64,000 nt of DNA, taken from a virus. Position numbers and translations under genes: made by a program. The notes below the pieces were generated by a model. That model was not told the DNA's origin, ran no database searches, and saw only the letters and a program-made list of their open reading frames with translations. The stretch spans positions 7,708-71,707 of the IMG/VR virus record IMGVR_UViG_3300021961_007606. One strand, written 5' to 3'. Below are positions 1 to 64,000 of the stretch, one piece after another; the first letter of the stretch is position 1; each line of letters starts with the position of its first letter.

Positions 1-109
1 ACAACTGAGACAATGCTGTAGTTGGATTAGTTGTACTACAGAAATCTGATAACCACTTTTGTGTGGCAACCATATCCTGAACACGCTTATGTGCTTCTGA
101 GTAGGTCAT
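1..109 (-). CDS. hypothetical protein, partial (runs off the left edge)
   Basis: Hand-translated MTYSEAHKRVQDMVATQKWLSDF...; ATG overlaps the upstream TAA (TAATG). Confidence 0.55.
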   Translation of the reverse strand, partial: MTYSEAHKRVQDMVATQKWLSDFCSTTNPTTALSQL

Positions 110-222
110 TATTTACGTACGTAATCTTTCTGAGGCTTAGGACGTCCTTTACCTCGTTTAATGTCTTCTAACCAAGCTTTTAAAGTTTCAATTTGCAGTA
201 ATTTACTTTTTGACTTTCCCAT
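109..222 (-). CDS. small basic hypothetical protein (37 aa)
   Basis: Hand-translated MGKSKSKLLQIETLKAWLEDIKRGKGRPKPQKDYVRK; TATTTATA motif 5 nt upstream. Confidence 0.6.
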   Translation of the reverse strand: MGKSKSKLLQIETLKAWLEDIKRGKGRPKPQKDYVRK

Positions 223-254
223 AGTTTTATAAATATAAGTTAAATTTTAATTGT

Positions 255-659
255 TTACAACTCTCCTTGTACTAAAATGATTTTATCACTCAGCTGACCA
301 TTTACAAAGGTATGGTACTCAGCATGAGCAATGTTTTGTTTGTTTTCTTCAACGTGTTTAACAAACTCAGCTTCACTGCCTGCTAAAGCAAATGTACCAA
401 GCTCATAACCAACATCACCACGATATTGTAATCTGTAGCATCCCGATCCAAAAACCTCTTTAAGATCAAACTTTGGTAAGATCTCAAATCCCTCTTCATC
501 TGTTTTACCGATTTCCTCTCGGTTTACAATAGTGAACTGACGAGTGTATCCACACTTATCGCATATTGTATATTCTTCTCCTGTTTTGTAATAGTAATCT
601 ACTACTGCATCCGGATTGCCACATTGTGGACAATCAATTGCATCCATTATTGATCCCAT
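255..659 (-). CDS. zinc-ribbon hypothetical protein
   Basis: CPQC...CDKC pairs; tight gene packing. Confidence 0.7.
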   Translation of the reverse strand: MGSIMDAIDCPQCGNPDAVVDYYYKTGEEYTICDKCGYTRQFTIVNREEIGKTDEEGFEILPKFDLKEVFGSGCYRLQYRGDVGYELGTFALAGSEAEFVKHVEENKQNIAHAEYHTFVNGQLSDKIILVQGEL

Positions 660-660
660 A

Positions 661-1020
661 TTAGTTTAATTTAGTTTTTGCTTCATCTATATGACGACAC
701 TTCCGTCTAAAACTATATCCAGTACAATCACAACTCCAGCCACTCTTATCAAATGTCACAGTGTAATGACCTGTACCTTTACTGTTTTTTATCTGCCATG
801 ACCAATCTTTACTTGATACTTCTTGTGTGGTTTTTCTCACAAAGAGCTTTTGAGCATCATGAAAAGAAAACGTATCTGATACTTTGTACCATCCATCAAC
901 ATTGTTTGTGGAATTAACCACTATCATGTAATGACCGTTGAGTGTGTCAACAACGGTAGGATTTATTGTACCAATAATCTTTTTAGGTATCTTCTTTGTC
1001 GTCGTAACCTTTGCTTTCAT
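661..1020 (-). CDS. SWIM zinc-finger protein
   Basis: C-terminal YTV...WSCDC...RRKCRHI (CxC-xn-CxH). Confidence 0.75.
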   Translation of the reverse strand: MKAKVTTTKKIPKKIIGTINPTVVDTLNGHYMIVVNSTNNVDGWYKVSDTFSFHDAQKLFVRKTTQEVSSKDWSWQIKNSKGTGHYTVTFDKSGWSCDCTGYSFRRKCRHIDEAKTKLN

Positions 1021-1423
1021 TGTCGTTAAAGTTTTTTAGATATACTAATAGTTTATACATCTTTTCTAAGAAAAGAGGATCAATAGACTCTTTGAGTTTC
1101 TCCATATATGCTTGCACTTCCTTAACCACAGGATATCCGATTTCATACAAATCTTCTACAGCATGTGATGTAGTATCAAACTTTTTACCAGCCAAATACT
1201 TGAGAAGTTTTTCATCTTTGGTTATAAGATGCTCCACAAACGAAATAAACGAAAGCTTAAATGGATGCTTTGTCATTTTATCAAAATGAACATAAAAGAA
1301 CCCACTTCCAGCATTCTTAAAGTTATAAATTGGTTCAACACCAGTTACTTCATACTTAGCACTTGTTAAGTCAAAGTCTTCTTTGTCTAAAGGTTCCATA
1401 CGATTAGTATTGATATTTACCAA
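983..1423 (-). CDS. hypothetical protein (start may be the internal MEPLDK)
   Basis: ORF track; contiguous with neighbours. Confidence 0.6.
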   Translation of the reverse strand: MVNINTNRMEPLDKEDFDLTSAKYEVTGVEPIYNFKNAGSGFFYVHFDKMTKHPFKLSFISFVEHLITKDEKLLKYLAGKKFDTTSHAVEDLYEIGYPVVKEVQAYMEKLKESIDPLFLEKMYKLLVYLKNFNDNESKGYDDKEDT

Positions 1424-1634
1424 CTTGTTGCTTGTAATGTTCTAATTGTGCAGCAACTTGAGGATCACGAATAATCTCAAACTCCTGATACCCATCATCT
1501 TCCAATTCACCGTGCTGAACAACGTTCAAACTAAAAGGTGATGCTGTTGAGTGCTGTACACACGTTACTGCATTTGGAATTGCTTTTAAACGACCTGCTG
1601 GAATCTCAGATCCACATACTTTACATGTTTTCAT
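1404..1634 (-). CDS. TraR/DksA C4-type zinc-finger protein
   Basis: CKVCGSEIPAGRLKAIPNAVTCVQH fits the DksA/TraR finger CxxCGxxIPxxRLxAxPxxxxCxxC (last C is H). Confidence 0.75.
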   Translation of the reverse strand: MKTCKVCGSEIPAGRLKAIPNAVTCVQHSTASPFSLNVVQHGELEDDGYQEFEIIRDPQVAAQLEHYKQQVGKYQY

Positions 1635-1703
1635 AGTTATTGTGTTTTTATATAAGGGTAAAGGTACAAATCTTTATCTAAATATCAACCGCTTAATAAA
1701 AAA

Positions 1704-1758
1704 ATAACTCCCTGAGTATCAAGGAGTTATATAACTATCTGATTATCAGGGAGATTAT
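1704..1758. repeat. two tandem imperfect 27-28 bp palindromes (may double as a terminator)
   Basis: ATAACTCCCTGAGTATCAAGGAGTTAT followed directly by ATAACTATCTGATTATCAGGGAGATTAT; A-run on the left gives a U-tract on the minus strand. Confidence 0.65.
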
Positions 1759-2099
1759 TTCCACTTCCCGTTTTGCACGATTTGCGCGATAATTCCGTAA
1801 ATGGACATATCTTGAAAGGTATCTGTAGTGGATTCTGAAGTAACATTTGGCTTTTGATTGAGTAAAACGAGATTCTTTAGCCGATTCATTTTATCATTCA
1901 TTCGAAACCATAATCCAGTCAACGACAACTTTACCTCTTCAGGAGTTTCTAAGTTAGTACCAACCGATATGTTTCCTTTACCATAATCAAGCATCTTAGC
2001 TGCAAACAAGTTGAATTGTTCAGCTGCAATACGCTTATACTCTTGAGCAATCTCAGGATAGCGTTGTTCCAGTTCTTGGATGCTATTATTGCTTGCCAT
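1755..2099 (-). CDS. DUF1599 / nucleotide-modification-associated (Nmad1-like) alpha-helical protein
   Basis: KMLDYG..NI...GLWFRMNDKMNRL.NL...ES..DT..D...Y pattern. Confidence 0.7.
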   Translation of the reverse strand: MASNNSIQELEQRYPEIAQEYKRIAAEQFNLFAAKMLDYGKGNISVGTNLETPEEVKLSLTGLWFRMNDKMNRLKNLVLLNQKPNVTSESTTDTFQDMSIYGIIAQIVQNGKWK

Positions 2100-2325
2100 A
2101 TGTATCAGGAGTTTCAGATGGAGTAATCAATTGAATAATACGACTCTCAGTAGCTGAGCTGATCATATACTCTTCTTGGAATTGTTCCATAAACTTAACT
2201 ACACGAGCTTCTGCTTCGGTAACTGTTAGAGCTTCAACTAAATGACGCTCAGTAGCTGTTTTAAGTTTGCCTTTAGCGTCTTCACGCTTAATCTTTACTG
2301 TAACTTGAAAATACTTGTTATTCAT
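2086..2325 (-). CDS. DUF4494-family protein
   Basis: YFQVTVK...GKLK...E..LVEALTVTEAEARV, a Bacteroidota-associated family. Confidence 0.7.
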   Translation of the reverse strand: MNNKYFQVTVKIKREDAKGKLKTATERHLVEALTVTEAEARVVKFMEQFQEEYMISSATESRIIQLITPSETPDTYGKQ

Positions 2326-2335
2326 ATTATTTGTT

Positions 2336-3247
2336 TTATTTAATTAATATACCATGTTTCTTTCTGTATTCCAACAGAGCCTTCTCCTTTTGTTTAACTT
2401 CCAACATTACATCAACATCATGACCATATAGATCAATAGTTTCATAAACATAGTCAGCATGTGCTTGTACTTTTGCTTTAGGATCTTCTATTTGTTTACA
2501 CGAAGAATAATGAACAACCGGTTTAATACCTTCAGGCCACGTTGCAACAGCCAATTTGAGAGACTCGCTGTGAGATAGATCCCCAGGATTGCAACTATGA
2601 TGGTGATAGTCAAACACAATAGGAACACCTGTGTGGTTATGTACGCCATGATATAAATCATACGTAGTAAATAAGCTAGGTTTGTCATCGTTTTCTATAG
2701 TAAGTCTTTTTCTTGTATTCTCATCCAGTTTCTGATAATTAGCACACCATTGCTTTAATACAGCATACTTGTCTTTGTATGCTGCTCCAATGTGTATATT
2801 GATCTTGTTATACACTGAGGGTGTAAATCCCATCAAGTCAAAGATTTCAGAATGATGTCTTAAATCAACCATTGTACGTTGTACTACGTTTTCTTTCTGA
2901 GATCCTAAGATATTGAAAGGTCCTGGATGATATGTTAATCGTTGGTTAGTTGCTGTTGCATACTTGCCAATTGCACTAAGCAATTCACATATCTCTTTGT
3001 ATTGTGGTAAGTCTTTGTATTCATACTCACTACTCCATGGAAAGATATCGGAACCTATGCGATAAAAGGTAATACCATTTGCAGCATTCCATTCAAGTAT
3101 GCGATGCAAGTCACGAAGGTTTTGTACACCTAAGTCACCTACATACTTTAAGCCTCCTTTTTGAAATGTGTCTTTCCTGCATGTCCTACCAGCAAAGATC
3201 TTTTTCTTACGTAATTCTACGTTAATACAAGCGTAACCTAAATTCAT
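2336..3247 (-). CDS. uvsE: UV-damage endonuclease
   Basis: LGYACIN, RLTYHPG, INIHIG, LTIENDD, VFDYHHH, HYS, HADY, MLEVKQKE motifs. Confidence 0.9.
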   Translation of the reverse strand: MNLGYACINVELRKKKIFAGRTCRKDTFQKGGLKYVGDLGVQNLRDLHRILEWNAANGITFYRIGSDIFPWSSEYEYKDLPQYKEICELLSAIGKYATATNQRLTYHPGPFNILGSQKENVVQRTMVDLRHHSEIFDLMGFTPSVYNKINIHIGAAYKDKYAVLKQWCANYQKLDENTRKRLTIENDDKPSLFTTYDLYHGVHNHTGVPIVFDYHHHSCNPGDLSHSESLKLAVATWPEGIKPVVHYSSCKQIEDPKAKVQAHADYVYETIDLYGHDVDVMLEVKQKEKALLEYRKKHGILIK

Positions 3248-3249
3248 GT

Positions 3250-3840
3250 TTATTTTATTTCATAATCCCAGAAGGTCTTGCCTTGTGGTGGGATTACATT
3301 ATCAAAATAAAATATACGAGTCTTTTTTGAGTTTTCAAAGTAAATTGTTTTGTAGAATCCGGAAGGCACTGAGGCTCCGGTAGTTAGTTTTTTTGAGTTC
3401 TTGAAAACTAATCTAATGTATATAGAAACTGGTTCTTGTTTTGCCCATTCACGTTCTTGAGCTTCTAACAATCTCCATAAACCTCTATTGAGTCGTTCTT
3501 GTTGCAAAGCACAGTTTGCATAACTAAAAGTATTCCAAAGATCCATCTTACTGCAATTAAAATCTGCTGCTGGTGCTAAGTGACCTTTATCCCATTCATT
3601 GTTTGCATAGTCAGCATCATCAGAAGTAAAGTATTCAGTTTCAATACGAAAGTCCATACCATTACGTTGAGCCTTGCCATCTAAACAAGTAACGCGATAT
3701 TTAACCCATAAAGGTTGTTCTAACTTTTCACTGTACATAACTTTGTAGATACCTTTATCGATTGCTACAGAGTCATAAAGAGGTCGTTGTTGTGCTACCG
3801 TTAGTGTTGGTAACAAAAGAATTAATAAGAGTTTTTTCAT
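3250..3840 (-). CDS. DNA/RNA non-specific endonuclease (NucA/EndoG family) with signal peptide
   Basis: DKGHLAPAAD, N..LQ...LNRGLWR.LE, VPSGFYK; N-terminus MKKLLLILLLPTLTVAQ. Confidence 0.85.
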   Translation of the reverse strand: MKKLLLILLLPTLTVAQQRPLYDSVAIDKGIYKVMYSEKLEQPLWVKYRVTCLDGKAQRNGMDFRIETEYFTSDDADYANNEWDKGHLAPAADFNCSKMDLWNTFSYANCALQQERLNRGLWRLLEAQEREWAKQEPVSIYIRLVFKNSKKLTTGASVPSGFYKTIYFENSKKTRIFYFDNVIPPQGKTFWDYEIK

Positions 3841-4091
3841 AGTGGTGCAAGTTTTGCTGGAATGTCATGCTCGTGTAGTATCTTTAAAACTGCTCTTGCT
3901 TTATCTTGCTCAGAGGCTTTAAAGGATTTCACAAGGTACTCTCCTTTATTAAATATCATGTGAGCACAATTAGCAGCTTGAGAATAATGATATCCTAAAG
4001 AATGTCTGAACACTTCTGCAAGAAATCTCTCATTGTTTAAGTCGTTATGAAAAACAATTAAGCCAATATGTTTAGCTCTCTTACTCACCAC
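3837..4091 (-). CDS. divergent ClpS-like adaptor protein
   Basis: IVFHND...GYHYSQAANCAHMIFNKGEYLVKS resembles Bacteroidota ClpS (LYNDD...EQAEQC..IVHYKG). Confidence 0.55.
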   Translation of the reverse strand: MVSKRAKHIGLIVFHNDLNNERFLAEVFRHSLGYHYSQAANCAHMIFNKGEYLVKSFKASEQDKARAVLKILHEHDIPAKLAPL

Positions 4092-4510
4092 TTACCTAAT
4101 GGACATCGATCTTCCATACTTCTTACTTTTGCACTGAGATTACAACCACACTTGCCACACTTCATACCTTGTATTTGTTTTGTTTTATTATCAACTACAA
4201 TAGAATATAAACCAAACTTTTCTGCAAACGGACAAGTTGCACAGATTTTAGCTCTACTCGTCGCAACAGCTTCAACTTCAGGATCATTGTATATTAAATG
4301 AGCAAAACCATCAATAATGTTTTTTAATACTACGTCTGACTGTCTTGTTTTTATCTTAACACTTAATATAGTGTTTTTTAACCAACTTAAGCACCATATA
4401 ATAATAAATGGAATTATTAAAACCACAAACTTAGTAAGCTTGTAGTGCTTTTTTTTACGATAATTTGGAATATACTGCTTTTCCCAGTTTTTAATCTTTA
4501 AAAAAGTCAT
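4085..4510 (-). CDS. membrane-anchored Cys-rich protein
   Basis: Hydrophobic FVVLIIPFIIIWCL; C-terminal CATC...CGKCGC...CPLGKW. Confidence 0.55.
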   Translation of the reverse strand: MTFLKIKNWEKQYIPNYRKKKHYKLTKFVVLIIPFIIIWCLSWLKNTILSVKIKTRQSDVVLKNIIDGFAHLIYNDPEVEAVATSRAKICATCPFAEKFGLYSIVVDNKTKQIQGMKCGKCGCNLSAKVRSMEDRCPLGKW

Positions 4511-5136
4511 ATGTTGTTTAGGTTTTTAAGTAGTTCAATCTTTTCTTCTTCGGATAGTAAATCCATACTTGACATAACTTCCATACTTTTGTCTGAGTCT
4601 AAAACTTGTGAAGTTGGAATTACCTCTTCTGGTCTATCGTAATACTTTGATCTCATATCAGTCTTGGTTAAATCACCTACCAAGGTAAAATAACAATTAA
4701 AGCAAAGCACTTCTAGATTTTCACGTCTGTGATCTGTTTGATTACCATTAATGTGATGTAATGCTAATGGTGTACGTAAATCCATTGGACGTTTCTGACA
4801 GTAGCCACAATGATTACACTTTTCTTCAATATAACCACTTATGATCATTCGACGTAAAAGCTTTTCTCTTGGGTACTGTGGATACTTTCCTAATAGTATA
4901 TCATCTAAAAGAAATCGTTTCTTGGAAACGTGAGTCTTGGATATTCCAGATCCTGCTTGATTAAGGTGTACATCAAATAAACTAACACCTTCTTTGTTTT
5001 TATATAGCTTAGCAAACCTTTTATATAAGTTATAGCTTACACGAAGGTACTCGGCTGCAGCTCTATTGGAGCGTGTAACCTTTATTGCAGTCTCAATCTG
5101 AGCCTGCATTAAGACTCTAGTTCTTGCCTTCTTCAT
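4507..5136 (-). CDS. HNH nuclease-domain protein with N-terminal HTH
   Basis: CNHC...LHHINGNQTDHRRENLEVLCFNC; SNRAAAEYLRVSY helix-turn-helix. Confidence 0.8.
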   Translation of the reverse strand: MKKARTRVLMQAQIETAIKVTRSNRAAAEYLRVSYNLYKRFAKLYKNKEGVSLFDVHLNQAGSGISKTHVSKKRFLLDDILLGKYPQYPREKLLRRMIISGYIEEKCNHCGYCQKRPMDLRTPLALHHINGNQTDHRRENLEVLCFNCYFTLVGDLTKTDMRSKYYDRPEEVIPTSQVLDSDKSMEVMSSMDLLSEEEKIELLKNLNNI

Positions 5137-5142
5137 TGTAAC

Positions 5143-5622
5143 TTATAACTTTTGTAGTATCTGTCTAGCTATTATGCATTTGTCGTACTGTTCTATAGCA
5201 ATAAAGTATTCAAGGGATTGCTGTACTCCATTCTTCCAATCATCCTTGTCGGAGGTTATGTACACTCCAGTACCATTAAGCTCAAACAATCTTATAGAAT
5301 CTCTTTGAGCTCTAATACCTTCTTCCACAGCTTGTAGTATGCGAGCATACACAAACTCTTGATTATCTTCAAAAAAGTCATCTGCTTCAGTTTCTTCTAA
5401 TACTGGGATGCTTGGAATCTCTGTGAACTTGAACTCAGCTGGTTTGGCTTCGATCATCTCAATATCTAAAGCACCATATAAGTCTGCTAGTTTCCAAACT
5501 ACCTCATCTCTTTTCTTTACACCATCAGCAGCTTCTGTATGAATAATTGCTTGACCATCTAGAACTTCGATTGTGAAAGTTCTATTGTTTTTTCTGCCTG
5601 ACGATGTAACAACTATCTTCAT
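5143..5622 (-). CDS. hypothetical protein with UVR-like C-terminal helix pair
   Basis: EQYDKCIIARQIL; TATTTATA motif upstream. Confidence 0.65.
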   Translation of the reverse strand: MKIVVTSSGRKNNRTFTIEVLDGQAIIHTEAADGVKKRDEVVWKLADLYGALDIEMIEAKPAEFKFTEIPSIPVLEETEADDFFEDNQEFVYARILQAVEEGIRAQRDSIRLFELNGTGVYITSDKDDWKNGVQQSLEYFIAIEQYDKCIIARQILQKL

Positions 5623-5636
5623 ACAAATATAAATAG

Positions 5637-5792
5637 CTACTTACTAACTCCAAATAGCTTTAAAAAGGATTTTAAAGATAGCCTCTTTGTAGCTGCAAAC
5701 CATCTTGCTGCTGTTAGTCTGGACTCCTCTGACTTCTTTGCAATAGGCTCTTGCTTTTTATCTGTACGTGAATAAAAGTAAAATAGTTTCAT
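5637..5792 (-). CDS. small hypothetical protein (51 aa), not in ORF track
   Basis: Hand-translated MKLFYFYSRTDKKQEPI...LKLFGVSK; ATGA overlap with upstream stop. Confidence 0.6.
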   Translation of the reverse strand: MKLFYFYSRTDKKQEPIAKKSEESRLTAARWFAATKRLSLKSFLKLFGVSK

Positions 5793-6034
5793 CGTGTTCT
5801 AACTTTTAGTTTACCAATAGCAGTTAAGAACTGCTCTATAGTAAATATCTTAGGAGACATATCCGAACGTATCTTAATAAGAGGTAGTATTTCTGGCTGA
5901 GAGTCAACAATCTTCATGAGAGTTGTTAATCCAGTACCAGCCCAGAAAACACCAAAAGATGCTTCACCTAACAAATTAGCTTCGTTAAGAGCATCCTCTT
6001 CTGTATCTCCAGGCATTAGTAAGAAGTATGTCAT
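5789..6034 (-). CDS. hypothetical protein
   Basis: ORF track; overlapping start/stop with neighbours. Confidence 0.65.
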   Translation of the reverse strand: MTYFLLMPGDTEEDALNEANLLGEASFGVFWAGTGLTTLMKIVDSQPEILPLIKIRSDMSPKIFTIEQFLTAIGKLKVRTR

Positions 6035-7332
6035 TATTCAAATTTAAAGGTATCTATTTTTAAAAGAGTATCTATTGTAGAAACTCGTTTGTAGTCTTGT
6101 GATAAGTCTTGTTTTTGTTTTATCTCAATAACCAATGGACCAAAAGCAAAACTACCTACCTCAGTATCAGCCACAATAGAGTGTATATTCTCTATAACCT
6201 TCTTCATTTCCTCATTAAATCCTTTTACAAATTCAGAATACTTGAAGGAGATAACTACGTCAGTATTAGGTTTAGTGTTTGCTTGTATTTTTTCAAAAAA
6301 GTTAGTTGGATTAAATAGTAGTTGTTTATTTAACCAATGTTCTGTTGAATACTTCCATCTAAGATTACTATAATAGTGAGCTTCAAATTCAATCTGACTT
6401 GCGAGTTGATGTGCTACAGATTCATCATTCAAATGCATCTTCTTACAAAAAGGTTCTAAAAATTTAAGTAAGTTTAAATCTGCATACCGATCCAAATCAA
6501 TATTAAAAGCAATATCGTAAACTGGTTTAGGATGATGTCCAAAAAATCCCCACTTTCTAATAAACCTTTTTAGTTCTTGATGATCAGCTTGGTGTTGTAA
6601 TTCATTCTTATAATCAGCTTCTGGGTTTTGTTTAAACCAATCGGTACCTCTACTTGATATACAAGTAAAATGATATACACATGCATTCCAAGATTGAATC
6701 ATAGCCAATCCACACAAATCCATTCTCAATATTGTATCCGAATCCTCTCGTGAGCATCTAAATTGTGTATCAAATCCACCCAATTTATCAAACCATGCAG
6801 ATTTGTATATTGCAAAAGGTGCAAAATGACCTACCATGTTGGGTCTATTTTCTTTCTGCAATGTATCAACATAAGCATTAAACTCTTCGTATTTAAACTC
6901 CTCAGGAATTAATCCAAAATCCATTACAATCTTTTCGGGTGAAGGTGGATGCAATGGTGGTTCAATTCGAGCACAAGCTAATACAGTATTCTCGTTAATG
7001 TTATCTGATATATGTTTATCAAAATCCTTTCCAACAACCATATCAGATTGCAAATAACATACTATATCGTTAGTAGCTGCATCAAACATTACAGAGACGT
7101 TACGTTGACTACCTATTGGAAATCCGGTAGTGTTTTTACATATTCTAAGATTAGGTAGCTTTTGTTTAATCTCAAGCAATGCTTCATATGTATTTTGGTT
7201 GTCTGAATCTATAAACACCAAGATCTCATGTCTTTTAATGTCTGTGTGATCTTGTAAAGACCTTAATACTAGTTTAGTATATTCCTTTTCGTTATTAGCA
7301 GAAGCAATACAAAATGTGATTGGTTTAGTCAT
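6034..7332 (-). CDS. glycosyltransferase family 2
   Basis: ITFCIAS.N...LQSDMV (DXD-like), GGFD..F...EDSD, VYHF. Confidence 0.85.
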   Translation of the reverse strand: MTKPITFCIASANNEKEYTKLVLRSLQDHTDIKRHEILVFIDSDNQNTYEALLEIKQKLPNLRICKNTTGFPIGSQRNVSVMFDAATNDIVCYLQSDMVVGKDFDKHISDNINENTVLACARIEPPLHPPSPEKIVMDFGLIPEEFKYEEFNAYVDTLQKENRPNMVGHFAPFAIYKSAWFDKLGGFDTQFRCSREDSDTILRMDLCGLAMIQSWNACVYHFTCISSRGTDWFKQNPEADYKNELQHQADHQELKRFIRKWGFFGHHPKPVYDIAFNIDLDRYADLNLLKFLEPFCKKMHLNDESVAHQLASQIEFEAHYYSNLRWKYSTEHWLNKQLLFNPTNFFEKIQANTKPNTDVVISFKYSEFVKGFNEEMKKVIENIHSIVADTEVGSFAFGPLVIEIKQKQDLSQDYKRVSTIDTLLKIDTFKFE

Positions 7333-8105
7333 ATTAAGTTGTGATAAGAGTTTATAATACCATCATACAAACCTCGATACGATAAACCAAGATCTGTGAA
7401 AGTACCAATGTAATCTTCAGCTAATCCTGGCTGAAGGGTTGATATCGCTAATCTATTTTTACCTAAACGATTGATTATGCTAGCAATATCGTTAAGCGTG
7501 TACTTTTCTTTATAGCAACAATCTATCTCTTTAGGAACATTGTCTGTGTGAATGTAATGCTCAATAAGAGTTCTTAAATCCTCCATATAGAAAAAGTCCA
7601 TACGTTTATTTTGATGAATTATTAAATCTTGCTCAGTTGCATATCTTTGCAAGTTTCCTTTAATAAATCTTCTATCTAATTCATTCTCATCAAACACAGC
7701 AAAGATCCTAAGGTTATAGCAATTAGGTTTATCTAGCATAGAATATCTTATTGCCAACTTACTTATTCCATACCATGTTGTAGGTAACCCTATTTCAGCA
7801 CCAGATCCAAAGCTAATAAACTTAGCATGTTGAGCTGCGTACTTGTAAACATTATGGTACATAATAAAGTTGTTATCAATAACACTCGAAGTTTCAGATT
7901 GCAATCTGTTTCCTCCTTCAATAGCAGTATGTATTACTACATCGTATACTTTGTTGTTAAAATAATCTTTACAAGCTTTTTGATCCAAAAGATTCACATC
8001 CTGTCTTGTTACAGTTTCAATAGTACAGTCTTTTAGCCCTTTTGCTAAACTTTTAGCTATATAACCATTGCCACCCGTTATTAAGACTTTTTTTAGGATA
8101 GCCAT
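7329..8105 (-). CDS. NAD-dependent epimerase/reductase (YerF-like position)
   Basis: ITGGNGYIA, FGSGAE, YGISK. Confidence 0.85.
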   Translation of the reverse strand: MAILKKVLITGGNGYIAKSLAKGLKDCTIETVTRQDVNLLDQKACKDYFNNKVYDVVIHTAIEGGNRLQSETSSVIDNNFIMYHNVYKYAAQHAKFISFGSGAEIGLPTTWYGISKLAIRYSMLDKPNCYNLRIFAVFDENELDRRFIKGNLQRYATEQDLIIHQNKRMDFFYMEDLRTLIEHYIHTDNVPKEIDCCYKEKYTLNDIASIINRLGKNRLAISTLQPGLAEDYIGTFTDLGLSYRGLYDGIINSYHNLI

Positions 8106-9823
8106 TGTATATTTTTTAATTCACCAGGAATAAACTTACCATCAGCATCTAAGGATGCTACAACTTTAGGTTCATGGTATTCGTTTGGATCTGTAAACAC
8201 TTCTAGTACACACGGACCTTCTTGAGATAAAAATTCATTTAGTGTAGGTTGAATTGCGCTATTTGAATTAATACTCATATAAGGTAGTTCATATGCTTTA
8301 ATAACTTTTTCAAATTTAGGAAAAGATACTCCACTATTTTTTTCAGATGCAACAAACCTTCCATCAAAAAAAGCTTTTTGAGATATCTTGATTGATGTAT
8401 AACCATCGTTATTTAGTAGTATTAGCTTAATAGGTAGGTTATAGTGCTTCATTGTTTGAAGTTCGTGTATATTAAGATGAAGACTGCCATCACCTTCTAA
8501 ACATATAATTTTATGATGAGAAGCTGCTCCTAATGCAGCTGGTAGTCCATATCCCATTGGAGCACATCCAGTATTTGTTACGAGTCTTTGATCTCCATGC
8601 AAATCCAACACCTGCATTGTAACTACATTAGCTGATCCATCACTTGTGACAATATGATGATCGCTTGGCATTACTTTTGATAGCTCTTCAATAAAAGCAT
8701 AATGACTAACATAGTCACCATTTTCCCTATGCCTCTGTAGCACCCTTGGTGATGTTGCTTTGAGATCATTACAAAAATCTATCCAACTTCTGCTAGCTAC
8801 TGGTAACTCTGAACTTAAAATAGCTTCAAGAAACTCTTTAGCATCTGATTGAATCTTCAGGTCTGTAAACAAGGTTGGCTTATCCAATTCAGCTCTATCC
8901 ACATCAACATGAACTTTATATGCTTGTTGAGCAAATCCTTTAAAATTGTATCCTGTTTGTCTTACATACAATCTAGTACCAACAGCTATAACAAAATCAC
9001 ACTCACTCAATAGTTTATTTGCACAGATTTGAGCATGCGTACCAAATCTACCATAATACTGACTATAATCTTCATTTACTAAGTCGTTACCATTAACAGC
9101 TGATATAACTGGGATACTGGTCTTGGTTAGTGTCTTGTGCAGTTGTTCAACTCCACCACTCAATCTAATACCATTACCAACAATCATTAAAGGCTTCTTT
9201 GCACTTTTCCACTTTTCTAGCAAAGTATTGATATCAGTTGACATTGGTCTGTGTATAAATTTAGGATCCACATAACCTTCTAGCATTTGTGGATTGATGT
9301 CAGCTGATTGCACATTGAGAGGTATGTCTATCCACACTGGACCAGGTCTTCCTGTAATTGCAAGCTTACAAGCTTTTTCCAAATGATATCTAATCTGCGA
9401 TGGATCATTTACTTGTACAGCATACTTAGTCATGTTCTTCACCGATTCAACAATGTTAAACTCCTGATCACCAAGCTGCCTCAAAGGTAGTTTAGTATAG
9501 TCTGTGGTCATTTCTTTGTTAACCTGACCACTAACAACTATGACTGGAATAGAATCTAACCAGCTACACAAAGTACCTGTAATTGCGTTAGTACCTCCTG
9601 GACCACTTGTTACTACACAAGCTCCAAGTTTATTATTCATACGAGCATAGCCTTCTGCTGCTATTGCAGCTGCCTGCTCGTGGTGGGTTGCTACATACTT
9701 AACTCCTTCGGTATGTCCTAAGGAATCTATCAAAAATATACAACCTCCACCGGATACGGTGAAGATGGTATCGAGCTTGTATTCATCCCTTAAAAACTGA
9801 ATAACATAATCAGATACTTTCAT
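8093..9823 (-). CDS. ThDP-dependent acetolactate-synthase-like enzyme (YerE-like)
   Basis: HHEQAAAIAAEGYAR, VTSGPGGTN, GRPGPVWIDIP, GDGS...NN ThDP motif; sits in a sugar cluster. Confidence 0.85.
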   Translation of the reverse strand: MKVSDYVIQFLRDEYKLDTIFTVSGGGCIFLIDSLGHTEGVKYVATHHEQAAAIAAEGYARMNNKLGACVVTSGPGGTNAITGTLCSWLDSIPVIVVSGQVNKEMTTDYTKLPLRQLGDQEFNIVESVKNMTKYAVQVNDPSQIRYHLEKACKLAITGRPGPVWIDIPLNVQSADINPQMLEGYVDPKFIHRPMSTDINTLLEKWKSAKKPLMIVGNGIRLSGGVEQLHKTLTKTSIPVISAVNGNDLVNEDYSQYYGRFGTHAQICANKLLSECDFVIAVGTRLYVRQTGYNFKGFAQQAYKVHVDVDRAELDKPTLFTDLKIQSDAKEFLEAILSSELPVASRSWIDFCNDLKATSPRVLQRHRENGDYVSHYAFIEELSKVMPSDHHIVTSDGSANVVTMQVLDLHGDQRLVTNTGCAPMGYGLPAALGAASHHKIICLEGDGSLHLNIHELQTMKHYNLPIKLILLNNDGYTSIKISQKAFFDGRFVASEKNSGVSFPKFEKVIKAYELPYMSINSNSAIQPTLNEFLSQEGPCVLEVFTDPNEYHEPKVVASLDADGKFIPGELKNIQWLS

Positions 9824-10826
9824 AGACTTCGTTTATTGCTTCTTTTACTATACTAAAATCTTTTATGTTTACCAAACTTGGTTCGTCACCAACAAGTATC
9901 ATTGTTAGCTCTCCAGTACTTTTTTTATCAGATTTAACAATCTCAATAAGTTCATTAAAATCAAACCACGATTTCTCAAGCTTTAAATCACTTTGGCGTA
10001 TTAAATTAATTCCAGTGGTTAGAGTTAGCTCGTAATCCTTTACTTTGTATCCCATCTTGTATGCTACCCTTGTTGCAATCATGCTACCTAAGATCACACC
10101 AAGTCCATGCGGAATACTATGATTGGATGATGATTCAAGAGCGTGTCCAAATGTATGGCCATAGTTTAACCACTTACGTTCATTCTTATCAAACTCATCT
10201 AAAGCTAGTATGCTCGCTTTGTATTTTAAACCATTTTGGATTCGAGCACTAACATCAGCAACAGAAAACTCTAACATTTTTCCTTGCAATATGTAAAACT
10301 TGTAGATCTCACCCCATCCACTCAAGTAATCGGTTCTTGAAAGAGTGTTTACAAAGTCTGGGTAGATTAGTACTTCTTTTGGTGGGTAAAACGTACCTAA
10401 TATGTTTTTTCTATTTGCATGGTTTATAGAGGTCTTTCCACCAATACAACTATCTACTTGCGCTAGTAGTGTTGTTGGAATAAGGGTATAATCAATACCA
10501 CGACAATATATTGATGCAACAAAGCTAACAAGATCTTGAATTATTCCACCACCTACTGCTACTAATTTTGTTTTTATATTTGCTTTATTGTTGATCAATA
10601 TATTAGATAGTTTATCAACCATCTTTAGAGTTTTATTAGCTTCTTCTGCTTTAACATATATACATGATATGTTTTTACAAAGCTCTGGGTAAAGATGTGC
10701 TATATTCTCATCCACAACAACTACAGTATTGTCTGCACTAATGTGCTGCTTTATTTCTTCAATACTCTCTACCCAGTTAATTGTATAATTTGAAAACTTT
10801 GATTGTATTGTTAATAAGTTGTACAT
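9810..10826 (-). CDS. 3-dehydroquinate-synthase-like sugar-phosphate cyclase
   Basis: GGGIIQD, PTTLLAQVDSCIGGKT, KNILGTF, LNYGHTFGHALE, HG. Confidence 0.85.
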   Translation of the reverse strand: MYNLLTIQSKFSNYTINWVESIEEIKQHISADNTVVVVDENIAHLYPELCKNISCIYVKAEEANKTLKMVDKLSNILINNKANIKTKLVAVGGGIIQDLVSFVASIYCRGIDYTLIPTTLLAQVDSCIGGKTSINHANRKNILGTFYPPKEVLIYPDFVNTLSRTDYLSGWGEIYKFYILQGKMLEFSVADVSARIQNGLKYKASILALDEFDKNERKWLNYGHTFGHALESSSNHSIPHGLGVILGSMIATRVAYKMGYKVKDYELTLTTGINLIRQSDLKLEKSWFDFNELIEIVKSDKKSTGELTMILVGDEPSLVNIKDFSIVKEAINEVYESI

Positions 10827-11446
10827 GAAAAACCTCCATCTATTCTGATATTTTGTCCACTAATATAGTCATTGTCAATCGTGAGTTGATAAACCAATTT
10901 AGCCACTTCTTCTGGTTTACCTAAACGACTAACTGGAATATTGTGAATTATTTTTAATACATCTTCTGGCGTATTGTTTTTAAAAGTCAAGTCTGTTTCA
11001 ATAAATCCTGGTGATACTGTATTAGCTAAAATGTTCCAATGACCATACTCAGCAGTGATTGCTTTTGTTAAGGCATGTAAAGCATTTTTACTTGCACTGT
11101 ATGCCAACCTTCCTTGCTTAGCAGTATCAATCCAAACACTCCCAATGTTAACAATCCTACCGTACTGTTTGTTTATCATGTAAGGAATGCATTGTTGAAT
11201 AATCTCCAAAGGTGAATAGTAATTCACCCTCATAACTTCATCAGAGGATATACTATCTAAAAATTTAATAGGATTAATCCCAGCACAATTTATGACAATA
11301 TCAAATTCACGATTGGTTAAGTTTACTGGTTGTGTTAAGTCTAACTCTGTTCTTGTTGGAGAATATACAGAATGGCCATTGCTGACAAATACATCCACAA
11401 TGGCCTTTCCAATTCCTCGTGAGCCTCCTGTAACTAATACATTCAT
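10811..11446 (-). CDS. short-chain dehydrogenase/reductase (SDR)
   Basis: TGGSRGIG, NCAG, YSASK, NTVSPG. Confidence 0.9.
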   Translation of the reverse strand: MNVLVTGGSRGIGKAIVDVFVSNGHSVYSPTRTELDLTQPVNLTNREFDIVINCAGINPIKFLDSISSDEVMRVNYYSPLEIIQQCIPYMINKQYGRIVNIGSVWIDTAKQGRLAYSASKNALHALTKAITAEYGHWNILANTVSPGFIETDLTFKNNTPEDVLKIIHNIPVSRLGKPEEVAKLVYQLTIDNDYISGQNIRIDGGFSCTTY

Positions 11447-12246
11447 TATTTGAAAGATACAGATTGATTGATACGATCTTGGATCATTTGTATTCGTTTA
11501 ATATCCTGATTAGCCATTGAGGTATAAAGTTCGTGCTTACACATCAACCACTCATACTCAAACATCTGAGCTTTTGATAAAGCTCTTGATAAATTTTTTA
11601 ATGTAATTGATGGATCAAACATTGCATAGCGAGTCTCAAACTTATCTAACAATCCCTCTGAGTGTAACTTTTTTAAGAAGGTTAGTGAGTTAGTTGATAC
11701 AGCTCCTCCTAAACAAGCCTTTAGTCCTTTTTCTTTTACTTTAGCAAACACACCTTTAACCATCTTATACACTTCAGGTTCGTTTACATAGTTTCTATCT
11801 TTGTTCATCGATGAAACTAAATCTACACGACCAACAGTTACACCATACAACTCTCCAGCTTCTGGAGCATCTAACATAGCTTGGGCATTACCAATAGCTG
11901 TAATTGTTTCTACATTTACATTTAATTGGATTGATGACAGTGTGTCTTCAGGAATATAAAGTTTAGCAGCTTGAACAAACTTTTTCAAACCAAATTCAGA
12001 TTCTACCATAGGAGCTACTAAACCCTTTACACCAATGATTGTTGAATCTTTTAAATCACGAATGGCTTCAGGACCACCAATCTTTAAAGTAATTTTAGTT
12101 TTAGCTTGATTACAAACCTCTTTGAGACGGATTGTTTCGTTAAACAAAGCTCCTTCATCTTCAAAGCTGGTTTTTATACCTACTAGACCTTCATTCTCAA
12201 TTAAGTCAGTTAGGATTTTTACACACTTAAATTCTCTTGTATTCAT
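11446..12246 (-). CDS. HpcH/HpaI aldolase / citrate-lyase-beta-like protein
   Basis: KIGGPEA, APMVES, NVET, GRVDL motifs. Confidence 0.75.
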   Translation of the reverse strand: MNTREFKCVKILTDLIENEGLVGIKTSFEDEGALFNETIRLKEVCNQAKTKITLKIGGPEAIRDLKDSTIIGVKGLVAPMVESEFGLKKFVQAAKLYIPEDTLSSIQLNVNVETITAIGNAQAMLDAPEAGELYGVTVGRVDLVSSMNKDRNYVNEPEVYKMVKGVFAKVKEKGLKACLGGAVSTNSLTFLKKLHSEGLLDKFETRYAMFDPSITLKNLSRALSKAQMFEYEWLMCKHELYTSMANQDIKRIQMIQDRINQSVSFK

Positions 12247-12249
12247 AGT

Positions 12250-12921
12250 TTATTTTTTTGTTATTATTGCAACTGCATATGCATCCTGGATATCTGGGTA
12301 TATCTCTATATTTTTAATGTTTGATTCAATATACGCTTTTTCTTCCGGTAATACAAATTTAGAGTTGATTTTTCCTGTATCTGCAAGCTCTTGTATTGCT
12401 CTGTACGTATCATCATTTCTAATGCAACATACCAGATTGTCCGGTATAGACATATCCTCTAATATGTAATAACCTCCTGACTTTGCGTACTTAAACAAGT
12501 GTCCAAGCGAAATCATTTGATGATTGTGCTCATGAGAACCGTCTTCTAATATAAAGTCAAACTGCTCAGAACCAAACGACTCGTACATTGCTGATAATTG
12601 ATTACGATCGGATTGATCAGCTTGAAAGAATTTTACTCTATCTTTTAAATCCACAATACATGGATGGGAATGCATGTTAAGTATATCCATAGTGTATATT
12701 TGAGCTTTGCTGAAGTAGTCGTACCACATATTGACAGATTGGCCACCATGTGCAGGCTCTAAGGATATACCAATTTCTAAAAGACGAATTTGCTCATTTC
12801 TCCATTTACTTAAATAACGTTGATCGTATATACTGGCATAGCCGTGTCTACTACCACCAGCATATGCAGAACCTTTGTCGGTTTGATATTGATTTGCTAA
12901 ATCATCTAATGTTTTTACCAT
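12250..12921 (-). CDS. SAM-dependent sugar O-methyltransferase (MycE/TylE-like)
   Basis: TDKG..HGY...Y, LLEIG, DQSD, EDGSH, GGYYILED. Confidence 0.75.
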   Translation of the reverse strand: MVKTLDDLANQYQTDKGSAYAGGSRHGYASIYDQRYLSKWRNEQIRLLEIGISLEPAHGGQSVNMWYDYFSKAQIYTMDILNMHSHPCIVDLKDRVKFFQADQSDRNQLSAMYESFGSEQFDFILEDGSHEHNHQMISLGHLFKYAKSGGYYILEDMSIPDNLVCCIRNDDTYRAIQELADTGKINSKFVLPEEKAYIESNIKNIEIYPDIQDAYAVAIITKK

Positions 12922-13883
12922 ATAAATTTATTTTTATAATAATCCACTATACCACCAATTTCCTGTCCAAACACCTTCTTAGGTTCCCAACCTAAAGATC
13001 TAAGCTTTGCGTCATCTAAAGCATATCTTACATCCTGACCTGGACGATGACATGAAAAATCCACATAATGATCCACATAATGAAAATCTTCCCAGTTCTT
13101 AACCTTACTAAACTCTGTAATAATAGCCTTTACAGTTTGAATATTTTGTTGTTCAAACCCACCAGCTACATTATAGATCTCACCAACTTGTCCTTTTTCA
13201 ATAAGAGTCATCACAGCTTCTGCAGTATCGTCTGCATGTAACCAGTTTCTATATGGTGTACCGTTGTTGTGAAGAGGTATCTTACGACCTATGTTTAGCA
13301 ATTTTACGGATTTTGGTATTAGTTTTTCAACATACTGACCAACACCATAGTTGTTAGTTGGTCTTATGATCATATAAGGAACGTTGTGAGTTCTACCCCA
13401 AGCCACTACTAACATATCTGCAGCTGCTTTTGTTGCTGAGTATGGGTTGCTTGGTCTGAGCATATCAGTTTCAGAATGAGCTCCTTCAGACACATCGCCG
13501 TATACCTCATCTGTACTAAAATGTATTAAGATAGGCTTACTTGCATTCTCTCCTCTATGGTTTTTAATAAGTTCAAGAAGATTGTGTACTCCATCAATAT
13601 TCGACTTCACAAATTCAACACTACTTGCTATTGAATTTCCTACATGAGTTTCGGCTGCAGTATTAATTACATAATCGCAATCATATAAAAATTTCAAGTC
13701 GTTTATATCACAATGTACAAACGAAAAGTTAGGGTAACTTTTAAACTCTTTTAATAAATCTTTGTTAGCTGCATAGGTTATTTTATCAACTCCTTTTACA
13801 TACCAACCTCTCTCTAAACACTTTTTAGTTACATAAGACCCAATAAAGCCTAAGCAACCAGTTACATATACTATTTTTTTCAT
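12915..13883 (-). CDS. rmlB: NDP-glucose 4,6-dehydratase (RmlB-like)
   Basis: TGCLGFIG, AAETHV, STDEVYG, YSATK, NNYG, RPGQDVRY; start moved to ATG 13883 (ATGA overlap). Confidence 0.85.
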   Translation of the reverse strand: MKKIVYVTGCLGFIGSYVTKKCLERGWYVKGVDKITYAANKDLLKEFKSYPNFSFVHCDINDLKFLYDCDYVINTAAETHVGNSIASSVEFVKSNIDGVHNLLELIKNHRGENASKPILIHFSTDEVYGDVSEGAHSETDMLRPSNPYSATKAAADMLVVAWGRTHNVPYMIIRPTNNYGVGQYVEKLIPKSVKLLNIGRKIPLHNNGTPYRNWLHADDTAEAVMTLIEKGQVGEIYNVAGGFEQQNIQTVKAIITEFSKVKNWEDFHYVDHYVDFSCHRPGQDVRYALDDAKLRSLGWEPKKVFGQEIGGIVDYYKNKFIW

Positions 13884-14719
13884 ATCACTGGGTTGTTTAT
13901 ATTTTTCCATGTTTGTGGATAATAGTTTCCATTTAAGTGTGACCACGGACTAGTAGCTTTCAGATAGTTTGTAGGACACATAATTGTTTTATTAGTATTT
14001 TTACTCTTATAGGCTGCCCACCAACTATAAGAACTATTTGCTGTTATAAAATGATCACACAAACTCATTAATATAAGATCTACATAATCAGATCCTGGTT
14101 CTATAAAGGTAACAGAGTCACCTTCAATAAGGTTTTCTTTGCACCATTGTATGTCATTTGAAAATACAACAAAATAATAACGCTCTATGTTGTCTGTAAA
14201 GCTTTGCAATGCTTCGTTATAATACGATACATCTAATTTACAAAAGTGATCATGTTGTGGTAAAAGATAATCACCTCTACGAACATGAATTGCCACTAGC
14301 TCTTTATCTTTAGGTAATATCTTTTTCTTAATACTTGTAGCTGCTTTTAAATGTATTGGATTCCAATCCCAATTAAATACATCACTAGCACATATATTAT
14401 GCCAATAGCAATAACTATCAAATCTATTAACTATGTTGTAGTTTAGTTTTGGATCCAATCCATACACATTACTATCTACAAGAAGACGATCATTTGGACG
14501 AAAGTCTATAAAATCAACAAACTCACTATCAGCAGCAGTGTGAATAGGTAAATCAACTAGTTCTGCAAATTTAAAACCATGACCCATAGACAAACTAGAT
14601 TCTGGAAACACAATAGTCTTATTGGTTTGCTTAGCAACAGCATACAAAGATGCATACTGCTGCAATTGCGAACCCAAGTTTCCAGACTCTCCTATTGTTT
14701 TAAAGGTTATATAGCTCAT
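13880..14719 (-). CDS. glycosyltransferase family 11 (alpha-1,2-fucosyltransferase-like)
   Basis: GNLGSQL, HVRRGDY, FSNDI.WC, NSSYSWWAAY. Confidence 0.9.
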   Translation of the reverse strand: MSYITFKTIGESGNLGSQLQQYASLYAVAKQTNKTIVFPESSLSMGHGFKFAELVDLPIHTAADSEFVDFIDFRPNDRLLVDSNVYGLDPKLNYNIVNRFDSYCYWHNICASDVFNWDWNPIHLKAATSIKKKILPKDKELVAIHVRRGDYLLPQHDHFCKLDVSYYNEALQSFTDNIERYYFVVFSNDIQWCKENLIEGDSVTFIEPGSDYVDLILMSLCDHFITANSSYSWWAAYKSKNTNKTIMCPTNYLKATSPWSHLNGNYYPQTWKNINNPVI

Positions 14720-16065
14720 TCAAATTTTGCAAAAAACTTATTTATAACTTCTTCGATATAGTTTAATTGCTCTTCAGTGATTCCAGGATATACTCCTAAA
14801 AAGAAAGTATCTTTTGTTGTTTTAGTAGCTATAGGAAACATCTCAGCTGGATTGGTGTAATGAGTAAATGCCGGATGCTCAGAGTAAGCCGGATGAAACA
14901 ATGCATTACCTGTAAAATAGGATCTTGTTTGTATCTTAGCTCCTTCAAGCCAATCTACTAATTCGTTCTTTTCAAAAGGAGATCCATCTTTTACTGTTAA
15001 AAGAAAACCAAACCAACTAGTGTCTGCTTTTTCTAACGAATATGGTAAGTGAAAGTATTTTATATACTTTTCAAAAATACTATACAATCTCTTAAAGTTT
15101 GCTTTTCGCTTTGCGTGCATCATATCCAACTTCTCTATTTGTTTTAAACCAATAGCAGCTTGCATCTCTGTAGGTTTTAGATTATATCCAATTTCATCAA
15201 ACACATACCTATGATCATAAGTCATCTCTGGATAATTCTTGAACCACGTATTCATACGCATACCGCAAGCTGTTCCACAAACCACATTACCAGGCTTAAT
15301 TGTATTACAATAGCAAGCACGACCCCAATCTCTTAAAGAAGCAAGTGCCATTCGATGTATACCAGTCGAGCAAGCAACAAAACCACCTTCGCCAGTAGTC
15401 ATGTGGTGAGCTGGAAAAAAAGAACAAGTTGATATTTTGCCAAAAGATCCTAAGGGCTTGTTGTCCCAAGTTGAACCAAGAGCATCACAACAATCTTCAA
15501 GAAAAATTAAGTTGTATTTTTTTACTATTTCCATCAAACGATCCATGTCAGGAGGATTGCCTAACACGTGAGCAAAAATAATACCTTTAATTTCTTTATC
15601 CTTATCATTCTCAAGAAGAGACTCTACCATATCTAGATTTAGATTTAAGTTTGGAAGCTCTACATCAACAAACACAGGAACATATCCATTTTGTAGTAGT
15701 GGATTTATTGTGGTAGGAAAACACACTACTGGTGTAATAAACTTACTACCTGCAGGAAGATTTCCTCCTCTCTTTGTTTTAAGCAAAGATACCATTAGTA
15801 AATTAGCTGAGCTACCTGAGTTAACAATAATGCCGTCTGATTTACCTAAATGAGGTGCAAATCGTTTTTCAAACTCACGACCTTTTTCACCCAAAATAAA
15901 CCAACTATCTAACAAAGTCTCTACAGCAGAGACATATTCGTCACTGTTGAAATAAGGACCTGAGTACTGAACCCAGTCCTCTCCAGCACGCCAAACTTTG
16001 TTAGCTTGCATTTCTTGTACATAACCCTTAATGGATTCAAGAATTTCTTCTTTTTTATTTTTCAT
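14716..16065 (-). CDS. rfbH: NDP-4-keto-6-deoxyglucose 3-dehydrase E1 (RfbH/DdhC)
   Basis: NSGSSANLL, EDCCDALG, SFFPAHHMTTGEGG (His in place of the PLP Lys), RDWGRACYC...CG..CG Fe-S cysteines. Confidence 0.85.
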   Translation of the reverse strand: MKNKKEEILESIKGYVQEMQANKVWRAGEDWVQYSGPYFNSDEYVSAVETLLDSWFILGEKGREFEKRFAPHLGKSDGIIVNSGSSANLLMVSLLKTKRGGNLPAGSKFITPVVCFPTTINPLLQNGYVPVFVDVELPNLNLNLDMVESLLENDKDKEIKGIIFAHVLGNPPDMDRLMEIVKKYNLIFLEDCCDALGSTWDNKPLGSFGKISTCSFFPAHHMTTGEGGFVACSTGIHRMALASLRDWGRACYCNTIKPGNVVCGTACGMRMNTWFKNYPEMTYDHRYVFDEIGYNLKPTEMQAAIGLKQIEKLDMMHAKRKANFKRLYSIFEKYIKYFHLPYSLEKADTSWFGFLLTVKDGSPFEKNELVDWLEGAKIQTRSYFTGNALFHPAYSEHPAFTHYTNPAEMFPIATKTTKDTFFLGVYPGITEEQLNYIEEVINKFFAKFE

Positions 16066-16981
16066 ATTGTAATTGTTTCTTTTTTTCAATATAGACTTTT
16101 TTTATTCCATCTGCAAATTTTGTAAACTCAAAATCAGGCAGATACCTTCTCATTTTTGCAATAGACACGTCCTTTCTAAACTGACCATCTAATTCAGGTG
16201 TATCGTATACAATCTTCCAGTCTTGCTTACCTAAAACTTCTAAAGTGATAGTAGCAAGCTCATGGATAGTATAAGTTTCGGGATTAGATACGTTAAAGGA
16301 TTCGTTAATCTCATCATATGCCATTGTACTAATTATAGCAGCAACATCACCAGCATACGTAAACTGTCTCAATGGCTTTCCAGTACCGAGTAGCTTAATG
16401 GTTGTTCCTCCCACCTTCTCTTGTTCTATAATTTTATCAAGTAAAGCAGTGACATAGTGAGCTTTATTATTTTTATGAGCATCCAACTCACTATATAAGT
16501 TGGAAGGAGTAATATAACAGTATTTGGTGTTGTATTGTTTGTTGTAAGCTTCAATTAAGCTAATCATGCATCTTTTGCTGTATGCATATCCAAAGTTTGT
16601 TGGAGTAGGAGGCCCTTTAAATATATCCTCCTCGATCATAGGATATTTATCTAACCTATCAGGATATGCACAAGTACTTGAAAGAGCTATTAATCTTTCT
16701 ACTCCAACCTCGTGAGCAGCTTTAATTATATTTGTATTGATTAATAAATTTTGTTCTAAATACTCAACTGGTCGATTGATATTATCTTGAATACCGCCGA
16801 CAACACCAGCTAAGTGAATAATGAGGTTTGGTGAGCAGTCTTTAACTAACTCTAAAGTTTTATTGTAATCAGTGAGATCACCATCTTTACTACTACGATA
16901 AATTGCTTGTGATAGTGGCCGCATTATCTTTTTTAAATGCTTGCCAACTGTACTTGTACCACCTGTAACTAAAATAATCAT
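16055..16981 (-). CDS. GDP-fucose/colitose synthase-like epimerase-reductase
   Basis: LAGVVGGI..N, SSTCAYP, PTNFGYAYSKR, GTGKPLRQF. Confidence 0.8.
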   Translation of the reverse strand: MIILVTGGTSTVGKHLKKIMRPLSQAIYRSSKDGDLTDYNKTLELVKDCSPNLIIHLAGVVGGIQDNINRPVEYLEQNLLINTNIIKAAHEVGVERLIALSSTCAYPDRLDKYPMIEEDIFKGPPTPTNFGYAYSKRCMISLIEAYNKQYNTKYCYITPSNLYSELDAHKNNKAHYVTALLDKIIEQEKVGGTTIKLLGTGKPLRQFTYAGDVAAIISTMAYDEINESFNVSNPETYTIHELATITLEVLGKQDWKIVYDTPELDGQFRKDVSIAKMRRYLPDFEFTKFADGIKKVYIEKKKQLQYEK

Positions 16982-16989
16982 AATCTTTG

Positions 16990-17337
16990 TTATATACGAT
17001 TGTAGTCGTCTTGTATTCTTATAATATCATCCTCATCAAAAGAGTCACCAGTTTGTATTTCAATAAACACTAATTTAGTGTCTCCAAAATTAGATATACG
17101 ATGGGGAGTCATTCGAGGTATATTAGTGCCCATGCCTGTTGCCAGTTGCCAACTAGCACCACCACATGTAACTAAACCAACACCTTCTGTTACATACCAA
17201 TGTTCTTCTCTTTTGGTATGGTATTGCAAAGACAGCTGTTGACCTGGATTAACTGTGAGTCTTTTTATTTTGCAATGATCATCTACATATAGTATCTCAA
17301 AAGCACCCCATGGTCTTTCTTCTCTATAATTTTGCAT
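16990..17337 (-). CDS. mannose-6-phosphate isomerase type II cupin
   Basis: RPWG, V.PGQQLSLQYH..REEHW, HRI.N, IEIQTG..EDDIIR. Confidence 0.85.
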   Translation of the reverse strand: MQNYREERPWGAFEILYVDDHCKIKRLTVNPGQQLSLQYHTKREEHWYVTEGVGLVTCGGASWQLATGMGTNIPRMTPHRISNFGDTKLVFIEIQTGDSFDEDDIIRIQDDYNRI

Positions 17338-17947
17338 ATAATTCGTTTTGCTTTTCTTGTTTTGCTATTGTTTTATGATGCTCTAAACAAAAATCTACCT
17401 CTGCAGGTAGTGCTGCGAATTGCTTGTATCCATTTAATCTCTCATGGACTTTGTTGATCCACACAATCTCTGGTTTATTTTTATAAATGCGCCATTGATA
17501 GTCTGGAAAGTTTATAAATCCATTTTCGTTTAGGTTCCATCCCCACCTTTGTATATGGTCAGCTGTAAGCCCCACTACGGTGTTTATTCGAGGAACAATA
17601 TAAACATCTACATCTGGATTTGCTTCTAAAATACTGGGTAGGTTTTCGATTAAAGAATCTACGGGCATCTCATCCGCATCTATTTGAAAGATGTAGTCGC
17701 CGGTACAGTAGTTTGTGAGTTTATTTTTCCAATCAGCAAAATGTCTATCAAAAGCACCTTTATGCCAAACAAACTCACTATTAATAGAGTGTGTACGTAA
17801 GTACTGTTCTATTTCGGGGTCACCATTTGCTTCATCAAATAACACAACGATTTGATCCTCACTACGTTTTCTCTGAAGCAAAAAAGAGATTAAACGTTGG
17901 ATTTCTATAAACTCGTTGCAAACTGTAATAGCGTAACTAATTTTCAT
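17324..17947 (-). CDS. glycosyltransferase family 2
   Basis: ISYAITVCNE, IFQIDADE, PDYQWR, VHE. Confidence 0.85.
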   Translation of the reverse strand: MKISYAITVCNEFIEIQRLISFLLQRKRSEDQIVVLFDEANGDPEIEQYLRTHSINSEFVWHKGAFDRHFADWKNKLTNYCTGDYIFQIDADEMPVDSLIENLPSILEANPDVDVYIVPRINTVVGLTADHIQRWGWNLNENGFINFPDYQWRIYKNKPEIVWINKVHERLNGYKQFAALPAEVDFCLEHHKTIAKQEKQNELYAKL

Positions 17948-17948
17948 A

Positions 17949-18440
17949 CTATGATTTGATAAATCCTAAAAACTTACAAGCATCGTAAAACTTATCATTA
18001 GTAAATAACTGACCTGACTTCATATCAATACGACGAGTGTAATACTTGTCAGTTTGACCTGGAATAGGATATTTCTTTTGATCTTCAGTTGGAATATCTA
18101 CTGCAGGAGCAGCCATCCACTTCCAATCCTCAGAACTTGTACCATCAGGAAAGATGATACCAAAAGATGGAAAGTTGAGTACAATTGGATACCATACTAA
18201 TCCACGATCGTCAATCCAGCGAAGAGCTTTAATAAGTTCAGCTGTTGTAGCTTCATATTGTTTAACAAAGTCAGAATCTACTCTGTTTAAAGAAGTAGTT
18301 GTATATCCACACTCCATACACATGAAGCTATGAACATCCTCATTGTTTACTTTTTCTGTCTCCACAAAGCATTCTGGAGATTTACAGTGCGGACACTCTA
18401 TCTTAATAGGATCCGTACTCGAGACTGATTGATGCGCCAT
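17949..18440 (-). CDS. zinc-ribbon hypothetical protein
   Basis: CPHC...CMECG. Confidence 0.7.
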   Translation of the reverse strand: MAHQSVSSTDPIKIECPHCKSPECFVETEKVNNEDVHSFMCMECGYTTTSLNRVDSDFVKQYEATTAELIKALRWIDDRGLVWYPIVLNFPSFGIIFPDGTSSEDWKWMAAPAVDIPTEDQKKYPIPGQTDKYYTRRIDMKSGQLFTNDKFYDACKFLGFIKS

Positions 18441-18642
18441 TGTTTTCTTGAGTAAATTCTTTAATTAAATTATACTGATTAATATCACCGATTACAACAA
18501 ATTTAGAGTAAACTTCTTCATTTTGTACATAATCCCAGTGGTATTCGATATCGTTTGCTGTTAAAGTTCCAATCAACAAGTTGTGTGAGAAAGGAGAATG
18601 AGTAAGCAAATAAAATCTCATTGTTTTGTTATCTGTTGCCAT
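18403..18642 (-). CDS. hypothetical protein
   Basis: ORF track; contiguous. Confidence 0.55.
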   Translation of the reverse strand: MATDNKTMRFYLLTHSPFSHNLLIGTLTANDIEYHWDYVQNEEVYSKFVVIGDINQYNLIKEFTQENNGASISLEYGSY

Positions 18643-19953
18643 TTATTCTGTTTTTTTAAGTTTAGAAAGTTCAATTTTTTTAAGTTTAGGTAATTGTAAA
18701 CCTACTTGTTGAGGAAACTCTGGAATGCTTTTGTTTAGAATTTCTTCTAATTTTTTACTCATAGCATCCAGACTAAATTCGTTTTTAATAACTCGAGCTT
18801 GCTTTTTTCCTAAAACTTCATAGTTTTTATAGTCATCAAACACTGCTCGCAATACACTAGCTGCATATCCAAAATCTACACTCATCCACTGAGATTCTTG
18901 TAGAATTACATTCTCCCAAGCAGCAGATGGGTGTACATTAGTCAATTGTCCAGGTAGTAATACAGCTTCTTTTAAGAAATCAATATGACCTGACCAGTTT
19001 GTTGCTATAATAGGTTTTTGTGAAAGGCTAGCTTCTGCTAAAGGACGTCCATAACCTTCTCCTTTTGTAAGACTGACGTGAGCTTTGATCTTTGGGTGAT
19101 TATAAAGAGAGTTCATTTCTTCATCACTTAAATCACCGTGCAATAGATATATGTTAGGTAAGTTGTTAGAGCTTACAGAACCAACTATCTGTCGAATCTT
19201 ATTTAAGAGCTCATCGCGATCAATCGCACTAAAGTCTGCAGAAGATGTTTTTAGTATTAAAGCAGGTTGATTGTGAGAAGCTTTATTTTTAAACGCTTCT
19301 AAAAAGACTCTAATTAACCCTGAGATGTTTTTTCTATCTTCTCCAAATTCACCATTCAACCAATGGCCTACAAATAAGAATGCAAAGCTCTCTTTAATAC
19401 TTAACAATTCATCATTAATACTTTTATTAATTTCTTTTGTAGAATGATAAATATCTAAATCAACTCCTTCAAATAAAACTTCAATAGGCTTTATTAATTT
19501 GATTTCTCCTTCAGGTTGTTGAGTTTGTTGATTTTGTTTCATCCACACTGAGTGCTGTAAAACATTCTTTGAATGCTCAGAAGAGGTCAATACCAAATCC
19601 ATACGATTACAGCCTTCAATCCAAGGAGCAGAAGCTATAGTAGTTTCAATACCAGCTGTAATACCGATATTAAATTTACCTAATCGTTGAAACTCATTTG
19701 GAACTGTGATCTGAATAAAAATCTCAGGTTCTTTTTCTAGCTTTGGTTCTGTCAGCATACAGCTTAATATACCTTTATGCTTTTCGTTTTCAGGATCTAA
19801 AGCATTCATTGGAGTTGATCCCCAACGAGTGTTCCATATTTTTACATTATACTTACCTGATTTGATTAGGGAGTATGCAATGTCTCGTGATCGAGCTCCA
19901 TAACCTGATACGGTTGCTACTGGAGCCATTAATAATAGTGTTGGTTTACTCAT
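18643..19953 (-). CDS. glycosyltransferase family 4 (GT-B)
   Basis: SGYG, RKNI, KGEGYGRPLAEA (EX7E), TNWSGHIDF. Confidence 0.85.
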   Translation of the reverse strand: MSKPTLLLMAPVATVSGYGARSRDIAYSLIKSGKYNVKIWNTRWGSTPMNALDPENEKHKGILSCMLTEPKLEKEPEIFIQITVPNEFQRLGKFNIGITAGIETTIASAPWIEGCNRMDLVLTSSEHSKNVLQHSVWMKQNQQTQQPEGEIKLIKPIEVLFEGVDLDIYHSTKEINKSINDELLSIKESFAFLFVGHWLNGEFGEDRKNISGLIRVFLEAFKNKASHNQPALILKTSSADFSAIDRDELLNKIRQIVGSVSSNNLPNIYLLHGDLSDEEMNSLYNHPKIKAHVSLTKGEGYGRPLAEASLSQKPIIATNWSGHIDFLKEAVLLPGQLTNVHPSAAWENVILQESQWMSVDFGYAASVLRAVFDDYKNYEVLGKKQARVIKNEFSLDAMSKKLEEILNKSIPEFPQQVGLQLPKLKKIELSKLKKTE

Positions 19954-21437
19954 AACTGTATGCTTATTCCTGATTTTTTATTCTTAAATTTATCTATCTG
20001 CTTCTGTACATTATACAGATTAAATCTCTTTGGAGCAACCCAATTATCTAAGGTATTTTCTACTGCCTTAGTAAAACGCTTACACATTTGCTCAGCAGTT
20101 AAACCAGCTTCTTCAGACATAGCCCACTTACGACCAGCTAATCCGGCTTCTACTCGATCCTCCTCATTCATTATCCACCAATAGCGAATTGCATCAGCAA
20201 CATCTCGAATATCACAACGATCATCAAAGATGTATGGAGTAGGAATAGAACCTTGTAAGTTGATTGCTGCTGGAAAGACTGGTTTTGCCCATACTCCATG
20301 CTTTTTATATTTGCCAGCATGATTAGTCGCAAAGTCCTCATTAAACTCAATCCAATTACCTTTTTCATCTTCAAAGCGACACTGATCTTGCAAACCACCA
20401 GTCACATTGTTGATCAATACACGACCAGTCATTAAAGCCTCAGTACTACTTAATCCCCAACCTTCATTAGAAGCAATATTGATTACAGCATCACAGCAGT
20501 TGTATAGTGTGTTTAAGTCTTCTGTCGATAACCTTGTATCGGTAAAAGTAATCAAATGAGCTATGTCAGGACACACAACATCAATAACTGCATTGAGATC
20601 TGTACCATTTTCATCAACACGTTGTGTGTGCAATACAAATCTTACATCTGGTGTATTGATTTTTGGAAGACTATCGTAAAACAATTTGAAAGCTAAGATA
20701 GCATCAGAAGTCATTTTACGACGAATGTTACGGTTGTTGTAAAACAATACAAACTCAGGGTTAGCTCCATTGAAGAGTCTTTTTCGCATGAGTTGTACTT
20801 TTTCGTCTTGACGATCAATTGGAAAAAACCTTTCATGATTGATTCCGTGAGGTACATAGCAAGTTTTAGGTAAAGATTTACTAATCATTTCTTTTGGAGG
20901 ATTAGAATCCAAATCCACATAATTTCCTTTACCTAAAACAAGTTTACTAATGTTAACAGACTGCTTACTAATACCCATTAATAGATCACAGGATTCATAG
21001 TAAGGTCTGTTGTAGTGTGGAGCTGGAAGGTCATCCCATATATGATAGTAAAAGATTGGCATACGTTGCCGGATCTCAGAAGCCATTCTGTAAAGCCAGA
21101 TCCAATAACGAGGATCTGTAAAATGAACAATAGCATCAATTTTATGACGCTCAAGTATTAATCTAATTAAGTCAGGATCTCCATATCCATTATATGGATA
21201 AATTATAATACTAGCATCCTCAACACCAACTTCTTTACCAACATCAGCACTCACATCAATAACCTTTCCTGCATCTGGATGGTTTATACCCGCTCCAACG
21301 TGAACAAAGTTAAACTTATGAGCATTACCTACGATAAGCTCTCGTGTCATTGTACCAATTCCTGATGGTAATCTTAGATCATCAGCAAGAAACAGTATAG
21401 TCTTGCGATCTTCTTTTTTAATGTAACCTTCTTTCAT
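19950..21437 (-). CDS. glycosyltransferase family 4 (GT-B)
   Basis: YVPHGI, NRNIRRK, NEGWGLSSTEA (EX7E), TGGLQDQ. Confidence 0.85.
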   Translation of the reverse strand: MKEGYIKKEDRKTILFLADDLRLPSGIGTMTRELIVGNAHKFNFVHVGAGINHPDAGKVIDVSADVGKEVGVEDASIIIYPYNGYGDPDLIRLILERHKIDAIVHFTDPRYWIWLYRMASEIRQRMPIFYYHIWDDLPAPHYNRPYYESCDLLMGISKQSVNISKLVLGKGNYVDLDSNPPKEMISKSLPKTCYVPHGINHERFFPIDRQDEKVQLMRKRLFNGANPEFVLFYNNRNIRRKMTSDAILAFKLFYDSLPKINTPDVRFVLHTQRVDENGTDLNAVIDVVCPDIAHLITFTDTRLSTEDLNTLYNCCDAVINIASNEGWGLSSTEALMTGRVLINNVTGGLQDQCRFEDEKGNWIEFNEDFATNHAGKYKKHGVWAKPVFPAAINLQGSIPTPYIFDDRCDIRDVADAIRYWWIMNEEDRVEAGLAGRKWAMSEEAGLTAEQMCKRFTKAVENTLDNWVAPKRFNLYNVQKQIDKFKNKKSGISIQL

Positions 21438-21454
21438 ATTATTTTATATAACTT

Positions 21455-21483
21455 ACTATAAACTTTTTATTGCGTAAAAGCAA
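21455..21483 (-). promoter_or_regulatory. host-sigma-type promoter TTGCTT-N17-TATAGT for the glycan operon
   Basis: Same spacing as seven other intergenic copies. Confidence 0.6.
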
Positions 21484-22179
21484 TTATTTGGGTCGATTTC
21501 TGCAGTGTCTTTTACCAGTTAGGAATGGCTTTGGACATGAAGTTCCTTTAACATGGAAGTGACCGCATCTGCCACAGCAAGTGCTAGCTACTTCATTTAC
21601 ACTACCTTTAAGCAAATATCCAACAAGTCTGCCATCACTCATAAATCTTGATAACAAACTCTCTCCTACTTTAAAAATCTTGTCTGAATCTATTGGTTGT
21701 ATTATCATTATATCGGAACCAGCCATTACACCAAAACATGGACCTAAGTTTTTGTATTCAGGAAAATAGATTACATCAGATCCTGTATGTGTTGTATAAT
21801 TTTTAGCTTGCAGCTTTGTAATAAAGCTATCTGCTTTCACTCTTAACTGGGCGGCATCTGGTTTGGTATAGGGTTTTGCATAGCTAAACACTTTTATTAC
21901 GCCTTCACTTACACTATTATCACCACAAGTACCACAATCTTGATCAGGAGAGAACATATGGTTATCATACACAGCTCCAATGTAATCAGATGCTTTAGTA
22001 ATCTTGGCTTGTACCCAACCTTCTAAATCTTTAGGCTTTTCTTTTTCAAAATGATCAGCTAATTGACTAGCTCTGTGTGCTAATGATCTTAGATCGGTAA
22101 TGGCCATTTCTACTTCATGGTCATCTGTTTGACCAGTCATTTGCTGGTACAAGTCTTCTACTATCTTTTTTAATTTCAT
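21484..22179 (-). CDS. putative head-internal protein
   Basis: MKLKKIVE leader, LEGWVQAKITKASDYI block, VSE/VNE-separated segments, TATTTATA upstream. Confidence 0.6.
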   Translation of the reverse strand: MKLKKIVEDLYQQMTGQTDDHEVEMAITDLRSLAHRASQLADHFEKEKPKDLEGWVQAKITKASDYIGAVYDNHMFSPDQDCGTCGDNSVSEGVIKVFSYAKPYTKPDAAQLRVKADSFITKLQAKNYTTHTGSDVIYFPEYKNLGPCFGVMAGSDIMIIQPIDSDKIFKVGESLLSRFMSDGRLVGYLLKGSVNEVASTCCGRCGHFHVKGTSCPKPFLTGKRHCRNRPK

Positions 22180-22183
22180 TTTA

Positions 22184-22191
22184 TATAAATA
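22184..22191 (-). promoter_or_regulatory. phage-specific (putative late) promoter TATTTATA
   Basis: 4 nt upstream of ATG; one of about 16 copies upstream of start codons. Confidence 0.65.
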
Positions 22192-22196
22192 TCTGA

Positions 22197-23141
22197 TTAT
22201 TTCTTTAAGTCTTTTATAAACCTCTTGAGGTACTTGTTGTATTCTCGGTTAAAATCAAATCCTGCAGGGTATTCATTAACTTCTACGTAAGGTATTATAT
22301 CATCTACACTATTAACCAAAGGAAAATCCTCTCCTGTACGTTTACTTTCTGCATTAGCTGCTTTATTATAAGCATCTACAATTCCTGCAAAGTATGGTTG
22401 AGCTTTTTTGATTTTATGTATAAAAAGTTCGTTTGGTTCCATTCTCCATGAATTAACAGAAACAGACCAATCCACATACGCTTCAAACGTCCCAGCTTTT
22501 GCTATTCGTATAGTTTCTTTTTCATCTACACCCCATATTATTTTTAAAAGCAATGGATTGATAATAAAATCTTTGTTTACTTTAGTAGCATATACTACTG
22601 CTACGTTATCTGTCCAATGACCTGTTTTACCTTGAAAAGTAAAAGCTTTTTTAGGATTTAGCGTCCATGACTGAGCGTCTCTGATAGGAGAGTATTGTAA
22701 ATTTTTAAAATGAAATACGTCTCTTCCAGCTATTCTCTCTGTAGTATATTTTTTGGTTTTAAATGCACTCTCTAAAGAGTCTTTTTTAATTGAAGTGCCT
22801 CGATAAACAATTTCACCTATTGGAGGTTGTAATAGCATTGGAAATTCTTTTGCTAATTGGTCTAGTAAACCTTTATTCTTTTTGAAGTATTCAGCGGTTG
22901 CATTGTCTGATTGATTTAACCAATCAGTGATTTTGATGTATAAATCATCTTCCCATTTTGTATTAGGTTCTGCTACATCAGCTCCTCTAGGAATTTTAGC
23001 TCCTTGAACCTTTGCTAAAGAATCTCCGCTGCGACCCGTGGTACCTCCTAAAAAGACATTACCAACCTTTTTTTGTAAATCTGGTGTAAGCTTTTCTTTA
23101 AGCTGTCGTATTTCTTTTAAAACTTGCTCTGGAGATTTCAT
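22197..23141 (-). CDS. putative ADP-ribosyltransferase (R-S-E class, Alt/Mod-like)
   Basis: IVYRGT ... QSWT...A..F ... EKE catalytic pattern. Confidence 0.6.
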   Translation of the reverse strand: MKSPEQVLKEIRQLKEKLTPDLQKKVGNVFLGGTTGRSGDSLAKVQGAKIPRGADVAEPNTKWEDDLYIKITDWLNQSDNATAEYFKKNKGLLDQLAKEFPMLLQPPIGEIVYRGTSIKKDSLESAFKTKKYTTERIAGRDVFHFKNLQYSPIRDAQSWTLNPKKAFTFQGKTGHWTDNVAVVYATKVNKDFIINPLLLKIIWGVDEKETIRIAKAGTFEAYVDWSVSVNSWRMEPNELFIHKIKKAQPYFAGIVDAYNKAANAESKRTGEDFPLVNSVDDIIPYVEVNEYPAGFDFNREYNKYLKRFIKDLKK

Positions 23142-23876
23142 TTATGCCTCTGTTCCAAATTCCCATTGGTTACCACCCTTGTGATAAGCATTTTCTATAT
23201 TAGGCAACATTCTACCTACTCCTCCAGTAAATTGAAAGTCGTGATAAGCATCAATAAACTCATTTTCATCTTTCAGAGGATTTACAAACTCAATAGACAA
23301 AGTAGGTCCAGCGTTTATGTTGTTGTATGTTTCTATTTTTTTAACAGGAAAGCCTAATGATTTGAATATTTTTGCTAATGCTGTTACTTTGAAAGTTTTG
23401 ATAGGTTTTACTGATCCATAACCTTCTTGCAATCCTTCATGTTTCTTGAGCTCATTGTATAGTTTGTCATACAAACCCTTTATTGTCATAAAATCTTTAT
23501 CGTCAACTACATCAGACAATCTATCCATATATCTTTTAAAGTCTGGAGCTGCCAACAAGCTCAGCATATTTGATGCTGGATTTTCATTGACTTCTTGTAA
23601 TCCTTCTACATAAGGACCTAATATGTTCTCAATTTCGTCATCATCAAATCCAAATTGACCAAGAATTTCCATTACATCAGTCCAACTGGTAGATTTTTTT
23701 ATATCTTCCATAGCTGCCAATACAGTGTTTACCTCTTCGTCACCCGTACTTTGAGCAGCCTTTAAATGACCTGCCAATGCTTTTATAGCATTGATTTTGG
23801 ATTTTTTGGATAAAGATTCCTTCAATACTGATTGAATCTCTTCTTTAATGATTTTTACTAGTTGTGATTTTTTCAT
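23142..23876 (-). CDS. putative head-internal protein with KxIxEEI leader
   Basis: MKKSQLVKIIKEEIQSVLKE; internal EGLQE twice. Confidence 0.6.
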   Translation of the reverse strand: MKKSQLVKIIKEEIQSVLKESLSKKSKINAIKALAGHLKAAQSTGDEEVNTVLAAMEDIKKSTSWTDVMEILGQFGFDDDEIENILGPYVEGLQEVNENPASNMLSLLAAPDFKRYMDRLSDVVDDKDFMTIKGLYDKLYNELKKHEGLQEGYGSVKPIKTFKVTALAKIFKSLGFPVKKIETYNNINAGPTLSIEFVNPLKDENEFIDAYHDFQFTGGVGRMLPNIENAYHKGGNQWEFGTEA

Positions 23877-24274
23877 TTGTTTCCGTACTTTTTATTATCA
23901 GTCCAATCTCTAAAAAGCATATTACCTCTCTTGTAGGCATCCTCTTCTAGTTTTCTCATATGAGGATTGTTTTGTGCATACTTAGGATCATTACCTTCTC
24001 CCATCTTGTCTGGAGTCATTAATCCTGATAGATTTTGGTTGTGATGGATAAGCTCATGAGCATAGCTTCTAAGAATATCTTTCATATGCCTACCATGTGT
24101 AAAAAGAACTATAACCTTGTCTGTAGGGTCATAGTATCCAGTAGTGTTAAATAAAGTATTTCCAGTCTGAGGTTGCTTGTTTAGCATTACACTCGGAAAT
24201 GGATAAACATCAACACCACACTCTTGCATGTATTGAGCAATTTCAGCCAAATGCTTTTTAAAGGACTTGTCCAT
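23873..24274 (-). CDS. zincin-like metallopeptidase-motif protein
   Basis: AHELIHH..Q and downstream E..AY. Confidence 0.65.
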   Translation of the reverse strand: MDKSFKKHLAEIAQYMQECGVDVYPFPSVMLNKQPQTGNTLFNTTGYYDPTDKVIVLFTHGRHMKDILRSYAHELIHHNQNLSGLMTPDKMGEGNDPKYAQNNPHMRKLEEDAYKRGNMLFRDWTDNKKYGNK

Positions 24275-24290
24275 TTAGTATAAATATACT

Positions 24291-24710
24291 CTAACTAACG
24301 ATTACAGCTTGTTTTTTAAGTTTTGTAAGTTGCTTAATCAAGTTTAATACTTTTTTATCTTGGGTATTTGTATCATCAAACACAATACATTTATGTATGT
24401 ATTGCCCAAATATCTTTACTTGTTGATGAAAATTTCTTGGATGATACGGCTTATTGTAATAAGCTTCTGTCATTAAGGAGTATAAGCTTTTTGGTGTATG
24501 AGCTGGATTCATTTCCTGGTATTCATAACCAAACTCTAAAGCAAACTTCTTTACATGCTTATCAGCACCATCTTTGTCTCCCAATCCAACTATAACAATC
24601 TGATCTGTAGTTTGCTCTTTTAGCTTATGAATAAGTGATTTAATCTTAATCTTATTCTCATATGTTTTGGATCCCGTTATCCCTATTAAGATTTTGTTCA
24701 TATAACTCAT
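24291..24710 (-). CDS. SLOG-family (YspA/DUF2493-like) protein
   Basis: IGITGSKTY...IVIVG.G...GAD...KFA. Confidence 0.6.
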   Translation of the reverse strand: MSYMNKILIGITGSKTYENKIKIKSLIHKLKEQTTDQIVIVGLGDKDGADKHVKKFALEFGYEYQEMNPAHTPKSLYSLMTEAYYNKPYHPRNFHQQVKIFGQYIHKCIVFDDTNTQDKKVLNLIKQLTKLKKQAVIVS

Positions 24711-25131
24711 ATATTGTGTTGCCCATTAGGTTTTGTACATGGCCTGGCTCAAAAGAGGGCCATCTCCATCCAGCTTCCCATCCTTCTTCTTCAAAGTATC
24801 GCACTACTCGTAACCATTTGTTACGCCAATAATCTCTTGGATAAACATCTTCCCAACTCATCAACTCTTTATCAAACAATAAACAAAAGTCTAAAGCCAT
24901 TCCATAGTTGTGAGCACTATAGCCACCTCTACTTGCAGTAAGTATGTTTCCAGGTATAGTTCTACCAAACCTAAACATAAAATCTTGTTCAGCAACACTT
25001 CGACTACCCCAAACTATGTACACAGGAATTTTATCCTTATGACACCTTTCAAATACTTTTGTTGCTGAAGAAATCAACTTTGGAGTGAGTGTGTTGATTC
25101 TTTGCATCGACACATCCAAAAACCTACTCAT
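24658..25131 (-). CDS. M15-family peptidase (L-Ala-D-Glu endolysin)
   Basis: RS..EQ, SAHNYGMALDF, W..G.RW, EPGHVQ. Confidence 0.85.
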   Translation of the reverse strand: MSRFLDVSMQRINTLTPKLISSATKVFERCHKDKIPVYIVWGSRSVAEQDFMFRFGRTIPGNILTASRGGYSAHNYGMALDFCLLFDKELMSWEDVYPRDYWRNKWLRVVRYFEEEGWEAGWRWPSFEPGHVQNLMGNTIYELYEQNLNRDNGIQNI

Positions 25132-26026
25132 CTTTTACTTTTAATCTTTGTTTTTTAGCACAGTGTTGTTCTTCTGTCTTGTATGGACAATACTTACAAG
25201 CACTTGTTTCATATGCTGGAAAGTTTCCATCAACATTATACTCTCCTTCTGTTGTAAAGCAATTTTGTACAAATTCATGAAATAGTTTACCTACTTTGTT
25301 TCTAGTTGGCTTACCACTTGCTGGAGAGAATGTTTGTATACGTTTTGGTACAAATTCCAACTCTTCATTAATCTTTCTGCGTACAATAATATATTCAACA
25401 TTGATATGATCAACATCTACACCAAATTGCTTTGCATAAAACTCTTTGTATAGAATAAGCTGAGCTGTTTTAGATACATCAGCTTTTTGATACTTGTTCC
25501 AACCTTGAGTACTTGTTTTAATATCGTAAATAGTATATGTATTGTTTCGTTTATCTTTAATAATAATATCAATGAAACCAATAAAAGTAACATTGTTAAC
25601 CAAGTCTACACGTAATGGTTGTTCTATACCAATTAGTTCATGATGCTTGGTACTAAAGAATTGTACACGATGACGTCTAAAGTAATCTAAGATAGCTACA
25701 CCATCCTGATGAAACTCAGCAAGTTCTTGTGGTGTAGAAAAATGATGATTACCATTCTTAGTAAGAGCTTGTTTGTATTCATTAAACATACTCTCTTTTA
25801 GGTAATCACCTAAATGTATTTCGTCTGCCTTTTTAGCGGACTCAGTAAACATACAGTTTACGTAGTTTTGTACTGTGTGATGAAATGCGCTACCAAAACA
25901 CGTGTTAATGTTTTGCTCGTATTGACGTAAACCGTCCAAATAATCAAGCTTCCAGCGCTTAGGGCAAGTAGCATATAAGCTAAATTGCGAATATGAGACG
26001 GTTTTTGTTGCTTGTGTCTTTTCCAT
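25124..26026 (-). CDS. Cas4-like PD-(D/E)XK exonuclease
   Basis: SYSQ..Y..CP, FGSAFH, GFID, DIKTS, QL..Y, CKYCPY...C. Confidence 0.85.
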   Translation of the reverse strand: MEKTQATKTVSYSQFSLYATCPKRWKLDYLDGLRQYEQNINTCFGSAFHHTVQNYVNCMFTESAKKADEIHLGDYLKESMFNEYKQALTKNGNHHFSTPQELAEFHQDGVAILDYFRRHRVQFFSTKHHELIGIEQPLRVDLVNNVTFIGFIDIIIKDKRNNTYTIYDIKTSTQGWNKYQKADVSKTAQLILYKEFYAKQFGVDVDHINVEYIIVRRKINEELEFVPKRIQTFSPASGKPTRNKVGKLFHEFVQNCFTTEGEYNVDGNFPAYETSACKYCPYKTEEQHCAKKQRLKVKDE

Positions 26027-26032
26027 AATGGA

Positions 26033-26061
26033 AAGATACTCATAATTTTTGGATAAAACAA
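26033..26061 (-). promoter_or_regulatory. host-sigma-type promoter TTGTTT-N17-TATCTT
   Basis: Upstream of the Cas4-like gene; same spacing as other copies. Confidence 0.5.
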
Positions 26062-26066
26062 CAGTC

Positions 26067-26291
26067 TTAAAGTCCCTGGTTTTCTGGGAGAAAGTCTTTG
26101 TTTATGTGCCCACATTTTGTGCATGCAAAGGTTTGCACGGGAGTTAGCATTTCTTGGCCGGTTGGCGATATAAGAGGTGAAAACCTCCTAATTATGTAAT
26201 TCACAATAAAGCGGTCGTGACCACATTCATCACACTTATAGACTTCTGCTTGTGAAATATCTAAATTTGTATTTTGTTGCAATTGATTCAT
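26067..26291 (-). CDS. zinc-ribbon hypothetical protein
   Basis: CDECG...SPTGQE...CTKCGH. Confidence 0.7.
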   Translation of the reverse strand: MNQLQQNTNLDISQAEVYKCDECGHDRFIVNYIIRRFSPLISPTGQEMLTPVQTFACTKCGHINKDFLPENQGL

Positions 26292-26302
26292 AATGTAAAA
26301 CT

Positions 26303-26330
26303 AAAAGGAGGATAGCCGCAACTATCCTCC
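26303..26330 (-). terminator. intrinsic terminator after groEL
   Basis: Minus strand GGAGGATAG-TTGCGG-CTATCCTCC followed by TTTT. Confidence 0.75.
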
Positions 26331-26337
26331 GGTTCTT

Positions 26338-27969
26338 TTAGTATGGGTATGCTGGGGTCTTTTGTTCTTCTTTTTCTTCAGGATCAAGTGTTATGATACA
26401 TTCAGTGGTAAGAAGAGTACCGGCTGCGGAAGTTGCTAATTCAAGAGCTGTACGAGTTACTTTAGTTGGATCAATGATACCTACATCAAACATGTTTACA
26501 AACTTATCGTTGCGAGCATCGTAGCCAAAAGTCTCAGCTGATGGATTTTCTTTTTCAATCATATCAAGCTTAGTTTTAATTGCTTCAGCACTTTTGCCAG
26601 CATTCTCAACAATAGCTTTAAATGGAGCAAAGCAAGCTTTTTTTACAATGTTAACTCCTAATTGCTGATCTTCGTTTTCACATTCTACAGTTACATTGCT
26701 TACATTCAATAAGGCGATACCACCACCTGCTACAATACCTTCTTCAACTGCAGCACGAGTTGCATGCAAAGCATCATCTACACGATCTTTCTTTTCTTTA
26801 AGTTCAATCTCAGTAGCTGCTCCAATGTTTAACACAGCAACACCACCAATAAGTTTACTCATACGTTCTTTTAAGAACTGCTTTTCGTAATCACTATCAG
26901 CTTTTTCATATAAGCTCTTAATATCTTCAATACGAGCTTTGATAGCTTCAGGATCTCCAGCACCATCTACAATAATAGTTTCGTTTTGTGAAACAGTTAC
27001 TGTACGACAAGTACCTAACATCTCTACTGTTAATTTATCAAGCTTCATGGCTTTCTGAGCAGCAACTACTGTACCTTTGGTTAAGGTAGCAATATCTTCA
27101 AGATTATGAATCTTGCGATCACCAAATCCTGGAGCTTTGATTGCACATACATTCAAAATACCACGTGCTTTGTTTAATACCATAGTAGCCAATGCTTCAC
27201 CATCTACATCATCAGCAACAATAAGAAGTGGTTTGTTTTGCTTACTACAAGTTTCTAATAATGGAAGAATCTCTTTTACAGTAGAAATCTTGCGATCATA
27301 AATTAAGATCAAAGGATTTTCTAATGTAGTTGTCATTGTAGCTTGGTTTGTTGCAAAGTAAGGTGATAAAAATCCACGATCAATTTGCATACCCTCCACA
27401 ATCTCTAAAGTAGTTTCAGAGGTTTTACTTTCATCAACTTGAATAACACCATTCTTACCAACACTCTCCATAGCTTCTGCAATGATTGCACCAACTGCTG
27501 TATCATTGTTAGCTGAGATTGTTGCTACTTGTTTAATTTCTTCATTTGTTTTTACATCGCGACTTTCATTACGTAGGTTTTCAATAATAGCATTTGTAGC
27601 TTTATCCATACCACGTTTCAATTCAACTGGATTTACTCCAGAGTTGATTGCTTTTAGTCCTTCGTTATAAATGAAAGAAGCTAGTACTGTTGCTGTTGTA
27701 GTACCATCACCAGCCAACTTAGCAGCTTTCATGGACACTTCTTTAATAGCTTGAGCACCAGCATTCTCGATAGGGTCTTTAAGAAAAATCTCCTTTGCAA
27801 CACTTACACCATCTTTGGTGATAACTGGATTGCTGTTTTCTTTTTCTATTAATACATTACGTCCACAAGGTCCTAATGTGGCTTGTACAGCAGAAGCAAG
27901 TTTATTTACGCCATTGCGTACTTTATCTCGAGCTTCTGAACTAAAGGTTAGATTTTTTGTCTTATTCAT
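26338..27969 (-). CDS. groEL: chaperonin GroEL
   Basis: TLGPCGRNV, ITKDGVSVAKEI, GDGTTTATVLA, KAPGFGD, GIVAGGG. Confidence 0.95.
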   Translation of the reverse strand: MNKTKNLTFSSEARDKVRNGVNKLASAVQATLGPCGRNVLIEKENSNPVITKDGVSVAKEIFLKDPIENAGAQAIKEVSMKAAKLAGDGTTTATVLASFIYNEGLKAINSGVNPVELKRGMDKATNAIIENLRNESRDVKTNEEIKQVATISANNDTAVGAIIAEAMESVGKNGVIQVDESKTSETTLEIVEGMQIDRGFLSPYFATNQATMTTTLENPLILIYDRKISTVKEILPLLETCSKQNKPLLIVADDVDGEALATMVLNKARGILNVCAIKAPGFGDRKIHNLEDIATLTKGTVVAAQKAMKLDKLTVEMLGTCRTVTVSQNETIIVDGAGDPEAIKARIEDIKSLYEKADSDYEKQFLKERMSKLIGGVAVLNIGAATEIELKEKKDRVDDALHATRAAVEEGIVAGGGIALLNVSNVTVECENEDQQLGVNIVKKACFAPFKAIVENAGKSAEAIKTKLDMIEKENPSAETFGYDARNDKFVNMFDVGIIDPTKVTRTALELATSAAGTLLTTECIITLDPEEKEEQKTPAYPY

Positions 27970-27972
27970 AAC

Positions 27973-28266
27973 TTATTTTTTAATTCGGGTTAAAACATCA
28001 CGCTCTTGAATAATGTGGTAATCTTTACCATCATATTCCATAACTTGTGCTGCAAAACGTTGATAGACTACTAAGTCTCCTTCTTTGCAAGTAGTTTCAA
28101 TAAAAAGTCCTGGAGCTGCCCAGAATCCCTTTCCAGCAACTACTACCTTTGCTGTTAATGTTTTTTGATCATCGATCTGTGGTAAGATGATACCACCATC
28201 ACTCACTTCTTCCTGTTCTACAGGTAAGCATACTAATTTGTCACTAATTGGTTCGAATTGACTCAT
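27973..28266 (-). CDS. groES: co-chaperonin GroES
   Basis: PISDK...GGIILP...VVAGKG...EGD.V...ERDVL; adjacent to groEL. Confidence 0.9.
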   Translation of the reverse strand: MSQFEPISDKLVCLPVEQEEVSDGGIILPQIDDQKTLTAKVVVAGKGFWAAPGLFIETTCKEGDLVVYQRFAAQVMEYDGKDYHIIQERDVLTRIKK

Positions 28267-28303
28267 ACGTGTAACTTTGTTTGGTTAAATTATAACTGTT
28301 GTA

Positions 28304-28336
28304 TATAAATATAGGGAATAATAAAAAGATATGCAA
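28304..28336 (-). promoter_or_regulatory. overlapping TTGCAT-N17-TATATT promoter and TATTTATA motif upstream of groES
   Basis: Both motif classes present and nested. Confidence 0.6.
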
Positions 28337-28340
28337 CTAT

Positions 28341-28901
28341 CTAGATTTTTGCTGCCACAAAAGATTCTGGGGTAAGTTGCTTGTCTATATTAGGAAAATT
28401 CTCTTTTAGTTTATCTTTCCACTTAGACTGACCAAGTAGATAGCTAATAAATTTAGGAGCTTGTTCTTTTGTAAGAGCTGCTTGTAATTCTTGAGCTGTA
28501 GATGATGTTACTGCTTTAAACTTATCATCTTTCATTACTAAAAACAATCCAATTTTTTCTTTAACACGTGGTGATGATAATGTGATTGTTATTGTAGAAT
28601 CTGATGCAAGGGCTTTAGCAATCTTAGCTCCTAGCTTTTTAAAAAATCCACCATCTGTTGGCTTTTCTGAGCTCTTTTGTTGATTGTCTATATTAACGTT
28701 TTCTATCTTGCAATTAAATTGTGCAGATCTTTTACGTAAAGGATCGTACTTTACCCACATATGAAACTCATCTGGTGCAGAAGATGGTTCTTCATCCTTT
28801 GCATTCTTAGTATTGAGAGATGCTGCAGCAACAGCTCCTATTTGACCTGGCATTGCTTCTTTTACAATATGCTCTGGTAGTAGAGTTTTTAGCTTTATCA
28901 T
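28341..28901 (-). CDS. putative head-internal protein
   Basis: MIKLKTLLPEHIVKE leader; TATTTATA 4 nt upstream. Confidence 0.55.
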   Translation of the reverse strand: MIKLKTLLPEHIVKEAMPGQIGAVAAASLNTKNAKDEEPSSAPDEFHMWVKYDPLRKRSAQFNCKIENVNIDNQQKSSEKPTDGGFFKKLGAKIAKALASDSTITITLSSPRVKEKIGLFLVMKDDKFKAVTSSTAQELQAALTKEQAPKFISYLLGQSKWKDKLKENFPNIDKQLTPESFVAAKI

Positions 28902-28915
28902 TTTATATAAATATA

Positions 28916-29353
28916 CTACTTGTCTTTTAAATCTGTTTGTAGTTTAGTTTTCAAGTGTTTAAGCTTTTTCAACATTTGTGGATTAGCAGAAGTAGGAGCA
29001 GGATTAATTGTCCTGCCCTGCTCATATTTGAGTATTCTACTTTGAGTGGCGTGCTTTTCAATTTCAACAACAATGTCTAAAATTTCTTTTTCTTTTGCAA
29101 TTAGAGAATTTGTACATTCTCGCTGGTTGCTTATGACTTGTGTATTGAGTTCGTTAACACGTGTGGTGAGCTCTGCAATCTCGTTTTTTTGTAATGCTAC
29201 TTTGTTTTTTAACTCCTCAGTATCTTTTGTAAAACTATCAACTAATCTTGGTCCAATTGTCATTACAACAATGGCCAGTATAAGAATACACAAAGCAATT
29301 AATCTTTGTGCAGGTGATATTGTTTTTAGTATTCCTGAAACGTACTTTAGCAT
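28916..29353 (-). CDS. membrane-anchored coiled-coil protein (possible spanin/lysis component)
   Basis: One N-terminal TM helix plus long coiled coil; TATTTATA upstream. Confidence 0.5.
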   Translation of the reverse strand: MLKYVSGILKTISPAQRLIALCILILAIVVMTIGPRLVDSFTKDTEELKNKVALQKNEIAELTTRVNELNTQVISNQRECTNSLIAKEKEILDIVVEIEKHATQSRILKYEQGRTINPAPTSANPQMLKKLKHLKTKLQTDLKDK

Positions 29354-29958
29354 TTTAATATAAATAGTCTATACTCTTCTTTGAGGTGTGGAAGTGCTAC
29401 TGTCAGATATCTACCCTCCACTCCGTGCATGAATCGATTTCCTTTAGAGCTATTTTCAGCATCGTCCAACCATTGTAGGTTATCCAGGTGCCACACTATG
29501 TGTATAGGAGCATCTTCTTTAAACCAACTTTTTGGGATCCTATGGTCAATATGTTGGCCTATCGAGCCTTCACCGTAGCGATTAATAAAATCTTGAGCTG
29601 TGTATCCTAGTAGTTGTGCCGTTCTTTCGTTCTTTTTATACTTAATGTACTCTATGATTTGTTGTCTGAGTATTGTCTGCAGTCTGTAAGTTGGGTCAGT
29701 ACGATATCTCATATTGCCGTAATCCGTAACGATCTTGCGCATCTTTTCTGGATTTTCTTTTCGATACCTTCTACCCTGCTCTAATCGTTTTTCAGGGTAT
29801 CGATCTCTGTACCTTTTTGATGCTGCCTTTTGAGCCTCCTTGTTCACAACTGCCTTCATGCAGACTTTGCAGTTTGGATTCTTACCTCCTTTGTTTCCCT
29901 TACCACTATAGTACTCGGTTAATGGTTTATCTTGCATACAAGTCTTACACGTTTTCAT
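29347..29958 (-). CDS. free-standing HNH homing endonuclease
   Basis: CKTC...CKVC, HIDHRIPKSWF, HLDNLQWL...ENSSKGN; start moved to MKTCKTC, downstream of TATTTATA at 29974-29981. Confidence 0.8.
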   Translation of the reverse strand: MKTCKTCMQDKPLTEYYSGKGNKGGKNPNCKVCMKAVVNKEAQKAASKRYRDRYPEKRLEQGRRYRKENPEKMRKIVTDYGNMRYRTDPTYRLQTILRQQIIEYIKYKKNERTAQLLGYTAQDFINRYGEGSIGQHIDHRIPKSWFKEDAPIHIVWHLDNLQWLDDAENSSKGNRFMHGVEGRYLTVALPHLKEEYRLFILKC

Positions 29959-30021
29959 AGCAATGTTCTTTGCTATAAATAGTCTTGTGTTTTTATAAAT
30001 GACCCCCTCTAGGAGGGACAT

Positions 30022-32244
30022 TTATAAATGCCCCGCACCAAAATCACTTGCAATATTTGGTTCAGCAATCAGCCCAGTTGCAATCTTTACAGTATTTTCC
30101 ATGTGATGTTTTACAATCCTTGACACTTCCTCAGCAATTTCTTCCTTTGCATTTACAACAAACTCATCATGGATTTGTAACATGATATATGCATCCAATC
30201 CTCTTTCTTTAAACTCTTTGTGTATTGCTATGGCAGATCTATTCATAATAGAAGCTGCTAGTGACTGTATTTGAAAGTTTTTAGAGTTGTTCAAACCATT
30301 CTTATACTCCATCCGCAGTTGCATTAGTTTATTTGTTTGCTCTACACTTTTGCACATTCCTTTCATCATTTTAAAAGCTTGTGGATGTAGCAAGTTATCT
30401 TCAAACTTTTCATAGATAGCTTTTACACGATCCAAGTGACGAATCCTACCAGTCTTATTTTTAATAAAACCAAATGCTTGCACTCTAAGGTGGGTATCAC
30501 TCATCCATTTTGCTAACTCAGGGAACCCTTCAAGATACCCATCAATTAGCTTTTGAGCTTCTCTAATATCAATATCAAGACTCTTACTGATCTGCCAAGC
30601 ACCAGCACCATATGGAATCGCAAGTGCAATTCCTTTTGCCCTCTGCCTCAGTTCCGGTCTCATTGTTTTAACAAAGTTAGGATCTTTCTTTTTAGCTGAA
30701 AGTCCTTTAAGTTTAAAAGCTTGTATCGCTACCCTGCTATACAAATCCTCATTTTCTAAGAATACATTAATTAGGTTTGGGTCATTACTAACAGAAGCAA
30801 ACACTCGAGGTTCTAGAGAAGATTGGTCACATATAATAAGCTTACGACCATTCTCGGCTTTTAGGAAACTGCGCAAAATGTTGTTGTATTTTAAAACTAA
30901 ATCACTCACCTCACCCTGTTCCAATACACGAGGCATTTGCTGACAATCAGAGCTAAACCTACCACTAGTTGTTCCATGTTGGCGGAAGTACCAATAATAC
31001 CTACCATTCTCATTACCATCGACAAAGCGGTCAATATAGGCACTATTGATTTTAATAAGTTTGTTATAATCCCTCAGCTTTGCAGCCCAATCATGCTTCT
31101 TTCCTAAATGCTCTATCATGTCATCATCAAACTGATCTGTACCCTTACGAGTTTGACTGAGAGGCTTGATCTTCATGTATTTAAAAACAATATCCGATAG
31201 TTGCTTCTTGCTACTGATGTTTATGTAGTTTCCTTCACTCTCTTTCCATAATTCCAAACTAACTTTATACTTTAACTCCTCAGTTAAATCATTCACATCT
31301 CCACTAATCAAAAAGAGGGAATTAGGGTCATGTTGTTTAAGTCGTTCTGCATACTTTCCTCTTTTCTTAGGAGGAAAGTTTTGTATAGCTTTTACCATCA
31401 CCCACTCCTTTACGGCTGGAATTGTTAACATGCTGGCTATGATGTCCTGCTCTAGTTGTATCAGCTCAGCATTGATGTTTTTCTTAGTTTCAAGAATAAG
31501 ATTCATGTCTAACTCTGTACCAACTTCTTCCATCTGAATGGTTACAGTTTTGTAAAGTGGCATGACTTCGTCAACAAAAAAGAAGTCCCACAACTCCTGC
31601 TCTTTTAGTATTGGAAGATAGTGAGTCATTACACGAAGAGTTAAATCAGTATCCGCTGCAGCATATTGACCTAACAACTGCATGTCTGCTTTAAAGATCT
31701 CATAGTTTTCTTTGCTGACACTACCACCATTCCTTTTAATGTTCTCTTTCATAAGGACCTGCTCTTCATTAGCTTCTTTCTCAGCATTGATACCAAGCTC
31801 AGCTTGCAACTCAATTGCAATATCTTTTAAACCAAAAGGACCATCCTCTTTAAGAGTGTGACGTAGTAACATTGTATCACAATACAAGTCCTCTCTAAGA
31901 TCTATACCATAAAAGTTTTTAGTAAATCGGATATCAAAAGATCCGTTATGCATTATCAGCTTCTTGCCTTTGAGCATTCCGATAAGCTGTTTAGCAATAT
32001 CGTCACAGCTCTTGCTGCCTATAAAAGAATCTACCAAAGCTTGTTGTTCGGGATTCCAAATACGAGTGGGAAAGTAGTAACCCTCATTCAAGTTTGCTGA
32101 AACTGAAAAACCAATGATCATCCCAGTTCTTGGATTGATGCTTGTGGTTTCAATATCATACGCGATTATGTTACCATTCTTAATGTAATTAGCCAGCTCT
32201 ACGACCCCAGCCTGGTCCGTTATGATCTTATAACTTTTTTCCAT
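30022..32244 (-). CDS. polA: DNA polymerase family A with 3'-5' exonuclease
   Basis: YDIETT, HNGSFD, YAAADT, SGRFSS, DQSSLEPR, RQRAK...YG, QIHDE; start moved to MEKSYK. Confidence 0.95.
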   Translation of the reverse strand: MEKSYKIITDQAGVVELANYIKNGNIIAYDIETTSINPRTGMIIGFSVSANLNEGYYFPTRIWNPEQQALVDSFIGSKSCDDIAKQLIGMLKGKKLIMHNGSFDIRFTKNFYGIDLREDLYCDTMLLRHTLKEDGPFGLKDIAIELQAELGINAEKEANEEQVLMKENIKRNGGSVSKENYEIFKADMQLLGQYAAADTDLTLRVMTHYLPILKEQELWDFFFVDEVMPLYKTVTIQMEEVGTELDMNLILETKKNINAELIQLEQDIIASMLTIPAVKEWVMVKAIQNFPPKKRGKYAERLKQHDPNSLFLISGDVNDLTEELKYKVSLELWKESEGNYINISSKKQLSDIVFKYMKIKPLSQTRKGTDQFDDDMIEHLGKKHDWAAKLRDYNKLIKINSAYIDRFVDGNENGRYYWYFRQHGTTSGRFSSDCQQMPRVLEQGEVSDLVLKYNNILRSFLKAENGRKLIICDQSSLEPRVFASVSNDPNLINVFLENEDLYSRVAIQAFKLKGLSAKKKDPNFVKTMRPELRQRAKGIALAIPYGAGAWQISKSLDIDIREAQKLIDGYLEGFPELAKWMSDTHLRVQAFGFIKNKTGRIRHLDRVKAIYEKFEDNLLHPQAFKMMKGMCKSVEQTNKLMQLRMEYKNGLNNSKNFQIQSLAASIMNRSAIAIHKEFKERGLDAYIMLQIHDEFVVNAKEEIAEEVSRIVKHHMENTVKIATGLIAEPNIASDFGAGHL

Positions 32245-32250
32245 ACTATA

Positions 32251-32279
32251 ACAATACAAAATAAAAAAGAAAAAGCCAA
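32251..32279 (-). promoter_or_regulatory. host-sigma-type promoter TTGGCT-N17-TATTGT
   Basis: Upstream of polA; -35 lies in the terminator stem. Confidence 0.5.
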
Positions 32280-32300
32280 CTTTTTTAGGAGTTGGCTTTT
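32271..32300 (-). terminator. intrinsic terminator
   Basis: AAAAGCCAACT...AGTTGGCTTTT inverted repeat with A/T tracts. Confidence 0.75.
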
Positions 32301-32319
32301 AATGTATGCTATTGTTAAT

Positions 32320-32685
32320 TTAATTTCCTACAATGTAAACATCATATCCAGTAAACTTGCTAGCCAAAGGCTCTAAAGCATCTTCGACATTATTTTTAGT
32401 TTCTTCTAAAAGATCCTGATATACTGGTCCATTTGGACGAAATTCAAACTCACAAACACTGTCAGTTACTACGTAATTGATTAGTTTACAGTCGTTTTGT
32501 TCTATAGTTTGTATTACCTCAGCCCATAAAGATGCGTTGTTGCTTTCAGCTTTATTCCAAGAAAAGTAGATAGCTGCTACAAGATTGTTGTTTTTATGTT
32601 TAGCTTGAAAAGCAGGAGCTTTTGCTTCCGTTAATACTTTTTTAATCTCTTCGCGGATTAGCTTTCTAAGTTCTGTTGCTTTCAT
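32320..32685 (-). CDS. putative head-internal protein with KxIxEEI leader
   Basis: MKATELRKLIREEIKKVLTE; TATTTATA at 32702-32709. Confidence 0.6.
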   Translation of the reverse strand: MKATELRKLIREEIKKVLTEAKAPAFQAKHKNNNLVAAIYFSWNKAESNNASLWAEVIQTIEQNDCKLINYVVTDSVCEFEFRPNGPVYQDLLEETKNNVEDALEPLASKFTGYDVYIVGN

Positions 32686-32717
32686 TATTATTTTTATTTC
32701 TTATAAATAGTCTAACG

Positions 32718-33512
32718 TCATTTAAAAGAACCTTTTCTGCAACTCTTTTTCAACATCTCAATGTTAGATTCTACCAACTTCATATCCACATCTCTCATAT
32801 CAAAAGTTTCTAAAAAATTATGTGGAGTTGGTATTCTTGTTTCAGAATCTTTAGTAAAATCAATACCATGTGCTGCAGCAAGTACGGGATACACACTATC
32901 AGTTGATCTCATAGCTGGGTGATCGTAGTAACTGAACTCAGTTGGTGATCCCTGTCCTAAGCAATGGATAGGCTTGAGTAGCATGTTTCTTTCTTTCAAG
33001 TAATCATAAGCCAAGTGCCTTGCTTCCTTAATACCTTGATCATTTGTCATGTTTAAGAAAGCGTTAGGAACTGCAATCTTAGAGAATCCAATGGTACTGA
33101 TCCAGTCTTGCTTTAGTCCCCACTCATATGCTTCCAACCAAGCTGTTTGGTCAATCCCTTGTGGACAAAAGAATATATCAGTACTTTCTAATAAACCTTC
33201 TGCTTCCATACGATCACGAAACTTGATTGCATTAGCAATTGTAGCATCTTTATCAAACAACACATCCGGTGCAATTACTTCACTTGGTGCTAAATCCTTT
33301 ACTACCTCAATAAGTACATCTTCTGTAACTAAAGCTCTTTCAGCTGCACTATTGTCTAATGTAATCCATCTATCTACATCTTCATCAATCAAATTATATA
33401 TAAATTTTCTGTAGTGAGGATACTGTACCCACAAATGTGCAAGTACAAAGATTCTATCTCCAAGCTTCATTGGCTCGAGATTGCTTACTGGTGATATAAC
33501 GTAAAAATCCAT
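32718..33512 (-). CDS. dpdA: TGT/DpdA-like TIM-barrel transglycosylase (7-deazaguanine insertion)
   Basis: LDNS, APDV, PQG, HCLG, RSTDS correspond to TGT-family catalytic motifs; clustered with folE/queD/queE. Confidence 0.65.
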   Translation of the reverse strand: MDFYVISPVSNLEPMKLGDRIFVLAHLWVQYPHYRKFIYNLIDEDVDRWITLDNSAAERALVTEDVLIEVVKDLAPSEVIAPDVLFDKDATIANAIKFRDRMEAEGLLESTDIFFCPQGIDQTAWLEAYEWGLKQDWISTIGFSKIAVPNAFLNMTNDQGIKEARHLAYDYLKERNMLLKPIHCLGQGSPTEFSYYDHPAMRSTDSVYPVLAAAHGIDFTKDSETRIPTPHNFLETFDMRDVDMKLVESNIEMLKKSCRKGSFK

Positions 33513-33577
33513 TTAGTTTTTTATATAAGTGTATGTGAAAGGAATGTTTCCAAAGGTTGTACTAGATGTCCAATAAT

Positions 33578-34237
33578 TCATTGTTTTAGGTTGCTTAATT
33601 GTTTGTGTTCATATATTTGTTTTATCATACGAAAAAAATCTTCTTCAGGCAAATCCATTTTCATTTTATTTGCGTTTTTGTGTATCCACTGTATATTGTC
33701 GGCTGTGTACCCTTTTGCTGAGTTAATGCGGTCAAGTGATGCTGTCTGCTTATTGAAGTTGTTGCTGTTTGTCAGTGTTAGGTCTAATCCTGAAAATACA
33801 CACTTGCCTATCTGCTTTTGATACTGTGACCACATATCTTCTATTGTAATCATAAACGGTATACCTCTTCGAATAGCTGCGTTTTTAATCTGAAGCCAGT
33901 ATGTTTGGTGTACTCTGCCACACGACTTGCCTTCTGATATCTTTTTATAACTGCAAGCGGTGCAGCGTTTAGATCTCGGTGACTTTGCTGTCGCTGATGA
34001 AAGTTCACTAGTGTTACCACAACTACACCTAACAGATATAAGATTGTGACGATTAAACGTATGACCTTCTACAACCCAATCACCTATGTAGGTGCCTATA
34101 GGAAATTCTTTTTTTAAGCTTTGTGCACCTAAGCAGCGGTGACATAAACCATCCCAAGTTGGATCTTTAATTTTATCAGGCTTGCATATACGCTCTTTAC
34201 CACAACAGGTACAAGCTCGAATATAAGTTTTATTCAT
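33578..34237 (-). CDS. free-standing HNH-type homing endonuclease
   Basis: CSCG, C..SG, SLDRINSAKGYTADNIQWIH...N.MK; inserted between folE and the dpdA-like gene. Confidence 0.75.
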   Translation of the reverse strand: MNKTYIRACTCCGKERICKPDKIKDPTWDGLCHRCLGAQSLKKEFPIGTYIGDWVVEGHTFNRHNLISVRCSCGNTSELSSATAKSPRSKRCTACSYKKISEGKSCGRVHQTYWLQIKNAAIRRGIPFMITIEDMWSQYQKQIGKCVFSGLDLTLTNSNNFNKQTASLDRINSAKGYTADNIQWIHKNANKMKMDLPEEDFFRMIKQIYEHKQLSNLKQ

Positions 34238-34241
34238 AATT

Positions 34242-34296
34242 ACTATTTATTATAAATAGTATAACGAACTGTTTTATTATACAAATTCGTTATACT
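34242..34296 (-). promoter_or_regulatory. palindromic TATTTATA site plus 11 bp inverted repeat upstream of the HNH gene
   Basis: ACTATTTAT-T-ATAAATAGT (34242-34260); AGTATAACGAA...TTCGTTATACT (34258-34296). Confidence 0.55.
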
Positions 34297-34313
34297 TTTT
34301 ATAATAAAATAAA

Positions 34314-34964
34314 TTACATTCTACTTTGGTCGATGAGAGCAAAAAATTCATGCCTAGTGCCAATTTCATTAGTCCAGAAGTACCCTGACATTTGTGATGT
34401 CTTCATAATACTATCTTGCTTGATACCTCTACATTTTACACAATTGTGTTGGCTTTCTACTACCACTGCCACTCCTCGATTACCAATGCAAAGCTTATCA
34501 ATGTGATCATGAATTTGCTTTGTTAAACTTTCTTGAATGTTTGGTCTACGTGAATAAAAATCTACAATACGGTTCAACTTACTTAAACCAATAACCATAT
34601 CAGTTTTTTCTTTACCAGCTATGTAAGCAACATGGGCCACTCCATGGAATGTTAAGTTATGATGAGCACAAAGACTCATTACTGGAATACGTGTTTGACA
34701 AATTATACCAGTGTAACCTTCATCATTTGGAAATGCGGTAATCTCAGGCTCTTCACTCAAGGAACCCTTAATAAGGTCGTGTACCCATGCTTTTGCTACT
34801 CGCTTAGGTGTGTTAGCACTATGTGGATCTTGTGTCCAATCAAAGCCTAACGCATTTAAAAACTTTCCATAATACTCAGCAGCTTGTTCAATCATCTGAG
34901 CTTTTTCTTCCTCCGTACGAGGTATGTTGCCATTGGCTTTTGTCAATAACTTGATTTCTTTCAT
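34314..34964 (-). CDS. folE: GTP cyclohydrolase I
   Basis: TPKRVAK, SLCAHHN, GLSKLNRIVDFYSRRP.IQE, HNCVKCRG. Confidence 0.95.
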   Translation of the reverse strand: MKEIKLLTKANGNIPRTEEEKAQMIEQAAEYYGKFLNALGFDWTQDPHSANTPKRVAKAWVHDLIKGSLSEEPEITAFPNDEGYTGIICQTRIPVMSLCAHHNLTFHGVAHVAYIAGKEKTDMVIGLSKLNRIVDFYSRRPNIQESLTKQIHDHIDKLCIGNRGVAVVVESQHNCVKCRGIKQDSIMKTSQMSGYFWTNEIGTRHEFFALIDQSRM

Positions 34965-34968
34965 ATGT

Positions 34969-35436
34969 TTAGTTGTTTACAGTAATATACAAATCTTTTA
35001 GCTTATCTTGCAACTCTTTTAATCCTAAACTTTCATCACGCAGATCTGCTTCTTCAAAGGTGATGTCATCTTTAGAAATTGCTCGGTCATGAAATCTATA
35101 CTTGCGAACATCGTCAGGAGTCTCTAACCAAACAAGGTCTAAGTTCTCAATACCATATTCAGCAACTAATCCCATTACAATGGTATATTGTCTAATACCA
35201 TCAATCACAACTTTATTGTATTTGTTGATTTCTTGACAAAGTTCATGACAAATATCTTGATCCATGTGAGCTGTGTTTTGCAACTCACTACGAGAAGCTT
35301 TGCCCGATACTCGCTTTACAATATCAGATACTGTAATTCTTTTTGCTTTTGTGATGTAGCTCAATGCGTTTGCATATGTGCTTTTTCCACTACATATTTT
35401 TCCAAATAGTAGTACTATTCTTTTTGTTTGAATCAT
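34969..35436 (-). CDS. P-loop nucleotide (NMP-type) kinase
   Basis: GKICSGKST, VSDIVK, VIDGIR, DVRKYR lid. Confidence 0.7.
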   Translation of the reverse strand: MIQTKRIVLLFGKICSGKSTYANALSYITKAKRITVSDIVKRVSGKASRSELQNTAHMDQDICHELCQEINKYNKVVIDGIRQYTIVMGLVAEYGIENLDLVWLETPDDVRKYRFHDRAISKDDITFEEADLRDESLGLKELQDKLKDLYITVNN

Positions 35437-35774
35437 AACGTAACTATACCAAAAAATTCACCATCTTCCGACACTGAACATCTGCAAAGATTAAATTCCT
35501 TTAGCAGCTCCTCCGCAATCATTTCACAAGACCATCCGGTAAAGTTACAGCACTTGTATTTAGCGTCATACCACTTTTGACCAATGTAATTTTTAATCTT
35601 ATGCTTAAACTCAATAAACTCAATGTCACGATCTCCATGAGAAACTTCTGCTCTGCAAAAAAATTGAAATGTGTGTCTGTGTAGATACTTTAAGTATTCT
35701 ACTTCCTCAATGTTGCAGTTAGGCCAACAATGCAATCCCTCGATGTCTATCTTTACTTCTATGTACTTTTTCAT
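35433..35774 (-). CDS. QueD-like T-fold protein (DpdL-like, predicted CDG decarboxylase)
   Basis: EGLHCWP...YL...HRH.F...V.H.DRDIEF...SCEMIA...VSEDGE. Confidence 0.65.
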   Translation of the reverse strand: MKKYIEVKIDIEGLHCWPNCNIEEVEYLKYLHRHTFQFFCRAEVSHGDRDIEFIEFKHKIKNYIGQKWYDAKYKCCNFTGWSCEMIAEELLKEFNLCRCSVSEDGEFFGIVTL

Positions 35775-36256
35775 TATTTAAGATCCTTATTTTTTTGCCA
35801 CTGACCATTATACAGCTCAGCTGATGTGTTTTCAAACAAAATGATTTGAGCTACTCTTGCTCCTTTTTCAATTACCATTTCTTTTGTTGCAATCAATACA
35901 GCTCCCATTTCATCTACCTCAAAACCCGGATCATAAACTCCGCTTGTAATAATTCCACCACAACGTAAAATACTTGAACGATGTCTAATAAAAGCTGTGT
36001 GATTGCTATCCAGCTTACAGCCTTGTTCAAAGGTGAGTGAGTATGTTCCTGGTTCTAGTTTAAAAATAATCTTTCCAGTTGGAGAGGTGAATGGTGTTAT
36101 TGGGGTGTATGGAGTTACATCGGTTGCATTTGCCATTACAGCACCACCATTAATCTTTTTTACTTCTTTTAAGGTTAAGTCATAACCTACTTGAGCCTTT
36201 GCTCCTTTTCCATGTGTAGATAAAAAAGTTTCTACTTGATTTGCATTTAAAAGCAT
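35774..36256 (-). CDS. trimeric dUTPase/dCTP-deaminase-fold protein
   Basis: GYDLT, RSS..R, YDPGF, RVAQ, YNGQWQ. Confidence 0.75.
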   Translation of the reverse strand: MLLNANQVETFLSTHGKGAKAQVGYDLTLKEVKKINGGAVMANATDVTPYTPITPFTSPTGKIIFKLEPGTYSLTFEQGCKLDSNHTAFIRHRSSILRCGGIITSGVYDPGFEVDEMGAVLIATKEMVIEKGARVAQIILFENTSAELYNGQWQKNKDLK

Positions 36257-36378
36257 ATGTTTTTAAGATATTTTAAGAGTTCAACAAAACCTGTATAGTT
36301 CGCGACCAAAATGTCTACTAAGTCCAAATGACCAATACTATCAGGACAAATTCCTATTATGTGATATAATTCATGCAT
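36247..36378 (-). CDS. small hypothetical protein (43 aa), not in ORF track
   Basis: Hand-translated MHELYHIIGICPDSIGHLDLVDILVANY...; fills the gap exactly. Confidence 0.5.
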   Translation of the reverse strand: MHELYHIIGICPDSIGHLDLVDILVANYTGFVELLKYLKNICF

Positions 36379-36379
36379 A

Positions 36380-37156
36380 TTACACTCCGCGTTTAGTATC
36401 AAAAGCAATGATATGATCTCTACCAGTCATATTGTATCCTCTTTCAGCACACATATCAAATACTAATGGATACATCTTGATTAACTCATCTCTTGTGTCT
36501 CCAGCTGGCATGATATAAGTCTTGCTCATTGGAATATCATGAAGCTTTCTAAACTCTTCTAATTCCAAAAGAGTATCTACTGTACCATCCCAAACTGGTT
36601 TGTAATGGTAGTCTGTATGATACTTTAAAGTTTGACTAATGGCCTCATGATTGAGTCTAAGCTTGTTATGTTGCTTAATCATTTTATCATCTACAATATC
36701 TCCTTGAGGAGTACTAACTCCAGCTTTAGGAACACTATTGCTAAACTTTGGACTAAGTGAAATTAAACCAATAGGATAATCTGTTTCAATAAAATGACTA
36801 CCTTCAGTTTCAATTGTAATAAGAATGCCCCTTTCATGAGCAAAATGAGTAAGCTCATTTACCAAGTTAGGATGCATTGTTGGTGATCCTCCAGTCAACA
36901 TCATTTCACTGATGTGTGGATTTTCATCATAGATTTTAATAATATCGTTAAAAGTAAATGTACCCTTTTCAGGATGTATACTTGTATACCAACTATCACA
37001 CCATCCACCTTCACCAAAGTAACATCTATGAGTACATCCAGTTGTTCGTACAGCTATAGTTGGTCTTCCAAATCGACTACCTTCACTTTGCACACAACGA
37101 TACAACTCTACAATAGGTAAAACTTTATTGTAATCTACTATTCTTCCTGGTTTCAT
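36380..37156 (-). CDS. queE: 7-carboxy-7-deazaguanine synthase (radical SAM)
   Basis: VQSEG, RTTGCTHRC-x7-CDS, LTGGSP, IETEG, LSPK; start moved to MKPGRIV. Confidence 0.9.
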   Translation of the reverse strand: MKPGRIVDYNKVLPIVELYRCVQSEGSRFGRPTIAVRTTGCTHRCYFGEGGWCDSWYTSIHPEKGTFTFNDIIKIYDENPHISEMMLTGGSPTMHPNLVNELTHFAHERGILITIETEGSHFIETDYPIGLISLSPKFSNSVPKAGVSTPQGDIVDDKMIKQHNKLRLNHEAISQTLKYHTDYHYKPVWDGTVDTLLELEEFRKLHDIPMSKTYIMPAGDTRDELIKMYPLVFDMCAERGYNMTGRDHIIAFDTKRGV

Positions 37157-37157
37157 A

Positions 37158-37391
37158 TTATACTGGGTTTTGTTTAAAGTATTCATCTAAAAAGCTTTTA
37201 GGATACCTCATGATTTTTCCTACGTAGGTTTTTGTTGTTACCTCGTGAGTGGTCATTTCAACTCCTTTTAGCATTGCTGCTTGACACACGGCTCTTCCTA
37301 GTTCAGAACCTGCTGCTTGTCCTAAATACTCAAACAAAGACATCATAATTACATCGTTTGTTGAGGTTGATGTGTAATAACTATTTGACAT
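37158..37391 (-). CDS. hypothetical protein
   Basis: MSLFEYLGQAAGSELG... core; start uncertain. Confidence 0.6.
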   Translation of the reverse strand: MSNSYYTSTSTNDVIMMSLFEYLGQAAGSELGRAVCQAAMLKGVEMTTHEVTTKTYVGKIMRYPKSFLDEYFKQNPV

Positions 37392-37392
37392 A

Positions 37393-37860
37393 TTATACTG
37401 GTTTGTATATTGCGCTGTTGCGTTTATTTTCAAAAAATTCTACTTGTACTACAGACACTCGTCCGTTTGTTTCTTCTTGTATGAATGTATTTACTTTATC
37501 AAATACAAACTTAGCAAACTTTTCTGCACCAACCGGACCTTCAAGTATACGAAGTTGTAGTACACCTTTTCTATCCAACTCCTTGAACGATTCCAACTCA
37601 GGATCATCAGGTGCTATTACGGTTGTATGATCAAACATATAATCAAACCAAGTTTTTGGATTCATACCATCTATAGTTCCTTTAGCTCGCTTCATGCCTC
37701 CAAAGTCCCATACCCAATTACGATGATCCAACTCACCTTCAAAGGTTAAACGAATCTCCACGTCATATCCGTGAAGATATTTACAATGCGTGCCTTCTGC
37801 AGCCCACTGACGGAATACTGTACTGAAACCGTCAAATAATTTTGTTGATTGATACTTCAT
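37393..37860 (-). CDS. queD: 6-carboxy-5,6,7,8-tetrahydropterin synthase
   Basis: HCKYLHGY, WVWDFG, FDHT, AEKFA, E...NSA. Confidence 0.9.
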   Translation of the reverse strand: MKYQSTKLFDGFSTVFRQWAAEGTHCKYLHGYDVEIRLTFEGELDHRNWVWDFGGMKRAKGTIDGMNPKTWFDYMFDHTTVIAPDDPELESFKELDRKGVLQLRILEGPVGAEKFAKFVFDKVNTFIQEETNGRVSVVQVEFFENKRNSAIYKPV

Positions 37861-37864
37861 ATAC

Positions 37865-38020
37865 TTATACTAATTCTTCAACTATACCAATTACTTCAGA
37901 CATTACCAACAAACTTACAGCAACGTGTAGATTTACTAATAAAGTTAAGTAACCAAGGATTCGGATAGCAGATTTAAGAAAGCTTATCTGCTGATGTCTT
38001 TTTGCGTTTGGGTGTTCCAT
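37865..38020 (-). CDS. small membrane protein (51 aa), not in ORF track
   Basis: Hand-translated MEHPNAKRHQQISFLKSAIRILGYLTLLVNLHVAVSLLVMSEVIGIVEELV. Confidence 0.6.
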   Translation of the reverse strand: MEHPNAKRHQQISFLKSAIRILGYLTLLVNLHVAVSLLVMSEVIGIVEELV

Positions 38021-38231
38021 ATTTTAATTCTTTATTTTTAAAGATAAACAAATCTATTGGATAAAACAACAGTGCTCCAATAAAATTGCTGAGTACTAGT
38101 GCTGGGAGAGTTGTTAGATGTAAAATGTTGTAACATAACTCTAAACATGGCCATAGTATAATAAAACTAATCTGCCATTTGAAGTGGTATATTCCTATCC
38201 TCTTCCAATTCCAATTTTTGTAACCTTTCAT
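37974..38231 (-). CDS. two-TM membrane protein (GtrA-like size)
   Basis: KWQISFIILWP...LSNFIGALLFYPIDLFIF; start moved to ATG 38231, downstream of the promoter. Confidence 0.6.
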   Translation of the reverse strand: MKGYKNWNWKRIGIYHFKWQISFIILWPCLELCYNILHLTTLPALVLSNFIGALLFYPIDLFIFKNKELKYGTPKRKKTSADKLS

Positions 38232-38255
38232 GATTTTATAATATACGTTAATGTA

Positions 38256-38292
38256 ACTATACAAAAAAAGGCTTACGTTTGCAAGCCTTTTT
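38256..38292 (-). promoter_or_regulatory. promoter TTGCAA-N17-TATAGT for the que/dpd operon, overlapping a terminator hairpin
   Basis: AAAAAGGCTT-ACGTTTGC-AAGCCTTTTT stem contains the -35 element. Confidence 0.6.
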
Positions 38293-38301
38293 GTAATTTG
38301 T

Positions 38302-40092
38302 TTAAAGCTTTTTAAGCTCTTGAACTTCAATCCGAATTTCGGATCCACTAAATCGAAACACTAACCTTGTAGCATACTTCTTATCACCCATGGTTGTTGT
38401 GTAGGCTAGTAAAAAACCAGATTGTCCTACTGAATCGACTAGTCGTATTTTTGAAGTCTTCGTATCAATATCTATCTTTACTTTTGAGTCAAAGAAATCA
38501 GCGTGTGCATTATTAAGGCTTCGAGCATTACCAATAGCTTTCCAAAAGCTTGGAGAAATGCCAGCTTGTGCAATTGCAAATGCAGTTAATGCAACAAATG
38601 GATTTGATACTTCTTGAATCTTTTTATATGCTGGAGATATCTTAGCATTTTTATCTACCCAGCGATCCATAATAATTGAAGCTAGTTCGTATGCTGCTTG
38701 TTTCTTAGATAGGACAGATACTGGCTCTTCGTTTTCTTTTTGAATAGCTTTTGCAAATTGAGCACTACTTTCAGCCGACACTTCAATTTTATATTTTTTG
38801 AGATCTTTTAAAAACTCTTCCCTACTTTTTATGAAAGAACTCTCTACTTGCTTTACAGAATCTTCTCCTCCAACTTGCTTTTTGATTTTTGCAACAGCTT
38901 TTTGTAAGTCGTTAAAAATAGCTTTGTTTGCTTTATAAAAGCCCTTCTCATCTTTAACAAACTTAATATCACTAGTCTTGCGTGTAGGTAATCCTGCAGC
39001 TTGGAGTATAGTGTTGATAGAGCCGTGTATTTTATCATCCTTAGAAATGGCGTTAATAAAGCTCTGTGGTCTTTTTGCCTTTCCTATAAGATAATCTTCA
39101 AATCGTGAAATCTTTGCAGAAAGTTTTGCTAGGTTTTTGTTTTCTGAAGTTCCATATTTTTCATTGGGGTCAATGTTGGCCTGGAATGTATTAGAAAATA
39201 CTGTCTGTGCAAAAGTTGTTGCCTTTCCAGCTTGTGCTTTTTCTTCTTTTAAAGAAATCGCAACAATACCATTATTTTCTAAAAACTGAGCATTTAGACT
39301 ATCTTTACCGATGTTTAACGTTTCTGCTGCTAAAGCTTTTTTATCAGCTCCAGAGCTTACAACAAGATACACATCTCCAGGACACCAATTATCTGGAAGA
39401 AGGTTTATTTTAAATTCACTTTTTATTAAACTGGAAGCCAACGCTCGTATGCCTTCAAAAGTTTGATCTCGGATTATTCTTCCTTGAGATGATATTTCTG
39501 TGTGAATGACCTGAGCTGCTGAAGCGGCGTTTGTTAAGGTATCAAGCTCTTGCTTTGACGATAATACATATAATATGTAAGCATCCAAATTAAGAGGCAT
39601 AGACTTTCCAACTCCATAAAATTTTAAATTACTCTTATATACAGCTTTTAGTTTAGCTCCAAATCCTACCAATAGTTTTTTATCTATAGGTGCTTTTTTA
39701 TCGGAGGCTTGAGCATGTAGTGTTTGAAAACTCTTTGCGAGTGTGGAGTTCTTGAAAAGATCATAGAATAGGCACACTAAGCCTTCTTTTAAAGAAGTAT
39801 CGTTTGTTCCTGTATTTGGTCTTGCAATTTCTGCTATCGCTAAAGACTCTACTAAACCCAATCCTCTCTTTTGCAAAATCTCATTAAGAATGCTGATTTC
39901 GCTAGCTTCACTAAAAACTCCATCCACCATAGTGGGATAACCTTTTGGTAGTCTATAAGACCACTCTTCTACAATCTCAGTAAAGTCAGCTAATACTTCT
40001 GCTGAAGCTTCCTGCACTTGTTGAGGAACACTCTCTTGAGGTCCTTCTAAAATTGCGTTTAAATCTATTTCCTTAGAAATATCGTTCTTCAT
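38302..40092 (-). CDS. large hypothetical protein with restriction-endonuclease-like motif
   Basis: N-terminal EWSYRLPKGYP; KE...WCPGDVYL...IVAISLK resembles a PD-(D/E)xK variant. Confidence 0.5.
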   Translation of the reverse strand: MKNDISKEIDLNAILEGPQESVPQQVQEASAEVLADFTEIVEEWSYRLPKGYPTMVDGVFSEASEISILNEILQKRGLGLVESLAIAEIARPNTGTNDTSLKEGLVCLFYDLFKNSTLAKSFQTLHAQASDKKAPIDKKLLVGFGAKLKAVYKSNLKFYGVGKSMPLNLDAYILYVLSSKQELDTLTNAASAAQVIHTEISSQGRIIRDQTFEGIRALASSLIKSEFKINLLPDNWCPGDVYLVVSSGADKKALAAETLNIGKDSLNAQFLENNGIVAISLKEEKAQAGKATTFAQTVFSNTFQANIDPNEKYGTSENKNLAKLSAKISRFEDYLIGKAKRPQSFINAISKDDKIHGSINTILQAAGLPTRKTSDIKFVKDEKGFYKANKAIFNDLQKAVAKIKKQVGGEDSVKQVESSFIKSREEFLKDLKKYKIEVSAESSAQFAKAIQKENEEPVSVLSKKQAAYELASIIMDRWVDKNAKISPAYKKIQEVSNPFVALTAFAIAQAGISPSFWKAIGNARSLNNAHADFFDSKVKIDIDTKTSKIRLVDSVGQSGFLLAYTTTMGDKKYATRLVFRFSGSEIRIEVQELKKL

Positions 40093-40618
40093 AATGTAGG
40101 AGATCCAATTTACTGTTTACGTCTACTAATTGAGCTGCATTAAGCTTATCGGACATTTCTGCGATAGATTCAGTTTGTATATCTACAAATCCTTGCAAAA
40201 AATTAAAGGTCATTAAATGTTTACTGAAGTTCTGTGATGCCCAGTTCATGTATTTTGTACCAAGTTGGTATTCAATAGCATAAGCTTTATTTACAACATC
40301 AATTAAGCTTTTAAACTCTCCTGAGAATTTTACAGAAGGAAGTTGTGGTGTACAATTCCAATCTACTAAATACTTTTGTAATTTTTCTGCATGCTCTAGT
40401 TCAGCGTTTGCTTCTGCTGCAAAAAATGCAGCTGCTTTAAGATAAGCAACTCCTTGACACCAGTTAGCTGCTCCACGATAAAAATAATGAGCTGTATACT
40501 CTTCTGCCAAAGCGCTATTAAGGTCTGCAATAATATCTTCTGTTAAAGTCTTTGGTAACAATACGCTTGATTGTTCTGCTACAACATTAGTGACTGTTGA
40601 ATTAGGTAATTGTATCAT
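40073..40618 (-). CDS. ferritin
   Basis: EYTAHYFY, E..HAEKL..YL, E, FLQ.F...Q.E ferroxidase residues. Confidence 0.85.
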   Translation of the reverse strand: MIQLPNSTVTNVVAEQSSVLLPKTLTEDIIADLNSALAEEYTAHYFYRGAANWCQGVAYLKAAAFFAAEANAELEHAEKLQKYLVDWNCTPQLPSVKFSGEFKSLIDVVNKAYAIEYQLGTKYMNWASQNFSKHLMTFNFLQGFVDIQTESIAEMSDKLNAAQLVDVNSKLDLLHYEERYF

Positions 40619-40645
40619 GTAATGATAGTTTTTATATAAATAGTC

Positions 40646-41071
40646 TTAGTTTCCGGAACTCCCAAATCCACCATCACCACGTTCGGTAGTTGATAGGTTT
40701 TCCATTTCAACTAATAAAACTTCAGGGTGTGGCATTATAATCATTTGACCAATCCTATCACCCACTTCATACTTTTTGGATGGAATACCAGCTAGTTTAT
40801 TAAAAGTAAATTGAACTTCTCCTCTATATCCAGAATCAATAACTCCAACACAATTGGATAAACTTAATTGATAGTTGCGTACTGAACTTCTTGGAAAGAT
40901 TAGTCCAACATAACCTAAAGGTATTTCAAAAGCTAAACCTGTCTTATAGGTAACTTGAAACCCCTCATCATTAATAATTTCTACAGCAGTTAAGTCTAAT
41001 CCAGCATCTCCTGGTTTAGCATACTTTGGTATAACTGCGTTTGGATGTAACTTTTTAACTCCTACTCTCAT
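40646..41071 (-). CDS. dut: dUTPase
   Basis: AGLDL, PRSS, GVIDSGYRGE, RIGQ, RGDGGFGSSG. Confidence 0.95.
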   Translation of the reverse strand: MRVGVKKLHPNAVIPKYAKPGDAGLDLTAVEIINDEGFQVTYKTGLAFEIPLGYVGLIFPRSSVRNYQLSLSNCVGVIDSGYRGEVQFTFNKLAGIPSKKYEVGDRIGQMIIMPHPEVLLVEMENLSTTERGDGGFGSSGN

Positions 41072-41246
41072 AACTTTTATTTAATTTAATTGTTCCTTTT
41101 TCATGCTTTGGCTCGTATGGACAGTGGCGGCATTTACTGCCGCAACACTCTCCACGTTTTGCCAAAAACTCTTCTGTAAATACAACTTGACTATGTTCTA
41201 AATAATATAGCTGTGATATCCAATCACTACCAACACTAAGCATCAT
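41055..41246 (-). CDS. DUF5522-like small Cys-rich protein
   Basis: RGECCGSKCRHCPY. Confidence 0.7.
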   Translation of the reverse strand: MMLSVGSDWISQLYYLEHSQVVFTEEFLAKRGECCGSKCRHCPYEPKHEKGTIKLNKSYESRS

Positions 41247-41250
41247 AATA

Positions 41251-43110
41251 CTACTTTACTTCACATGCACCACCTGCACAAGCAGCTTGTTCTTTTAAAG
41301 CTGTATTGTCTTCCAACTCAATAACTTTAGATAAGTCAACAGTGTGTAGGTATTTCATCATTTCTTCATATTTTTCTTTTGTACAATCTTCAAAAGGAGC
41401 TTGTGTATAAGATCCTCCATCGTATGGTAATACTGAAAGTCCATTATAGTGTTCACGGTTTTCCCACATCCATTCACCAGCAATTTCCCATTCTTCTGCT
41501 TTAAGTGATACTGTAGCAGATACATTGTGAGTATTGTTACCGGTTCTATGTCCAGGTTTAACCCATTCCAAGTGTACTTTTTTAATACGATCCAATAACT
41601 GAAATGGTGATTCTGTACGCAAGATAGCTCCTTCTGGGGCTTTTTGAGGTATGGAAATAACTGCAGTATCGTGAGGACGGAAATACTCATCCTCTACAAG
41701 TTCAGGGTGATTAATAGCTAAGTATGAATATATTGCTTCATTCTTACCAACACGAATACGACGAATATAATAGTCATTGTGCCAAGCATGAATACCACTT
41801 GAAGTACCTAAAGTAAGAGAAGTAGTACCAGCAGGCTTAACTGTAGTTGTACGAGCAGATTTGTTAATACCAATTAGATTAGCTACACGTTCGTTTTCTT
41901 TTTTAACTACATTTGCAGCTTCTTTCATGTTATAGCCTAACACTACACCAGATCCAATACCAGTCATGGAAACTCCAATAAGAGCTTCTTTTTCAGTTGT
42001 ACGCTTCCATACATCACGAAGATAATGAAAGTCTGTATAACCAGCTTGCAATGTACCAATGAACGCAGCTGCTTTTACACGAGCATTCAAGTCTTCTTGT
42101 GATTCAATATCACTTACATTTACTTCACAAAGATTACAAAATTGGAATGGACGTAGTGCAATTTCACAACATGGATTAGTACCCCAGTCTTTATCGTTTG
42201 TTAAATAGATACCAGGCTCTCCAGCACCACTTAACTCAACACGCTTCCAAAGATCCATGAAGAATTCTTTAGTTACTTTGTGACGAAGTAATACTGCTGA
42301 GTTGTTTGCACGACCACGCTGTGGATTGTTTTCCCACCAAGCACCTGACTTACAAGCAATCATTTCTTCATCATCTGCACTAAACAAAGATATTAAAGCT
42401 GCACGACGTATACCACCAGCTAATACTGCATCAGCAACGTGACATACCATATCGTGTACTTCGATTGATGAAAGTTTATCACCATCTTCTTTTGAATCTA
42501 AAATACCTTGAACTTTTACTAAACACTCTTTAAGAGGTTGAGGTCCTGGAGCTTTACCACCTGAAGTGATTAAACGAGCACCTTTTGGACGTATATCTGA
42601 AAAATCAAACTCAATCTGAGAGCCACCAGTAAAGTAACTCTTAACAAGAGCTTTAACTGCATCTGCCCAACCCTCAATACTATCTGCAATTAAGAAACGC
42701 TTGTGACGTTTAGGGTTTGGCTTTCTAATCTCAGGCAAGCTTTCTACATGATGCTTTTGTACTGAGTAACCTACTCCTGTACCACCTAATAGTAAAAACA
42801 TTGTTTCACCAAAAGCACGTACATCATCAATAGGCAAATAAGCACAATTGTAAATACGATTAGGACTAATTTCAATAGGCTTTCCAGCAAACTGCATGGA
42901 CCTCATCGAAGGTAAAACCTTTTTGTCATACACCATCTTGTATACTTCTTCAATCTCTTCAACAAGATTAGGAAACTTTTTAAGATGCATGTTTTTGTTT
43001 CGTGTTACTAATTCTTCCCAAGTTTCGCGACGTTGAAGCTCTGGAATGTACTTTGCGTACTTCATAAAGACGGTGATCTCACTCAAGATCTCATTCGATA
43101 TTGTCATCAT
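41251..43110 (-). CDS. nrdJ: class II (B12-dependent) ribonucleotide reductase
   Basis: NCAY, GTGVG, RRAALI, TNPCCEI, CNL, VKPAGT, C-terminal CAGGAC; no small subunit adjacent. Confidence 0.9.
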   Translation of the reverse strand: MMTISNEILSEITVFMKYAKYIPELQRRETWEELVTRNKNMHLKKFPNLVEEIEEVYKMVYDKKVLPSMRSMQFAGKPIEISPNRIYNCAYLPIDDVRAFGETMFLLLGGTGVGYSVQKHHVESLPEIRKPNPKRHKRFLIADSIEGWADAVKALVKSYFTGGSQIEFDFSDIRPKGARLITSGGKAPGPQPLKECLVKVQGILDSKEDGDKLSSIEVHDMVCHVADAVLAGGIRRAALISLFSADDEEMIACKSGAWWENNPQRGRANNSAVLLRHKVTKEFFMDLWKRVELSGAGEPGIYLTNDKDWGTNPCCEIALRPFQFCNLCEVNVSDIESQEDLNARVKAAAFIGTLQAGYTDFHYLRDVWKRTTEKEALIGVSMTGIGSGVVLGYNMKEAANVVKKENERVANLIGINKSARTTTVKPAGTTSLTLGTSSGIHAWHNDYYIRRIRVGKNEAIYSYLAINHPELVEDEYFRPHDTAVISIPQKAPEGAILRTESPFQLLDRIKKVHLEWVKPGHRTGNNTHNVSATVSLKAEEWEIAGEWMWENREHYNGLSVLPYDGGSYTQAPFEDCTKEKYEEMMKYLHTVDLSKVIELEDNTALKEQAACAGGACEVK

Positions 43111-43177
43111 AGATTATTGTTTTTAAAGTTTGTTGTTGTAGATATAAATAGTTTTGGATACAACCTGACTTGCAATT

Positions 43178-44545
43178 TTACTTAATTAAATTGTTTAATT
43201 CTGCAAATTTATTTGATAAAGCTTTGCGTATCACTTCACTCTCATTCTGCATCAAACTCTTAGCTTCTTTACCCATCACAGTTGTTTCTGCAAAGATGTC
43301 TATCTTCGCTGTTGCCATGTTCATCTTACTTGGAAATGTTAATCCATCAGGTCCAAACCTATTTTTAATCACATGCCATCTACCAGTACCAGAGATTTTA
43401 TCTGCTGTCTTTCTTGACAATGACACTACAAAGTCAGCAACCATTACCTTGGCATATGACTCTGCAATTTTATCAGCTTCAATGATATCCTCTTCCAAAG
43501 CTGATCTATTAGCTTGAGATGCTGTATACAATGGTACTTGGTATGTACCAGCTAAACCTCTCAACTCTTCATATATGTTACCCAACATGATATCATTACG
43601 AACAGCTCCTTTAACTCCAGTGTCTCTTAACAAATCTGCATAGTCAAGAAGTATAACATCAGGTTTTACTCCTTGCATTATACATTTATCAATATGTGCA
43701 GCTATTGTATTTACACTTGCTGTTTTAGTTGGATAGTATTTAATAATCAATTTTCCTTTTACATTTTTCAAAGTCTCAACAACTTCTTCTTGATGAAACT
43801 TTAAATCTTGTGATGGTATTCCTGTATAGTGAGAATCAAATCGAGCTCCTACATAAGTCTCTGAAAGCTCTAATGTATAATAGATTACATTCAATCCTCT
43901 CTTTGCTGCATGTGCTGCTATGTTTACTAAAGCCATTGACTTACCAATACCAGCAGGTGCTACAAACACACCCATCTCACCAGTACCTAATCCACCATCC
44001 ATAATCTCATTAACAACATCCCATGGAGTTGGAATAGTATTACGTTTGTTCTCTACAAAGCGCAGTGCAATATCATCTATATACTCATGACCGATGTTTC
44101 TATCTGAACCAGCTTTCATAGCATCGTCAATGCTAAGCTTGATCTCATCATACTTACCCGACTTTAGTAACTCAACAGATTTTAGGATTGCTCCTTTAAT
44201 CTTTTGGTTTTTACAAAACTCCAAAGTCTTATCCTTAACAAACTGGAAATCCTCAGACTCTGCGAATCTTAAAACCTCTTTAATGTTTTCTATGATTGTT
44301 GTTTTTAGTACATCAACATCAACTTGATCTACATAAATCTTTAATGCCTCTAAAGTTGGAGGTGATTTATACTGATCAAAATACTTTAAAATTGTTTTTG
44401 CAATCCACTGACTTGACTCAGATGAAAAGTATTTTGGATCTATTATATCGTGTACTTGTTGAAGGAAAACTCTATCCTTAATCAGAACAGCTAATACTTT
44501 GTTCTGAAACCCTGTCCCATAAAACTGTAATGTGTCTCCTTGCAT
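43178..44545 (-). CDS. DnaB/gp41-like replicative helicase
   Basis: APAGIGKS, TLELSE, LDYADLL, TASQANR, KNRFG. Confidence 0.9.
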   Translation of the reverse strand: MQGDTLQFYGTGFQNKVLAVLIKDRVFLQQVHDIIDPKYFSSESSQWIAKTILKYFDQYKSPPTLEALKIYVDQVDVDVLKTTIIENIKEVLRFAESEDFQFVKDKTLEFCKNQKIKGAILKSVELLKSGKYDEIKLSIDDAMKAGSDRNIGHEYIDDIALRFVENKRNTIPTPWDVVNEIMDGGLGTGEMGVFVAPAGIGKSMALVNIAAHAAKRGLNVIYYTLELSETYVGARFDSHYTGIPSQDLKFHQEEVVETLKNVKGKLIIKYYPTKTASVNTIAAHIDKCIMQGVKPDVILLDYADLLRDTGVKGAVRNDIMLGNIYEELRGLAGTYQVPLYTASQANRSALEEDIIEADKIAESYAKVMVADFVVSLSRKTADKISGTGRWHVIKNRFGPDGLTFPSKMNMATAKIDIFAETTVMGKEAKSLMQNESEVIRKALSNKFAELNNLIK

Positions 44546-44551
44546 ACTCTA

Positions 44552-44580
44552 ATCTTAATAAATTTTTATCAATCTTCCAA
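44552..44580 (-). promoter_or_regulatory. host-sigma-type promoter TTGGAA-N17-TAAGAT
   Basis: Upstream of helicase; same spacing as other copies. Confidence 0.5.
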
Positions 44581-45609
44581 GGCATGGCTGTCTAATTTAT
44601 GAGTAATTTCTCTCAGCCACATCTCTACATTTTTAATAGCATTAGTCATCCGGTCTTCAATAAGCATGGAGTGAAATTTAATCTTTGCAAGTTTATTAAC
44701 TTGTTGGTCAAGCATATCAATAATTTTCATTTTAGTACTCATATTGATATTGCTCACACTGAGTTGCACTACATCATAATACAATCTAATATCCGATTCA
44801 GCTTGTACAACTTTTTGATAAATCTTGGCTTTGTTTGTTGCAGCTAATTCTTTAGCGTATTCCATGAAACTATCTAAAGTCATTGCTTCTGTTGTAATCT
44901 TAGGAAACTTTTCAATTAAAGTCTTATCACCCACACCGTTTACTCCTGGAATGTTATCACTATCATCTCCAGTCAATGCTCTGTATAAAGCAAAGTTGCT
45001 TGGAGGTATTCCATACGTTTCCAACACATCATCTGTGTAAAACATCTTCTTTTTTGTTGGACTCCAAACGTGAGTTCGGTTATCCACTAGTTGCATAAAA
45101 TCCTTATCCGAAGACATGATAAAGACTTGAGAATCTTTATGCAAAAGATAATCATTTGCAATATAAGCTACTACATCATCAGCTTCAGCACCATCTACAA
45201 CAATAGTACTAACTGGCATAATATCCAAGTACTCTGTTAATCTGACAAGTTGCTGTAACTGATTGTCTTGTTTGTCAACTGTAATAGCTCTGTTTAATCT
45301 TATCTTAACTTTTCTGTTTGCTTTGTAATCAGGGTATATTGATCTCCTGCGAGCAGATCCATCTTTGCCATCAAACACCACAACCACTCTTGTTGGATTG
45401 ATTGCTTTGATAGCGTGACCTACACTCATTAGAAAACCTGATATGCCTCCCACATGCTCTCCATCTCCATTGAGAACAGGGCTTGCTGCATAAGCTCGTA
45501 TAAAAGTGTTGAGGCCATCAACAACTAGAACCCTTGAGTTCTTTGTGACAGCCTCAACATTTTGTCGTAACTTAAGCTCGTTAATTAAAGCTTGATACTT
45601 GTTTACCAT
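44569..45609 (-). CDS. 5'-3' exonuclease / flap endonuclease (T4 RNase H-like)
   Basis: VDGLN, VFDG, YKANR, EADD, SSDKDF.QL, GDDSDNIPGV.GVG. Confidence 0.9.
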   Translation of the reverse strand: MVNKYQALINELKLRQNVEAVTKNSRVLVVDGLNTFIRAYAASPVLNGDGEHVGGISGFLMSVGHAIKAINPTRVVVVFDGKDGSARRRSIYPDYKANRKVKIRLNRAITVDKQDNQLQQLVRLTEYLDIMPVSTIVVDGAEADDVVAYIANDYLLHKDSQVFIMSSDKDFMQLVDNRTHVWSPTKKKMFYTDDVLETYGIPPSNFALYRALTGDDSDNIPGVNGVGDKTLIEKFPKITTEAMTLDSFMEYAKELAATNKAKIYQKVVQAESDIRLYYDVVQLSVSNINMSTKMKIIDMLDQQVNKLAKIKFHSMLIEDRMTNAIKNVEMWLREITHKLDSHALED

Positions 45610-46757
45610 TAATCTAGTAATTCTCCATCATCTATTGATATTTCATCTGGATTGATCTCGTCTTGTTTACGATACTTCATCACAAATATATCACAGATTT
45701 TTTTATAACAATAATCTTTAAGGTTTGAATCTTCGGTTAGCATACCTCTCCAATCCTTAGATTGAAAACGTATTTCTTCACCCGTGTCCTCATTTACTAA
45801 TGTATAGTAAGCTCCTGATTGTTTCAAGACACCGTAGTCTTTCATTAAGGATAGCCAACTATTGAAATCATCAATACCTGAGCTAAAGTAAATGTCAAAG
45901 GTAGCTTTTTTGAAAGGAGGTCCCATACGATTTTTAATTACTTGAGCTTCTGTTTGTACTCCAATAATTTGTTCAGTCTTTCCTGTACCACTCTTTAGTT
46001 TACCTACTCCCTTTAGCCTGATACGACAACTTGCATGAAATCCTAATGCCTTACCACCAGAGGTTGTATATTTGTCACCAAACATTACACCCATCTTTTC
46101 ACGAAGCTGTGATGTACAGATCAACAATACTCTTTGCTTTGCAATGATATTAGTAATCTTACGCATAGCTTTTGACATTAAGATAGCTTTTGAAGTTGCC
46201 CAACCATCCTTATCATAGTCAGCATCTTGTTCTATCTTAGTTGTAGCTGCTGATACTGAATCTAATGCTATTGTTACCAATCTATTTTTAGAACTCTTAC
46301 GAACCGTCTCAATGATATTTTCAACAGCTTCAAAAGCATCTTCAATAGTTTCTAATGGAACATAAAGCATATTTGCAACATCAACTCCTACAGCTGTTAA
46401 GAACTCTTCACTTAAAGCGTTCTCAGTATCAATATACACTGCTAAACCACCCTTCTTCTGAGTATTTGCCAATGAATGTGCTACAATCAAACTCTTACCG
46501 GAAGCTTCCATACCTTGCAACTCAACTATACGACCTACTGGAAATCCTCCATTTGGTCTATTTGATATTGCCAAATCCAACAAAGTAGATCCTGTTCCAA
46601 CCCACTCTGTTAAATCTGTTGGTGTTTCTTCTTCTCCACTTAGGAAATGAGCAGCCTTAAAATCCTTAAATTGTTTATTGAGACTATCCGCTAACAATGA
46701 TGCCAGCTCGTCCCGTCCTGATATTTCATCAGGTGTTGTTTTAGCCTGCTTTGCCAT
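45609..46757 (-). CDS. recA: RecA/UvsX recombinase
   Basis: GRIVELQGMEASGKS, YIDTENA, DSV, SQLREKMG, TSGGKALGFHAS.R, KNR. Confidence 0.9.
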   Translation of the reverse strand: MAKQAKTTPDEISGRDELASLLADSLNKQFKDFKAAHFLSGEEETPTDLTEWVGTGSTLLDLAISNRPNGGFPVGRIVELQGMEASGKSLIVAHSLANTQKKGGLAVYIDTENALSEEFLTAVGVDVANMLYVPLETIEDAFEAVENIIETVRKSSKNRLVTIALDSVSAATTKIEQDADYDKDGWATSKAILMSKAMRKITNIIAKQRVLLICTSQLREKMGVMFGDKYTTSGGKALGFHASCRIRLKGVGKLKSGTGKTEQIIGVQTEAQVIKNRMGPPFKKATFDIYFSSGIDDFNSWLSLMKDYGVLKQSGAYYTLVNEDTGEEIRFQSKDWRGMLTEDSNLKDYCYKKICDIFVMKYRKQDEINPDEISIDDGELLD

Positions 46758-46762
46758 AACTC

Positions 46763-47536
46763 TTATGAATTAAAAAGTGAATCAAATGCTGATGAAATGT
46801 CTTCAGACTTTGTAGCTGTAGTAGCTCCTGTAATAGGTTTACTTGCAGTTTGCTTAGTACCATCTTCTGATGATGGATCTAACCATTTTTGTAAAGCCTC
46901 AGTCATTTCTTCATACGAAGATTCAGTAAAGAGTTCTTTAAGATTCTTTTGATTGTTTACAATCTTGTCAGCGATTTCCTTATCGGTTGTAGCTGGAGAT
47001 GTGTTTGGTTTTACACGTACTGTGAAAGTTGGAAATGCTCCTTCTTTTTCAGCAGCAATGTGCTCAACAGTTAGGTCACGACCATTCATTAAATCTGTGA
47101 TATCTCCATAATCAGGATCAGCTATTACACTAAGAAGCTCAGTGAATATCTGTTTACCAAAAGACCAAAACTTAACACCTTCATGTTCTTGCCCACGTAC
47201 AATAACTGGAGCATAAACACGAAACTTAGGTTCGATCTTTTTACCTAATTTCCAATCATCTTTATCACCAGACTTTTTAAGTTTTTCTGCAAACTCTACA
47301 ATAGGATCTGGACGTCCAAAGGACATCGGTGATACCATTGTACGCTTACCAATTTCATAGTGAAAGTATAATTCTTGGAATGGATTGTTTTTGTCGAATG
47401 CGTAGGGTACAATACGTACTTGTGATTTTCCTACTGGTGGTTTCCAAATGAAGTCGCTTGACTTGCTACCACCGCCTGAACTGGCTTGTTGCATTTGTTG
47501 TAACTTTGCTTTGATTGCATCTAGGTTGATTGCCAT
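46763..47536 (-). CDS. single-stranded DNA-binding protein (gp32-like)
   Basis: WKP...VRIVP, DYGDITD...GRD, acidic C-terminal AFDSLF; next to recA. Confidence 0.75.
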   Translation of the reverse strand: MAINLDAIKAKLQQMQQASSGGGSKSSDFIWKPPVGKSQVRIVPYAFDKNNPFQELYFHYEIGKRTMVSPMSFGRPDPIVEFAEKLKKSGDKDDWKLGKKIEPKFRVYAPVIVRGQEHEGVKFWSFGKQIFTELLSVIADPDYGDITDLMNGRDLTVEHIAAEKEGAFPTFTVRVKPNTSPATTDKEIADKIVNNQKNLKELFTESSYEEMTEALQKWLDPSSEDGTKQTASKPITGATTATKSEDISSAFDSLFNS

Positions 47537-47576
47537 TTTTACTTGTTTTTAATTGTTAAACTTACTTGACTTTATT

Positions 47577-47605
47577 ACTATAGGGATCTTTTTTCTTACT
47601 TGCAA
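47577..47605 (-). promoter_or_regulatory. host-sigma-type promoter TTGCAA-N17-TATAGT
   Basis: Upstream of the SSB-recA operon. Confidence 0.65.
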
Positions 47606-47654
47606 CTATGTGCTAAACTTCCCTGGACTAGTCTCTTTAGTTTCTTGCCTAAAC

Positions 47655-48035
47655 TTAATGGGCTAATTCTTTTATTGTTATGGTTTTGTATGATTCTTCT
47701 CCTTCTGAAAGTAGTAATGTATCTTTGTACTGAGCCCAGTCGATAATATAAGTCTTATCGAGAACTCCATTATTTAATATACGAATTAAATTGTTAAGAG
47801 CATTAATACTGTAGAAGGTATTTGTTTCTTTTTTTCTATTTATTGATATTGTGTTTTTTAATCTACGTTCGGTTGTGTCTACGTTATACACACAAATAAC
47901 ATGATTTGGTGTAGCTACGTAAGAGTAACATTTTAAATTGCTTACTGCTATGGCTGTATAGGCTGCGTATATCTCTCCCAAGCTAGAAGGAAGCCTATCC
48001 AAATAAGTAAATGTACATAGAAGTTGAGGTCTCAT
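47655..48035 (-). CDS. hypothetical phage protein
   Basis: ORF track; LLCTF...NRKKETNTFYSINALN. Confidence 0.7.
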   Translation of the reverse strand: MRPQLLCTFTYLDRLPSSLGEIYAAYTAIAVSNLKCYSYVATPNHVICVYNVDTTERRLKNTISINRKKETNTFYSINALNNLIRILNNGVLDKTYIIDWAQYKDTLLLSEGEESYKTITIKELAH

Positions 48036-48268
48036 TTTTGATCTACTTGAGCAGACTGTGCTTTTTTTAAAGCGTCTTCGGCACCTTTTAGTGCAATCTT
48101 TTTAGCTTCAATATCTGCTTGTTTGGCTTTTACTGTCGCCTGCTTTTCTTTATCGCTAAGTTCCGAAACCTCTTCTTTATCTTCAGACCCTACTAAGGCT
48201 TTGCGAATTGCTTCTTTGAATAATTTGTAATCTAAAGCGGAATAGTCAATGCTGTTATCAGACGCCAT
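48032..48268 (-). CDS. small coiled-coil hypothetical protein
   Basis: ORF track; variant TATTTATT upstream. Confidence 0.6.
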   Translation of the reverse strand: MASDNSIDYSALDYKLFKEAIRKALVGSEDKEEVSELSDKEKQATVKAKQADIEAKKIALKGAEDALKKAQSAQVDQK

Positions 48269-48299
48269 ATAAAAACGTTTCTAATAAATATCTCCACTA

Positions 48300-49604
48300 T
48301 TAGCAAAGTGTTAAATTTTTATAAGTAGTTCCTTTCTTCACTTTTATAGGATACTTTTGCATATCAATGCTTTGTGGTATTATTTCAGTAGTTAGTTTTG
48401 CAAATTCTGTTTCTGGTAAGTCAAACAAAATACTATCATAGGTGTACAATACTGGCACACATTGCATGTCTTTTGATTTTTCCAATATGTTTTTAAGCAC
48501 TATTACATTTGTTTCAGTCTCATACATCTGTATAAAGTAGTTAAACAATACGTAACAGTTTATATCCTGGTAATTGCTTATTACCAGTCTTCTACCTGAT
48601 ATTGGACTTTCTATATGCCCTTCATCTTGTATTTTATTCCATAAGTAGTGAGCTAAGTTGTTTGTCTTTTCAAAGAATGGAATATGAAGATATTGCTGTT
48701 GTATACCACCATAGAGCTGTCTAAAAGTAGCTTCTTTTGCTTTTTCTATTTCTTCTTTACTTGGTGTTGGTGTGTTTGCATAATAGGTTGCTAAATGCTC
48801 ATACACATTATCATCACCAAAGTCATAACCTACCAATGAAGCAATTAATCGAGGATGGTAAGAATTAAAATCCATTTCAACCAAGATACCATTTTCAAAT
48901 CTAGATATAAAAGCATCCCTTGTGTTATCTTCTTTGTTTAAAGCTGCAAAGTTGATTCCACCAAAACGATTACTTGGCCTACCGGTTGTGGTATAGTAGT
49001 TGTACTCGGTATAGCAATAATCTTTGCTTCTGCTAAAAGTCTTTCCAAAACGCTCAGCAAACAAACTTGGATCAACCTTTAGACCACTCTTTTCAATGTT
49101 ATAGAATACATCCAGTAAATCGTTTTGATAAAAGCTAAGACCTGATTGTGATTCTTTTACCCAGCTTTCCTCAAAGATATTAAAAGCTATTTGCTCGTGC
49201 TTGTACAGAGATATAAGTTCGTTTATCTTATGACAGCTTTGAAAAGTTCTTGTATAGTGATTTACTATTCCAGGAGTTTCGTTGCTGTAACTCTGGTTTG
49301 TGTACAAGTAGTATTGCATCTTAACATCTACAAATTTAGATGTGTCATATCCCGCATACTTAAAAGACAAGCTATCGTAGCAATATACTTTACATGAATC
49401 TAAAAAGCTTAGATCACTACTATTGTATAGTCCTTCAGGATGCCCATTACTAAGAGTGTAACACTCGCGAGCCTCAATATCAACAAAAACAAAAGCAATG
49501 ATGCTATTGTGGTGTCTATGCAGTCTATCATCCTTCAATATAGGATATGCAAAAACTGCTTTGTTTTGTAAAGCATAAAGTTGTTGCAGACTATCTATAA
49601 CCAT
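48300..49604 (-). CDS. short, divergent second family-A DNA polymerase
   Basis: TTTGRPSN, MDFNSYHPR (motif A), K..TFRQLYG (motif B), NYFIQ, YTYDS (motif C). Confidence 0.8.
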   Translation of the reverse strand: MVIDSLQQLYALQNKAVFAYPILKDDRLHRHHNSIIAFVFVDIEARECYTLSNGHPEGLYNSSDLSFLDSCKVYCYDSLSFKYAGYDTSKFVDVKMQYYLYTNQSYSNETPGIVNHYTRTFQSCHKINELISLYKHEQIAFNIFEESWVKESQSGLSFYQNDLLDVFYNIEKSGLKVDPSLFAERFGKTFSRSKDYCYTEYNYYTTTGRPSNRFGGINFAALNKEDNTRDAFISRFENGILVEMDFNSYHPRLIASLVGYDFGDDNVYEHLATYYANTPTPSKEEIEKAKEATFRQLYGGIQQQYLHIPFFEKTNNLAHYLWNKIQDEGHIESPISGRRLVISNYQDINCYVLFNYFIQMYETETNVIVLKNILEKSKDMQCVPVLYTYDSILFDLPETEFAKLTTEIIPQSIDMQKYPIKVKKGTTYKNLTLC

Positions 49605-49610
49605 TCAACA

Positions 49611-49639
49611 ACTATACAATAAAATTATTAAAAAATCAA
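49611..49639 (-). promoter_or_regulatory. host-sigma-type promoter TTGATT-N17-TATAGT
   Basis: Upstream of the second PolA. Confidence 0.6.
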
Positions 49640-50202
49640 GCTAAAGTAAATCTAGCAAATTCAGTATAGTTTTTTACTGCGTACTGAACGCTTGGAGTTA
49701 CTACTGATGCTTGTAATAGACTTAATTCATTATTTATTGTAATATCTTTTTGGTATCCTGTAAGTTGCCACTGTACAGCTGATGCGGCATAAATACCTCC
49801 ATCAATGCCACCTTTTTTGTTAATGTTGCGAAATTGTTTTTCATCTATTTCAATTGCATAGCTTTGATCATCGTTTATCTTTTCCACAAAAAAACGAGTA
49901 TCGTATCCAATCAAGTACGCTTGCTCTATCGGAGTATAAGCAAAATATACTGGTAAAGTAAACTGTAATACTTTTGGATTAAAGTTATACTGCTTATCAT
50001 AAATGTAATGATCTTTGTTTGCATAATATCTTTGTAGTGGTAAAGCTTCTGGATCTACCACTGGACCAACTTTTGCAATGTTTCCGTCTAAGTGATACTC
50101 TCCTATGTACTCTATTCCATTTAAACTATACTCTTTACCCTTTGTATATAAATAAATGTTGTTATTTTTACGTACACCAAAACGACTTGTAAATGTGGCC
50201 AT
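49636..50202 (-). CDS. hypothetical baseplate-region protein
   Basis: Last gene of the tail operon; LYTKGKEY...Y.GEYH. Confidence 0.6.
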   Translation of the reverse strand: MATFTSRFGVRKNNNIYLYTKGKEYSLNGIEYIGEYHLDGNIAKVGPVVDPEALPLQRYYANKDHYIYDKQYNFNPKVLQFTLPVYFAYTPIEQAYLIGYDTRFFVEKINDDQSYAIEIDEKQFRNINKKGGIDGGIYAASAVQWQLTGYQKDITINNELSLLQASVVTPSVQYAVKNYTEFARFTLA

Positions 50203-50203
50203 G

Positions 50204-52603
50204 TTATTTAGGTTTTACTCGGGGTACTGTGTTTACTTGCATTGTCCAACCTTCTCCGGTGAGGCTGTGCTCAACAGATGTTATTTGCCAATTAAATTTT
50301 TCTCTGATTTCTTTTGGAATAAAATCTGTTGTTATTAGCTGTCCAAATCCAATACCACCAATTCCAAAATTAAAAGTCATAGTACATTCAACGGGCAATG
50401 GAACACCATCACAGTGTGGATGATTAGGATCTTCCATCATCTCTGCCATTTCTTTTTGTAAAAAATTTAAAGCATTGGTTACATTACTATCCGATATCCC
50501 ATTTTCCATACCCTCTTCCATAGCCACTCTAAAAGTTGTGAGTCTTGTTGTGTATGGGTCTTTATTTGCTTCTGGTGAATTTTTATCTGGACTGCATGGT
50601 TTAAGTTTTATGGGCTTTGAAGCTTTATTTAGGTCTGGATCGCTACCTCCCTGTACAACACTCCAAGCTCGTGCTGCTTTACCAGAACATGGATTTTGCT
50701 TATCCGACATTCCTCCCGAATTACCTGGGTTGTATAGCGCTTGAGTTCGCATAGCTGATGTCATTTTCATATCCAGCTTTAAATCGCTTATGATGCTGTT
50801 TTCTGGACGACTTGGAACTACAAAAGCTTCTGCTTTGTTTCCAGTATCGTTGTCTGTTGGTGTTGTTTTTACATCAACTACAGTAAGTTGCTCGTTGCTT
50901 TCATTTTCTGGTGTTTTTTTATCATCTGGTACTGGTGTGAGAATTAAGTCCCAATGGCTACCGGTTGCAGTACTAATTTCGCGCAGTACGCGATCCATAA
51001 AAGTGTTAAGTTGAAAGTTACCAGTTTTAGGATTTTCAATTTCACCCAATACCCTTGTCAGCATCATTACATTAAGACGTATCTTGGATAATCTTACATA
51101 CTTTTTATTACCAACTTGAACATACGCAGTCTTATCTTGGTAATAATTAAATCCCCCTTCTTCATCTAAAATATACTTTAACTCAGGAGCTCCTGGTATT
51201 AGGCAAACTCGAGGATCAACTGATTGTTGCAGCACATCTACGCTCTTACCTCTAATTACCGGAAGAAGGACTCCCTTACTCGATAAAATAGTTTGTTTAA
51301 CATCGTCATCAGCATCAGATAAAACATATTTTGAAATTAAAGCTTCTAATACAGCAAAAGATATGTAAGTTTCAGTCACTCCTAGCTCAAGTGTTTCGGT
51401 AAAAAAGCTCTTAATACTGTTAATAATTCCACTAGTATTCCCACTTACTTCTCGAACTGGCCCTTCATATTGTTGAAATTCAACAAACATTTCAGCTGGG
51501 TTTTGTTTATATTTGCTTGCATTTGCTTTTAAATCCTCTAGCAATGCTTGTTGTTTTTCTACATCCAAAAGTGTTTGAGGTTTTTGCGGAGGTCCTCCTT
51601 GAGCGATACGCAACTCGTGAAGTCTTCTTTGTGCTTCAACTTGTGCTTGTGAATCCCCAACAGGAGCTGGTGTATTTTTTGCTAGAGTTGCAAGCTCTTG
51701 AAGCTTTGTATTTAATACAGAAACAAAAATATCTTCTTCCTTATTTTCTGTGTTGGTTGTTTTAAATCCAACTGACGGGCCCAATGATCCATCTGAGTTT
51801 TTACAAGGTTCAACCATTGGTTTTTCCATTTTACTCTCTGCAGCTGATATAATTTCCAAAGTACAAATCCAATATTGCGCACTCTCGAGTGTCCAGCTAA
51901 AGTTAGTCACTCTTCCTTGCAGACCATAATATAAACCTTTATTTTTTTCTACATGCTTTCGTATTACATCTGTAGCTTCTCCATCGGTAAGAGTGTCAGG
52001 TGCTTGAACTGGATAGGGGTTTGGATTACCTCCTGCATAATACCCCCACTCCACTCTTACACTCATCCCAGGAATAAAAAAACACTTTTGTAGTTGTGCC
52101 AATCCTTCGCCTACAGTACTTACTATAATCGTTATAGTGCATTTTGATGTTGTACCAAGCTCCCCTTGTTTTTGTACTTTAATATTGTCGATCATAGGTT
52201 TTATGATCTTTTTAGATATCGTAATACGATTGCTACCAAAAGCACCTCCTGACCTGAGACCTGCATTTTCATCCAGAATAATATTAGTGTTTCCAGAAGT
52301 TGTTGCTGTTATAGTTTCAAACGGACTAACTTCGTTTGTACGAACACTCTGATCTATTCTTTGCAATGCGATAGCATCACGATCTTGTAATTGAGCACCT
52401 GTTGTTTTTTTATAAAAAGGAGTGCTAGATATGTAGTTACTTAAATTATTGTACTCCGATTCACATAACTTGGACATGCTTTTTAACTGAAACCATATAT
52501 TTTTAGCGCTGGTTGCAGCATTTAGTTTATCTACACTTCCCGCCAATTCCTTAAACCGTTCCTGCACAAACGGCGGTACATTTTTTGGTTGAAAAATACT
52601 CAT
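50204..52603 (-). CDS. putative baseplate hub protein (gp27-like)
   Basis: PGMSVRVEWGY, GRVTNFSW, GIGGIGFGQ, ITSVEHSL...W; position after LysM gene. Confidence 0.65.
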   Translation of the reverse strand: MSIFQPKNVPPFVQERFKELAGSVDKLNAATSAKNIWFQLKSMSKLCESEYNNLSNYISSTPFYKKTTGAQLQDRDAIALQRIDQSVRTNEVSPFETITATTSGNTNIILDENAGLRSGGAFGSNRITISKKIIKPMIDNIKVQKQGELGTTSKCTITIIVSTVGEGLAQLQKCFFIPGMSVRVEWGYYAGGNPNPYPVQAPDTLTDGEATDVIRKHVEKNKGLYYGLQGRVTNFSWTLESAQYWICTLEIISAAESKMEKPMVEPCKNSDGSLGPSVGFKTTNTENKEEDIFVSVLNTKLQELATLAKNTPAPVGDSQAQVEAQRRLHELRIAQGGPPQKPQTLLDVEKQQALLEDLKANASKYKQNPAEMFVEFQQYEGPVREVSGNTSGIINSIKSFFTETLELGVTETYISFAVLEALISKYVLSDADDDVKQTILSSKGVLLPVIRGKSVDVLQQSVDPRVCLIPGAPELKYILDEEGGFNYYQDKTAYVQVGNKKYVRLSKIRLNVMMLTRVLGEIENPKTGNFQLNTFMDRVLREISTATGSHWDLILTPVPDDKKTPENESNEQLTVVDVKTTPTDNDTGNKAEAFVVPSRPENSIISDLKLDMKMTSAMRTQALYNPGNSGGMSDKQNPCSGKAARAWSVVQGGSDPDLNKASKPIKLKPCSPDKNSPEANKDPYTTRLTTFRVAMEEGMENGISDSNVTNALNFLQKEMAEMMEDPNHPHCDGVPLPVECTMTFNFGIGGIGFGQLITTDFIPKEIREKFNWQITSVEHSLTGEGWTMQVNTVPRVKPK

Positions 52604-52605
52604 AA

Positions 52606-52896
52606 CTATTTATTTAAGTTTTGCAAATTTGTTAAGATTGCATTTATATTTCTAGGGATTCTAAGCTGCAATCCTGGCGGTATTGTGAAAGTTCCTTTGC
52701 CAAGTCCATTTGCTTCTGCTATTACCCACCAATAACTCACATCTCCATAGTAGTTGTAAGCAAGCAAATCTAGTCGATCGCCTGGTGTTGTAATTACGTA
52801 AATATCGTCTACGCTTCGTGGAATTGGAGGATAAATAGTTGGCTTTGTTACCTGCCTATTATTGTCAGTTTTAGTGTATGTGTTTCTACTGCTCAT
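52606..52896 (-). CDS. LysM / tail-X baseplate protein
   Basis: GDRLDLLAYNYYGD..YWWVIAEAN...PPG.QLRIP. Confidence 0.85.
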   Translation of the reverse strand: MSSRNTYTKTDNNRQVTKPTIYPPIPRSVDDIYVITTPGDRLDLLAYNYYGDVSYWWVIAEANGLGKGTFTIPPGLQLRIPRNINAILTNLQNLNK

Positions 52897-52900
52897 AGTT

Positions 52901-54976
52901 TTACCCTTTATTTAAAATTGCAAGATACTGTCTACCTTGCGCAACATCCACTGTGCAAGACAAGGACACATCCACAAGATGAGGTACTTCTTTTCCTATA
53001 TCCCAACTGTAATCTGCTGTCTGTACATCAAGCTTGATGCTGTCAATAAATACAGGTACTTGCACACACCACGTTCCAATTGTCAAATCAAATGTATTAG
53101 ATCCTGCGGCAACTCCATCAATAACTCCAGGTATAGTTGCAACTTGACAGATTGTCTGCAAACGGCCGTATAGTATATTTAAGTCGCTTTGAGTAAAAGC
53201 TGCTACTTTAAATCCTAAAGAAATCTGACGACCTGCCGATTCAAAAGATTTAATTTCATTGGGTCTATTAAAAAACTTCTTACCTGCATATGATGTAGTA
53301 AAACTGTCACTAAAAGAAGTAAGGAATGCCTTAAAACGGAATGGTGCTCTTTTTCCTCCTCCCACTACAACTCCAATTTCTAATTTTACAAAGTCTTTTG
53401 TGGGTACTCCTGTTATTGGTGAGCTTAGTGTTTCTGTTGTTAATTTTGATTCAAGCAGTTGTGAAGGTGGTTTGTTATCAATATACTTAACCTTTTTACC
53501 TCCTCTATATGACCATGTGCGTGTTTTAGCTAAATCTTCACGAAAGTCATTGCTGGTTAAATCAACTTGTGAATTGCCCTTTTTTACTAATTCATCATAA
53601 GCGAGTGTAGAATAACTTCCCAAACTACGTGGAGCAGATTCACTATTATCCAGACCTTTATTCTTATCTATAGATCCTTTTTGTTTGTCAAACTCAACAG
53701 AACCTGATTTATATACCCCAATTTTAGTGTAGTCTACATCATCCCTGACATCTATCAAGCTAGCTAATCCTGGATCTTTGGACTCTGCCAAGTATTTTAG
53801 TATGTCGTTTTTAAATCCAGGATGAGAGCCTCCAATGGATAGTGTATTTTTAATCTTGTCTTGAAAGTAACTAGACCCTTGTTTTGTTATAGTATCTGAC
53901 AATCCAGAGTCACCATGAGCAACAATAGGTGAAAAAAACGCTATTGTTCTACTAAGCTCGTAACGTAATAGTTTTAAAGTTGGTGATGTAAACCTTGGTA
54001 TAAAACTAAAAGGTAAAATGTTTGATGTATTGTTAGGAATCTCTTGCTGTACTTCTTCCACAGTTGGTACTATAACAATACTTTTTGGAATAAACACCGA
54101 AACTTCTTTTGGTGTTAACTTTATTCGAATTTTAGGATCCTCAGTATAGGCACCAGCTGGTTTTGTTAGAGTAGTCTCAATTAATGGTATAACAGGATAA
54201 GCTCCTTCTGGAGCAGTTAGTGTTGTATTAATTACTGATTGTGCTTTATTATTAGATATAATAATTCCTTGCAATAAAGCTAAAGTTTCTACTTTTTTAG
54301 ATGGTTGTGGATTTGTACCTAATCCTTGTAATGGTGCTATCAAGTCCGAAGACTTTGTGTATTTTGGATTTGTTCCTGGTCCTTGGTTTGGATTTTGAAT
54401 TGGAACAGTTGTATTAATAAGCGAGCTGTAAACTCCGTTACTAAAAACGGTTCCTTGTAGTACTAGAGAATTATAATTTAATACTCTCAAGTCAACAGAA
54501 CCTTGTGCAATCTTTGGATTGTAAGCTTTAATATCTGTACCTCCTTGATTTCCTACTGCATTTGGATATGTAATCTGTATGTTGCTTGTATGAGTAAATA
54601 AACCAAATGGACTGATCTTAATGTAGTTGGCATAAGTATCGGATAAATAAAACTGAGGTAAATAAGTTGTAGTGCCTAAGTTTATTTGTGAAAGTCTATC
54701 TCGCAAGGATATTGCTGATCTAAACCTAGTGTTTGCCATTGGCTTAGCCAAACTAGCTAACGGTGCTGTAATAAATTCTCTTAAAGAAGGTATTTGTGTT
54801 GTTGGTGTTTTGATAATGGCTTTTAGGATTGCACTGTTTTTTTCAACGGCATTGGGTGTGAGTTTTAAACTTGCACCTTCTTTAGCTTTTACCGAAGTTG
54901 GGATAGGTAGGCGTTGGCCTTGTATGCTATCTTTATAACGCTCTTCTAAGCTTATAGTTTTAAACAGTTTTGCCAT
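52901..54976 (-). CDS. tail-tube-initiator-like baseplate protein with long N-terminal extension
   Basis: C-terminal FKAFLTSFSDSF...RQISLGFKVAA...LTIG...W.I...VPH; follows the tape measure gene. Confidence 0.6.
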   Translation of the reverse strand: MAKLFKTISLEERYKDSIQGQRLPIPTSVKAKEGASLKLTPNAVEKNSAILKAIIKTPTTQIPSLREFITAPLASLAKPMANTRFRSAISLRDRLSQINLGTTTYLPQFYLSDTYANYIKISPFGLFTHTSNIQITYPNAVGNQGGTDIKAYNPKIAQGSVDLRVLNYNSLVLQGTVFSNGVYSSLINTTVPIQNPNQGPGTNPKYTKSSDLIAPLQGLGTNPQPSKKVETLALLQGIIISNNKAQSVINTTLTAPEGAYPVIPLIETTLTKPAGAYTEDPKIRIKLTPKEVSVFIPKSIVIVPTVEEVQQEIPNNTSNILPFSFIPRFTSPTLKLLRYELSRTIAFFSPIVAHGDSGLSDTITKQGSSYFQDKIKNTLSIGGSHPGFKNDILKYLAESKDPGLASLIDVRDDVDYTKIGVYKSGSVEFDKQKGSIDKNKGLDNSESAPRSLGSYSTLAYDELVKKGNSQVDLTSNDFREDLAKTRTWSYRGGKKVKYIDNKPPSQLLESKLTTETLSSPITGVPTKDFVKLEIGVVVGGGKRAPFRFKAFLTSFSDSFTTSYAGKKFFNRPNEIKSFESAGRQISLGFKVAAFTQSDLNILYGRLQTICQVATIPGVIDGVAAGSNTFDLTIGTWCVQVPVFIDSIKLDVQTADYSWDIGKEVPHLVDVSLSCTVDVAQGRQYLAILNKG

Positions 54977-54978
54977 TA

Positions 54979-57531
54979 TTATTTACCACCCTTTCTTACT
55001 GGTGTAGATCCTAAAGTTATATTTTTTTCAATGATTGGTGATAAAACCACTCCAACCTTTTCTTTGTCTAAAATAACATCACCTTTAATGCTAGTTATAG
55101 CAGCTGAGATTTTACTTGCTATTTGGTTGATGGAGTTTTCGCTCAACTCTACTGTACTTTGTTTTTCACTCTTACCCCCCTCACCACCTCCAAATAGACC
55201 GCCTAATCCTGCAAGTGCAACAAGACCTCCGCCTACTACTGCCAAAGCTGTTAATGCTTTGATTACCGGCATTGCTAATAGTCCTGCAGATGCCATTATT
55301 GCCAATCCTGCTCCAATACCCAACATTGCCTGCGGTAATACCGCTAAATTCTTATACGGAATTTCTCCAAACTGCTTTACCATGTAACCTATTCCAAGTG
55401 CAGCAGCTGCTATCCCAACGCCTATTAATAAGAAGGCTAATCCAAGAGCCATTAACGGACCTGCAACTGCTGTTGAAGCTGCACCCATTGCTGATATAAT
55501 AGGTATCATTAGAGCCAACATACCAGCAAAACCCACTATCACAAGTGTTATTGCAATCAAAGCTGCCTTCATCTCATCGTTAGACAAACCTTTAAATGAC
55601 TGCACCAATTCTGCTAGTCCCTCAGAAGCAAATTTAATTCCTAATCCTATCAACATTAAAGCTGCTCCAACTGCTGCAATTGCAGCTGCTGTTGAAAGCA
55701 TTTGTTTAGCATCTATTTTAGCTAGTTTATCCAGCATACCAGCTTTATCAGCTCCAGGTGGTACTTTTGGTCCTCCTCCCAACCCTGGTAAAGGTCCTTG
55801 CATTGGTTGAGGGCCAATTGGTGCTTTAGCTCCAAACCCAAATAACCCTTTCATTTTGCCTAATGCTCCTGATCCTTCTGTAAATCCCTTAACCATGCTT
55901 TTGGTCAAGCCTAAAGTATCTGTAAAAGCTTTACGCATTTCATTAAGAGCAACAAGCTGACCACCAAGTCCTGTAACGCCGTCAAATATATTCTTGGCTA
56001 TACCACCAGAGTTGGCTAGTATATCATCCATTGTAGTTTCTCCCGTAGCCAATGCTTCTTGCTGTTCTTTGGTTAGGCTAGCTAGCTTGTCTTGGTTTTT
56101 AACCATCTTGGACAACTCACCCACACTAACACCCATAGATTCAGCTAATGCTTTTCTTTGCACAACATTCATTTTATTGAACTCTGCCTCACCTCCAACA
56201 TTTTTTAACATTTCTTGGGTTGCTCCAAGTAAGTCGCCATTAAGAGCAGCCTCTCTTGCTTTGTCAAGATTAATCTCTCTACCCAATAATACAGACGCTT
56301 CCATTTGCTTATTGATAGAGTTTTCAAAATCCAACAAACCTTCAGACATTTTGGTAATAGTAGACATTTCAATTCCCAACTTATGAGCTGCAACTGATAC
56401 AGCTACCATGTCCTTACCCCCATTCTTAGTATTTGCTGCGATTGCTTCGGAGTTTTGAGCCATATCTTTCATTACAGCCCCTGGTGCAACGTGTGCTGCT
56501 TTGGCTAAATTACCTGCAAACCTCATTGTTTCTGTAGCACTTTGCTCGCTAGCTCCTGGAAGATTTTTCATCTGACCATATAGCTTTCCAGCATCGCCTG
56601 CTGCCACTCCAAAGGTTTTGCTTAGCTTACCCACTTCAGCAACGGCGTCTGATGTGGCTGATTCTAAATTCCCAGTACTCTCAGCAATACCTGCCATGAT
56701 TTCGGCATTTTCTTTAAGAGACGCACCACTGAGACTAAACATGGCACCCATTGCAATACCACCTTCTTTAAATGTTTGTGTTACAGTAAGCCCTTCTTTC
56801 CTCATCTCCCCAAACACTTCATTCATTTCTTTCCCCATTTCTAAGCTCTTTTCGAGCAAAAGACCCTTCATAAAAGCTTTTCGGACTTCAGGATCCATTA
56901 CGACGGCTTTAATCTTAGCACCGAGAATTGAATATTCTTTTTTAAGCTTATCTGCCTCTTCTCGTACTTCAACCATGTAACTAGCCAACGCTTCGGTGAT
57001 CTCGAGCTGCTCGTCCATTTCTTTTTTAACATGCTGTCTGTGTTGAAGTTCTTTTATTAGTGTTTGAACTTTCTCATCACCTAAATCCGTAATGTTATTT
57101 TCAAGCATGTAAGTAGTTAGAAGTTGAGCGTACTCATCTTTTAAACCGGTACCTATCATGTTTCGCTTTAGCAACAAATCGTCTAGGACTTGTGTTTCAG
57201 CTGAGAGCAGGTTACCAAAATCTCTTTGTATTTTTAAATTGTTTTGTATAGTTTCTTTGACCTCTTTATGGTCTTCAAGGTGATCTTTAAACACCTTAGT
57301 AATACCCTCATACTGCTTTAAAGATTTTGCTAAATCCTCCTTCTGTTCGCTAAGATATTCTGCGGAGTGCTCTAATTGATCTGCAAAGGATTCAGCAAAT
57401 CCTACCAGTGCCTCAAAGCTAACCCCTAATGCTCTAGCTTTTTCAATTTGCTTTTGCATTTCAGGCCCAAGACCTTTTATAGCTCTATCATAAGCTTTTA
57501 TGTCTTCAGGTGATGGATTTTCGTTTGCCAT
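54979..57531 (-). CDS. tail tape measure protein
   Basis: Long Ala/Gly-rich helical protein, LLDFENSI..QMEAS.LLGREINL.KAR, C-terminal TM segments. Confidence 0.85.
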   Translation of the reverse strand: MANENPSPEDIKAYDRAIKGLGPEMQKQIEKARALGVSFEALVGFAESFADQLEHSAEYLSEQKEDLAKSLKQYEGITKVFKDHLEDHKEVKETIQNNLKIQRDFGNLLSAETQVLDDLLLKRNMIGTGLKDEYAQLLTTYMLENNITDLGDEKVQTLIKELQHRQHVKKEMDEQLEITEALASYMVEVREEADKLKKEYSILGAKIKAVVMDPEVRKAFMKGLLLEKSLEMGKEMNEVFGEMRKEGLTVTQTFKEGGIAMGAMFSLSGASLKENAEIMAGIAESTGNLESATSDAVAEVGKLSKTFGVAAGDAGKLYGQMKNLPGASEQSATETMRFAGNLAKAAHVAPGAVMKDMAQNSEAIAANTKNGGKDMVAVSVAAHKLGIEMSTITKMSEGLLDFENSINKQMEASVLLGREINLDKAREAALNGDLLGATQEMLKNVGGEAEFNKMNVVQRKALAESMGVSVGELSKMVKNQDKLASLTKEQQEALATGETTMDDILANSGGIAKNIFDGVTGLGGQLVALNEMRKAFTDTLGLTKSMVKGFTEGSGALGKMKGLFGFGAKAPIGPQPMQGPLPGLGGGPKVPPGADKAGMLDKLAKIDAKQMLSTAAAIAAVGAALMLIGLGIKFASEGLAELVQSFKGLSNDEMKAALIAITLVIVGFAGMLALMIPIISAMGAASTAVAGPLMALGLAFLLIGVGIAAAALGIGYMVKQFGEIPYKNLAVLPQAMLGIGAGLAIMASAGLLAMPVIKALTALAVVGGGLVALAGLGGLFGGGEGGKSEKQSTVELSENSINQIASKISAAITSIKGDVILDKEKVGVVLSPIIEKNITLGSTPVRKGGK

Positions 57532-57544
57532 TTAACTAATACAG

Positions 57545-57844
57545 TTAACGTTTGTATCTTTGAGTTGCTAATGCTTTAAGAAACTTAGTATCACGTTTAA
57601 GTAAATCACTTACACGGTCTTCTAAATCACTTTGACTTATTTTAAGGTCTTTTGCCAAAGCACTAATCTTAGGGTCCTTAAATATATCCGATTGTCTAAT
57701 GTTTTTGTAATTATTTAATACACTATACACTATGTTATCAGCTGTACCTTTGGCCCAAGAAAACAAACCTTCTTTGAGTTTTTCTTCTTCTAACACAGCG
57801 TGCAACTCTTCTTGTATAATTTTTTGCAATTCAGATCTTTTCAT
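57545..57844 (-). CDS. hypothetical protein with KxIxEE leader
   Basis: MKRSELQKIIQEELHAVLEEEKLKE; two TATTTATA copies upstream (57860, 57872). Confidence 0.6.
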   Translation of the reverse strand: MKRSELQKIIQEELHAVLEEEKLKEGLFSWAKGTADNIVYSVLNNYKNIRQSDIFKDPKISALAKDLKISQSDLEDRVSDLLKRDTKFLKALATQRYKR

Positions 57845-57879
57845 TGCTTGTTAGTTTTATATAAATAGTTTTATAAATA

Positions 57880-57903
57880 AAAAAAGCCAGCAATTCACTG
57901 GCT
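57880..57903 (-). terminator. intrinsic terminator
   Basis: Minus strand AGCCAG-TGAATTG-CTGGCT followed by a T-tract. Confidence 0.65.
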
Positions 57904-57904
57904 C

Positions 57905-58117
57905 TTATTTTTTAGGCATTTTACTTGTTATACTATCGTATTGAGCTTTTTCTGCTTCGTTTTCCTTTTTGCGTATATCAGCCAGCTTAAGATAGTAATA
58001 TCGTCTAAGCCAAACTGGCAAGTTATACAATTCTGTCCAGGACCAACCCATCTTTCCATAATACATGAGATCGAAGATTTGGTCAAATAGGATGGGTCTG
58101 TAATCAGACCCCAGGCC
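57905..58117 (-). CDS. gp51-like tail/baseplate assembly chaperone, reached by frameshift or from ATG 58066
   Basis: Hand-translated +1 frame GLGSDYRPILFDQIFDLMYYGKMGWSWTELYNLPVWLRRYYYLKL...; not in ORF track. Confidence 0.7.
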   Translation of the reverse strand, partial: GLGSDYRPILFDQIFDLMYYGKMGWSWTELYNLPVWLRRYYYLKLADIRKKENEAEKAQYDSITSKMPKK

Positions 58118-58973
58118 AAAAAAACCCGACTCCGATGGGCATAGCCATCTTTTCTATTTCATGATCGCAATTAGGACAAGTGTATGAGAATGTAGTGTCT
58201 ACATCTGGTGTTACTTGTTTTAAAAATTGACGTAAGGCTAAAGAGTCACGAGATAACATAGTATCTACTGTTTTGTTAATTGTAGACTTGGCATCGTCTC
58301 CATCCACAGCAACTATTATATGTTTTAGACGTGTTGTTAATTCCGGATCAACACCAACAATTTTTGTAAGCTTTTTTAAAGACTTTACTTCTTCTTCAAT
58401 TGCTTTTTCAGCACCATGCGTTAAAAACTTTAAAGTTAGTTCTTTTTTAGAAGCTGGTAAGGTGAATGTAAATGTTGTTTGTCCTTTGGTAAACAGACTC
58501 CAATCAATGTCTCTGTCTTCAAACTCAGCTAAATCAATGTGGTGTTTTTGCTTTGTTGAACAACTTGGACAAGTGATTTCAGCTTCGTAATCGTTACCGT
58601 ATCCTAAAATACGAGCTGCAATAAAAATTGCATTCTTGTCAATGGTTAGGATATCGTTATAGTTGCATTTTGTTACAATTAAGGATTGTAGCAATTTATC
58701 AATTACAACACCCTGCTTAATAAGATTTTGCGATGCTAAGATATCTTCCTCCTTTGCAGTCATGTATTTCATTTCTATCTTTCCAGATGAAAGTGGATGA
58801 CCTTCTGGATAAAACCAACCTTTTGAAGGTAGATCGATTATCTCGGTAGGTACATCGATCTTTTGAGTGGTTTCAACCGCTTTTGGGTTTGTGTTTTCTG
58901 CTAAGAATTTAGCTTTGATTTCTTCGTCTGACAACTGACGATTTGGATAATTGTCGTTTACAACTGTGCTCAT
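58104..58973 (-). CDS. T4 gp26-like baseplate hub assembly / tail chaperone
   Basis: LPSKG..Y, MTAKEEDIL, ARILGYG, CPSC, CPNC, ends FFWP. Confidence 0.8.
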   Translation of the reverse strand: MSTVVNDNYPNRQLSDEEIKAKFLAENTNPKAVETTQKIDVPTEIIDLPSKGWFYPEGHPLSSGKIEMKYMTAKEEDILASQNLIKQGVVIDKLLQSLIVTKCNYNDILTIDKNAIFIAARILGYGNDYEAEITCPSCSTKQKHHIDLAEFEDRDIDWSLFTKGQTTFTFTLPASKKELTLKFLTHGAEKAIEEEVKSLKKLTKIVGVDPELTTRLKHIIVAVDGDDAKSTINKTVDTMLSRDSLALRQFLKQVTPDVDTTFSYTCPNCDHEIEKMAMPIGVGFFWPGV

Positions 58974-59010
58974 TTTAAAACTAGTTTATTTATAAATATA
59001 GGAAAATAAA

Positions 59011-59043
59011 AAAAGAAAGCCAACATTTTGCTGGCTTTTCTTT
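59011..59043 (-). terminator. intrinsic terminator after tail tube
   Basis: AAAGCCA...TGGCTTT inverted repeat with A/T tracts. Confidence 0.7.
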
Positions 59044-59061
59044 ATGTGTTCTGAGGGAATA

Positions 59062-59550
59062 TTAGTAATTCAATACGCAGTAATCAACTCCTAATGTGAG
59101 TTGAATTTCAACTGGAGTTTCTGTTGACCAGTCCATATCACCAAACTGAGCAGTTTTAATGTATGCACCTTTTACAGTCCAGTTTTCAATTTTATCACCT
59201 ACTGGGCCTAATACAAAGATATCAAAATCTCTTTTGTAAAAATCAGCATACCCATCACGACCGGTTACAGATTCGTGTGAAGTACGTACCCATTCCATTA
59301 CTGACTGAGCACCTGATGGAACGATAGCATCGTACATTGTGATTGTAATATCACCCCACTTACATTTACCTTTCATTTTGCGGATAATGTTAATGTGATC
59401 GAGTACAACCTCACCACACTCTAATTGTGGACGAGAAACCTTTTTACAAAGGAAAGATGGAATACCATCAATCTGAAGTATAAACCTATTCTGTACCTTT
59501 GGTTCGTAAGGTGTGTAGAATATTTGGTTGTTTTCTATTAAATTTGCCAT
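59062..59550 (-). CDS. tail tube protein (gp19-like)
   Basis: EPKVQNRF, WGDITITMYD, VMEW, YKRD, W..KGA, FGDMDW; follows sheath. Confidence 0.9.
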   Translation of the reverse strand: MANLIENNQIFYTPYEPKVQNRFILQIDGIPSFLCKKVSRPQLECGEVVLDHINIIRKMKGKCKWGDITITMYDAIVPSGAQSVMEWVRTSHESVTGRDGYADFYKRDFDIFVLGPVGDKIENWTVKGAYIKTAQFGDMDWSTETPVEIQLTLGVDYCVLNY

Positions 59551-59569
59551 TGTTCTTTTCTAATAATTA

Positions 59570-61951
59570 TTATGCGTTTTCAAAAGATGCACCAGTTGGT
59601 AAGATATTAAAATCAAGTACGATAAACTCAGCAGCTTTTGCAGGCTGTAAGAAGATTTGACCATACATGATGTTACGATCGATTACATCAGGAGTGTTGT
59701 TAGTTTCATCCATTACTACACGGAAAGCGTATAAACCTTGACGAGCTTTTACAGTATCCAAATAAGGATTAACAATGTTTAAGAATCTTTGACGAGTTGC
59801 AGTTGTGTTGTTTTCAAACACTAAGTAGCGGCTTGAGCTTGCAATAAACTTCTTCAAAGTAATTAAAAGACGACGTACGTTGATACGATCTAAAGCTGAA
59901 GGTTTAGCTTGTAGTGTTTTTTGACCCCATACACAAACTCCTTGGTTAGGGAATGTTGCGATAGCGTTGATTTTATTTTCATACAAGTCATTGCGAGTAG
60001 CTTGGTTAAGCTTTAATTCAATATCTACAGCTTCACCAATACCACCACGATTTAAACCTGCAGGTGCAAACCACTCATAAGCTACAGAATCATTGTAAGC
60101 CATTACACGTGGTACTACTACTGATGGTGGAACCCACACTGGTTTATTTTTATCAGTGTCAAGGATTTTAACCCATGGCCAGTATGTAGCAATGTAATTA
60201 GAATCGATTCCGCTATCAGTTACTGCTGCTACGGCTGTATCGGCTGATTGGCCGTAAATAACCGGATCTGCTACCACAAAAGCATCACCACGATCTTCAG
60301 CAACTTCAATTGCTTTGTTTATTATAGAAGAGTGATTAGCGATTGTAATACCTGGAGTAACAATCATATTAACATCGTACTCATCAGAGTTACTGATTAC
60401 ATTAAGAGCTTTAATATACCCAACTGAACCAGCAGAAGTGGCTGTTGAACAATTCATACCAAATACGTTAGTAGCTGTAATGCTAGATCCTACGTTTTTA
60501 GTAATTGCTGGATCCATGCCATCAAAACCACCCTGAAGAGGTATGCTAAACTTTAAGAAAGTTGTTACATCCAATCCTTCAAAAGTAGATCCTGAAATGC
60601 TACGTCCGGCTGCAAGTGATGAATTTGAGTTTGCAACAGATGCACTTGGGTGTACAAAACACTCATCCAAGTTGAAAGCACTGCCATTAGTTGTTACACC
60701 ACTAGCTAGAGGCTTTAAGTAGTTTTGATTATCAGTTACAGAGAAATCCCATCCATAATAAGCTTTCTTGTTGTAAGCTCCGTTAATTTGAGTTAACTGA
60801 GATATTACAGAAGCTGTTGGGAAAGAATAGCTTGAAGATACTGGTTGAGTCACTGCAGCAAAACCAAAAGGCTTTGCATTTGGAGTTATCGACTTAGACG
60901 ATACTGCGGAATCAACTTCTACACGAATATATTTAGAAACGTTATCATAATCACCACTGATTGACACTACTCCCGCAGAAGATACACTATATGATTTATC
61001 ACCAATACGACGAGTAATATAATTAGAAGAATCTGGATCTAAATTTAATCCGCTATAAGTTTCAAGAATTACTGGACGTTGATCTGTATCAGTATACTCA
61101 CGAACAACTAGAGTAAAGTTTCCATAATCAGATCCTGGATCGTTTCCTGGAAGTACGTTATTAATAACGCTTACTTTTATAGAAGTGTTAGTATCTGTAC
61201 CAGCGGCTAGTGTGTGTACTTTAAATAAGTTTAATTTTTCACTACCAATGATTTGTGATTGAATCCATGGAGTTGAAGCTTGGCTATAAACACCTGCAGA
61301 TCCTGAAAGATTTACAAGAGCGTTGGCTGAAGCTGATACAAAGGATATTGTAGTTGCAGCGTTTGCTTTGATAGTTGTTAAGTAATCAGAGAACCACACA
61401 TACATGTATCCTTTTTTAGATCCTTTTACTGATTCACCAAGTACGTTGTAGAACGAACTAACATTGGTTGGATCGACAGATGCTGTAATTGCTTGTCCAG
61501 TAACGCCAGATCCTGATAAAGTAATACCATAAGAACCGCTAATACTTAAAGTACCAGCTGGTATAATTGATTTGGTATATCCTTTTCCAGTTGAACTACC
61601 TACAGTGGTAGTTGGCATGATAACACCAACAAGCGAGGTTACAGATCCAGTAGTAGCTAGTATTTGAAACGAGTCAGCGTTGTATCCGCCTTCTTGTAAT
61701 ACACGCACTACAGTTACTGTGCTTGCAGCGTTAAGATAGCTCTTAACAGTATATGGGACATAGGTTTCTTCGCTTAGACCACCAAACTTAGCAATAAAGT
61801 CATTGAAGTTGGTTATTACGGTTGGTACGAATGCAGGTCCTTTTAAGGTTGGACCAATGATTGCAGCTCCGATTGCTGCGATACCAGCAGGTAAAAACGA
61901 AAGATCTTTTTCGTTTGTGAATACTCCTGGACTAACTATTCTTTCAGCCAT
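59570..61951 (-). CDS. tail sheath protein (gp18-like)
   Basis: SPGVFTNEKD, YWPW, WFAPAGLNRG, WGQKTL, DRINVRRL, DETNNT, AEFI. Confidence 0.95.
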   Translation of the reverse strand: MAERIVSPGVFTNEKDLSFLPAGIAAIGAAIIGPTLKGPAFVPTVITNFNDFIAKFGGLSEETYVPYTVKSYLNAASTVTVVRVLQEGGYNADSFQILATTGSVTSLVGVIMPTTTVGSSTGKGYTKSIIPAGTLSISGSYGITLSGSGVTGQAITASVDPTNVSSFYNVLGESVKGSKKGYMYVWFSDYLTTIKANAATTISFVSASANALVNLSGSAGVYSQASTPWIQSQIIGSEKLNLFKVHTLAAGTDTNTSIKVSVINNVLPGNDPGSDYGNFTLVVREYTDTDQRPVILETYSGLNLDPDSSNYITRRIGDKSYSVSSAGVVSISGDYDNVSKYIRVEVDSAVSSKSITPNAKPFGFAAVTQPVSSSYSFPTASVISQLTQINGAYNKKAYYGWDFSVTDNQNYLKPLASGVTTNGSAFNLDECFVHPSASVANSNSSLAAGRSISGSTFEGLDVTTFLKFSIPLQGGFDGMDPAITKNVGSSITATNVFGMNCSTATSAGSVGYIKALNVISNSDEYDVNMIVTPGITIANHSSIINKAIEVAEDRGDAFVVADPVIYGQSADTAVAAVTDSGIDSNYIATYWPWVKILDTDKNKPVWVPPSVVVPRVMAYNDSVAYEWFAPAGLNRGGIGEAVDIELKLNQATRNDLYENKINAIATFPNQGVCVWGQKTLQAKPSALDRINVRRLLITLKKFIASSSRYLVFENNTTATRQRFLNIVNPYLDTVKARQGLYAFRVVMDETNNTPDVIDRNIMYGQIFLQPAKAAEFIVLDFNILPTGASFENA

Positions 61952-62011
61952 TGTTGTAATAATTGTTTAGTTTACATATAAATATCACAACATAACTCGA
62001 AACGTTGTTTT

Positions 62012-62287
62012 TTACTCAGTCTTTGGTGTAAATACTCCAGTTTCCAGATCAAGTGATCCTGCACCATATTTGGTATCGAAAGATTCAGCTAATTCCTTCT
62101 CTTTTGTGTTTGTTTCTACAATTTGAGTTTCTAAAACTTCTTCTTGTTCTTGAAGTTGTTTTAAATAAACCTCTGCATTTTTACGAGCAAGCTTTAACTG
62201 AACTAACTGAAGACCTAACGCATTGTATTTTTCTTGCAGTTCTTTAATCTGAGACAACTCTTCTTGAGTAAATTGTTTGTTTTCCAT
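62012..62287 (-). CDS. small coiled-coil hypothetical protein
   Basis: ORF track; ends KYG.GSLDLETG.F; TATTTATA upstream. Confidence 0.7.
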   Translation of the reverse strand: MENKQFTQEELSQIKELQEKYNALGLQLVQLKLARKNAEVYLKQLQEQEEVLETQIVETNTKEKELAESFDTKYGAGSLDLETGVFTPKTE

Positions 62288-62343
62288 AACCTATATACTG
62301 TTATATTGTTTTATATAAATATACTACTTTATTATAAAAATCA

Positions 62344-64000
62344 CTAAGCTAGTAAACCTAACTGCCTTAAAGCTGCGACTACTTGAGCTATTGTGTATCC
62401 GTCAAAGGTTGCATCGTCTGTGATCTGTATACCAGCGCCGTTAGCTATTGCAGCTCCGGCTATACCGGTTGTAGGTTGTGTAACTGTTGCTGCTCCAAAA
62501 AATCCTATACTTTGATTATCTTTACATTCTATTGTTTTAGCTGCTGATGAATTTTCAACTATAAATGTTGAGGTTGCTGATGTAGATCCGGCTCCTACAA
62601 CATGTAATTTTGATGATGGTAAAGTATTATTTCCAATTTTAACACGACCTGGTGCTACAAAAGAAGTAACACCATCATATGAGCTAAGTCCTTCAAAATA
62701 TACTCCATAATAACCTGATCCATGTAAATAAATAGAGTTATTACCAAAGTAAGGTGGGAAATACATAAATGCGCTTGTACCACCATACCCTATACTAAAT
62801 GCACCTCCAGCATTTCCGTCATCAACTATTAATGGAGCATTTCCACCAACATTATAAGAGTTATTTTTAAAATAACCAGCATATGATGCTCCTATAGTAT
62901 TGTTTGAATATATTGAACCTGTAACTCCTAAACTACCAGTAATTTGAGCTGAGCCCGTGTAAGGAAATGCCGCACCTCCACCTGCACTACTTAAAGCATA
63001 AGATGCTGTTGTTGCATATGAAGCACTTGTAACACTACCACCATAGAATGAAGCTGTTTGAGCAGTTTTAACATAACTAGCAGTTTGAGCAGTAGTTACA
63101 AATGAAGCTGTTGATGCATAGGATGCTGTTCCTAAAAGTGATCCTGTAATACCTGCTGTTACATTAAGTGAACCAGTAACATATACGTCTCCTAAACTAC
63201 TAGATCCTATAACTCTAAGTTTGTAGTTTGCATCTGTAGCTGTACCAATTTGAATATTACCATTTGCTCCTACTCTAAAATAAGTACTTGTTTCAGTGCT
63301 ATCGTTAATTTTTAATAAAGATTTAGTTGAACCAAGTGTACTGGTTGGTCTTATATATAAACTCTGAGAGTTTTCTGGAAGTGCGTAGTTAAGATCTGGA
63401 ACTAGTTTGAGACTTGCATTAGCTACTATATTTGCGATGTACAAATTAGAAATAGTAGATCCATTAAAATCTACATTAGCATTAATTACTTGAATGCCTT
63501 GCCCCGAAGACCAATATGAAGGTTGATTAAATGTAACACGTTTATCTGTTTGAAGATTATCCGAACTATTCATGTACCACACTAGTGTAGTTCCACCATA
63601 TGCTGGATTTCTTCTAAGGTATAAAGAATCAAGAGTAGTAATTCCTCCTGACACCATTAATGAGCCTGTGATTGTAACACCTTGTACAAGTGGGTTTACA
63701 AATGAAGCGGTGGATGCAAATGAACTAGAAACGGCTTGTAAAACATAACTTGCGGTTTGAGCTGTTATTACATAAGATGCAGTATTTGCATTTGAGGCAG
63801 TTAATGCTTGAGTAGCATACGATGCCGTACCTAAAAGTGATCCTGTAAATGAACTAGCAAAAACACCTCCATTTACATGTAAAGTTCCTGAGTTTGGAGT
63901 TGTAGTACCTATACCTAAATTACTACCCGAACCATATAACGTAGGACCTCCACTACCTAATTTTACAGCTCCTACTCCTTGAGTTTGTTGTCCATAAATT
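62344..64000 (-). CDS. tail fibre / virion structural protein, partial (frame open to the right edge)
   Basis: Frame open from 63999; GIGTTTP, TGSL and repeated TASY/TASF units. Confidence 0.8.
   Translation of the reverse strand, partial: IYGQQTQGVGAVKLGSGGPTLYGSGSNLGIGTTTPNSGTLHVNGGVFASSFTGSLLGTASYATQALTASNANTASYVITAQTASYVLQAVSSSFASTASFVNPLVQGVTITGSLMVSGGITTLDSLYLRRNPAYGGTTLVWYMNSSDNLQTDKRVTFNQPSYWSSGQGIQVINANVDFNGSTISNLYIANIVANASLKLVPDLNYALPENSQSLYIRPTSTLGSTKSLLKINDSTETSTYFRVGANGNIQIGTATDANYKLRVIGSSSLGDVYVTGSLNVTAGITGSLLGTASYASTASFVTTAQTASYVKTAQTASFYGGSVTSASYATTASYALSSAGGGAAFPYTGSAQITGSLGVTGSIYSNNTIGASYAGYFKNNSYNVGGNAPLIVDDGNAGGAFSIGYGGTSAFMYFPPYFGNNSIYLHGSGYYGVYFEGLSSYDGVTSFVAPGRVKIGNNTLPSSKLHVVGAGSTSATSTFIVENSSAAKTIECKDNQSIGFFGAATVTQPTTGIAGAAIANGAGIQITDDATFDGYTIAQVVAALRQLGLLA

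What the first reader, a model, noticed from the sequence alone, without database searches (positions are those of the whole stretch)
34969..36256. Kinase and second dUTPase-fold enzyme inside the deazaguanine operon suggest pre-replicative guanine replacement
Seen: an NMP-type kinase and a dCTP-deaminase-fold protein flank the QueD-like gene. The latter appears to lack the deaminase catalytic Glu (GAVLIAT where Dcd has an LE-type motif), and a canonical dut already exists at 40646. The main polA is almost adjacent. Known: post-replicative DpdA exchange needs neither enzyme, whereas nucleotide-pool replacement systems (hmC, dZ phages) pair a kinase with a pyrophosphatase for the canonical dNTP. 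Inference: the TGT-like enzyme may act on dGMP, the kinase phosphorylates the analogue and the dUTPase-fold protein removes dGTP, allowing full substitution through the polymerase.
Basis: inference. Interest (0 to 1): 0.7.

Follow-up and report, generated by a model that had tools for sequence, protein, structure and literature searches.

The report
Kinase and dNTPase tied to DpdA3
A phage gene cluster for making 7-deazaguanine DNA also carries a small nucleotide kinase and a dUTPase-like nucleotide hydrolase that travel with, and are sometimes fused to, the base-swapping enzyme, which suggests that guanine is replaced in the nucleotide pool before replication rather than on finished DNA.

Summary
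Three tightly packed minus-strand genes encode:
- a Dcd/dUTPase-fold protein (35774-36256) that lacks the deaminase Glu;
- DpdL (35433-35774), the 'QueD-like' gene, a proposed 7-carboxy-7-deazaguanine decarboxylase;
- an NMP-kinase-like P-loop protein (34969-35436).

They sit among QueD, QueE, FolE, a DpdA3-type transglycosylase (32718-33512) and PolA. A canonical Dut lies at 40646-41071. The cluster is the phiST-type 7-deazaguanine (dDG) system published in 2023, where insertion was proposed to be post-replicative.

What I add is comparative:
- **Kinase next to DpdA3.** A kinase-like gene lies beside DpdA3 in 8 of 9 named-phage loci and 28 of 28 metagenomic loci. It comes from at least three kinase families.
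- **dNTP hydrolase in the cluster.** It has four different folds in different lineages: Dcd, MazG, PRA-PH and HD.
- **Fusions.** Kinase is fused to DpdL, to DpdA3 and to the HD domain in different lineages.
- **Reverse search.** All 80 loci that encode this Dcd-like clade carry deazaguanine synthesis genes.
- **Controls.** Six DpdA1/2 control loci have none of these partners.

This resembles the T4 hmC and S-2L Z nucleotide-pool pathways. I favour a pre-replicative route at about 55%. No substrate has been tested.

The parts
35774..36256 (-). Dcd/dUTPase-fold nucleotide pyrophosphatase candidate. It lacks the deaminase Glu (V120). Proposed role: dGTP to dGMP.
   Evidence: Pfam DCD 43.3 bits. 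NF002598 archaeal-type dUTPase 81.5 bits, below the cut-off of 130. Glu column aligned. Model and fold. 80 of 80 related loci lie in deazaguanine clusters.
35433..35774 (-). DpdL, a QueD paralogue proposed in the literature to decarboxylate 7-carboxy-7-deazaguanine
   Evidence: LKYLHRHTF motif against LxxxHRHxF (PMC10516641 section 16). tblastn to phiST gp040: 36% identity, E 3e-15. phrog_17812.
34969..35436 (-). NMP-kinase-like P-loop protein. Proposed role: phosphorylate the 7-deaza-dGMP analogue.
   Evidence: AAA_18 36.7 bits and AAA_33 30.4 bits. Invariant GxICSGK, G-R-Q, R114, R118 and K-D in 12 sequences. The profile hits the AdkA-like structures 3lw7 and 3h0k at E 4e-8. Fused to DpdL or to DpdA3 in other lineages.
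34314..34964 (-). FolE, GTP cyclohydrolase I
   Evidence: PF01227 149 bits
33578..34237 (-). HNH homing-endonuclease-like insert between FolE and DpdA3
   Evidence: phrog_3322, phrog_3118 and phrog_1035. Absent at this position in most relatives.
32718..33512 (-). DpdA3-type transglycosylase (TGT fold)
   Evidence: 38% identical to phiST gp042, E 2e-47. Model pLDDT 95.6. VIA Z 17.3 to TGT 7a3x and to DpdA 7ui4. D53, D83, H183 and D205 invariant in 45 sequences.
36380..37186 (-). QueE, radical SAM 7-carboxy-7-deazaguanine synthase
   Evidence: phrog_2076 E 5e-48. TIGR03365 56 bits, below cut-off.
37393..37860 (-). QueD (6-carboxytetrahydropterin synthase)
   Evidence: PF01242 50.7 bits
30022..32259 (-). 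Family A DNA polymerase with 3'-5' exonuclease
   Evidence: PF00476 204.7 bits and PF01612 52.6 bits
40646..41071 (-). Canonical trimeric dUTPase
   Evidence: PF00692 80.7 bits. TIGR00576 108.1 bits, above the cut-off of 102.55.

Best explanation
The three genes belong to a nucleotide-pool pathway that makes 7-deaza-dGTP, so that the phage polymerase writes 7-deazaguanine in place of guanine.

Proposed steps, all inferred unless marked:
1. FolE, QueD and QueE make 7-carboxy-7-deazaguanine from GTP. The family assignments are shown.
2. DpdL removes the carboxyl group. This role was proposed in the literature.
3. The Dcd-fold enzyme, which cannot deaminate, hydrolyses dGTP to dGMP. That removes the competitor and supplies the substrate.
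4. DpdA3 swaps guanine for the deazapurine on the free deoxynucleotide, using TGT-type Asp chemistry.
5. The small kinase phosphorylates the product to the diphosphate.
6. A host NDP kinase completes the triphosphate.
7. PolA incorporates it.

Because the kinase is fused to DpdL in some phages and to DpdA3 in others, DpdA3 may insert the carboxy form and DpdL may then act on the nucleotide.
For: 1. **Kinase beside DpdA3.**
 - In named phages, a kinase-like ORF lies within the DpdA3 stretch in 8 of 9 loci. These are phiST, MA9V-3, D479, Ahp1, IBB35, CP220, immuto_2-6A and BSTP12. The exception is RHph_I1_18.
 - The kinases belong to AAA_18/33, DNMK PF21448 and AAA_28.
 - In 28 IMG/VR DpdA3 loci, 28 have the kinase (23 separate, 5 fused). 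26 have a Dcd-like or MazG gene, and the other 2 are cut at the contig end.

2. **The hydrolase changes fold while keeping its place.** It is Dcd-like in the window, MA9V-3, D479, Ahp1 and RHph. It is MazG in phiST, PRA-PH in immuto and HD in CP220 gp055.

3. **Fusions.**
 - DpdL::kinase in L026-L030.
 - DpdA3::kinase in P0154, E 4.5e-17.
 - TMK-like kinase::DpdA3 in P0230.
 - HD::AAA_33 in CP220 gp055.

4. **A dedicated kinase copy.** Aeromonas phage Ahp1 keeps a canonical DNMK (167.8 bits) elsewhere and a divergent copy next to DpdA3.

5. **Reverse search from the Dcd-like protein**.
 - 80 of 80 loci carry QueD, QueE or FolE.
 - 49 have DpdA3 within 7 kb.
 - 23 have an HGPRT-like phosphoribosyltransferase within 1.5 kb.
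 - In 4 of 4 records tested without a nearby DpdA3, DpdA3 is elsewhere on the contig.

6. **Controls.** 0 of 6 DpdA1/2 loci (9g, Quinobequin-P09, CA8, RHEph04, Rosebush, Mufasa8) have a kinase, hydrolase, PRTase or small Walker-A ORF within 5 kb. Two have a ParB-like DNA-binding partner instead.

7. **Not a deaminase, not the only Dut.** The Glu is absent, and a canonical Dut and a ThyA are present.

8. **Literature.**
 - DpdA3 phages show complete replacement, and DpdA3 with or without DpdL alone gave no modification in E. coli (PMC10516641 sections 15, 16, 21).
 - A modified-dGTP route had been proposed for Campylobacter phages (PMC6884629 discussion).
Against: - No substrate was tested, and base specificity cannot be read from the Dcd fold.
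- The closest solved and curated relatives of the 160-aa protein are dUTPases (9w59, E 4.6e-10; NF002598).
- DpdA3 keeps all the TGT/DpdA catalytic residues, and its discoverers regard it as a DNA enzyme.
- Its small size is not an argument. Phage DpdA1 proteins (about 277-385 aa, most about 300-317) are also compact, and whole-protein charge does not separate the groups.
- Of 80 Dcd-like loci, 20 show neither kinase nor PRTase in the fetched stretch.
- Many loci are close relatives, so the counts are not independent events.
- Bacteroides phages carry a 42%-identical Dcd-like gene with no DpdA3 found.
- This record is only about 42% complete.
Confidence: 0.55

Rival explanations
1. Published model. 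DpdA3 exchanges guanine for the deazapurine on replicated DNA. The kinase and the Dcd-fold enzyme are ordinary nucleotide-supply genes (a dNMP kinase and a second dUTPase or dCTPase) that merely sit among replication genes.
For: [quoted passage not shown] DpdA3 has the TGT/DpdA fold and catalytic residues. The Dcd-like protein's nearest named relatives are dUTPases. The genes lie in a replication and nucleotide-metabolism region with RNR, Dut and PolA.
Against: The kinase is fused to DpdL, to DpdA3 and to an HD domain. Ahp1 has a second, divergent DNMK at DpdA3 although a canonical one exists. The Dcd-like clade lies in deazaguanine clusters in 80 of 80 loci. None of 6 DpdA1/2 controls has such neighbours. 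A canonical Dut is already present. A hydrolase that removed dGTP would work against a route that first needs dG in DNA.
Confidence: 0.2
2. Mixed route. The deazapurine enters the pool through the nucleotide enzymes (in some relatives also through an HGPRT-like phosphoribosyltransferase and ribonucleotide reductase) and is incorporated at replication. DpdA3 works on DNA to convert the guanines that slipped in.
For: An HGPRT-like PRTase lies next to the Dcd-like gene in 23 of 80 loci. It co-exists with DpdA3 in 7 of these within 7 kb, and in 4 of 4 tested records at genome level. L026-L030 carry PRTase, Dcd-like, DpdL::kinase and DpdA3 together. A class II RNR lies in the window.
Against: No PRTase was found in this record, though the record is incomplete. 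The PRTase could equally recycle the released guanine. The fusions of DpdA3 with kinases suggest that DpdA3 itself handles a nucleotide.
Confidence: 0.13
3. The kinase and the hydrolase serve synthesis of the base, not of the deoxynucleotide. For example, there could be an ATP-dependent activation step for DpdL, or control of a triphosphate intermediate such as dihydroneopterin triphosphate.
For: A DpdL::kinase fusion occurs in five loci. DpdL alone with DpdA3 was inactive in E. coli (PMC10516641 section 16).
Against: Kinases also accompany DpdA3 in phages without DpdL (CP220 and immuto) and are fused to DpdA3 itself. The known route from GTP to 7-carboxy-7-deazaguanine needs no kinase (PMC10516641 introduction). 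The kinase families involved are dNMP- or NMP-kinase-like.
Confidence: 0.07

Closest known systems
Cellulophaga phage phiST 7-deazaguanine (dDG) system: FolE, QueD, QueE, DpdL, DpdA3 (PMC10516641)
   Same: Homologous DpdA3 (38%) and DpdL (36%). Same local order of hydrolase, DpdL, AAA_18 protein, then DpdA3, close to the polymerase gene. No QueC found.
   Different: The hydrolase here has the Dcd fold, whereas phiST has a MazG-like one. FolE and an HNH gene are inserted before DpdA3. The polymerase is family A, not PolIII alpha. The paper named the MazG gene but gave no role to the ATPase, and it reported no homologues of the ATPase in other deazaguanine phages.
T4 hydroxymethylcytosine pathway: gp56 dCTPase, gp42 dCMP hydroxymethylase, gp1 dNMP kinase (textbook knowledge, recalled)
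   Same: The same logic of three activities: hydrolase for the canonical dNTP, an enzyme that modifies the monophosphate, and a kinase that accepts the product. The result is complete replacement. Two DpdA3 phages use a gp1-family (DNMK) kinase.
   Different: The base is a purine. The modifying step would be a base exchange by a TGT-fold enzyme, not a methylene transfer. None of the activities has been shown.
Cyanophage S-2L 2-aminoadenine pathway: DatZ (HD dATPase), MazZ, PurZ (PMC8342488: search listing and abstract only)
   Same: Complete purine replacement through the pool, with an HD or MazG hydrolase. CP220 has an HD domain and phiST a MazG next to DpdA3.
   Different: Z is made by de novo-type synthesis on the nucleotide, not by base exchange.
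Bacterial DpdA/DpdB and phage DpdA1/DpdA2 (PMC10164549; PMC6884629)
   Same: TGT-fold enzymes with conserved Asp, Asp, His and Asp residues.
   Different: Those enzymes modify DNA partially (0.1-30% of G according to PMC10516641 section 21). They pair with ParB-like proteins or stand alone. They had no kinase or hydrolase neighbours in 6 of 6 loci examined.
Archaeal-type dUTPases of the dCTP deaminase family (NF002598; PDB 9w59, 8y1w, 2zdc)
   Same: Same fold, the RSS motif, the motif-III Asp, the C-terminal Y-G-Q lid, and no deaminase Glu.
   Different: The score is below the family cut-off (81.5 against 130). The genomic context is always deazaguanine synthesis. A canonical Dut co-exists in the same genome.

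Membership tests
dCTP deaminase (Dcd, TIGR02274) | Catalytic Glu (E138 of E. coli Dcd; the residue number is recalled, and PDB entry titles for E138A/E138D variants appear) | tested here: not met
   The Glu of TLELF in 4xjc aligns to V120. The column is V, I, L or M in 15 of 15 family members.
dCTP deaminase (Dcd, TIGR02274) | Score above the curated cut-off | tested here: not met
   26.3 bits against a cut-off of 92.8
dCTP deaminase / dUTPase superfamily fold | Jelly-roll fold with the RSS phosphate motif and the motif-III Asp | tested here: met
   Foldseek TM 0.65-0.75 to 4xjc, 2yzj, 9ln0 and 8y1w. R93-S94-S95 and D109 are invariant.
Archaeal-type dUTPase (NF002598) | Score above the curated cut-off; dUTP specificity | tested here: not met
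   81.5 bits against a cut-off of 130. Specificity cannot be tested with these tools.
Canonical trimeric Dut (TIGR00576), for the 160-aa protein | Score above the curated cut-off | tested here: not met
   15.8 bits against 102.55. The gene at 40646-41071 does pass, with 108.1 bits.
NMP/dNMP kinase | N-terminal Walker A, an NMP-site Arg and lid Arg residues | tested here: met
   GKICSGKST. R49, R82, R114 and R118 are invariant in 12 sequences. AAA_18 is above its cut-off. The nearest structures are AdkA-like. Assigning the Arg residues to the NMP site and the lid is inference.
NMP/dNMP kinase | Phosphorylates a (deoxy)nucleoside monophosphate | not testable with these tools
There is no close characterised relative.
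DpdL (PMC10516641) | LxxxHRHxF in place of the QueD motif CxxxHGH, and homology to phiST CGPG_00067 | tested here: met
   LKYLHRHTF. 36% identity to phiST gp040, E 3e-15.
DpdA3 (PMC10516641) | Homology to phiST CGPG_00065, TGT fold and conserved catalytic Asp residues | tested here: met
   38% identity, E 2e-47. Z 17.3 to TGT and to DpdA. D53, D83, H183 and D205 invariant, aligned to D72, H196 and D215 of DpdA1.
DpdA3 (PMC10516641) | Inserts a 7-deazaguanine into DNA (the claimed activity) | not testable with these tools
   The authors' own heterologous tests failed (sections 16 and 21).
Nucleotide-pool base-replacement system (T4 hmC or S-2L Z type) | Hydrolase for the canonical dNTP, an enzyme acting on the monophosphate and a kinase, all encoded together | tested here: inconclusive
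   Candidates for all three are present and co-inherited. Their substrates are unknown.
Nucleotide-pool base-replacement system (T4 hmC or S-2L Z type) | Complete replacement of the base in virion DNA | not tested
   Reported for phiST, CP220 and immuto_2-6A (PMC10516641 sections 15 and 21). There are no data for this uncultured phage.

The most novel reading that the evidence does not exclude
DpdA3 would be the first TGT-superfamily enzyme that exchanges the base on a free deoxynucleotide rather than on a nucleic acid. Together with a dedicated kinase and a dGTP hydrolase it would form a widespread pre-replicative pathway. Fully 7-deazaguanine-substituted phage genomes would then be written by the polymerase. 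[quoted passage not shown]
Probability: 0.5. Interest if true: 0.85.

Novelty: new variant of a known kind. Interest (0 to 1): 0.72.

Why it matters
How some phages replace every guanine is an open question. A transglycosylase that flips and swaps every G in both strands of finished DNA would be without precedent. Every other complete base replacement whose route has been worked out goes through the dNTP pool.

If the kinase and the hydrolase are the missing parts, three things follow:
- It explains why DpdA3 and DpdL failed in E. coli.
- It gives a short, testable gene set for making 7-deaza-dG DNA in vivo.
- It identifies a new reaction type for the TGT fold.

It also gives a simple genomic rule for predicting complete versus partial deazaguanine modification in uncultured phages. 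DpdA3 with a kinase and a hydrolase would point to complete modification. DpdA1/2, alone or with a ParB-like protein, would point to partial modification.

Tried and rejected
- **No close nucleotide match.** Megablast of 32000-40100 against phage records found nothing.
- **Alignment too diverse.** The search for related loci with the six-sequence DpdA3 alignment had no conserved stretch. It was repeated with three sequences.
- **Size argument dropped.** DpdA3 aligns over only 232 of 413 residues of bacterial DpdA. Phage DpdA1 proteins are also compact, and the profile alignment shows only about 40 fewer residues after the nucleophile.
- **Charge argument dropped.** DpdA3 has a median pI of 5.9 and a range of 4.9-9.6. 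The DpdA1/2 controls range from 5.4 to 9.0.
- **A DpdA-independent route through the PRTase alone is rejected.** All 4 records tested have DpdA3 elsewhere. A fifth record was not held.
- **Kinase searches that found nothing.** Longer, fused relatives of the window kinase by word search: none, which is weak evidence. The kinase against PDB by single sequence: no hit.
- **Base specificity** of the Dcd-like enzyme cannot be inferred from sequence or fold.
- **Not available.**
  - The Crippen et al. 2019 paper on Campylobacter phages is not held and is known here only through what other papers say of it.
  - The supplements of PMC10516641, which list homologues of the phiST ATPase and DpdA3 phages, could not be seen and may bear on the co-occurrence claim.
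- **Literature searches.** Searches for a printed link between deazaguanine and a pre-replicative or kinase route found none in the held library. Subscription journals are not covered.
Full report
**What is in the window.**

The window is bases 7708-71707 of a 71.7-kb linear IMG/VR virus record. CheckV estimates the record to be about 42% complete. Nearly all genes are on the minus strand and GC is about 35%.

Read in the direction of transcription, the region holds the following genes:

| Coordinates | Gene |
|---|---|
| 43178-44545 | DnaB-like helicase |
| 41251-43110 | Class II ribonucleotide reductase |
| 40646-41071 | Canonical Dut |
| 40073-40618 | Ferritin-like protein |
| 38302-40092, 37974-38348 | Two proteins without family matches |
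| 37393-37860 | QueD |
| 37158-37433 | 91-aa ORF |
| 36380-37186 | QueE |
| 35774-36256 | Dcd-fold protein |
| 35433-35774 | 113-aa protein (DpdL) |
| 34969-35436 | Kinase-like protein |
| 34314-34964 | FolE |
| 33578-34237 | HNH endonuclease |
| 32718-33512 | 264-aa protein (DpdA3) |
| 32320-32685 | 121-aa protein |
| 30022-32259 | PolA |

The three genes of the finding overlap or abut one another and FolE. This layout is what an operon with coupled translation looks like.

**The three genes.**

*The 160-aa Dcd-fold protein.*
- It matches Pfam DCD and dUTPase.
- Its best curated match is the archaeal-type dUTPase model NF002598, at 81.5 bits against a cut-off of 130. The dCTP deaminase model scores 26.3 against 92.8.
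- HMMER aligns the catalytic Glu of a solved Dcd-DUT (4xjc, TLELF) to V120.
- In an alignment of 15 family members this column is always hydrophobic, while the RSS motif, D109 and the C-terminal Y-G-Q are invariant.
- The model (pLDDT 92.8) superposes on Dcd, DCD-DUT and archaeal dUTPase structures.
- It is therefore a nucleotide pyrophosphatase candidate that cannot deaminate.

*The 113-aa protein.*
- It is not a plain QueD.
- It carries LKYLHRHTF, the LxxxHRHxF signature by which Cui, Hutinet and colleagues defined DpdL, their candidate 7-carboxy-7-deazaguanine decarboxylase (PMC10516641 section 16).
- It is 36% identical to phiST gp040.

*The 155-aa kinase-like protein.*
- It passes AAA_18 and AAA_33.
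- Twelve relatives share GxICSGK, a G-R-Q motif and Arg residues spaced as in NMP-kinase lids.
- Their profile finds only adenylate-kinase-related archaeal structures, at E 4e-8.

*The 264-aa DpdA3.*
- It is 38% identical to phiST gp042.
- Its model (pLDDT 95.6) matches TGT and bacterial DpdA at Z 17.3.
- D53, D83, H183 and D205 are invariant in 45 sequences. They align with the acid/base Asp, the base-reading Asp and His, and the nucleophile Asp described for DpdA (PMC10164549 passages; profile alignment).

No QueC, phosphoribosyltransferase or Pfam-type TGT was found in the record. The record is incomplete, so this is weak evidence. The cluster is a phiST-type 7-deazaguanine (dDG) system.

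**What is published.**

- PMC10516641 reports complete replacement of dG by dDG in phiST (section 15).
- It names DpdL and DpdA3, and it notes a dUTPase/MazG-like gene beside DpdL.
- It states that homologues of CGPG_00064 and CGPG_00066 are absent from other deazaguanine phages (section 16). By gene order, CGPG_00066 is the ATPase gp041.
- It reports that DpdA3 and DpdL could not be made to work in E. coli.
- Earlier, the same group had mentioned a modified-dGTP route 'as proposed for Campylobacter phages' (PMC6884629 discussion).
- The Campylobacter paper itself is not held.
- My searches of the held library found no paper that links deazaguanine to a kinase or a pre-replicative route.

**Comparative test: neighbours of DpdA3.**

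In named phages I examined nine DpdA3 loci. IBB35 and CP220 are one lineage. The neighbours are as follows.

| Phage | Arrangement |
|---|---|
| phiST | MazG, DpdL, AAA_18, DpdA3 |
| Chryseobacterium MA9V-3 | Dcd-like, HNH-DpdL, AAA_18, DpdA3 |
| Vibrio D479 and Aeromonas Ahp1 | DpdA3, DNMK-family kinase, Dcd-like |
| Campylobacter CP220 | HD-domain + AAA_33 fusion, DpdA3, AAA_28 kinase |
| Flavobacterium immuto_2-6A | PRTase, FolE, PRA-PH-type pyrophosphohydrolase, DpdA3, formyltransferase, AAA_28 kinase, QueF |
| Bacillus BSTP12 | 187-aa Walker-A protein, DpdA3-like, PolA |
| Rhizobium RHph_I1_18 | DpdL, then DpdA3 fused to a DUF3310-bearing tail, then Dcd-like |

- A uniform scan found a kinase-like ORF in 8 of the 9 loci.
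- In Ahp1 a canonical DNMK (167.8 bits) lies 170 kb away. The copy beside DpdA3 is a divergent second one.
- Among 28 IMG/VR loci found with DpdA3, all 28 have the AAA_18 kinase.
- 26 of the 28 have a Dcd-like or MazG gene. The two without are cut at the contig end. Most of these loci are close relatives of the window.

**Fusions.**

- In five loci (L026-L030; two look like the same virus) DpdL and the kinase are one ORF of 304-328 aa.
- Among the 150 best DpdA3 cluster representatives, P0154 is DpdA3 with a C-terminal AAA_18-type kinase. It scores E 4.5e-17 to my kinase profile.
- P0230 has an N-terminal thymidylate-kinase-like P-loop domain before DpdA3. The matches are below threshold, but three kinase families match, and the Walker A is GVDGVGKTS.
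- CP220 gp055 joins an HD phosphohydrolase domain to a kinase domain.
- Several DpdA3 homologues carry inteins or LAGLIDADG inserts.

**Reverse test: neighbours of the Dcd-like protein.**

I started from the Dcd-like protein and kept 80 IMG/VR loci out of 108. Many come from the same contigs as the first set.

| Feature found in the fetched stretch | Loci (of 80) |
|---|---|
| QueD, QueE or FolE | 80 |
| DpdA3 within 7 kb | 49 |
| Kinase by my profiles | 43 |
| HGPRT-like phosphoribosyltransferase, always within 1.5 kb | 23 |
| Kinase or PRTase | 60 |
| Neither kinase nor PRTase | 20 |

- The PRTase scores Pfam 75-79 bits and TIGR01203 up to 144 bits, just under the cut-off of 150.
- Seven of the 20 loci with neither partner have a 169-aa Walker-A ORF. 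One such ORF, in another stretch of the record behind one of these loci, passes AAA_28.
- In four records where DpdA3 was not within 7 kb, it lies elsewhere on the contig (4 of 4).
- Three of those four have an AAA_28 kinase-like ORF within about 3 kb of DpdA3.
- The one exception to the association is a group of Bacteroides phages. Their 42%-identical Dcd-like gene sits beside a divergent GMP-reductase-like gene. No DpdA3 was detected there. That neighbour still points to guanine nucleotides.

**Controls.**

Six loci with DpdA1/2-type enzymes served as controls: 9g, Quinobequin-P09, vB_VpS_CA8, RHEph04, Rosebush and Mufasa8. None has a kinase, hydrolase, PRTase or small N-terminal Walker-A ORF within 5 kb, either by annotation or by the same scan. 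Rosebush and Mufasa8 instead have a ParB-like protein next to DpdA. That is the kind of partner the bacterial DNA-level system uses (PMC10164549).

**Interpretation.**

- The kinase comes from several families and the nucleotide hydrolase from four different folds, yet both are kept next to DpdA3. The kinase is repeatedly fused to pathway enzymes.
- This pattern is what one expects if these activities are required parts of one pathway.
- The combination of three activities is the design of the T4 hydroxymethylcytosine pathway and, in part, of the S-2L 2-aminoadenine pathway (recalled knowledge). The three are a hydrolase for a canonical dNTP, an enzyme acting on the monophosphate and a kinase.
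dGTP is cut to dGMP, DpdA3 exchanges the base on the nucleotide, the kinase starts re-phosphorylation and the polymerase incorporates the analogue.
- 7-deaza-dGTP is a good polymerase substrate in routine PCR use (recalled).
- The fusions would join consecutive steps if DpdA3 inserts the carboxy base and DpdL decarboxylates the nucleotide. This refinement is speculative.
- The model would also explain why DpdA3 with DpdL gave nothing in E. coli.

**Limits.**

- None of the substrates is shown.
- The Dcd-like protein's nearest relatives are dUTPases.
- DpdA3 keeps everything a DNA transglycosylase needs. Neither size nor charge separates it from DNA-active phage DpdA1.
- A fifth of the Dcd-like loci show neither partner nearby.
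- Relatedness inflates the counts.
- I put the nucleotide-pool model at about 0.55, the published post-replicative model with unrelated neighbours at 0.2, a mixed route at 0.13 and a role in base synthesis at 0.07.

**Verdict.**

The gene cluster belongs to a known kind. The proposed mechanism would be a new variant of that kind and contradicts the current published view.

Noticed in passing
window 33578-34237: An HNH or endonuclease-VII-like gene sits between FolE and DpdA3. In most related contigs FolE abuts DpdA3 directly, and in others similar endonuclease genes sit at different places in the cluster. This looks like a mobile homing endonuclease.
   Followed up: partly
outside the window: G000:C1:1248-1850 and 3041-3556, minus strand: A thymidylate synthase (ThyA) matches in two pieces, covering profile positions 2-108 and 104-265, about 1.2 kb apart. 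It may be interrupted by an intron, intein or endonuclease.
   Followed up: no
L103:6434-6964, L107:6421-6936, L112:5769-6278, L026:4035-4553 and 19 further loci: An HGPRT-like phosphoribosyltransferase lies directly beside the Dcd-like gene in 23 of 80 related viral loci. It could load the deazapurine onto ribose phosphate, or it could recycle released guanine into GTP.
   Followed up: partly
L001 (Bacteroides phage SJC03) 7095-9483: A 42%-identical Dcd-like gene is flanked by a phosphatidylserine-decarboxylase-like gene and a divergent GMP-reductase-like gene. A canonical Dut is nearby and no DpdA3 was detected. This may be a different guanine-nucleotide conversion system.
   Followed up: partly
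proteins P0125, P0127, P0183, P0184 (DpdA3 homologues): DpdA3 genes carry LAGLIDADG endonuclease domains, and one carries an intein with an HNH domain.
   Followed up: no
window 38302-40092 and 37974-38348: A 596-aa protein and a 124-aa protein lie between the ferritin-like gene and QueD. Neither has a Pfam, PHROG or NCBIfam match. Relatives of the 596-aa protein occur in the same position in two related contigs.
   Followed up: no
window 26338-27969: A phage-encoded Cpn60/GroEL-type chaperonin (PF00118, 236.7 bits). ORFs beginning with a GroEL-like sequence also follow PolA in L103 and L107.
   Followed up: no
L037 (Rhizobium phage RHph_I1_18) 5001-6269: DpdA3 is fused to a 159-aa C-terminal tail that contains DUF3310. 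This is the one named DpdA3 phage without a recognisable kinase nearby, so the tail might stand in for one.
   Followed up: partly
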